From Gammaproteobacteria bacterium (lineage in GTDB: Bacteria; Pseudomonadota; Gammaproteobacteria; UBA6429; Thiohalophilaceae), in contig JAOULB010000001.1 in NCBI GenBank assembly GCA_029882235.1, forward strand, positions 1 to 27,565: a stretch of 27,565 nucleotides of DNA. Reading direction: 5' to 3'. The position numbers and the translations under genes were made by a program. Shown here one piece after another: positions 1 through 27,565 of the stretch (its first letter is position 1; each line of letters begins with the position of its first letter). The notes under the pieces were generated by a model. That model was not told where the DNA came from. It did not search any database and was given only the letters and a program-made list of their open reading frames with translations.

Positions 1-71
1 CCTCCGCTGTTGCATGATGATATTAATAAACATGTAACTACTAAAGTGATGATCTGTAATTTTGCATGCAT
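1..71 (-). CDS. 5' end of a probable lipoprotein, running off the window edge
   Basis: Manual translation of the minus strand from ATG at 71 gives MHAKLQIITLVVTCLLISSCNSG. This has a basic N-terminus, a hydrophobic core and lipobox I-S-S-C. SD AAGGAG lies at 85-80. Not in the ORF track because it is truncated. Confidence 0.75.
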   Translation of the reverse strand, partial: MHAKLQIITLVVTCLLISSCNSG

Positions 72-109
72 AGTTATTGCTCCTTTGTGTTAGCTCCTGG
101 ATCAGAATA

Positions 110-125
110 GATGATATCTATCACA
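110..125. promoter_or_regulatory. CRP/FNR-family-like dyad site
   Basis: GATGA-tatcta-TCACA matches TGTGA-N6-TCACA at 8/10. The same bases read ATGAT-N4-ATCAC, 8/10 to the FNR consensus. It lies in the divergent intergenic region. Motif match only. Confidence 0.3.
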
Positions 126-330
126 CAAATATCACAAATTATTACTGTTCATGAAATTTCCGATTCTTACGCTGATGGACCATATCTCAGTATTTCACTT
201 AGTGGCACTACGCTTAGAGCTATTAGGGCGATATAATGTCTCGAATTTTCTATCAATTCAGAGAAAATCTGCGCCGTTCTTTGCGTCACTACGTTATAAT
301 GCTATCCCACATAAGTATTAAAGAATCCCC

Positions 331-831
331 ATGCAGAAAGTCACAATTTTAGTTGATGCCCAGAATGTCTATTACACTACCAAGCAGGCTTATCACTGTG
401 GCTTTGACTACAATCAATTCTGGCAGCAGGTGACGAAAGATAGAAAACTGGTTAAGGCGATCGCGTTTTCATGTGAACGTGGTGATAAAAAGCAGACTGA
501 GTTCCAGAATATCCTCAGGGCCATTGGTTTTGAGGTGAAGCTGAAGTCCTATATTCAACGTAGTGATGGTTCAAGCAAGTGTGACTGGGATGTAGGAATT
601 ACGATCGATGCATTAAAATATGCCGAACAATCTGACATAATTGTGCTGGTATCAGGTGATGGCGATTTTGCCTTATTGGCGGATACATTATGCTCTGACT
701 ATAAGACCTTTGTTGAGGTGTATGGCGTACCAAAATTGACTGCAGCATCGCTCGTTAGATCTGCGTCGAAATTTATTCCCATCGATAATAATTTGTTACT
801 CAAACAGGCAACCAGAAGCAAGAGCAGCTGA
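331..831 (+). CDS. NYN domain protein (LabA/DUF88, PIN-fold nuclease)
   Basis: Motifs ILVDAQN, KCDWDVGITIDA and LVSGDGDF, with the acidic active-site residues present. Confidence 0.9.
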   Translation: MQKVTILVDAQNVYYTTKQAYHCGFDYNQFWQQVTKDRKLVKAIAFSCERGDKKQTEFQNILRAIGFEVKLKSYIQRSDGSSKCDWDVGITIDALKYAEQSDIIVLVSGDGDFALLADTLCSDYKTFVEVYGVPKLTAASLVRSASKFIPIDNNLLLKQATRSKSS

Positions 832-863
832 GCCGCCATTTTTATTTAACGGAGTCTTTAACA

Positions 864-1163
864 TTGAGCACTGATTCAGATAATAATTTCACAAAAGCCA
901 CCGAAAAGTTAAAAAACAAAGGGCAAATCATTAAACATATCGATATTGATATTGCGATTGGAATGTTGACAAAGTATATGAACGAGCAAGATATCATTTC
1001 CCTGGTGTCGGCGCTGGAAACGCTAAAATCAGCTCCACAGAATGAAGATCTCTGGCTTGGAGTGATCAAGGCCTTTGATGAGCTTGGTGTTCTGCAGGGG
1101 GCTGCGTTGACTTATGCGCCTTACCTCAATATTTTTGTTTCTGATGATCCCTTTGGTGATTAA
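864..1163 (+). CDS. Hypothetical protein, 99 aa (start uncertain; internal ATGs possible)
   Basis: The ORF fills the gap between NYN and GNAT. GGAG at 851-854 precedes TTG 864. The C-terminal half (QGAALTYAPYLNIFVSDDPFGD) looks protein-like, but I recognise no family. Confidence 0.65.
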   Translation: MSTDSDNNFTKATEKLKNKGQIIKHIDIDIAIGMLTKYMNEQDIISLVSALETLKSAPQNEDLWLGVIKAFDELGVLQGAALTYAPYLNIFVSDDPFGD

Positions 1164-1171
1164 TTCGCGCC

Positions 1172-2194
1172 ATGAAGTTTGTCTGCTACTCCAACTGGGA
1201 TCAACTTCCCAAAGGTGCTGATACACTGTTTGCGCAGTGTGAGAAACAGAGCCTGTTTTACTCGCGCCCCTGGTTTGAGAATTTAATAACAACACTTGTT
1301 GATGAGGTCATGCTACTGGCCTGTGTCGTGGTCGATAACAAAGTCCTGGCCCTGCTGCCATTAATTCAATCCACCAAGAATAATTTCCTCTCCTTCAAAC
1401 ATCGCTACACCACACACTTTAGTCTGTTACTTACAGAAGATAATCAGGCGCAGATTATAGATTGCCTGGTACAAGGTCTGACGCAACGACCAGTTCGTTC
1501 ATTGCTGCTGGAACCGGTGGCGAACGATGACGCGGCTATCAATCGCCTGCGCACCAGACTTGAACAATCCGGATTTCAGTGTGCAGAATATTTCCGCTTT
1601 TATAACTGGATTTACCGCGTGCAGGGCCAGTCGTTTGCAGACTATATGGCTGCCCGCCCTGCCCGACTGCGTAATACGATCGCACGCAAACAACGAAAAC
1701 TGGAACGAGAACACGGTTATGATATTCGTCTGTATAGTGGCGAGGACGTACCACCGGCCATGGCGGATTATTATGCAGCCTATACCGCCAGCTGGAAGGC
1801 AAATGAACAGTATGTCGGCTTTCTTGATGGTATAGTTACAAACCTGTCGTGCCCGGGTTGGTCGCGCCTTGGCGTGCTTTATGTCCGGGACCAGCCCATT
1901 GCAGCACAGCTGTGGTTTGTCGCTCACGGCAAGGCCAGTATTTTCAGACTGGCCTATGACGAAGCCTGGAAGCCGTATTCACCGGGCTCTATACTAACGA
2001 GCTATCTGATGGAATACGTGATTGATACCGACAGGGTTGAGGAGATCGACTTTCTCACTGGTAACGATGCTTACAAACAGGACTGGATGTCGGATCGGCG
2101 AGAACGCTACGCCCTGAGTTGCGTAAAAAATGGCGCTGCACAAAGCTGGCTGGAAAAATTTAGTCGTTCACTTAAGAACCTGTTGCCAAAATAA
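1172..2194 (+). CDS. GNAT-fold protein, CelD/BcsL-like (Acetyltransf_6)
   Basis: N-terminal FYSRPWF; C-terminal PIAAQLWF, YSPGSILT and IDFLTGNDAYKQDW are typical of CelD-like GNATs. Confidence 0.85.
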   Translation: MKFVCYSNWDQLPKGADTLFAQCEKQSLFYSRPWFENLITTLVDEVMLLACVVVDNKVLALLPLIQSTKNNFLSFKHRYTTHFSLLLTEDNQAQIIDCLVQGLTQRPVRSLLLEPVANDDAAINRLRTRLEQSGFQCAEYFRFYNWIYRVQGQSFADYMAARPARLRNTIARKQRKLEREHGYDIRLYSGEDVPPAMADYYAAYTASWKANEQYVGFLDGIVTNLSCPGWSRLGVLYVRDQPIAAQLWFVAHGKASIFRLAYDEAWKPYSPGSILTSYLMEYVIDTDRVEEIDFLTGNDAYKQDWMSDRRERYALSCVKNGAAQSWLEKFSRSLKNLLPK

Positions 2195-2228
2195 TATCGA
2201 ATCAATTTTTATTTAATGAGGAAATGTA

Positions 2229-2540
2229 ATGAAACAATTCGTATTTGTTTATCTGGGGGGTAATCAACCTTCCAGCCCGGAAGAAGCGAGTAAACATTTT
2301 GAAAAATACATGGGCTGGTTATCATCACTTGGCGATGCTGTTGTGATCCCAACGATTCCTTTAAAAGATACCACGACGGTTAGCCCAGATGGCAAAATTG
2401 CCGAAGGTGGCAGTAGCGCCATGTCCGGCTTTACAATTCTTAAGGCAGATTCAATGGACGCCGCACTGTCGATTGCAAAAGAATGTCCGTTTCTTGAGAT
2501 TGGCGGCTCTCTCGAAGTATCTGAAATGATGCAAATGTAG
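2229..2540 (+). CDS. YciI/DGPF-like protein
   Basis: Pattern SGFTILKADSMDAALSIAKECPFL..GGSLEV, size ~100 aa, SD GAGG upstream. Confidence 0.8.
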   Translation: MKQFVFVYLGGNQPSSPEEASKHFEKYMGWLSSLGDAVVIPTIPLKDTTTVSPDGKIAEGGSSAMSGFTILKADSMDAALSIAKECPFLEIGGSLEVSEMMQM

Positions 2541-2587
2541 TAATTTAACAACAAACCTGATGGCTAATAATAAATTAAGGAAAAAAA

Positions 2588-2905
2588 ATGACTCGTTCAA
2601 TCAAACCTGAAGAGTTTATCAATTTAAAAGATAACACAGCCGCACTGCTCGATATTCGACGAGACGATGATTATAAAAGCTCTAATGAGATCGTCCCCGG
2701 AGCCGTCTGGTACGACCCAACAAAAATTGATGAATGGATGGACGCTGTACCCAAAGAGGGTCAGGTCGTTATTTATTGTGTTCGCGGTGGCGGTGTCAGC
2801 AACAGTGTCGTTGATCGACTACAAGCTGATGGGATTAATGCCCAGTTTATTGAAGGTGGCATTGAAGGACTGAAAGACGCTGGTGGTGAAGTCGTACAAA
2901 AATAA
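2588..2905 (+). CDS. Single-domain rhodanese (sulfurtransferase)
   Basis: LLDIRR, IVPGAVW, active-site loop VIYCVRGGG and IEGGIEG. SD AAGG upstream. Confidence 0.85.
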   Translation: MTRSIKPEEFINLKDNTAALLDIRRDDDYKSSNEIVPGAVWYDPTKIDEWMDAVPKEGQVVIYCVRGGGVSNSVVDRLQADGINAQFIEGGIEGLKDAGGEVVQK

Positions 2906-3053
2906 CAATTTTGTTGCGATCAACTTCGAGCTTTTCTGACCAGGGATGGTGACACCTTCACAAAATTCAACTCAGTTTTAATTTTAAATTAAATAAGCAA
3001 ACAATCATTACGTAAAAGTAACTTCTAATATTATTAATCATTAATATTTAATT

Positions 3054-3068
3054 GTAACAATATGTAAA
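3054..3068 (+). promoter_or_regulatory. Direct repeat GTAAC-N5-GTAAA (OmpR/CpxR-type box) next to a -35 element
   Basis: Two half-sites 10 bp apart, ending 5 bp upstream of TTGACC, inside an AT-rich stretch. Confidence 0.3.
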
Positions 3069-3073
3069 CCAGT

Positions 3074-3102
3074 TTGACCCTCCGATCGCATCAGAGTAGA
3101 TT
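3074..3102 (+). promoter_or_regulatory. Putative sigma70 promoter for the DUF4212-symporter operon
   Basis: TTGACC (3074-3079), 17-nt spacer, TAGATT (3097-3102), preceded by an AT-rich region. Confidence 0.5.
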
Positions 3103-3126
3103 TGAATGGTTTCATACCACAAGGCT

Positions 3127-3152
3127 TGTCGGTTACTGTTGTGATACCGACA
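3127..3152 (+). repeat. Inverted repeat / hairpin in the predicted 5' UTR
   Basis: TGTCGGT (3127-3133) and ACCGACA (3146-3152), with a 12-nt loop that can pair further. Confidence 0.55.
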
Positions 3153-3201
3153 GGTACAGCTATATCCCTGTTAACCTAACAATTTATAAGGGGAGTAAAT
3201 C

Positions 3202-3468
3202 ATGTCTGAGAGTCAACAACGTGAGATGCACTGGCAAAAAACCCGTAGCCTCATGATTATCCACTTGTGTATCTGGTTCTTCTTTTCATTCGTCGTCCAC
3301 TGGTTTGCTAAAGATCTGAACGCCATAAACTTTATTGGTTTTCCTTTAGGGTTTTATATGGCTGCTCAGGGTTCTTTGTTTGCTTTCGTCGTACAGCTTT
3401 TTATCTTCGTGAAGCAACAGGACAAGATTGACCGCGAATTCGGCATGGCCGAAGACGACAACGCATAA
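3202..3468 (+). CDS. DUF4212 small membrane subunit of a solute:sodium symporter
   Basis: Two hydrophobic segments and the motif GFPLGFYMAAQGS. SD AGGGGAG. Directly upstream of the SSS gene. Confidence 0.9.
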   Translation: MSESQQREMHWQKTRSLMIIHLCIWFFFSFVVHWFAKDLNAINFIGFPLGFYMAAQGSLFAFVVQLFIFVKQQDKIDREFGMAEDDNA

Positions 3469-3480
3469 GGGGGCGCGATC

Positions 3481-5310
3481 ATGAGCTTAAAACTTAAAGG
3501 CGATTTTATTGATAATCTGCCGAAGATCTATGGCCTCTATACTGGTGGCTTCCTGATCTTTGTATTACTGATGGCATTACTTGAAAAGAATGGTGTCGGT
3601 GCTGACACTATCGGTATTCTGTTCGTCGGTTTCACTATTGTTATTTACGCCGCCATCGGCTGGTTATCCAGAACCATGCAGGTGGATGCCTACTATGTCG
3701 CAGGACGACAGGTCCCACCCGTTTTTAATGGCATGGCAACGGCCGCTGACTGGATGTCCGGTGCTTCGTTTGTTGCCATGGCCGGTGGTATTTATATGGG
3801 TGGCCACGCCTATCTTGCCTTTGTTGTTGGCTGGACCGGCGGCTATGTTCTGGTTGCTGTTTTGATGGCACCTTACCTGCGTAAGTTTGGTTGTTATACC
3901 GTACCGGATTTTGTCGGCACACGTTATGGTGGCAACACCGCACGCCTGTTAGCCGTACTGGTGCTGGTGATTGCTTCCTTTACTTATGTGACCGCACAGA
4001 TTAATGCAACGGGTACAATCGCCTCGCGTGCATTACAAATTCCATTTGAAATGGGAGTCTGGTTTGGTCTACTCGGTATTCTACTCTGCTCCATGCTCGG
4101 CGGCATGCGCGCGGTAACCTGGACCCAGGTCGCACAATACATTGTCTTGATCATCGCTTACATCGTGCCGGTGATATGGATGTCCAATAAACAGGGCTTC
4201 GGTATCATGCCACAGCTGGCTTATGGTGATGCCGTTGCTCGCATCACTGAACTGGAAGCGACTGTAGGTCTGGGTACACTGGCCAAGGTTGCCGCACCTG
4301 TCGACTTCCCGGGATTGAAGGCACTGGCTACCGCGCATAATGCGCCGGGTGATGGCATGGCGGCATGGAAGTTTGTCACACTGGCTGCGTGTATGATGCT
4401 GGGTACGGCTTCTTTGCCACATATCCTGATGCGTTACTTCACCACAAAGTCAGTCCGTGCTGCACGTAACTCGGTAGCATGGTCACTGTTCTTTATTTTC
4501 CTGCTGTATTTCACCGCACCCGCGCTGGCAACCTTTACCAAGTTGCAGATTCTGGATCCGAGTCTGGCGACCAGTATCATCGGTAAGTCGATCGAAAGCG
4601 TGATGGCGCTGGAATGGATACAGAAGTGGCATGAAGTGAAAATGGTCGCCATCGTCGATGCCAATCGCGACGGTATCCTGCAACTCAATGAGTTCTTTAT
4701 GAGAGCGGATATTGTAGTACTGGCAACGCCGGAAATCGCAGGGCTACCCTATGTCATCTCGGGTCTGGTTGCTGCCGGTGGTATGGCGGCGGCCATGTCG
4801 ACTGCCGACGGTTTGCTGCTGGCGATTGCCAATGCCCTGTCGCATGACCTGTACTACAAAGTGATCGATCCTAAGGCGGAAACCAAAAAACGTCTGATCG
4901 TCGCCCGTGTACTGCTCATTGTAATTGGTGGTCTGGGTGCCTTTGTGGCCAGTATGAAGCTCACCGGTATCCTCGGTGCGGTGGCCTGGGCCTTCTGTTT
5001 CGCCATGTCCGGTCTGTTCTTCCCACTGGTGCTGGGCGTCTGGTGGAAACGGGCTAACCGTGCCGGGGCGATTGCCGGTATGGCTGTCGGTCTGGGTGTC
5101 GGCACCTGGTACCTGTATATGGTTAAATGGGGCGGCATGACGCCCTGGATTGGTCTGGATCACCTGCGCTTTGGTATTGTCGGTGCTTCAGCTAGTCTGA
5201 TTGCCATGGTAGTGGTCTCCTTGATGACCAAGGAACCGGATGCTGAAACACAGGCCATGGTTGATGAAATCCGTATACCGAAAGGTGAAACGGTACTCGG
5301 TAGTCATTAA
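3481..5310 (+). CDS. Sodium:solute symporter (SSS/SLC5), ActP-like; substrate likely a monocarboxylate but not proven
   Basis: YYVAGR, NGMATAADWMS, LRKFGCYTVPDFVGTRY, GTASLPHILMRYFT, Na-site AAAMSTADG, GVWWKRAN; many TM segments. Confidence 0.92.
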   Translation: MSLKLKGDFIDNLPKIYGLYTGGFLIFVLLMALLEKNGVGADTIGILFVGFTIVIYAAIGWLSRTMQVDAYYVAGRQVPPVFNGMATAADWMSGASFVAMAGGIYMGGHAYLAFVVGWTGGYVLVAVLMAPYLRKFGCYTVPDFVGTRYGGNTARLLAVLVLVIASFTYVTAQINATGTIASRALQIPFEMGVWFGLLGILLCSMLGGMRAVTWTQVAQYIVLIIAYIVPVIWMSNKQGFGIMPQLAYGDAVARITELEATVGLGTLAKVAAPVDFPGLKALATAHNAPGDGMAAWKFVTLAACMMLGTASLPHILMRYFTTKSVRAARNSVAWSLFFIFLLYFTAPALATFTKLQILDPSLATSIIGKSIESVMALEWIQKWHEVKMVAIVDANRDGILQLNEFFMRADIVVLATPEIAGLPYVISGLVAAGGMAAAMSTADGLLLAIANALSHDLYYKVIDPKAETKKRLIVARVLLIVIGGLGAFVASMKLTGILGAVAWAFCFAMSGLFFPLVLGVWWKRANRAGAIAGMAVGLGVGTWYLYMVKWGGMTPWIGLDHLRFGIVGASASLIAMVVVSLMTKEPDAETQAMVDEIRIPKGETVLGSH

Positions 5311-5323
5311 ACTGAGCTAAAAC

Positions 5324-5362
5324 AAACCGGGGCGCTAAATAAAATGGCGTCCCGGTTTTTTT
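5324..5362 (+). terminator. Rho-independent terminator, possibly bidirectional
   Basis: AAACCGGGGCGC / GCGTCCCGGTTT stem (12 bp with one G-U pair) and a T7 run at 5356-5362, just after the symporter stop. The left flank is A-rich. Confidence 0.85.
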
Positions 5363-5418
5363 ATTGCTGCATATAACGTTAAAATCAAATCTATAATCAA
5401 ACTGGCTGGATAATAACA

Positions 5419-5775
5419 ATGACTGACGCCTTTCCCATCTGGGTTCTTGCTATCGACTATATTCTCGGTGTGGTGATGTGGACACTGGTTGGACGCTTTG
5501 GCATGCAACTATTTTTACCTAAAGAAAGTACTTTTTTCTTTTCACGCTTTTTTATTCGTGTAACCGATCCATTAATCAAATTATTCAAACCCATTACGCC
5601 AGCATTTCTAGTCGAGGCCATGGTGCCACTCTATGTTGCGTGGTTCTTTTATATTACACGCTTTTATCTTATGCCATGGCTACTCGGTTATTCAGTGATG
5701 GGAATGTTATCCTTCCCACTGGAAAGTGAAATAACTCAGGCAATACGTTACTTATTTGGTTCATCCGCCCCATAA
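5419..5775 (+). CDS. YggT-like small membrane protein
   Basis: Hydrophobic 118 aa. FFIRVTDPLIKLFKPITP resembles the YggT TEP/TDP motif. Confidence 0.65.
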   Translation: MTDAFPIWVLAIDYILGVVMWTLVGRFGMQLFLPKESTFFFSRFFIRVTDPLIKLFKPITPAFLVEAMVPLYVAWFFYITRFYLMPWLLGYSVMGMLSFPLESEITQAIRYLFGSSAP

Positions 5776-5795
5776 ACATCAGCTATGATGATGCT

Positions 5796-7892
5796 ATGCA
5801 GCCCCCAAAACATACACCGCTGATTGCATTACCCACCCTGATCCTGGATCTTGAAACTACCGGACTAGATGTAAAAAATGATCGTGTTATACAGATAGGT
5901 GCCATTAGCACACAGGGCGCCAATCAACATTATTTAGCTGTTATTGATCAACTGATCAACCCCGGCATCGCCATCCCACAAAGTTCAACTGAAATTCATA
6001 ATATCGATGATACCGATGTTGCTCGAGCGCCTTCATTCAAAGATGTTGCTACACACTTAATTGCACAAATGAAAAATCGTGTCATTATTGGTCATCATAT
6101 TGCTTTTGATCTTGCCATTCTAAGACATGAGTTTGCGCGTAATAAACTGGTCTGGCATGAACCCCTCAGTCTTGATGTTGGTATGCTGGCTAGTGCGTTA
6201 CAACCGAATTTACCTGATGTCTCACTCGAAACAGTCACGACTATGCTGGGTGTTCGTATTCGCAATCGACACAGTGCCATGGGTGATTGCAAAGCAGCAA
6301 CAGAATGCTGGCAACACCTGCTGCCCCTCTTACAGAAAAAAAATATTCGCACCCTGGGTGAAGCCATCACACTGGCAAACAGTCGTCATGATTTAATTAC
6401 CCGCCAGATTGAATCTGGCTGGACAGAAGTACCTGCAGGGCTGGTAAAAAAACAATCGAGCAATAGTAAACGCATTGATAGTTATGTGTATGAACACCGC
6501 CTTGCCGATGTAATGACTCAACCACCTGTATTTGTAAATCCCAAAGACAGTTTGCGTCAGGCGACGCAGACCATGAATACCCATAAACTGGGTAGTCTGC
6601 TTGTTGGCACTGCTGACAAACCGCCACTCGGTATTCTGACTGAACGCGATGTTCTAAAACAGGTGGCTGAAAACCAGCATGACCTGGACAACACGCCCAT
6701 TGAGATCATCATGACCAGCCCGGTTGAATCTATGCATCAGGATGAACTGCTCTATCGTGCGCTGGGACGTATGGATCGACTCAACATCGCCCACCTGTGT
6801 GTACACAACGATGCCGGCTTACCAGTGGGCATCATCTCGCAACGTAACCTGCTGCAATATCGTGCGCGTGGGCCCAATATGCTCAGTGATGCCATGGATA
6901 CGGCAAACAGTGTGCACGAACTGGCAAGTGCCTATGGACGTCTTACCGATGTCGCCCGCCAATTACTGGATGAAGAACTGGCTGGCGATGAAATCGCTCA
7001 ACTAATCTCCACAGAGCTACAGGCTCTCACTCATCGTGCGACCGAGCTGGCACTGGCGCGCATGAAAGAACAGGGCAAAGGAGAACCACCTGCCGACTGG
7101 TGTGCACTGGTACTCGGTTCTGCAGGTCGTGGTGAAAGTCTACTCAGCGCCGATCAGGATAATGCCCTGATCCATACCGGCTGCGATGTTGATGATGACT
7201 GGTTTGCGCAGTTTGCTACTTACCTGTCCGAAATACTGGATCAGTCTGGCCTGGCTTTATGTAGCGGTGGCGTGATGGCAATAAATAAACAGTGGCGCGG
7301 AAATCTTGCTGACTGGAACCAGCAACTTTCAAACTGGATTCAACGAGCTCAGCCTGAAGACTTACTCAATGTCGATATTTTTTTCGATTTATTACCCGTA
7401 GCGGGACATCATTCACTGGCAAACGAACTACATCAACAGGCCGTTGCCCTTGCAGAAAAGAACCATCCCTTTATTAATTTACTGGCGCAATCAGTCCTGT
7501 CTGTTGCGCCTCAGTTTGGTTTTATGGGACGACTGAAGCTAAGCGAAGGGCGTATTGATTTAAAACGTCATGGTCTGTTACCGCTGGTCAGTTTTGCACG
7601 CACAGTTGCTCTGCGAATGGGGTCAAATTCAAGATCAACATCACAACGATTACGCGATGCGATTCAAGCCGGGCTTGTTGCAGAAAGTGATGCGGTGCGA
7701 TTAATTGAGCTCGAAAAATTATTGCTGATGCTTATATTGAAACAACAAATAAAGGATCGCAAAGCAGGGCTCGCTGCAGGAACAAAAGTAGCAATTAAAT
7801 TACTAGCAAAACGAGACCAAAAACATTTAAAACATGAGTTGCATCATCTGGATACCATGGTCAATCAGATATTCAGCTTTATTACACATTAA
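5796..7892 (+). CDS. Fusion of DEDDh 3'-5' exonuclease, CBS pair, DUF294 nucleotidyltransferase and DUF294_C
   Basis: ExoI LDLETTGLD, ExoII GHHIAFD, ExoIII HSAMGD. CBS motifs PLGILTERDVL and PVGIISQRNLL. Pol-beta-type LGSAGRGE...DQDN. C-terminal IDLKRHGLLP...STSQRL. Confidence 0.9.
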   Translation: MQPPKHTPLIALPTLILDLETTGLDVKNDRVIQIGAISTQGANQHYLAVIDQLINPGIAIPQSSTEIHNIDDTDVARAPSFKDVATHLIAQMKNRVIIGHHIAFDLAILRHEFARNKLVWHEPLSLDVGMLASALQPNLPDVSLETVTTMLGVRIRNRHSAMGDCKAATECWQHLLPLLQKKNIRTLGEAITLANSRHDLITRQIESGWTEVPAGLVKKQSSNSKRIDSYVYEHRLADVMTQPPVFVNPKDSLRQATQTMNTHKLGSLLVGTADKPPLGILTERDVLKQVAENQHDLDNTPIEIIMTSPVESMHQDELLYRALGRMDRLNIAHLCVHNDAGLPVGIISQRNLLQYRARGPNMLSDAMDTANSVHELASAYGRLTDVARQLLDEELAGDEIAQLISTELQALTHRATELALARMKEQGKGEPPADWCALVLGSAGRGESLLSADQDNALIHTGCDVDDDWFAQFATYLSEILDQSGLALCSGGVMAINKQWRGNLADWNQQLSNWIQRAQPEDLLNVDIFFDLLPVAGHHSLANELHQQAVALAEKNHPFINLLAQSVLSVAPQFGFMGRLKLSEGRIDLKRHGLLPLVSFARTVALRMGSNSRSTSQRLRDAIQAGLVAESDAVRLIELEKLLLMLILKQQIKDRKAGLAAGTKVAIKLLAKRDQKHLKHELHHLDTMVNQIFSFITH

Positions 7893-7894
7893 AG

Positions 7895-8560
7895 CTATAA
7901 ATCCAGCACCTTCTCTACATCTAGAAATTTGCGCAAGTCCTGTCTGATCTCCTGCCAGCGAAAACGTACCGAGTTCAGCACAATATCTTCATCCATCTGT
8001 TTGTACTCATCGACCACAGGGGCCCACTCGACCAGAGCCGTGGGGCTATGTGAAAAGGCCTGCTCATCGTCTGTCACCGCGGACCAGTCGGTCATGGCAA
8101 GACGCTGTCGGACATGATCGGCGCTCTGTGAAAACTTTTCGCCCGCATCACTGGGTATACCCGTCTCTTGTAGAATTTCATCAAGCAACTGCTGCATGAT
8201 CTCGACAATGTTGCCCTTGTCTGACTGTGGATGCCGTTGCAATAATCCACCCGCATAAACAGTCAGATCAGACAAACAGGCCAACCAGACCTGCCACTTG
8301 GCAATATTGATGGAGTTAACAAAGAAATCATCATCAAACAATTCTGGATAACGCATACCCGCGCGGGTACGCAAGTAACCATACAGCGATGTCTGTGCAA
8401 CAAAACTGGCACGTGTCTGGATAAATTCTTTCAGTCCCGCTCGGTCGGTAATGGCTTGCTGGCGTCGTAGACGAGAAAAATTAAAATATTCTCGCAGCAG
8501 CGACCATAGTGCAGCCGGGTTGAGCAGGACATCAATGAGGCGTCGAGGCGTCGAGTCCAT
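7895..8560 (-). CDS. Hypothetical protein, 221 aa
   Basis: Long helical-looking ORF filling the gap downstream of chpC, with a distinctive segment SLYGYLRTRAG. No family confidently recognised. Confidence 0.75.
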   Translation of the reverse strand: MDSTPRRLIDVLLNPAALWSLLREYFNFSRLRRQQAITDRAGLKEFIQTRASFVAQTSLYGYLRTRAGMRYPELFDDDFFVNSINIAKWQVWLACLSDLTVYAGGLLQRHPQSDKGNIVEIMQQLLDEILQETGIPSDAGEKFSQSADHVRQRLAMTDWSAVTDDEQAFSHSPTALVEWAPVVDEYKQMDEDIVLNSVRFRWQEIRQDLRKFLDVEKVLDL

Positions 8561-8628
8561 GATCTGATGTTATCAGTGTTGATTGTAACGACTTGAATCA
8601 GTCAAGGATTTATTGCCCTTTAGAGTAG

Positions 8629-9123
8629 CTATAGCAACAAACTCTTTTCCAGCTCATCAATGTCGGGAATGGCTGCTGGTTCGCCATTGACCAGCACGTG
8701 CTCTTTGATAAAACGGCCATTAGTATCACCGCTTGAGTTTGGAATAATATTTTTTTCCTGCACAACCTGAAGATGTGGAATACCCTGCGTCAGCATACCG
8801 ATGTAGGGCAGCTTGGAATTACCATTGAGTGTATTCAGAATGGCGATTCGACTCCCCTTGCGTGCTCTGGTACTACTTTCTAACCCGGCGGCTATTTCAA
8901 AAGAGATGACTGGTACACGATAATCACGCCAGCCGATTCGGCCGATGACCCATTCTTGTGAATCATTGCCTGATTCTGGTTCCTGATAACCAATCACTTC
9001 TGCAATAGAGGCATTTGGTAAGAGTAGAATTTCATTGGTGATAGGGATCATCAGGCAATGGATGGTCGTCAAACGACCTTCCGGGAGCATGCCTTTACCT
9101 TTTAGATACGTAATGTCTGCCAT
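8629..9123 (-). CDS. chpC: CheW-like adaptor ChpC
   Basis: LLLPNASIAEVI, GRIGWRDYRVPVISFE and RIAILNTL; position after chpB. Confidence 0.88.
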   Translation of the reverse strand: MADITYLKGKGMLPEGRLTTIHCLMIPITNEILLLPNASIAEVIGYQEPESGNDSQEWVIGRIGWRDYRVPVISFEIAAGLESSTRARKGSRIAILNTLNGNSKLPYIGMLTQGIPHLQVVQEKNIIPNSSGDTNGRFIKEHVLVNGEPAAIPDIDELEKSLLL

Positions 9124-10143
9124 TTATGTTTCCAGCTCTGTTGTCATCAGATGATCGTTCAGGTGTTTCGCCAGTATCTCTGGTGGTGCCGAATATTCTA
9201 CTACACCCGTCGCTCTAACATTATCCGGCATACTGCTAATTACGCAACTAGCCGCATCCTGTGCCCAGATTTTTCCACCGTACTGGTGCATGACCTGACA
9301 GCCCTTTTTGCCGTCATCACACATGCCACTAAGAATAATCGCACCCGCCCGTTCTTTATAGCGCCTGGCAATAGTGCTCACAACCTGATCAATACAGGGT
9401 GTGTACGGACTTTCATATTCCAGCGGCGATAATTGTACCGCACCAATAGGATTGATACTGATCTCTTCTGTCACTGGAGCCAGTATGACCTGACCATGGT
9501 GGAGTACATGACCATCCACAGCGGGCAATACTTCAAAATCTGTCGCCTGATTGAGTTGCTCCGCCAGCAGGGTGACAAAGTTAGCCCCCAAATGTTGCAC
9601 TAGAATAAAGGCAACGGGTAGGTCTTCGGGCAGGTTCTTGAGGAATTTTTTAATCGCCTCCGGACCACCCAGGGAAGAACCGATGACCCAGACATGTTTG
9701 GCCAGTTCGCCGTTGAGTCGTTTTTCAATATAACCGGCAGGGATTTCTTCAACCAGACTTTCATAACTGCGGTCAAACTGGGTTTTATCGGTTATGCCGC
9801 GGCCAGTGAGCGCTGCAATTTTGCGCATTAACTTACCATACCAGCGTGCCAGTACAGCGGGTTCGTTTAAAGTAAGTGCAGTGACATCATTAAACAGGAT
9901 GGGAATGTCGATCTCTTCAATCAGGTCATCGACCAGCTGTTCATCGTGATCATCATCATGCATATCAAGCAACATGACGTCGACCTTCAGACGTTTGACC
10001 TTATCGATAAAGGCATGGCTGAGGGGATCATTAATCACTACGCTCAGGCCATTGGCCTCCATGGCCAGACGCAAGTAAGCACGCTGCGAATGCTTACTGG
10101 AAGCAATCGCGATATTAATATTATTGAATTCCTTTTTAGACAT
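9124..10143 (-). CDS. chpB: CheB-like methylesterase ChpB with an atypical receiver domain
   Basis: Triad motifs GSSLGGP, VQHL and SGMCDDG; YTPCID; AQDAASCVISSMP. Its stop codon abuts the chpC ATG. Confidence 0.9.
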   Translation of the reverse strand: MSKKEFNNINIAIASSKHSQRAYLRLAMEANGLSVVINDPLSHAFIDKVKRLKVDVMLLDMHDDDHDEQLVDDLIEEIDIPILFNDVTALTLNEPAVLARWYGKLMRKIAALTGRGITDKTQFDRSYESLVEEIPAGYIEKRLNGELAKHVWVIGSSLGGPEAIKKFLKNLPEDLPVAFILVQHLGANFVTLLAEQLNQATDFEVLPAVDGHVLHHGQVILAPVTEEISINPIGAVQLSPLEYESPYTPCIDQVVSTIARRYKERAGAIILSGMCDDGKKGCQVMHQYGGKIWAQDAASCVISSMPDNVRATGVVEYSAPPEILAKHLNDHLMTTELET

Positions 10144-10237
10144 GTTCCAGTCGTTATTTAATACGTCAGATGAACGGGCTTACATTATGCCAAAATTAAC
10201 CAAAACACATTCGGCCTGTTCACAAAAAAATAAACCG

Positions 10238-13200
10238 TCAGGTAGGCTGCAATAGTCCCTGAATATGTTCGAGTAACTCAGCTTCGTTGTAGGGTTTGCC
10301 CAGATAGAAATTCACACCGATAGACATAGCACGATCGCGGTGCTTCTGACCGGTACGAGACGTGATCATGATAATCGGAATGTGTTTTAACTGATCATCA
10401 TTGCGAATATTCGTCGCCAGCTCAAAACCATCCATACGTGGCATCTCGACGTCGAGGAGAATCACATCAGGGTGCACTTCCTGCAATTGCGATAGCGCAT
10501 CGACACCATCTTTCGCCGAAGTTGAACGATAGTCGTTGCGTTCCAGCAACCGGGTGGTCACTTTACGCACGGTAATCGAGTCATCCACCACCATAACCAG
10601 TGGCTTCTCAGCAACTGGCTGTTCAATAACAGCTTCAACAGGTTCAGCTGGATACAATTCAGCAGTCTGAGCAACACGACGAACGAGTACACCCAGGTCA
10701 ATAATCAGCACGACACTACCGTCACCCATAATGGTGGCACCAGAAATACCCTGCATGGTACTCAGCTGTGCTCCGACGGGTTTGACCACGACTTCACGAC
10801 TGCCAATCAGGTTATCAACCTGGATTGCCGCACGGAACTCACCACTGCGTACAATCAGTAAAGGTATTTTGCCACGGTCACGTGGAATATAGCGCTTGCT
10901 GATGCCCATGGTTTCCCCCAGATGGATGAAGGGGTAGTCCTGACCAACCCAGTGATAGACTGGATTCTCAGCGGCATAGATTTCTTCCAGTTGTGTGGTA
11001 TCAACGCGTTCGACACCTTCAACACTCAATAATGGGATAGCATAGGTGTCTTCACTCACATTCACCATCAGCGCACGCGTCACGGACAGCGTCAGCGGCA
11101 GACTAACGGTAAACATCGTACCTACGCCCTGCTCGGTATTAATGTTTAGAATACCGCCAAGCTGTTTGATCTCACTATTAACCACATCCATACCTACGCC
11201 GCGACCAGAAATCTGGGTCACTTCATCGGCAGTACTAAAGCCGGATTCCATAATCATTTCCAGCAAGGTCTCTTTAGTGACATTCGCACCAGGCTTGATC
11301 ATGCCCTTGGCAATTGCCTTGCTCTGAATCGCATCAAGATCAATACCCTGACCATCATCTGTCAGCTTGATGACAATATCGGCACCTTCACGACTAATGC
11401 TCAGATCAATCTGACCGGTTTCTTCTTTGCCGGTATTGCGGCGAGTTTCTGAATCTTCCAGACCATGGGCTACGGCATTACGCAGCATATGTTCGAGTGC
11501 CGGCAGCATGCGTTCAAGCACGGTACGATCCATTTCACTATCGGCACCATGTAGATGCAACTCGGCAAACTTACCAAGCTCTTCTGCAGTCTGACGAACA
11601 ATACGACGCAGGCGACTGGTCTGGCTTGAGAAGGGCACCATGCGGGTACGCATCAGGCCTTCCTGCAGTTCGGTATTCACACGTGACTGCTGAACTAATA
11701 AGGTTTCTGACTCACGTGTCAGGTTACCCAGAATGCCACGTAAGCTATCAAGGTCATTCAAACTTTCCAGCATACCGCGAGAAAGTTGCTGCATCTGGGT
11801 AAAGCGGTCAAATTCAAGTGGATCAAAATCTTCCTGCGTAGCACTCAGTGATTCCTCGGCACGGTATTGAATCTGTGCTTCTGCTTCCATTTCAAATTTA
11901 CGCAGCTGATCACGTAAACGACTGACGGTTTCATCAAGCTCGGTCAGGTTATATCGGAAGGCATTGGTCTGTTGCTCCATGCGTGAGCGATAAATACTTA
12001 CCTCTCCAGCGAAATTAACCAGGTTATCCAGCAGATCAGAACGCACGCGCACCAGCTCACGTTTTTCCTTTTTCTCTGGCATGGTCTGCTGCGGAGATGT
12101 GAGCTGTTGACTCTTAATTGGCTTCAGGCTGGTTAAGGGCACCACATTATCGGATGTCAGCGTTGGTACATTTTCTTCTGCAACAATAGGCTCGCTACTT
12201 TCAGCAACAGGCTCAAGCTGAATGTCTTCAACATCCATGAAAGAATCATCAGGGATGTGCTGAGCATGAATTGCTTCTTCCTCTTCCTCATCATCGAAAG
12301 AAACTTCATGTCCAATAATGCCCGCAACGACCGCAATCAGGTCTTTCGCAGGTGTCAGCTTCTGTCTGTTTTTTAGCTGATCCAGTAAATGCACCAGTCT
12401 ATCCTGTGTGCGCAGCATGACATCATGAATCTCTTCACTGGGTTCAAGCTGTCCTTCAGCAATCGCAGTCAGCATCGATTCAATACTATGACTTAAATCA
12501 CCAATCGCGGTCACACCCGCCATGCGTGCCCCACCTTTCAGGGTGTGCAATTGTCGCTGCAAGGCTTCAAGGTGATCGGCATTGGCCAAATCGTCACCCC
12601 AGCGATGCAGGACCTGATCGCTGTCTTCCAGAATTTCGCTACCTTCTTCAAGGAAGATTTCCAGCAGTTCATCGTCATAGCTGTCATCAGCCTGTAGGCT
12701 TTGTGATGAACTCTGACTAAGATCAAACTGACTACTTGGTTCATTACTGGTTTCAACCTGCAGCCTCTGCAGACCTGAATCAGTAGGTTCAATATTGACG
12801 AGACTCCCACCAAGTGAAACTTCCATATCCTGAATTCCCTGCAATAGATCATCATGTTCAGGAATCGGGATGCCAGGATTATCAAGCATATCAACAGTCT
12901 GTTGAACAAAGGACATGCTTTGCTCAACAAGTTCGAGCAACTCATCCGTAACATCATTGCTTTCAGCAGCAAACACATCGGCAACTTTTTCCAGTCGGCT
13001 GCATATTGATGCCAGTCCAGGCAAACCTGCTGTGCGTGAGCTGCCGGTTAAGGTATGCAATGCACGAATTAACTTTTGATTTGCGGATTTATCAGTGTCT
13101 GCACGCCAGTCATCTACATACTCTCTCAGCGCATTCAGGTGATTGGCCGCCTCTTTACGATAGATATCACGTAAGACTTCGTCTATATCGGGTATCGTCG

Positions 13201-16200
13201 GAGCGCTTTCCTTAAATGGAGTATCACCCTTATCAACTGGTGGCGCAGCTATTTCGATTGACGCATTAATGGGTGCACCCTGACTAATCGCATCTGCCTG
13301 TTCCATCAGATTGAAGATTTCCTGGCTTGCACCTTCACCTGTTTTAAACATATCAAACAGACTGGGTAGAGTCAGACGGGCCTGTTCCAGCAGATTGAAG
13401 ATTGTTTGATCAGCTTCGATGGTATGGTCAATCACGCGGTTGAGCATATTCTCAAAGGCCCAGGCAAACTCACCCACTTCACTGGCACCGACGAGTCGAC
13501 CACTTCCTTTTAAGGTATGGAATGAACGGCGCAATTCTTTCAGTATTGCCTCATCAGAGGGATCTGACTGCCATGCAGGCAAACGTACTGAAATATTACC
13601 AAACTCTTCTTCTGCTTCTTCAAGAAATATTTCGATAATTTCATTATCGATTTCCTCTGGCACATCTTTTTTCTTTATGACAGGTGCAGGTGTTGGAGTA
13701 AGCTTTGCTGCTGTATTCAAAGGAATAACATTGCTTGCTGGAAGCACTGGTTCTTCTGGCAGAACTTCCATTAAGGTATCAATACCAAACTTCAAGCTAC
13801 TTTTTATTTCTTCATTAAATTCGGTTTCGCCCTTGTTGACCGTTTTAATCAGGGATGCCATATCATTGGCAACCTTGGCCACTTCTTCCTGCCCACTTAG
13901 CTTGGCCTGCTTCTTGATGTTGGTCACTTCTTTACGAAATGCCCTGGTCAGGTCTTTATCAGAAACATCTTCAGACCAGGCTTCAAGACGATCATTCAGT
14001 ACCGGAATGTCCTGAACCGATAAGGATGGTGCTGGACGGACTACCTCTGGCTCAGTTAGTTTGTCTTTTTCAACCAGGTCGATAACACTTTCATCGAACT
14101 CAATTTCCTGAGTGACATTATTAAAATCAAACTCTGGCTCTTCAGTTACAGCGATTTCGTTGCTGGACTCAAGCTCCATTTCACCAAAGTCGATCTCCAT
14201 GGTGTTACGAGAGAGTTCTGAGGGTTCAGCGACCAGCTCTATTTCTTCGTGGAAATCGAGGTCGCTGGTATCAAGTTCGATTTCCTGAGTGGGGTTTTCT
14301 TCTGGTTCACTCAGACTAAGTTCTTTTTCAAGCTCGGCAGTGAGTTCATCCTCGAAGCCCTGACCATCTCCAATATCGAGCTGGCTGGCATCGAATTCTA
14401 TTTCCTGGGTATCACTTGTTGTGCCGTTAATATCATCCAGCGAGATACCTTTTGCTTCTAGCTCATTTTCAAAATCTTCCAGAGAAATTTCAGCCGTCGA
14501 CATGTCTGCAGCATCGAGTTCAATTTCTCCCGTTTCCGTACCGGGTGCACCGATATCAATCATGGTGTCGTCATCTTCGCTTAAATCAGATGACTCCAAC
14601 ATAACATCGTTAATGGCTAGATCATTCTGAGTCTCATCATCTTGCTGTTGTGCATCGATGACGCCACTGCTGAGTTCCTGAATATGATCACCAAAACCAA
14701 TCTGTGCCAGACGTTGTTCGGCCACTTCAAGAATGGCATTTGGATTGCCCCACTGACCCGCAACGGAGTCCATATAATATTCAATACTACTGAGGGCATC
14801 GGCAAGGGCGTCGGTTGAAGCCGGATCGGGGGCACGTGTGGCATTAATCATTTCCTGCTGCACATAGGCGCGGCAGGTATCGACCAGTTGTGCGGGTCGT
14901 TCCAGATGTAAAATTTCAAAACTGCCACGAATCTGATCCAGCCAGTCAGGCACATCACTAATTAAACTAAGATTGCGGGGTGCTTCAAGGAACTGGCTCA
15001 TAGCCTCTTTGACTTTGCCCATATTATCACGGGCTTCGTTCATGACTGTTTTTAACAGCGCCTGTTGTTCTGCGTTTTTCAGTTTTTCTTCATTTACTGC
15101 AATACTGGTGGAAGACTCACTACTTGAAATCGCAGCCGTCGGCCCATGTAACATGGATTCAATCGATAGCAACTCATGTGCAACATCCATTAACTGGTTT
15201 TCGTCAACCGGTTCACGGCCTTCAGCAAAGGCTCTTAGCTGATCAACCTGTTCCATGACCGTCTGACGCTGTTTACCAAAGCCCAGCATACCCAGTGTAT
15301 CCGCTGTTTGATTCAGACTTTCGCACAGGGGAGTTAAACTTTTCGGATCTCGTTCATCCGAGCGAACGAATACATCCAGGTTGTCTTTAACTTGAACCAG
15401 GTTTTCCAGTAGTACAGCAGATACGGTTTGTAGTAGCTCTGCATTGGGGCCGGTTAGATCGGCACGGGCACGTTCGAGCGTGGCCTCATCGGGCAGAGCA
15501 TCGGCCAGTTTAAATGCCTCTTTGAGTTTATGAACACGTTCACCTTCGGTTGAAGAACTGGCGACATAGTATAAAAGATTTTTTTCAAGTTCCTGCGGGG
15601 GTTCTCTGGTCAGTACTGACTCACCCTGATCAATAATCTTTTTAATCTGGCGATCAAGCTGACCCATTAGTAATTTCACTGCAACACTGGCTTCGATTCC
15701 ACCTTCACGTAAGGCTTCAATCACACCACTGGCAGACCAGAGTACGCGGTTAACTTCCTGGTCATTTGCTGCATAACGAAGCTTTTCAATTACTTTATCA
15801 AGCTTGCGTAAACCACCTTTGCTATCACGGTCGCGGTACCAGTCGAGCAGGCCAAGGTGATAAGTATGACGCAGTTTTCTCGCCAGGCTGGGTAAGTCTT
15901 CATCGCTGTTATGTTCATCAGTGTCTGGAACAGTAACATCAAGGTCAGGGGTAAATAAGGCACTTTCAGTGAGTAATGGCGCCTTACGCGCTGCACGTAA
16001 ATCATTCAGCAGAGGTAACAGCACCATCGGAATATCTTTATGGCCAGACTGCAGACGTTCAAGATAATCTGGCAACTGCCACATCGCACGCATCATGACT
16101 TCATAGATGTCATCACGCCCTTCAATTTCATTTGTTGCCAGACTCTGAGTTAGATTCTCTAGCTCTTCAGATAACATGGCCGCGCCATAGAGTTCAACCA

Positions 16201-16378
16201 TTTGCAGGGTACCGCGAACCTGATGCAAATAATTCGCAACCTGCTGTAATTGTGTACCGCTATCGGGGGCTTCTACATGCAGCTCTAGTGCCGTACGTGC
16301 CTGCTTTAAGGTCTCATCAATTTCTGATTTGACCCATTGCAGTGTATTCAGATCGACCTGACTATTATCCGCAATCAT
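10238..16378 (-). CDS. chpA: ChpA hybrid CheA-like kinase (multiple Hpt/pseudo-Hpt, HATPase, CheW, REC)
   Basis: Hpt motifs FHTLKGSG, LHTLTGSS and LHTLKGGA; N-terminal LHQVRGTL; EHMLRNAVAHG; GFSTA..SGRGVGMDVV; ISGATIMGDG; REC VVDDS..LLDVEMPRMDG. Confidence 0.96.
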   Translation of the reverse strand: MIADNSQVDLNTLQWVKSEIDETLKQARTALELHVEAPDSGTQLQQVANYLHQVRGTLQMVELYGAAMLSEELENLTQSLATNEIEGRDDIYEVMMRAMWQLPDYLERLQSGHKDIPMVLLPLLNDLRAARKAPLLTESALFTPDLDVTVPDTDEHNSDEDLPSLARKLRHTYHLGLLDWYRDRDSKGGLRKLDKVIEKLRYAANDQEVNRVLWSASGVIEALREGGIEASVAVKLLMGQLDRQIKKIIDQGESVLTREPPQELEKNLLYYVASSSTEGERVHKLKEAFKLADALPDEATLERARADLTGPNAELLQTVSAVLLENLVQVKDNLDVFVRSDERDPKSLTPLCESLNQTADTLGMLGFGKQRQTVMEQVDQLRAFAEGREPVDENQLMDVAHELLSIESMLHGPTAAISSSESSTSIAVNEEKLKNAEQQALLKTVMNEARDNMGKVKEAMSQFLEAPRNLSLISDVPDWLDQIRGSFEILHLERPAQLVDTCRAYVQQEMINATRAPDPASTDALADALSSIEYYMDSVAGQWGNPNAILEVAEQRLAQIGFGDHIQELSSGVIDAQQQDDETQNDLAINDVMLESSDLSEDDDTMIDIGAPGTETGEIELDAADMSTAEISLEDFENELEAKGISLDDINGTTSDTQEIEFDASQLDIGDGQGFEDELTAELEKELSLSEPEENPTQEIELDTSDLDFHEEIELVAEPSELSRNTMEIDFGEMELESSNEIAVTEEPEFDFNNVTQEIEFDESVIDLVEKDKLTEPEVVRPAPSLSVQDIPVLNDRLEAWSEDVSDKDLTRAFRKEVTNIKKQAKLSGQEEVAKVANDMASLIKTVNKGETEFNEEIKSSLKFGIDTLMEVLPEEPVLPASNVIPLNTAAKLTPTPAPVIKKKDVPEEIDNEIIEIFLEEAEEEFGNISVRLPAWQSDPSDEAILKELRRSFHTLKGSGRLVGASEVGEFAWAFENMLNRVIDHTIEADQTIFNLLEQARLTLPSLFDMFKTGEGASQEIFNLMEQADAISQGAPINASIEIAAPPVDKGDTPFKESAPTIPDIDEVLRDIYRKEAANHLNALREYVDDWRADTDKSANQKLIRALHTLTGSSRTAGLPGLASICSRLEKVADVFAAESNDVTDELLELVEQSMSFVQQTVDMLDNPGIPIPEHDDLLQGIQDMEVSLGGSLVNIEPTDSGLQRLQVETSNEPSSQFDLSQSSSQSLQADDSYDDELLEIFLEEGSEILEDSDQVLHRWGDDLANADHLEALQRQLHTLKGGARMAGVTAIGDLSHSIESMLTAIAEGQLEPSEEIHDVMLRTQDRLVHLLDQLKNRQKLTPAKDLIAVVAGIIGHEVSFDDEEEEEAIHAQHIPDDSFMDVEDIQLEPVAESSEPIVAEENVPTLTSDNVVPLTSLKPIKSQQLTSPQQTMPEKKEKRELVRVRSDLLDNLVNFAGEVSIYRSRMEQQTNAFRYNLTELDETVSRLRDQLRKFEMEAEAQIQYRAEESLSATQEDFDPLEFDRFTQMQQLSRGMLESLNDLDSLRGILGNLTRESETLLVQQSRVNTELQEGLMRTRMVPFSSQTSRLRRIVRQTAEELGKFAELHLHGADSEMDRTVLERMLPALEHMLRNAVAHGLEDSETRRNTGKEETGQIDLSISREGADIVIKLTDDGQGIDLDAIQSKAIAKGMIKPGANVTKETLLEMIMESGFSTADEVTQISGRGVGMDVVNSEIKQLGGILNINTEQGVGTMFTVSLPLTLSVTRALMVNVSEDTYAIPLLSVEGVERVDTTQLEEIYAAENPVYHWVGQDYPFIHLGETMGISKRYIPRDRGKIPLLIVRSGEFRAAIQVDNLIGSREVVVKPVGAQLSTMQGISGATIMGDGSVVLIIDLGVLVRRVAQTAELYPAEPVEAVIEQPVAEKPLVMVVDDSITVRKVTTRLLERNDYRSTSAKDGVDALSQLQEVHPDVILLDVEMPRMDGFELATNIRNDDQLKHIPIIMITSRTGQKHRDRAMSIGVNFYLGKPYNEAELLEHIQGLLQPT
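14090..14535 (-). repeat. Degenerate internal repeat in the acidic chpA linker (x-E-I-[EDS]-[FL]-[DEGV], about 7 copies)
   Basis: Peptides GEIELD, AEISLE, QEIEFD, QEIELD, EEIELV, MEIDFG and QEIEFD. Near-identical 18-mers at 14096-14113, 14273-14290 and 14393-14410. Confidence 0.75.
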
Positions 16379-17274
16379 GATTGCTCACCTGCTGGTTCAT
16401 TAATGCGACGAAAGGCCAGTGTCGAAGGAAAATTCACGGTTTCGATTAATGGGTTACTCCAGTTAATAATTTCACCCGCACCCAACACCAGTAATCCACC
16501 TGGACGTAAATGTTTCACCAGGTGTTCAAGTATCGCAATGCGGCGTTCGCGTTTGAAGTAGATCAACAGGTTCTGGCAATAGATGATATCCATTTGCTCA
16601 GGGCGGGCATGCGCCAGCTTCATGACATTAAACTGGGCAAAGCTCACTTTCTGTCTTAACTCAGGTTTAACTTCTAATATATCTGCATCGAGCCGGTTGA
16701 TATAACGTTCTGCAAACTCTGCCGGGACATTGGTCGCACGATTATTACGATACTGACCACGTAAGGCCTTCGCTAATGAGCCAAGACTAATATCCGTTGC
16801 AGTTATTAAGAAGTTACGATCGAGACCTTCACGCTCAACATAATCATCCAGCAGCATGGCCAGGCTATAGGGCTCTTCACCCGTCGCACAACCGACACTC
16901 CAGATACGCAGGGCATCATCATTTGTGGCCAGATACTTTGGCAAGAAGGAGTCACTAATGAGTCGTAATGAAAACTCATCACGGAAGAAACGTGTTTCAT
17001 GTACCGTCAGGCGATCGACCAGCACTTCCCATTCCATATCGCCTTTTTTGCCCGACATGAGATACTGATAATATGTCTCATAGTCCTGACATTTCAGTTC
17101 ACGCATACGTGCACTGAGGCTGGTCAGCAAAAAGGATTTGCGCTCAGGCGGAAGACAGATACCCGTCCGTTTTTCCAGCAACTCGACCCACTGGCCGAAC
17201 TGATCGTCATTCATCGCCACCAATGGCGTTAAATGCCAGGACCGGTTATCCCCATTGTTTTGCGATATGGCCAT
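16375..17274 (-). CDS. pilK: CheR-like methyltransferase PilK
   Basis: HETRFFRD, IWSVGCATGEEPYS, DIIYCQNLLIYF and LRPGG. ATGA overlap with chpA. Confidence 0.92.
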   Translation of the reverse strand: MAISQNNGDNRSWHLTPLVAMNDDQFGQWVELLEKRTGICLPPERKSFLLTSLSARMRELKCQDYETYYQYLMSGKKGDMEWEVLVDRLTVHETRFFRDEFSLRLISDSFLPKYLATNDDALRIWSVGCATGEEPYSLAMLLDDYVEREGLDRNFLITATDISLGSLAKALRGQYRNNRATNVPAEFAERYINRLDADILEVKPELRQKVSFAQFNVMKLAHARPEQMDIIYCQNLLIYFKRERRIAILEHLVKHLRPGGLLVLGAGEIINWSNPLIETVNFPSTLAFRRINEPAGEQS

Positions 17275-17300
17275 TCCATTCTCGCTCTTGGTCAGACTGC

Positions 17301-19340
17301 CTAGTTAGGCAGTTTAAAACCAGCGACTGAATGACGAAGTTCATTCGCCAGCTCAGCCAGGTTACCAATCGAAGCAGCGGTTTCATTGGTACCCGCTGAG
17401 GTCTGAGTCGTGATTTCCTGAATCACATTCATAGTCTCAGAAATATTGGTTGCTGCTCGGGCCTGCTGCGATGCAGACTCTGAAATGTTTCGAATCAGAT
17501 CCGCAAGGTGAGAAGACACCGATTCAATCGACTCAAGGGCTTCACCCGCGTTTTGCGCCAGTTGCGCTCCCGCGACAACACCCGAGGTACTTTCTTCCAT
17601 CGAGGACACCGCCTCTTTAGTATCAGACTGAATCCCTTTCACCAGCGCCTCAATCTGTCGAGTCGCGTCACCGGAACGTTCCGCCAGTCGCTGAACTTCG
17701 TCCGCTACCACCGCGAAGCCTCGTCCGGCTTCACCGGCCATGGCCGCCTGAATCGCCGCGTTCAAGGCCAGAATGTTGGTTTGTTCGGCAATGTCATTAA
17801 TCAGCTCAACGATGTCACCAATTTCCTGTGAGCTTTCACCCAGACGTTTAATACGTTTTGAGGTTTCCTGAATCTGTTCACGAATGGTATCCATACCATG
17901 AATCGTTTTCTGCACCGCTTCCGCGCCTTTACCCGCGATGGTTACCGACTTGTTCGCTTCGTCGGCCAGCTCACTCGCGTGAGAAGAAACCGCTTCAATA
18001 GAAATCGCCATTTCGTTAATCGCACTACTGGCATCAGTAATCTGCTGCGCCTGATGGTCAGAAGCTTCAGCAAGATGCATCGCTGTCGCCTGCGTCTGTT
18101 GCGCCGCTGAGGATACCTGTTGAGTTGTATCGTTAATCGCCGCAACCAGATTACGTAACGCGTCGATCGCATAGTTGATCGAGTCCGCGATCGCGCCGGT
18201 AATATCTTCTGTTACTGTTGCTGTTACCGTCAGGTCACCATCCGCGAGGTCACCCATTTCGTCCAGCAGTCGCAAAATCGCTTCCTGGTTTCGTGTGTTG
18301 GTGTTTTCAGTCATCTGACGTTGATGCTCAGTCTGATTCAGACGGCGACGTGAGTCATTCCAGTAGAGATAACCCAGCAGAACAACCAGCCCCAGAGATA
18401 ACACACCAAACAACTTCGCCAGTACGGGCATTAAACGACCTTCAGTTGCACCCTCATAAGCAGAAGATACCGCTGAGATCTGGTTCAGGAGTAATTCACT
18501 CACACCCAGAATTTCTTCGGCCGCACCAGACACCTGGAACATTTCTGGTGAACGCTCAAGAATTGAACCGACCTGGTTTCGAATATCAGCAAACTGTTTG
18601 GATACTTCAAGCAGTTTTGCGCGTGCGCCCGGTGCTGTAATCTTGGTAATACTTAACCGCGAGTTACCACGCAACATATCCTGAATCACGCGACCGAACA
18701 GCGCCGCATCTCGACCGAATCGGTCAGCCGCAGTTACCGCACCTTCACCACCATCCAGTACACGACTCACGTTACTGGAGATACGTTGCATCAACATCAG
18801 CTGACGCGTGGCGATATAAACCTGATCGGGCTTGGCACCCTGTTGTGCCATACTGGCCACAACTTCGTCTGACAAAGCCAGAAGAGTAGGAATCTGTTCA
18901 TTAATACCAGTAATGTAAGAACGCATGTTTGCCACAACTTCACGACGCTTGAGAATAATGTCGACGTTCTCACTATAGCTCTTCCATAGACCATACAATT
19001 TAGTTAATGGCGCCATTTCACCTGAAATTTCGCCCGGCGTTTCACGTTTCTGGTAGTTCAGAATTTCTTCAAACTGATCACGCGAACGCTGTAATAATGG
19101 GAAGGCTTTAATATCACCACGTGCAGCCTGTGAGGCCAGCTTGGCAATTTCCTGAGATAAAACACTTTGCTCACCGATTTTGGAGATATAAGTTTTATCA
19201 TTACTATCCTGTGCAGCGCTCAGACCGAAATAAACCGCCATCGCGACCACTGACACAACTAACAGGATGATCACCAGGACCATTGTGCGTCCATAGGATG
19301 TCGTTGCGTTACCTAACAGACCATCAGTTGAAAACTTCAT
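17301..19340 (-). CDS. pilJ: Methyl-accepting chemotaxis protein PilJ
   Basis: Two TM segments, a periplasmic domain, a HAMP-like region ([17 protein letters not shown]) and the MCP tip [38 protein letters not shown]. Confidence 0.95.
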
Positions 19341-19439
19341 TGTTTTGCTCCTCGTACTTTATATAAGCAACGGCACTCGACCGACTTACCCTGATTACTC
19401 TTCACCCATTATGTCGTCAAACATATATTTTTTTTATCC

Positions 19440-19994
19440 TCAGGATTTTGCGGCGACTTCTTTAAACACCGAATCCTGACATAGTTGGGGAATACTAAAA
19501 ATGCCCCAATAAACATCATTTTGCTGATAGGCGCCTGTTAGCTTGCCCATCAATTCTTTTGAAATCTGTGGGAACATGTCCGTCTGTTCCTCTTCAAAAA
19601 AGTGGCGTAAACCAAATACTTCATCAACCAGCAGGCCTGCCGCTAGTTTGTCACGATTGATAACCAGAATTCGTGAACGACGATGGATGGGGGTGGTTCG
19701 ACCTTCGATAAAATTACCCATATCCAATATCGGCATCAATGTACCACGTACATTCGCCAATCCTAAAACCCAGGGTTGCGCACTGGGCACGCGTGTCATT
19801 TGTGGAAAAGGCAGAATTTCATTCACCTCCCCGAACGCGGCGACCAGTCTTACGTCACCTAACCTGAAACCAATACCTGACCAGGTCTGGCGAACTTCAA
19901 TCTGGCTTGGCAGACCCAGGGCCTTCTGACGACTACGGGCTTCAATGTCCCGTAATAACTCAAAAAGTGGGTTGGATTCTGCCACTGCTGCCAC
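19440..19994 (-). CDS. pilI: CheW-like PilI; start reassigned to GTG 19994
   Basis: TRVPSAQPWVLGLANVRGTLMPILD and AGLLVDEVFG. GGAGG (20007-20003) lies 8 nt before an in-frame GTG at 19994, a better start than TTG 20009. Confidence 0.9.
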   Translation of the reverse strand: MAAVAESNPLFELLRDIEARSRQKALGLPSQIEVRQTWSGIGFRLGDVRLVAAFGEVNEILPFPQMTRVPSAQPWVLGLANVRGTLMPILDMGNFIEGRTTPIHRRSRILVINRDKLAAGLLVDEVFGLRHFFEEEQTDMFPQISKELMGKLTGAYQQNDVYWGIFSIPQLCQDSVFKEVAAKS

Positions 19995-19998
19995 CGTC

Positions 19999-20364
19999 CT
20001 AGCCTCCAATTATGGTCTTAATCTTACTGACCAGGTCATCCTCAGATACAGGTTTGGAGATATAGTCTTTTGCACCCTGGCGTAGACCCCAAACACGATC
20101 GGTTTCCTGATCCTTGGTTGTTACGATAATAATAGGAATTGATGAGGTCTCCGGATCTTTAGTTAATGCACGCGTGGCCTGAAAGCCATTCATGCCCGGC
20201 ATAACAACATCCATCAATACCAAATCTGGTTTTTCCTTTTTAGTCATCGCAATACCGTCTTCGGCATTATCCGCTGAAAGCACCTCAAAACTGTTCTTTT
20301 CAAGAATGGTTTTAAAGACATGCACTTCAGTGGGCGAATCATCAATAATTAATATCCGTGCCAT
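19999..20364 (-). CDS. pilH: Single-domain response regulator PilH
   Basis: ILIIDDSPTE, LMDVVMPGMNGFQATR, TTKDQETDRVWGLRQGA. Confidence 0.95.
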   Translation of the reverse strand: MARILIIDDSPTEVHVFKTILEKNSFEVLSADNAEDGIAMTKKEKPDLVLMDVVMPGMNGFQATRALTKDPETSSIPIIIVTTKDQETDRVWGLRQGAKDYISKPVSEDDLVSKIKTIIGG

Positions 20365-20438
20365 GTGATTATTCTCCCACCTGCACAGTCATATCTGTGT
20401 TGTTATTGTTATGTTGATTTCGTTTCATTGACTTAACC

Positions 20439-20843
20439 TTATCGCATTGCATGTTTCTTAATTGCACCCAGCAGTTCTTCTTTAGTGAACGGCTTGGTTA
20501 AATACTGTTCTGAGCCAACGATACGTCCCTTGGCTCGGTCAAATAGACCATCTTTACTCGATAGCATTATTACAGGTGTTTTTTTAAACACCTTGTTGTT
20601 TTTGATCAATGCTGTGGTCTGATAACCATCCAGTCTCGGCATCATGATATCGACAAAAATTATCGCTGGGCGATGATCGGCAATCTTGGCCAGGGCCTCA
20701 AAACCATCAGTGGCCGTGACGACTTCACAACCGACTTTTTTCAGCAGGGTCTCAGCCGTGCGTCGAATCGTCTTGCTGTCATCGATGACCATTACCTTTA
20801 ACCCCTGGTAAATATCATCCATTGCCTTTTCTGCGAGAGCCAT
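20439..20843 (-). CDS. pilG: Single-domain response regulator PilG (alternative start ATG 20822)
   Basis: GLKVMVIDDSKTIRRTAETLLKKVGC, FVDIMMPRLDGY, MLSSKDGLFDRAKGRIVGS. Confidence 0.96.
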   Translation of the reverse strand: MALAEKAMDDIYQGLKVMVIDDSKTIRRTAETLLKKVGCEVVTATDGFEALAKIADHRPAIIFVDIMMPRLDGYQTTALIKNNKVFKKTPVIMLSSKDGLFDRAKGRIVGSEQYLTKPFTKEELLGAIKKHAMR

Positions 20844-20920
20844 GATCTATTTTATCCACTTCAATCCCCTTAGGGGCCGATTTTAGTGTAAGTTACCCGA
20901 CATATTTAATATTAATTTTA

Positions 20921-20957
20921 AATATCGTATATAAGTATCTATATTATATACGATATT
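20921..20957. repeat. Perfect 14-bp inverted repeat with a 9-nt spacer in the pilG/gshB divergent region
   Basis: AATATCGTATATAA (20921-20934) and TTATATACGATATT (20944-20957) are exact reverse complements. Confidence 0.9.
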
Positions 20958-21211
20958 CGATGAATTCAATTATTTAAATGTGTTTCACCATCCTGGACCC
21001 AGTTCACATTGACTGATAATTTTCTAAACTTTTCCGAGTTGAGACATACTACCTGTAAAATTCCCACAATAAAAGTACTGTTGGTTAAAAAATGTACAAA
21101 TTTTTGCCCAGACAGATTCCTCCATATGGCCTACCATATCGCTCTACCCGAATTTAGACAAGATCAACAAAACCCTTGTCACATTATTGTTAAAACCGGT
21201 ACTTTGCTTTT

Positions 21212-22171
21212 ATGAAACTCAAACTTGGCGTGATCATGGATCCCATCGGCTCCATCAATTTCAAAAAGGACAGCACGCTGGCCATGTTGCTTGAGGCCCA
21301 GTCTCGTGACTATACACTCTACTATATAGAACAGCAGCACCTGTTTGCTGTGAACAATCAGGCCATGGCGACGGCCCAGCCTGTTCAGGTATTTGAGAAT
21401 CCTGATCAGTGGTATGAATTAGGCCCCCAACAGACGATTGCCCTGGCGGAGCTGGATGTCATCCTGATGCGTAAGGATCCTCCTTTTGATATGGACTACA
21501 TCTACACCACTTATCTACTGGAGCTGGCTGAAGCGGCGGGTACGCTGGTGGTCAACCGAGCACAGAGTCTGCGCGACGCCAATGAAAAGTTCTTCACCAC
21601 CCAGTTTCCCCAGTGCATTTCACCCACGCTGGTCAGTGCCCAGGCAGAAACTCTGCATGCCTTTGTGAAAGAGCACCAGGACACCATATTAAAGCCACTG
21701 GATGGGATGGGTGGTGCTTCTATATATAGAGTGAAGCAGAACGACCCAAACATTAATGTGATTTTCGAAAACCTGACTCAACACGGTCAGCGTCTGATCA
21801 TGGCGCAGAAGTTTATCCCTGAGATCAGCGCCGGCGATAAGCGTATCTTGCTCATTAATGGCGAGGCCGTGCCCTATGCACTGGCACGCATCCCCGCCAA
21901 AGGTGAAACCCGTGCTAATCTGGCCGCAGGTGGCGAAGGTGTCGTGGTAGAACTCACCGAACGAGATCACTGGATCTGTCGGCAAGTCGCACCCACGCTT
22001 ATTGATAAGGGGCTTATGTTTGTTGGCATTGATGTGATTGGTGATTACCTGACTGAAGTGAATGTCACCAGCCCAACCTGCATTCGTGAAATCGATCAGG
22101 CACAGGGCCTGAATATCAGTGCACAATTAATGGACTGTATTGAGCGAACCATAGAGGAGAAACAGCATTGA
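21212..22171 (+). CDS. gshB: Glutathione synthetase
   Basis: IMDPIGSINFKKDSTLAML, LMRKDPPFD, NEKFF, KPLDGMGG, GDKRILLI, GIDVIGDYLTEVNVTSPT. Confidence 0.97.
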   Translation: MKLKLGVIMDPIGSINFKKDSTLAMLLEAQSRDYTLYYIEQQHLFAVNNQAMATAQPVQVFENPDQWYELGPQQTIALAELDVILMRKDPPFDMDYIYTTYLLELAEAAGTLVVNRAQSLRDANEKFFTTQFPQCISPTLVSAQAETLHAFVKEHQDTILKPLDGMGGASIYRVKQNDPNINVIFENLTQHGQRLIMAQKFIPEISAGDKRILLINGEAVPYALARIPAKGETRANLAAGGEGVVVELTERDHWICRQVAPTLIDKGLMFVGIDVIGDYLTEVNVTSPTCIREIDQAQGLNISAQLMDCIERTIEEKQH

Positions 22172-23208
22172 GGACGTTCTCTAAGCTTTATCTGGCATTT
22201 ATCATCGGCATCTTTTTAACCGCCTGCCAACCCGCACCGAAAGAACAAAAGCTCAGTCTGTTTGTATTTGGCACCCTGGTTGATGTCACTTTGTGGGGTG
22301 TCGATAAACAGACCGCCGAGCAGGCCGTCAAAGATATCGAAACAGATCTGAAGTTTATGCACTTTGCCTGGCATGCCTGGCAGCCGGGACCATTGGGGCG
22401 AGTGAATGAATTACTTTCACTTGCGGGTGAGTTTTCCGCCAACCCGGCTTTGCTCGATATCATCGCGAAGTCACAACAACTCGCCAATAATAGTGAGCAT
22501 CTGTTTAATCCGGCAATCGGTCATTTGATCGCGTTGTGGGGCTATAACAGTGATGATCCACCAAAGGGGCCACCACCTGATGAAAAGCGAATTAAAAAAC
22601 TGTTGGCCAAAAACCCACGCATGGATGACATCAGTATTGATCATGTGCGCATGAAAAATAAAAACGCCGCCGTCAAACTTGATCTGGGCGCTATTGCCAA
22701 GGGCTATGCACTCGATCGTGTGGTTAACAACATCAAAACGCTAGGTGTAAAAAATGCCATCATCAATGCTGGCGGCGATATCAAGGCCATCGGTAAACAT
22801 GGTGATCGCAACTGGCATATCGGGATTCGTCACCCACGTAAGGAAGGTGTCCTTGCAGGCATATCGCTGCAAGATGGCGAGAGTATTTTTACCTCGGGCG
22901 ACTATGAACGCTTCTATGAACATGAAGGTATTCGTTATCATCACATCATTGATGGTCGTACCGGTTACCCTGCCCAGGGTGTGCAATCTATCACCGTGAT
23001 ACATCCAGATGCAGCGACTGCAGATGCGGCGGCAACCGCACTGTTTATTGCTGGCGTAAAAGACTGGCACCGTATTGCGAAAAAAATGGGCATCAAATAT
23101 GCCATGCTGATCGATACCAATGGCAATATTCATCTGAATCCAGCCATGCAAAAACGGCTTGAATTTAAAGATAAAAACCAGCAAATGAATATCAGCGCGC
23201 CACTATGA
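22168..23208 (+). CDS. apbE: ApbE FAD:protein FMN transferase, lipoprotein
   Basis: Lipobox LTAC, DLGAIAKGY, INAGGDI, TSGDYERF, YHHIID.RTGYP and ADAAATALF. 4-nt overlap with gshB. Confidence 0.93.
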   Translation: MRTFSKLYLAFIIGIFLTACQPAPKEQKLSLFVFGTLVDVTLWGVDKQTAEQAVKDIETDLKFMHFAWHAWQPGPLGRVNELLSLAGEFSANPALLDIIAKSQQLANNSEHLFNPAIGHLIALWGYNSDDPPKGPPPDEKRIKKLLAKNPRMDDISIDHVRMKNKNAAVKLDLGAIAKGYALDRVVNNIKTLGVKNAIINAGGDIKAIGKHGDRNWHIGIRHPRKEGVLAGISLQDGESIFTSGDYERFYEHEGIRYHHIIDGRTGYPAQGVQSITVIHPDAATADAAATALFIAGVKDWHRIAKKMGIKYAMLIDTNGNIHLNPAMQKRLEFKDKNQQMNISAPL

Positions 23209-23564
23209 CTCGTACCGATTTTATTATTCTGATTGTTGTTTTTTCCGGACTGCCCTTTGTGTATAAAAGCTTCTGGCAACAAACTGGCGCGGCTGAATAT
23301 GCCAATATTTTTGTTGATACAACACAGCAGCACCAGCTGCGACTCACTGAAGATCAGGTCTCAAGTATTCCGGGTGTACTCGGTGTTTCAAAACTTGAAA
23401 TCAAACAGGGGCAAATCCGTTTTATTGACTCACCCTGTAAAGGCAAGGTCTGCATTAAACAGGGCTGGATAAAATCAAACGGTGATCTCGCGGCCTGCCT
23501 ACCCAATAAAGTCGCGATCCAGCTTGCTGGTCAGTATCAGCTTTACGACAGTATTAACTTCTAA
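23205..23564 (+). CDS. NusG domain II (DUF1312) family protein with an N-terminal membrane anchor
   Basis: SPCKGKVCIKQGWI...G...CLPN pattern and an N-terminal hydrophobic segment. ATGA overlap with apbE. Confidence 0.85.
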   Translation: MTRTDFIILIVVFSGLPFVYKSFWQQTGAAEYANIFVDTTQQHQLRLTEDQVSSIPGVLGVSKLEIKQGQIRFIDSPCKGKVCIKQGWIKSNGDLAACLPNKVAIQLAGQYQLYDSINF

Positions 23565-23569
23565 TCTGC

Positions 23570-24082
23570 ATGACAACAACAATACAACTAAAAACCACCG
23601 CTGAAGATCATCGCATTGCCTGGTTCAGTGCGCTGGCGATTCTGATCCATGTCATTGAAAGTGCACTGCCCTCACCCTTACCTGGCGTTAAGCCTGGCCT
23701 GGCCAATGTCATCACCATTATTGTCCTGTGCAAATATGGCTGGCGCACTGCAGCCTGGGTGAGTGTGCTGCGTGTGCTGGCAGGCAGTTTGATCCTCGGC
23801 ACTTTTTTATCGCCGACATTTATGCTCAGCCTGACCGGCGCATTGTGTAGTGTTGTAATTCTTATCATCGCCAGTCAGCTGCCCGGTCGTGGCGCTGGCC
23901 CGATTGGTTTTAGCGTCCTTGCTGCGATGGCTCACATCAGCGGCCAGTTTCTGATGGCCTGGGCAATGTTTATCCCCCATCCCGGTCTATGGAAACTGTT
24001 TCCGGTTTTGTTAACTTTTGCCATAATTCTGGGCATTATCAACGGTATTATTAGTCTAATGGTTTTAAAACGTCTGCAATGA
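23570..24082 (+). CDS. Gx transporter family / 'heptaprenyl diphosphate synthase component I' membrane protein (ECF S-component-like)
   Basis: IESALP..LPGVKPGLAN, LRVLAGSL..GTF, SLTGA and AH.SGQ; several TM segments. Confidence 0.85.
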   Translation: MTTTIQLKTTAEDHRIAWFSALAILIHVIESALPSPLPGVKPGLANVITIIVLCKYGWRTAAWVSVLRVLAGSLILGTFLSPTFMLSLTGALCSVVILIIASQLPGRGAGPIGFSVLAAMAHISGQFLMAWAMFIPHPGLWKLFPVLLTFAIILGIINGIISLMVLKRLQ

Positions 24083-24987
24083 GCACCATGATTACGCATC
24101 TGCCCTACCGCTATTCCGTCGGTCATAAGGACCGCTTTGGCATTACGCTGTTTTTTGCCCTGGCTATGCATGCGATCATAATCCTTGGTGTTAGTTTTGA
24201 TCTGGAAGATCTGACCGATCCGGATAATGTCGCCACCATGGAAGTCACACTGGTGCATAGTAAAACTGATGAAGCACCCGAGGATGCCGATTATCTTGCG
24301 CAAGCCAATCAGGTCGGTGGTGGCAATATGCAGGACAAGGTACGCCCCAGTAGCCCATTTTCGAACCCTTTACCGACCGACGATCAGGGTTTTGCGCCCA
24401 ACAGCAAAAAGGAAATGATTCCTCCACCTGAAAAAATTAAAAAAGATCAGCGCGAAGTTTTAACCGTTAAGAAAAGTGATTTTCGTACCAACAGCAAGCC
24501 TGAAGAAATCCCCTTACCGCATCAGCAAAACACCCTGACTGCGGCACAACTGTTTGAACGAAGCAGCGAGATTGCACGTTTAAGTGCAGAAATCGATAAA
24601 CTGAAAAAGGCCTACCAGAAAGAAAAACACCATAAGTGGCTCACGGGTGCCAATGCGAAAGAATATAGATATGCCAGCTATCTGGATGCCTGGCGCGCCA
24701 AGGTCGAGCGCATTGGCAATATGAATTTTCCCAGCGAAATCAAACGCAATAGTATCTATGGCAAGGTGCTACTTGATGTGGCGATTAATCCCGATGGCAG
24801 CCTGCATTCGATGAAGGTCTTGCGTTCATCCGGCAATCGAATCATTGATCGCGCCGCCCAACGCATTGTGCGTATGTCTTCGCCCTTCCCACCTCTGCCG
24901 GCGGATATTCTTAAAGAAACCGATGTCCTTCACATCCCTCGTGAGTGGCGTTTCCAAAGATCCGGATTTGCGACGACATCACGTTAA
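24079..24987 (+). CDS. tonB: Energy transducer TonB (TonB3-like by synteny)
   Basis: TM segment FALAMHAIIILG, APEDADYLAQANQVGGG, and C-domain YLDAWRAKVERIGN...LRSSGNRIIDRAA..PFPP..HIPREWRF. It occupies the gshB-yqgE interval, as P. aeruginosa tonB3 does. Confidence 0.88.
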   Translation: MSTMITHLPYRYSVGHKDRFGITLFFALAMHAIIILGVSFDLEDLTDPDNVATMEVTLVHSKTDEAPEDADYLAQANQVGGGNMQDKVRPSSPFSNPLPTDDQGFAPNSKKEMIPPPEKIKKDQREVLTVKKSDFRTNSKPEEIPLPHQQNTLTAAQLFERSSEIARLSAEIDKLKKAYQKEKHHKWLTGANAKEYRYASYLDAWRAKVERIGNMNFPSEIKRNSIYGKVLLDVAINPDGSLHSMKVLRSSGNRIIDRAAQRIVRMSSPFPPLPADILKETDVLHIPREWRFQRSGFATTSR

Positions 24988-25008
24988 AAAATAATTTGCG
25001 TTGAGCAC

Positions 25009-25037
25009 TTGTCAGCTCTGTCATACTTCCTGATACT
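25009..25037 (+). promoter_or_regulatory. Putative sigma70 promoter of the chimeric tonB (duplicated yqgE promoter)
   Basis: TTGTCA-N17-GATACT, then 7 nt to ATG 25045. Both hexamers are identical to the copy at 25715-25743. Confidence 0.6.
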
Positions 25038-25044
25038 GCTATAT

Positions 25045-25680
25045 ATGACTTCTCTGATTAATCTAGCCAGCAAAACAGTGATTTTTGCACTGGCCATGCA
25101 TACAAATATGATCCTTGGTGTGAGCTTTGATCTGGCCAACCACGGTAATGTTTATGCTATGGAAATCACTCAGGTGCACAGTAAAACAGACGAAGAACCT
25201 AAAAAGATTCCCATACCGCTCAAACAAAACACACTCACAGCTGAGCAACTTCTTGAAAGGGCTAACACGATTGAGCGTATGAGTGCTGAGATCAAAAAAC
25301 TAAAAAAGGCTGTTCAAAATGAAAAACAGCATAGGTGGCTCCATGGCACGATAGCGAAAGAATATCATTATGCCCGCTATCGAGATACCTGGCGTGCCCA
25401 GATTGAACTCACTGCTAACATGATATTTAAACGTAACGGTATCAGTAAGTACGGCAAAGTACTGCTGGATGTGGCGATCAATCCCGATGGCAGTCTACAT
25501 TCGACAAGAATATTGCGCTCATCTGGAAATAAAACTATTGATAAAGCCATCAAACTCATTGCTCGCATTTCTTCACCCTTCCAGCCTTTACCACCGGAAA
25601 TTCTCAAAGATACCGATGTGTTACACATACCTATGGAATGGCGTTTTCAGAAGTCTGGTCTCGCCACCACATCACGTTGA
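25045..25680 (+). CDS. Chimeric yqgE'::tonB paralog, 211 aa, linker-deleted (alternative start TTG 25009)
   Basis: MTSLINLASK resembles YqgE MSSLIDPADN (23/30 nt). The remainder aligns to the upstream TonB at about 60% (middle) and 76% (C-terminal) identity by hand count, with an intact frame. Confidence 0.82.
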   Translation: MTSLINLASKTVIFALAMHTNMILGVSFDLANHGNVYAMEITQVHSKTDEEPKKIPIPLKQNTLTAEQLLERANTIERMSAEIKKLKKAVQNEKQHRWLHGTIAKEYHYARYRDTWRAQIELTANMIFKRNGISKYGKVLLDVAINPDGSLHSTRILRSSGNKTIDKAIKLIARISSPFQPLPPEILKDTDVLHIPMEWRFQKSGLATTSR

Positions 25681-25682
25681 AC

Positions 25683-25700
25683 TTATTTTTTAAAAAATAA
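25683..25700. repeat. 18-bp perfect AT palindrome TTATTTTTTAAAAAATAA
   Basis: Read directly. Only the right half is present in the first duplication unit (24985-24994). Confidence 0.8.
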
Positions 25701-25714
25701 ATTCGCATCCGCTC

Positions 25715-25743
25715 TTGTCAGCTCTGCCATGCTGCCCGATACT
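25715..25743 (+). promoter_or_regulatory. Putative sigma70 promoter of yqgE-ruvX-pyrR-pyrB
   Basis: TTGTCA-N17-GATACT, 7 nt before ATG 25751. No SD upstream of the ATG; A-tract at about -60 to -51. Confidence 0.62.
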
Positions 25744-25750
25744 ATAAAGT

Positions 25751-26326
25751 ATGAGTTCTCTGATTGATCCAGCTGACAACCTGACCAATCACTTCCTGAT
25801 TGCGATGCCAAACCTTGCCGATCCAAACTTTCACCACACCGTGACCTACATGTGTGACCATAATCCTGAAGGCGCAATGGGGCTGGTGATTAATCGACCC
25901 ATGGATCTGTCACTGGGCGAGCTATTTGATTATCTCGATATTCAGAACGGTAAACAGGATATTCTCAATATCCCCGTTTATCAGGGTGGTCCGGTGCAAA
26001 CCGAGCGGGGCTTTGTGCTGCATAAGCCCATGGGGGAATGGGAAGCCAGCATGCCAATTACCCCTCAGCTTGAACTCACCATGTCACAGGATATTATCGA
26101 AGCGATTGCCCATGGCGAAGGCCCGGATCAATACCTGATTGCGCTGGGTTACGCGGGTTGGGGTCAGGGTCAGCTCGAGGCCGAGCTGGCATCCAACGCC
26201 TGGCTCAGTGGTCCTGCTGAGAATGCGATTATTTTCGACAAGCCCATCGAGCAACGCTGGAATGCCTCTGCGGCCCTGTTGGGGGTCGAGATCAGCCAGA
26301 TATCCAATGACATTGGGCATGCCTGA
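25751..26326 (+). CDS. yqgE: YqgE/AlgH family protein
   Basis: FLIAMP, GAMGLVINRP, GGPV..RGFVLH, LGYAGWGQGQLEAELASNAWL. Confidence 0.95.
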   Translation: MSSLIDPADNLTNHFLIAMPNLADPNFHHTVTYMCDHNPEGAMGLVINRPMDLSLGELFDYLDIQNGKQDILNIPVYQGGPVQTERGFVLHKPMGEWEASMPITPQLELTMSQDIIEAIAHGEGPDQYLIALGYAGWGQGQLEAELASNAWLSGPAENAIIFDKPIEQRWNASAALLGVEISQISNDIGHA

Positions 26327-26744
26327 GGCCCAAACCCTGCTTGGTTTTGATTACGGAAAACAGCGCATCGGCATCGCCGTTGGCCAGACCCTGACCGCTT
26401 CCGTCACCCCCCTTACAACGCTCAAGGCCATCAAACAAAAGCCTGACTGGCGCTCGATTCAGGCCCTGATCGAGGAATGGCAACCCGATTTACTGGTGGT
26501 TGGCCTACCCCTGCACATGGATGGCAGTGAGCAATTACTTACCGAGGAGGCAAGACGTTTTGGACATAAACTCAAAGGGCGCTACAATCTACCCGTCGAA
26601 TGGATCGACGAGCGCCTGACCTCCAATGAAGCAGAAGAGATTTTCCGCCAACAAGGTGGCAAAATGCGCTCAGACAAACAGGATATTGATAAAATCGCAG
26701 CAGGCCTGATCCTGCAAAGCTGGTTGAGCCAACATAATAACTAA
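26319..26744 (+). CDS. ruvX: YqgF/RuvX resolvase-like nuclease; start reassigned to ATG 26319
   Basis: LGFDYGKQRIGIAVG, VVGLPLHMDG, DERLTS and DKIAAGLIL. The in-frame ATG overlaps the yqgE end by 8 nt; the longer ORF-track start would lie inside yqgE. Confidence 0.93.
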   Translation: MPEAQTLLGFDYGKQRIGIAVGQTLTASVTPLTTLKAIKQKPDWRSIQALIEEWQPDLLVVGLPLHMDGSEQLLTEEARRFGHKLKGRYNLPVEWIDERLTSNEAEEIFRQQGGKMRSDKQDIDKIAAGLILQSWLSQHNN

Positions 26745-26747
26745 AAC

Positions 26748-27251
26748 ATGTCAGAAAACGATGTAAAAAAACTCCTGGCCAAAATGGCGCAGGACACGCA
26801 GAAACGCCTGCAAGACAATCAGATCTCTGATCCTGTCATGATTGGTATTCAAACTGGCGGCGTCTGGGTTGCCGAAGCCCTGCATCAACAGCTAAAAATT
26901 AAAGAAGACCTCGGCAAGCTCAACATCAGCTTCTACCGCGATGACTTCACCCGTATTGGCATGCATCCAACAGTTCAACCATCCAGCCTGCCGTTTGCCG
27001 TCGATGATCGCCACATTATTCTGGTTGATGATGTCTTACATACTGGTCGCACCATCCGCGCGGCATTAAACGAAATCTTTGATTATGGTCGACCCGCCTC
27101 CGTCATACTCGCCGCGCTGGTTGAACGCAGTGGTCGCGAACTGCCCATTTGCGCGGATATCGTTGGTAAGCGCATTGACCTGTCCGAGACTCAACACATA
27201 AAACTGACTGGCCCCGAGCCACTGACACTGGAACTCCAGGAGGGCAAGTGA
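26748..27251 (+). CDS. pyrR: PyrR pyrimidine regulator / uracil phosphoribosyltransferase-like
   Basis: [20 protein letters not shown] loop [24 protein letters not shown]. Confidence 0.94.
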
Positions 27252-27565
27252 AGAATCAGGATATCCAGCTCGACACACAGGGACGGCTGCGCCACTTCCT
27301 CACGATTGAGGGATTAAAACGTGATATTCTGAACGACATACTTGATACCGCTGAAAATTTTTCCACCGTCGGTACACGCACCGTTAAAAAAGTTCCACTG
27401 CTGCGCGGCAAGACCATCGCCAATCTCTTTTTTGAAGCCAGCACCCGCACGCGCACAACTTTTGAACTCGCAGCGAAACGCCTTTCTGCTGATGTACTCA
27501 ACATCAATATTGATACCTCATCAACAACCAAAGGTGAAAGCCTGCTCGATATGCTGCGTAACCTT
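27248..27565 (+). CDS. pyrB: Aspartate carbamoyltransferase catalytic subunit, 5' part (truncated by the window edge)
   Basis: Manual translation from GTG 27248 gives [23 protein letters not shown]...[28 protein letters not shown]...KGESLLD. The STRT motif is present; 4-nt overlap with pyrR. Confidence 0.96.

Follow-up and report, generated by a model that had tools for sequence, protein, structure and literature searches.

A fused DEDDh exonuclease, CBS pair and DUF294 nucleotidyltransferase encoded in a VC_2705-type symporter module of an uncultured gammaproteobacterium

Described split pairs and related nucleotidyltransferases

DUF294/COG2905 proteins and their partner exonucleases are present in about a quarter of the gammaproteobacterial genomes sampled. 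In the described pairs, PP_0354/PP_0353 of P. putida KT2440 and PA3233/PA3232 of P. aeruginosa, the two proteins are encoded by two genes with the transferase gene first, and the pairs belong to the MxtR/ErdR (CrbS/R) regulon, the short-chain-carboxylate regulon of Pseudomonas that has also been studied in Vibrio. The split pair adjoins symporters of the DUF4212/SSS or ActP type, and the order stated in the initial annotation, namely an actP-like symporter gene followed by a cNMP-CBS-DUF294 gene and then a separate exonuclease gene, is indeed the usual one in relatives. The cNMP domain (PF00027; 34 bits in locus L062 and 19 bits in locus L052) is located at the N-terminus of the transferase protein, where the fused form analyzed here has its exonuclease. 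The separate exonucleases retain the DxE...(D/E)...HxxxxD motif.

Mutants of the split pair have transporter-like phenotypes (10.1101/072470; PMC9927547). Deletion of pp_0353, which encodes the exonuclease, and deletion of actP-I each impair growth of P. putida on pyruvate (PMC9927547). Genes labelled COG2905 "RNAse T domain" show cofitness with the DUF4212/SSS transporter when lactate or D-alanine is used (10.1101/072470). These published genetics suggest that the net effect on symporter-dependent growth is positive. Price et al. have probably already recorded phenotypes for the fused family, under the label "COG2905 (RNAse T domain protein)"; Sama_1525 and Psest_0349 are probably the fused form, as judged from the wording and the locus-tag numbering of that study. 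In the literature that we found on the DUF294 family, which includes papers of 2022 and 2026, no activity, product or target was described for any member.

The other described relatives are GlnE (glutamine synthetase adenylyltransferase), GlnD (PII uridylyltransferase/UMP-removing enzyme) and the Legionella AMPylase DrrA/SidM. Their Pol-beta core, G-x-x-G-R-x-E...S/A-D-x-D signature and helical substrate-binding domain are common to the fusion protein, and the metabolite-gated logic of a writer plus an eraser in one protein would be shared as well. A single chain that combines a transferase with a hydrolytic removing domain has its precedent in GlnD. However, GlnD carries an HD domain and ACT sensors and acts on PII, whereas the fusion protein has no HD domain and uses CBS domains; the fusion protein also lacks the second, phosphorolytic transferase-like domain of GlnE; and the genomic context of the fusion protein is transport, not nitrogen control.

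The fusion gene and its protein

The window, that is, the whole stretch of DNA analyzed, comprises 27,565 nucleotides. Its features relevant to this study are as follows.

3202..3468, + strand: DUF4212 small subunit of a Na+/solute symporter (88 aa, two hydrophobic segments; PF13937, 2.3e-27)
3481..5310, + strand: large subunit of a VC_2705-family sodium/solute symporter (609 aa; TIGR03648, 9.6e-204)
5324..5368, + strand: terminator-like GC-rich hairpin with a 14-bp stem and then a T-run, between the symporter gene and orf118
5419..5775, + strand: orf118, small YggT-like membrane protein (weak PF02325 match, 0.0017; hydrophobic segments)
5796..7892, + strand: fusion gene for a DEDDh exonuclease, CBS pair, DUF294 and DUF294_C (698 aa)
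5838..6302, + strand: DnaQ-like DEDDh 3'-5' exonuclease domain (aa 15-169; PF00929 (RNase_T), 1e-26)
6504..6860, + strand: CBS domain pair (aa about 237-355; PF00571 in two stretches, 3.6e-18)
6939..7358, + strand: DUF294 Pol-beta-type nucleotidyltransferase core (aa 382-521; PF03445, 5.8e-37)
7470..7853, + strand: DUF294_C helical substrate-binding domain of the KNTase_C clan (aa 559-686; PF10335, 1.8e-24)
7895..8560, - strand: orf221, conserved all-helical protein (221 aa; AF2 pLDDT 77)

The open reading frame of the fusion gene starts with the ATG at 5796 and runs uninterrupted on the + strand to a stop codon that ends at 7892. The initial annotation had read DEDDh motifs, a CBS pair and a nucleotidyltransferase motif in one polypeptide that lacks a cNMP-binding domain, and this was confirmed by Pfam search and by alignment of 28 full-length homologues with 37–66% identity. 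No PF00027 match was found in the fusion protein at E<=0.01, and HD, ACT and RNA-binding domains were likewise absent from the Pfam search result. The exonuclease catalytic set consists of D18, E20, D105, H159 and D164 (D-x-E, D, H-x4-D), and the DEDDh residues are invariant or at least 90% conserved among the 28 homologues. The nucleotidyltransferase signature reads G441-S442...G444-R445-x-E447...D453-Q454-D455; G441, S442, G444, R445, E447, D453 and D455 are invariant in the same sample, as is a third acidic residue, D531, and D527 is at least 90% conserved. Judging from this alignment, both catalytic centres are under purifying selection. In addition, R30, W120, D127, R185 and W209 are family-specific invariant residues outside the classical exonuclease motifs. 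We rejected the reading that two genes have been joined artificially, by misassembly or a frameshift, because the frame is uninterrupted, full-length homologues are collinear and the AF2 model is that of a confident single chain (pLDDT 87.4, pTM 0.77). The gene encodes one cytoplasmic polypeptide, in which the exonuclease is joined via a CBS ligand-sensing pair to a nucleotidyltransferase of the GlnE/GlnD/DrrA type.

When the AF2 model was used for fold searches, the exonuclease domain matched the PolC exonuclease (Z 23.9), Pol III epsilon (Z 20.9-21.2; for 1j53, Z 20.9 and rmsd 1.6 Å over 163 residues) and ExoX and TREX1 (Z 18-19). The fold (Z 18-24, rmsd 1.6-2.9 Å) and the five catalytic residues are common to DnaQ/Pol III epsilon, PolC, ExoX, TREX1 and the fusion protein, and as far as sequence and model indicate, the domain resembles an ordinary proofreading exonuclease that acts on nucleic acids. 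Unlike exonucleases of the DnaQ/PolC type, however, the fusion protein is without polymerase or helicase and carries a sensor and a protein-AMPylase-like transferase instead. The CBS pair has the fold of the AMP-bound CBS pair 2rif (Z 18.5).

The DUF294 and DUF294_C domains together matched the N-domain of GlnE (1v4a; Z 25.8, 320 residues), the C-domain of GlnE (3k7d; Z 23.8) and DrrA bound to Rab8a (6yx5, chain B; Z 23.8). The best fold alignments of this whole module, which extend over 304-320 residues, were with protein AMPylases only, and no PAP/CCA-type enzyme was present among the fold matches listed for the transferase half. A PDB sequence search gave exonuclease and CBS relatives only, with no match for residues 380-698, and the kinship to GlnE and DrrA was reached by the fold search instead. 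For GlnD, kinship is borne out at the sequence level because the DUF294 HMM also matches the GlnD of the same genome, which is located on another contig. The relation of DUF294 to GlnD and GlnE that had been initially put forward thus holds.

Family and gene neighbourhood

More than 2,900 90%-identity clusters match the fusion protein at E<=0.001, and 1,304 50%-identity clusters match it at E<=1e-30, a recurrence far beyond chance. All of the best 120 of the more than 2,900 clusters contain the four domains PF00929, PF00571, PF03445 and PF10335 in about 700 aa, and they cover 92-100% of the fusion protein collinearly, with the exception of one truncated entry. Database names of these relatives include [quoted passage not shown] and [quoted passage not shown], and their architecture does not differ from that of the 698-aa protein. 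The architecture, initially supposed not to be unique, is in fact very common and already annotated, and the fusion protein is an ordinary member of a large, catalogued proteobacterial family without any new architecture. Similar fusions in Alphaproteobacteria, which the initial annotation had also mentioned, were found in Limibacillus, Rhodobiaceae and Dongia. Fused homologues are 48-66% identical to the fusion protein over 99-100% of the length; as the nearest relative is merely 66-67% identical, the protein is a new lineage-level member of the family, from the MAG of an uncultured gammaproteobacterium. The value of the locus lies in representing the family cleanly and intact, with all five genes of the module described below.

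The fused and split forms are about 30% identical in the transferase module (residues 225-690), and their exonucleases are of the same family. In a tree of the CBS-transferase part, the fused forms constitute a clade separate from the split form (cNMP-CBS-DUF294), and CBS-DUF294 forms of about 480 aa, with an exonuclease gene directly upstream, are nested within the fused clade. The initial annotation had the exonuclease sitting where the cNMP domain usually lies. The N-terminal site is correct, but the tree argues against a local swap, since the fused clade is an old one and branches apart from the more frequent split form. At the fusion locus there is no separate downstream exonuclease gene, the next gene being orf221 on the opposite strand. 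The two enzymes occur either as one fused protein or as the products of adjacent genes that often overlap (a Rosetta-stone link), and fusion or tight adjacency recurs in several proteobacterial classes and in two distinct clades; of the genetic evidence gathered here, the fused form indicates most clearly that transferase and exonuclease work together.

The survey of domain architectures and gene neighbourhoods proposed in the initial annotation was carried out, for the neighbourhoods, by genome searches and tblastn. The genes for DUF4212, the VC_2705-type symporter, orf118, the fusion protein and orf221 form a five-gene module that is conserved. In 9 of the 16 fused loci examined, the genes follow the order DUF4212-SSS-orf118-fusion or a divergent variant of this order, and the order DUF4212-SSS-small ORF-fusion agrees with the locus-tag numbering in Price et al. 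(10.1101/072470). On the other hand, no symporter was present within about 9 kb in 7 of the 16, and DUF4212 is missing altogether from one complete genome that carries a fused gene. Fused genes away from a symporter had no shared neighbour theme (aminotransferase twice, MscL, SulP, a glutamate-receptor-like channel, NicO and Usp). Among 300 genomes of the class, DUF4212 was found in 45/71 genomes with a DUF294 protein and in 23/229 without one, corresponding to an odds ratio of about 15 in a sample whose related genomes are not independent.

A carboxylate symporter had been noted beside the fusion gene, and this neighbour is real. However, it is not the ActP that was first named, but of the two-subunit DUF4212/VC_2705 type: the small subunit scored 88 bits against TIGR03647 (3.1e-25; cut-off 26) and the large subunit 678 bits against TIGR03648 (cut-off 321), whereas the ActP assignment was rejected with 109 bits against TIGR02711 (cut-off 1099) and 141 bits against PRK09395 (cut-off 750). 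Symporter homologues in syntenic loci are 84-91% identical. Fitness data for symporters of the VC_2705/DUF4212 type point to lactate and D-alanine. No acs gene is present in the 27,565-nucleotide window.

As for the two small proteins of the module, the nearest Atlas clusters of orf118 belong to the YGGT family (score 0.96), and the position of orf118 is kept in loci L001, L002, L047, L050, L082, L085, L086 and L088. The orf221 family comprises at least 1,590 clusters, all of which lack a Pfam domain, and orf221 accompanies DUF4212 even where the fusion gene lies elsewhere (genomes G255 and G386). No Pfam or NCBIfam family matched orf221, and no Foldseek match was obtained at E<=0.001; the best PDB fold (Z 7.2) is noise for a helical protein. 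The name "esterase" on some database records of orf221 is therefore unsupported. A 222-aa ORF upstream of the fusion gene in locus L083 is unrelated to orf221 (hhalign probability 0.2%). In split loci, the queries used yielded no homologues of orf118 and orf221.

Candidate functions of the fused protein

The best reading of these results, which we hold tentatively and at somewhat less than an even chance, is that the fusion protein acts, in a single chain, as a switch that reversibly nucleotidylylates the uptake system. We infer such a writer/eraser mechanism; its chemistry is plausible, and the fold evidence speaks in its favour. The transferase half would attach AMP or UMP to a protein that belongs to the uptake system or to its control, with the symporter subunits, orf118 and orf221 as candidate targets, and the exonuclease half would hydrolyse the phosphodiester of the nucleotidylated protein with release of 5'-NMP. 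The CBS pair would set the balance between writer and eraser by an adenosine-type metabolite, so that uptake of small carboxylates would track the energy state of the cell. The fused protein may thereby do in one chain the two-chain job of the split pair, without cyclic-nucleotide input. The candidate eraser, a DEDDh exonuclease, is without precedent in that role, and we know of no DEDDh enzyme that takes a nucleotide off a protein. The more specific claim that the DEDDh domain is a protein de-nucleotidylylase and not a nuclease in vivo, and that it forms a CBS-gated switch with the GlnE/DrrA-like AMPylase on the Na+/carboxylate symporter complex including orf118 and orf221, is possible but rather doubtful. 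If true, it would mean a new function for a very well-known fold, a new reaction for DEDDh enzymes and a new post-translational control of nutrient uptake that is widespread in Proteobacteria. The fused form offers a single soluble polypeptide that holds both candidate activities and the sensor and is open to assay and mutation.

The main rival, which we regard as unlikely, is that the transferase tails and the exonuclease trims RNA 3' ends, for example those of the hairpin-terminated symporter mRNA or of a small RNA, so that transcript stability would determine symporter expression. Nucleic-acid 3' ends are the normal substrates of DEDDh exonucleases, the closest sequence and fold relatives of the domain are PolC/epsilon/DinG exonucleases, RNase T and ERI1-type enzymes, and poly(A) and CCA-adding enzymes are textbook members of the Pol-beta-fold transferases. 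Moreover, mRNA degradation was speculated on by Henriquez et al., and a hairpin with a T-run, equivalent in position though diverged in sequence, is found directly 3' of the symporter gene in 9/9 related loci. Terminator hairpins behind transporter genes are, however, common and unspecific, and the transferase half has the fold and helical domain of the GlnE/DrrA/KNTase_C type, for which proteins or small molecules are the known substrates. The lack of a PAP/CCA-type enzyme among the fold matches listed, and of an RNA-binding domain in the Pfam search result, also argues against RNA tailing.

It is distinctly improbable that the transferase makes a linear or cyclic (oligo)nucleotide or a nucleotidylated metabolite, which the exonuclease would degrade and through which a receptor would control uptake. 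Such a protein, with sensor, synthase-like and phosphodiesterase-like domains in one chain, would resemble the GGDEF-EAL logic; both active sites are conserved, and DEDDh enzymes such as Orn are textbook cases of dinucleotide degradation. Nevertheless, no GlnE-type transferase is known to produce second messengers, the large helical DUF294_C suggests a macromolecular or bulky acceptor, and no receptor candidate was recognized in the module because orf118 and orf221 are without a known nucleotide-binding fold. That the exonuclease half serves as a generic nuclease in DNA/RNA housekeeping or repair, whose fusion or adjacency is meaningless for transport, fits the 7/16 fused loci that lie away from any symporter among neighbours without a common theme, but it is hardly credible given the recurrence of fusion or adjacency in several proteobacterial classes and two clades, the strong co-occurrence with DUF4212, the transporter phenotypes of published mutants and the separate DnaQ-like genes elsewhere in the genome (e.g., C159).

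As a correction to the initial annotation, the symporter genes are set apart from the orf118-fusion gene pair by the strong terminator-like hairpin, and co-expression of the two is therefore not required.

Domain composition and predicted structure of the fusion protein

The open reading frame, located in a MAG (87% complete, 475 contigs), coincided exactly with the initially annotated coordinates. Its features are as follows.

5796 (ATG) to a stop ending at 7892, + strand: fusion gene, 698 aa
Residues 15-169: RNase_T exonuclease (Pfam, E 1e-26)
From residue 237: two CBS domains (Pfam, E 3.6e-18)
Residues 382-521: DUF294 (Pfam, E 5.8e-37)
Residues 559-686: DUF294_C (Pfam, E 1.8e-24)

No cyclic-nucleotide-binding (cNMP) domain was detected by Pfam in the 698-aa protein, and among NCBIfam models only those of DnaQ/PolC-type exonucleases matched (residues 6-200), all far under their equivalog cut-offs. 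Across 28 aligned full-length homologues (37-66% identity), the DEDDh residues (D18, E20, D105, H159 and D164) and the transferase signature (G441-S442...G444-R445-x-E447...D453-Q454-D455, plus D531) were each invariant or at least 90% conserved; judged from this alignment, both active sites are under selection. The initial annotation of an exonuclease, a CBS pair and a nucleotidyltransferase with intact motifs in one polypeptide lacking a cNMP domain was thus borne out by Pfam and the alignment. As read from sequence, the chain comprises two intact catalytic centres and a predicted ligand sensor.

The AF2 model was confident (mean pLDDT 87.4, pTM 0.77). Its N-terminal domain matched the PolC exonuclease (Z 23.9) and Pol III epsilon (Z 20.9-21.2, rmsd 1.6-1.7 Å), and also superposed on the DinG exonuclease, ExoX and TREX1, while the CBS pair superposed on archaeal CBS pairs with AMP bound. 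The top match of the C-terminal 300-plus residues was the GlnE N-terminal domain (1v4a, Z 25.8, 320 residues), followed by the GlnE C-terminal adenylylation domain (3k7d, Z 23.8) and DrrA bound to Rab8a (6yx5, Z 23.8); all three are protein AMPylases. In the model, therefore, the transferase half has a protein-AMPylase fold. Furthermore, the DUF294 HMM scored this genome's GlnD over the Pfam cut-off, which, together with the GlnE fold matches, supports the kinship of DUF294 with GlnD/GlnE.

Spread of fused and split forms

A search of 5.8 billion proteins retrieved relatives in more than 2,900 90%-identity clusters at E ≤ 0.001, a lower bound, and 50%-identity representatives, searched exhaustively with HMMER, gave 1,304 clusters at E ≤ 1e-30. 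The best 120 clusters, all except one truncated entry, were ~700 aa with the same four Pfam domains. Fused relatives occurred in Gamma-, Beta- and Alphaproteobacteria (e.g. Acidiferrobacterales, Burkholderiales, Limibacillus and Rhodobiaceae), so that the architecture is not unique and has alphaproteobacterial examples, in line with the initial annotation. The nearest relative was merely 66-67% identical. Public annotation already covers the family (e.g. 'DNA polymerase-3 subunit epsilon/CBS domain-containing protein'). The architecture and genomic context are already in databases and papers; the gene joins a family that is well documented but whose biochemistry has yet to be solved. As an object it is unsurprising, but its fused form offers a good way into a question acknowledged to be open.

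Note that the 66-67% identical orthologue of the closest relative (G002:C51:1317-3316; L002:4775-5682) is interrupted by one in-frame TAA, with the match broken around residues 596 to 610; either a pseudogene or a MAG assembly error could explain this. In addition, a 4.9-kb contig assigned to the cyanobacterium Kaarinaea lacus includes both the fusion gene and orf221 (a 221-aa protein gene), at 60-65% identity (P0012 / P0302), and is probably a proteobacterial contaminant within that assembly.

In the window's own taxonomic family, the fused gene was found in 3 of 25 genomes and the split form in ~18. The latter comprises a 610-670-aa protein matching residues ~225-690 and, within 150-300 bp downstream, a 240-290-aa exonuclease gene matching residues 7-180, with start/stop overlap in some cases. 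Split proteins had an N-terminal cNMP-binding domain (34 bits in L062, 19 bits in L052), and the arrangement described initially for relatives, a cNMP-CBS-DUF294 gene and then a separate exonuclease gene, holds. Class-wide, 71 of 300 sampled genomes had a DUF294 protein (E ≤ 1e-30), fused in just 5 of the 71. The separate exonucleases retain catalytic motifs, motif II being D or E; specifically, Glu replaces Asp at Exo motif II in a sub-group (L052, L054, L055, L057, L061, L063, L064 and L066), whose motif, H-x-A-x-h-E, makes it a DEEDh variant.

In a FastTree of the CBS-transferase region (138 sequences, midpoint-rooted, topology read without branch support), the cNMP type formed its own clade, and ~480-aa CBS-DUF294 forms fell mostly into one sub-clade nested among fused forms. 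Because of this topology, the fusion is judged to be old and diverse, not a recent cNMP-domain replacement in the window's lineage. One ~480-aa form (L079) has an exonuclease gene immediately upstream; metagenome contigs may have yielded some of the short entries as truncated ORFs. Since fusion and adjacency recur in two clades, there is strong evidence that the exonuclease and transferase act together.

A conserved gene module joins the fusion gene and a carboxylate-type symporter

The genes and elements around the fusion gene are as follows.

3202-3468, + strand: DUF4212 small subunit, upstream of the fusion gene
3481-5310, + strand: VC_2705-family symporter (TIGR03648, 678 bits)
5324-5368: GC-rich 14-bp hairpin with T-run, between the symporter gene and orf118
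5419-5775, + strand: orf118, 118-aa YggT-like membrane protein; the fusion gene starts 20 nt further on
7895-8560, - strand: orf221, 221 aa, convergent, downstream of the fusion gene

A carboxylate-type symporter thus adjoins the fusion gene as annotated, but it is of VC_2705 type and not an ActP equivalog, scoring 109 of the 1099 bits which that model requires. By tblastn over 34 fetched loci, the order DUF4212-SSS (symporter)-orf118-fusion with convergent orf221 was found in the window, L001 (same contig as L048), L002, L047 and L050; L085 had this order with no orf221 match, and in L082, L086 and L088 orf118-SSS-DUF4212 faced orf221-fusion. The hairpin and T-run kept their position in 9 of 9 loci (the window, L001, L002, L047, L050, L082, L085, L086 and L088) despite diverged sequence, and may act in termination or attenuation, fixing how strongly the symporter is expressed relative to the downstream genes, or else stabilise a 3' end.

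Seven fused loci had no symporter within ~9 kb; DUF4212 was present elsewhere in four of five such genomes searched. A class I/II aminotransferase gene lay beside or near the fusion gene in two symporter-free loci (L003:9163-10377 and L049:6570-7895), which may be chance or a link with alanine/pyruvate metabolism. Among the 300 genomes, 45 had both DUF294 protein and DUF4212, 26 DUF294 alone, 23 DUF4212 alone and 206 neither (odds ratio ~15; as kin genomes are not independent, the association is weaker than the Fisher p-value implies). Where DUF294 occurs without DUF4212, its partner is probably an ActP-type symporter, as in L056, L058 and L059. In L063 (G162) and L064 (G067), a single DUF4212-SSS pair lies between two DUF294 paralogues (order: transferase, DUF4212, SSS, transferase, exonuclease), and in some genomes two sensor-transferases are therefore wired to the same symporter and exonuclease.

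In two genomes with the fusion gene elsewhere, orf221 was divergent next to the remote DUF4212 gene, and orf221 therefore travels with the symporter, not with the fusion gene. Its family has at least 1,590 clusters, none with a Pfam domain; it is predicted to be all-helical, with invariant Tyr/Arg-rich motifs (Y60, Y62, R64, R66 and G68), and no convincing fold match was found in the PDB. The 'esterase' label on some records was without visible support.

Published mutants of relatives show transporter-like phenotypes. In Shewanella, DUF4212 and its symporter are important for growth on D,L-lactate, and in P. stutzeri for growth on D-alanine (Price et al., 10.1101/072470). The COG2905 (RNAse T domain) genes of that study, cofit with this transporter, are probably fused orthologues because the tag spacing (1522, 1523, [1524], 1525) matches the window gene order; the authors speculated that the COG2905 protein is needed for symporter expression. 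The split pair of P. putida, pp_0354/pp_0353, forms an operon that ErdR targets directly, and deletion of pp_0353 or actP-I each impaired growth on pyruvate, not on acetate (PMC9927547). P. aeruginosa PA3232-PA3235 are co-induced on propionate (PMC9765439). A September 2026 preprint suggests protein modification, still calling the function unclear (10.64898/2026.09.07.749794), and our literature search turned up no biochemical work on a DUF294 protein.

Candidate mechanisms and other genes of the window

We tentatively favour a writer/eraser switch, in which the transferase half would nucleotidylylate an uptake-system protein, the DEDDh domain would hydrolyse the adduct, and the CBS pair would gate the balance. 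Such hydrolysis is chemically the same bond cleavage as 5'-NMP release from a 3' end. The main rival, RNA 3'-end tailing and trimming controlling transcript stability, agrees with what DEDDh enzymes usually act on, with the conserved hairpin and with the speculations of both author groups, but is at odds with the GlnE/DrrA-type fold, and we regard it as rather unlikely. Less likely than RNA tailing are a maker and breaker of a small nucleotide, which seems improbable, and an incidental housekeeping nuclease, which we consider very improbable; the remaining probability goes to some mechanism not yet imagined.

Elsewhere in the window, a Pil-Chp-like chemosensory cluster (8629-20843, - strand) encodes two receivers, CheW, a PilJ-type MCP, CheR, a 2,046-aa ChpA-like kinase (several Hpt domains, CheW and receiver domains), CheB and CheW; nothing about this cluster looks unusual or connected with the fusion gene. 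The genes at 21212-25680 (+ strand), encoding glutathione synthetase (gshB), an ApbE-family protein and two TonB C-terminal-domain proteins, also look ordinary.

Follow-up and report, generated by a model that had tools for sequence, protein, structure and literature searches.

The window analysed here is a stretch of 27,565 nt (contig JAOULB010000001.1 of assembly GCA_029882235.1) from a gammaproteobacterium of the family Thiohalophilaceae, and it carries two TonB-like genes in tandem ahead of yqgE. This arrangement raises two questions. How did the second gene come to lie between tonB and yqgE, and does it encode a protein with a job of its own or one that is on its way to being lost? We favour, with moderate confidence, the reading that it is an old tandem-duplication chimera which has been under selection, varies between strains and encodes an accessory, shortened TonB3-like paralogue.

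Organization of the tonB–yqgE locus and the duplication junction

The first tonB copy (24079..24987, plus strand) encodes a full-length TonB3-type protein of 302 aa with a Pfam TonB_C domain (50.1 bits), and shares 99.3% identity with the TonB that single-copy contigs from the same species encode. Its neighbours are pilG/H/I/J, a cheR-like gene, a chpA-like gene and gshB upstream, and yqgE, yqgF, pyrR and pyrB downstream. Domain annotation of the window confirms the Pil-Chp/gshB/tonB/yqgE/yqgF/pyrR context; the nearness of Pil-Chp was pointed out in an earlier note on this DNA. The PAO1 gene order around TonB3 (PA0406) is the same, and copy 1 shares the neighbourhood of the P. aeruginosa gene, with orthology assigned by synteny and not by sequence. 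Six MotA/ExbB-family matches are found in the genome, none of them in the window. The intact yqgE/algH (25751..26326, plus strand, 191 aa; Pfam DUF179/AlgH-like 181.5 bits; NCBIfam YqgE/AlgH) is 100% identical to the yqgE of the single-copy contigs.

The second TonB-like gene is a chimeric ORF of 211 aa (25045-25680, plus strand), in which ten yqgE-derived codons are in frame with TonB from codon 23. Its head, MTSLINLASK (25045..25074), matches yqgE codons 1–10 at 23/30 nt. Its body (25075..25680, codons 11–211 and the stop) is TonB-derived according to BLASTP, Pfam TonB_C, TIGR01352 and AlphaFold, and consists, in order, of a predicted membrane helix with a conserved His, an altered D-box, a shortened linker, two helices and TonB_C. 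BLASTP aligns the chimera with copy 1 from copy-1 residue 23 on, in stretches of 169 aa (65% identity) and 46 aa (61%). The gaps in the protein alignment, of 3, 74 and 2 residues, correspond to the three coding indels of -9, -222 and -6 bp, all multiples of 3, that had been reported earlier.

The ungapped match of 24985-25074 to 25691-25780 comprises 66 of 90 nt. Of these, the intergenic stretch contributes 43/60 and codons 1–10 contribute 23/30, exactly the counts of the earlier note. When the same 90-mer was set against 54,691 other placements in the window on both strands, the mean was 22.9 matches (sd 4.2, runner-up 42), which puts the observed match at z ~10. A repeat search returned these repeats as well, among them 24140-24205 with 25070-25135 (79%); the pairs have a period of 693–706 bp. 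These pairs and the junction bear out the proposed duplication of the segment from tonB codon 23 to yqgE codon 10: the yqgE 5′ region and ten codons are followed directly by tonB codon 23, which is the layout of a head-to-tail duplication. The exact join lies somewhere in codons 9–10 (about 25067-25075), where both parents partly fit. The N-terminus of the chimera and the region upstream of it are yqgE-derived rather than tonB-derived, as had been claimed; the N-termini of tonB orthologues are unlike it, and features common to the three units X, A and B are missing in the outgroups. Gene conversion between the copies was considered and rejected, the longest identical run being 14 nt and the identity even at 0.5–0.8.

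A consensus scan placed a promoter-like site, TTGTCA-17-GATACT, at 25009..25037 (plus strand). It is the duplicate of a site at 25715-25743 in the second tonB–yqgE intergenic copy (25681..25750, plus strand). Both hexamers and the ATG are identical in the two copies, amid a spacer and surroundings that have diverged, and the layout TTGTCA-17-GATACT-7-ATG stands ahead of yqgE in 18/21 loci of the family. We infer that the captured yqgE promoter drives expression of the chimera. Since the site ends 7 nt 5′ of the chimera ATG, a leaderless or near-leaderless mRNA is predicted.

The chimeric gene is a strain-variable allele in a divergent patch

Four independent contigs of the same species (L035–L038) are single-copy at this locus and lack the chimeric gene. 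Relative to them the window shows 2 differences over 18079-24929 (6,851 bases) and none over 25726-27436 (1,711 bases). The differences are dense inside a patch of 796 bp between these flanks (24930..25725), a divergent long allele that stands in place of 100 bp (L035 6852-6951); identity with the single-copy strains resumes from 25726 on, within the second intergenic copy. The patch includes the last 19 codons of tonB copy 1 (24930-24984), which depart from the single-copy strains at 13.5 of 14.5 synonymous sites, and its GC3 is 0.41–0.42, compared with 0.50–0.59 in neighbouring genes. The chimeric gene is a strain-variable allele, present in only some strains, and has recently moved between lineages. 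Because a deeply divergent segment lies inside a genome that is otherwise 99.97–100% identical to the single-copy strains on both sides, one of the two alleles is a recent arrival, brought in by homologous recombination from a diverged lineage outside the sample. Neither GC3 nor database searches nor the synonymous distances to outgroups favoured import of the long allele over import of the short one. The short allele is not a simple A × B recombinant of the long one, as its tonB tail and the 5′ half of its intergenic region differ from both.

These data contradict a recent birth of the gene in this genome, which would be the plain reading of the earlier note. If the segment had been duplicated recently and in place in this strain, with very rapid divergence afterwards, the tandem layout and the absence of the copy from all other sampled species would fit, but pS between the copies is 0.63, against 2/6,851 differences in the left flank and 0/1,711 in the right flank to same-species contigs. 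Rapid change in copy 2 would not account for the divergence of the last 19 codons of copy 1. We give such an origin next to no credence.

The junction is genuine DNA and not an assembly join. It is true that the source genome, a metagenome bin, comprises 475 contigs and has 3.4% contamination, and that both alleles coexist in the sediment runs X1 and X2, so a mis-join, or a chimera of two populations, could be imagined, in which case no genome would contain the order tonB-yqgE′-tonB′-yqgE. However, contigs with pieces of the patch occur in four other sediment runs (X1–X4), and one of them, a 223-nt contig of run X4 from an independent study, spans 24906-25128 and crosses the join. In runs X1–X3, copy-2 contigs extend, with 0 differences, through the second intergenic copy into yqgE; none covers 25008-25091, so that support for the join as such comes from the window contig and that of X4, from contigs and not from raw reads. 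In run X3 no short-allele joint was seen and the flanks match the window exactly. No separate short-allele contig was found in the window's own bin. The join of yqgE codon 10 to tonB codon 23 is, moreover, non-homologous, and a mis-join through a shared word is therefore not expected. Taken together, we consider an assembly artefact very improbable.

Age, selection and structural features of the chimera

A tonB orthologue occupies the same locus in 24/24 sampled genomes of the family, always as a single copy, and each of 74 further species genomes in the family has one strong match at this locus type and no tandem copy. The closer relatives P0004 and P0005 are single-copy too, so that every relative checked for the single-copy or the duplicated state proved single-copy. 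In the tree, copy 2 is sister to copy 1/X, with G009 and P0004 excluded (support 99/96 and 98/96), on a branch of 0.65–0.68 compared with 0.006 for copy 1. The duplication thus arose in this species' lineage, after the split from its nearest sampled relatives. Against 5.8 billion clusters the chimeric protein is a singleton, with copy 1 its nearest relative. In the JGI metagenomes, a scan from which the window's own records may have been absent, the exact 24-nt junction pattern gave 0 matches and the chimeric protein no relatives.

Pairwise comparison of the two copies gives dN 0.219, dS 1.46 and omega 0.15, with 42/34/98 differences at the three codon positions. Synonymous sites are near saturation (pS 0.62–0.64), for which reason dS and omega are rough and the duplication is judged old. 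A maximum-likelihood branch model estimates omega at 0.04 on the background and at 0.22 on copy 2, and omega = 1 is rejected; when equal time is imposed on both duplicate branches, copy 2 has an omega of 0.32 and omega = 1 is rejected with p=3.5e-8, this p-value depending on the constraint, without which p=0.009 only. Changes in copy 2 fall on 24–31% of conserved columns versus 55% of variable ones, and the probability that 201 codons remain free of stops under neutral change is 0.1–3%. Copy 2 is under purifying but strongly relaxed selection, its protein evolving ~5–9 times faster than the parent. The purifying selection proposed earlier therefore stands as far as dN/dS is well below 1, but the constraint is 5–9 times weaker than in the orthologues.

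What has the chimeric protein kept, and what has it lost? Over 44 orthologues and copy 1, 68 positions are family-invariant, of which 30 are gone from copy 2, 19 by deletion and about 11 by substitution. All 19 deleted positions belong to a linker motif, YLAQ-NQ-G-G ... R-S-PFSN ... G-AP, which is invariant in the 44 orthologues and lies wholly within the 74-residue deletion of the chimera; the corresponding stretch of copy 1 is predicted to be disordered. The chimera linker is 74 residues shorter than that of copy 1; E. coli TonB can tolerate deletions in its linker. The D-box of E. coli TonB has hydrophobic residues at positions 1, 3, 5 and 6, the fifth being buried in ExbD (PMC10907165). 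After its membrane helix, copy 1 has MEVTLVH, which fits this hydrophobic/hydrophilic pattern as in E. coli TonB, whereas the chimera has MEITQVH, which fails it with a Q at position 5 in place of the buried L that is invariant in the family. The YP-type motif NFP has become IFK.

As in E. coli TonB, both copies have the transmembrane histidine (ALAMH in the chimera) and the TonB_C domain. TonB_C of the chimera scores 32.5 bits with PF03544 (cut-off 24.6) and 38.2 bits with TIGR01352 (cut-off 27.1), the first 14 positions of the profile being unaligned. The best 19-residue hydropathy drops from 2.35 in copy 1 to 1.56 in the chimera, with T and N entering the helix, and a Lys contributed by the yqgE head stands where the family has an invariant Arg ahead of the helix. 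Compared with the heads of outgroup yqgE, the derived changes are D6N, D9S and N10K, which would remove acidic residues and add a lysine beside the membrane helix. The AlphaFold model of the chimera has a helix at 4–24 and a C-terminal domain with a pLDDT of 85–93, driven by the orthologue alignment. The same C-terminal fold is predicted for both copies; as the models lean on that alignment, they have little bearing on chimera function.

The following course of events emerges from these features. The segment from tonB codon 23 to yqgE codon 10 was duplicated in tandem long ago, and the join set a second yqgE promoter, with the start codon and codons 1–10, ahead of a TonB body. Copy 2 has since diverged faster than its parent while still under purifying selection, and a segment carrying the long or the short allele has moved between lineages by homologous recombination. 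The product would be an accessory, shortened TonB3-like paralogue anchored in the inner membrane and made from the captured yqgE promoter, probably on a leaderless mRNA. The earlier note had called it a functional new TonB, which it may be. Given that the D-box L has become Q, that NFP has become IFK and that the conserved linker motif is gone, the chimera most probably has an altered or partial role and not that of a second TonB3.

The main competitor accepts the duplication but takes copy 2 for a decaying remnant, dispensable, relaxed, heading to loss and open only by chance. The 5–9 times weaker constraint, the 30/68 invariant positions lost or changed (linker motif, buried D-box residue and NFP among them), the weaker transmembrane hydropathy, the lower GC3 and the four same-species contigs without the gene all agree with it. 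On the other hand, omega is significantly <1 on copy 2's own branch, a 211-codon frame has stayed open through near-saturated synonymous change where neutrality would rarely permit it, every indel is in frame, the promoter hexamers and ATG are perfectly kept amid diverged neighbouring bases, and the changes avoid conserved columns. We regard decay throughout as rather unlikely; a recent loss of function in copy 2 may nevertheless have occurred. Beyond the accessory paralogue that we favour, a more specific scenario may be imagined, in which the altered D-box and the lack of the linker motif would give a neofunctionalised short TonB, made from a leaderless mRNA, a different way of engaging a Poc/ExbBD-type motor, so that it would modulate or antagonise TonB3-dependent polar pilus and flagellum function. 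Its presence/absence polymorphism would be long-lived through balancing selection, for example by pilus-dependent phages or by surface versus planktonic life in the sediment. This scenario is speculative, and we think it improbable.

Comparison with known systems

In the E. coli long-term experiment, a rnk-citT duplication is reportedly behind the Cit+ phenotype. The present locus resembles cases of that type in its head-to-tail join, which puts the promoter and start of the downstream gene before a 5′-truncated copy of the upstream gene, and in the single-copy state of the relatives. It differs from them in being also an in-frame protein fusion of ten codons, in being natural and not laboratory-evolved, and in being old, with synonymous sites near saturation, kept under selection and segregating as a presence/absence allele. 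The rnk-citT duplication is mentioned in PMC6614815, and duplication can activate silent genes (PMC6614815, PMC11111574). Promoter capture and fusion by tandem duplication is a well-known mechanism, and the chimera illustrates it well in nature.

Few natural bacterial genes are on record for which the birth at a duplication junction can still be followed base by base. The chimera, selected until synonymous saturation, still shows its captured promoter, borrowed start codon and ten-codon head, and its history combines a clear ancestral state, a single copy in all relatives, with a measurable shift in constraint. Twitching of P. aeruginosa depends on TonB3, and its polar pili and flagellum depend on PocAB-TonB3 (PMC5285504), in agreement with the role cited for them in the earlier note. 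Unlike TonB3-type genes, the chimera has neither the native N-terminus nor the linker motif that the family conserves. Near-identical strains with and without the gene offer a natural contrast for a re-headed, shortened TonB3-type protein beside Pil-Chp. The host is an uncultured sediment bacterium.

Structure of the chimeric gene and its product

The window carries a full-length tonB (copy 1, 24079-24987, 302 aa) and a second, yqgE-headed tonB (the chimera, 25045-25680, 211 aa), which aligns to copy 1 from copy-1 residue 23 on, at 61% identity around the membrane helix and 65% in the C-terminal 169 residues, with gaps of 3, 74 and 2 residues. Both proteins exceed the cut-offs of Pfam TonB_C and TIGR01352, and the gene 3′ of the chimera encodes a YqgE/AlgH protein according to profile matches. 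The earlier note had reported an ungapped match between 24985-25074 and 25691-25780, which is borne out: 66 of 90 positions are identical (43/60 intergenic, 23/30 in the first ten codons), whereas the same 90-mer at all other placements in the window, on both strands, matches at 22.9 positions on average (sd 4.2) and at no more than 42. A repeat search recovers the same pairs together with 24140-24205 against 25070-25135 at 79%.

Among the 68 columns invariant in 44 orthologues and copy 1, the chimera keeps 38, with 19 deleted and about 11 substituted; in a 22-orthologue set, it has changed from copy 1 in 31% of invariant, 24% of highly conserved and 55% of variable columns. The 74 deleted residues (24280-24501, copy 1 residues about 68-141) are located in a linker predicted by AlphaFold to be disordered in copy 1 (pLDDT below 50), and the deletion takes away exactly the region carrying the family's most conserved linear motif. 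In TonB3-type proteins of the family this linker presents the near-invariant motif YLAQ-NQ-G-G ... R-S-PFSN ... G-AP.

In copy 1 the membrane helix is immediately followed by a D-box-like pattern, MEVTLVH (24235-24261, residues 53-61). The D-box is how the ExbD dimer grips E. coli TonB (PMC10907165); MEVTLVH fits its alternating pattern, whereas the chimera's MEITQVH has Q at the buried fifth position, an invariant L in the family. By analogy, the fit in copy 1 suggests that Poc-type TonB3 may be gripped by an ExbD-like partner in the E. coli manner. At the entry of the C-terminal domain, NFP of copy 1 is replaced by IFK, and the first 14 positions of the TonB_C profile are left unaligned. The membrane helix of the chimera retains the TM histidine but gains T and N, and its highest hydropathy over 19 residues is 1.56, as against 2.35 in copy 1. 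Relative to outgroup yqgE heads, the derived changes D6N, D9S and N10K remove acidic residues and place a lysine at the orthologues' invariant pre-helix arginine, which would fit adaptation to a cytoplasmic N-tail, as far as so few sites can tell. The chimera scores as TonB_C but departs from the strict D-box pattern and is without the subfamily linker motif. It is a TonB-family protein by descent and a candidate member of the working TonB3 class.

Gene neighbourhood, relatives and the divergent patch

The window comes from a metagenome bin of 475 contigs (87% complete, 3.4% contamination). The region 5′ of tonB encodes pilG/pilH-like receivers, CheW, a PilJ-type MCP, CheR, a 2046-aa ChpA-like kinase, CheB and CheW, followed by gshB and an apbE / NusG-domain-II / Hpre_diP_synt_I (Gx-transporter-like) trio (22168-24082), in which stops and starts abut or overlap. 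The Hpre gene adjoins tonB in many genomes of the family. Copy 1 is TonB3-like, judged by gene neighbourhood. In P. aeruginosa, TonB3 with PocAB is required for twitching, polar pili and flagellum (PMC5285504).

Across 24 genomes sampled from this family, yqgE and yqgF come immediately after the tonB orthologue in every case where the contig extends that far. With the chimera as query, all 74 other species genomes of the family gave a single strong match each and no tandem tonB pair. The single-copy state is shared by two nearer relatives known from public assemblies, P0004 (82% to copy 1) and P0005 (76%). The chimeric protein stands alone in its cluster among 5.8 billion, its nearest relative being copy 1. 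A TonB 99.3% identical to copy 1 is present on four independent same-species contigs (L035 from JGI, L036 from ENA, L037 and L038 from two SRA runs), and tonB is followed by yqgE without a second copy where they continue. In L047, a Logan contig of the closest outgroup, P0004, pyrR has a length of just 125 aa and pyrB falls into separate OTCace_N and OTCace gene calls (4298-5776), probably through a frameshift error in the contig.

Between the window and these single-copy contigs, the left flank (18079-24929) differs at 2 positions and the right flank (25726-27436) at 0, whereas 24930-25725 (796 bp) occupies the place of 100 bp and is densely different. Therefore, the duplicated form is a deeply diverged allele in a genome that is near-identical elsewhere. 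Homologous recombination has recently introduced one or the other of the two alleles from a diverged lineage; no such donor was found in the databases searched. The patch starts inside copy 1, whose last 19 codons differ from the single-copy strains at 13.5/14.5 synonymous and 2.5/42.5 non-synonymous sites. The former value (24930-24984) exceeds random saturation (about 0.75), in a small sample. The unit of tonB tail, intergenic region and yqgE start was compared in three versions (the single-copy form and window copies 1 and 2), which are roughly equidistant in the tonB tail and have in common the AAAAATAA block, TTGTCAGC, a 7-nt gap to ATG and an M-S/T-S-L-I head, all absent from outgroups. 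GC3 is 0.41-0.42 over the patch and 0.50-0.59 in neighbouring genes. For experiments, the contrast between the two alleles at strain level offers the best handle.

Patch words are present in four sediment runs from four studies (X1-X4), whose contigs were compared over 24000-26500. Both X1 and X2 contain the single-copy joint plus separate copy 2 contigs (for example 25102-25755, 0 differences, depth 7.7 against 9.5-11 in the flanks). In X3, a contig at 25644-26001 with 0 differences runs from copy 2 through the second intergenic region into yqgE, and the single-copy joint was not seen among the contigs of this run. Since 25008-25091 has no contig cover in X1-X3, a point in favour of an assembly artefact, the yqgE′/tonB′ join is supported by the window contig and by X4, a run from a different study, in which a 223-nt contig (24906-25128, 4 differences) crosses it. 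A mis-join of yqgE codon 10 with tonB codon 23 would also be unexpected, as no long word is common to both sides, and we regard an artefact as very unlikely.

Age, selection and origin of the chimera

Over 201 shared codons, copy 1 and the chimera give a pairwise dN of 0.219, dS of 1.46 and omega of 0.15, with 42/34/98 differences by codon position. Their pS is 0.62-0.64, compared with 0.60-0.78 between genera; synonymous sites are near saturation and the duplication is therefore old. In protein trees, the chimera is the sister of a group made up of copy 1 and the single-copy strains, with G009 and P0004 outside (support 99/96 and 98/96), on a branch of 0.65-0.68 as against 0.006 for copy 1. 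A purpose-written codon branch model estimates omega at 0.04 on the background and at 0.22 on the chimera branch, rejecting equal omegas (p=8e-5) and omega=1 (p=0.009); with equal time on both duplicate branches, omega is 0.32 (p=2e-16 and p=3.5e-8, respectively). Neutral simulations at 0.2-0.7 substitutions per site leave 201 codons stop-free in 3.5% down to 0.1%. Gene conversion between the copies was considered and no sign of a tract emerged, identity extending over at most 14 nt in a row.

For most of its history, copy 2 has been under selection as a coding sequence. The earlier note's proposal of purifying selection stands, with omega of 0.15 pairwise and 0.22-0.32 on the chimera branch rather than near 1, subject to the constraint being much weaker than the parent's. 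Its reading of a junction chimera under such selection also holds, and its interpretation as a whole is supported in part, a functional new TonB being no more than probable. A recent in-place duplication is contradicted by copies near synonymous saturation within flanks nearly identical to single-copy strains, and is the least probable account of all. An old tandem duplication created the junction chimera, which gained a promoter-like site and a new head there, and we consider it probable that relaxed purifying selection keeps it as an accessory TonB3-like paralogue that varies between strains and whose coupling and recognition parts have changed. The main rival has the same origin with the copy now a dispensable ORF in decay; the chimera may have lost its function recently, and we hold this rival to be possible, though distinctly less likely than a retained accessory paralogue.

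The Cit+ case is reportedly an instance of promoter capture by tandem duplication. Such capture, with gene fusion at the junction, is a known mechanism (PMC6614815) and is the one behind the chimera.

Predicted expression signals

Each intergenic copy holds a sigma-70-like site, TTGTCA-17-GATACT, that stops 7 nt short of the ATG. Hexamers and ATG are the same in both copies, while the spacer differs at 5/17 bases and the 7-nt gap at most of its positions. Of 21 family loci, 18 have the same promoter-like layout before yqgE, at a distance of 5-8 nt from the ATG and without an obvious Shine-Dalgarno sequence. From this layout, the mRNAs of yqgE and the chimera are predicted to be leaderless or nearly so, and leaderless expression of yqgE looks like a conserved trait of the family. 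The box conserved 5′ of yqgE, at 25715-25753 and in the family loci L006-L027, reads TTGnnn-16..18-(G/A/T)ATA(C/A)T.
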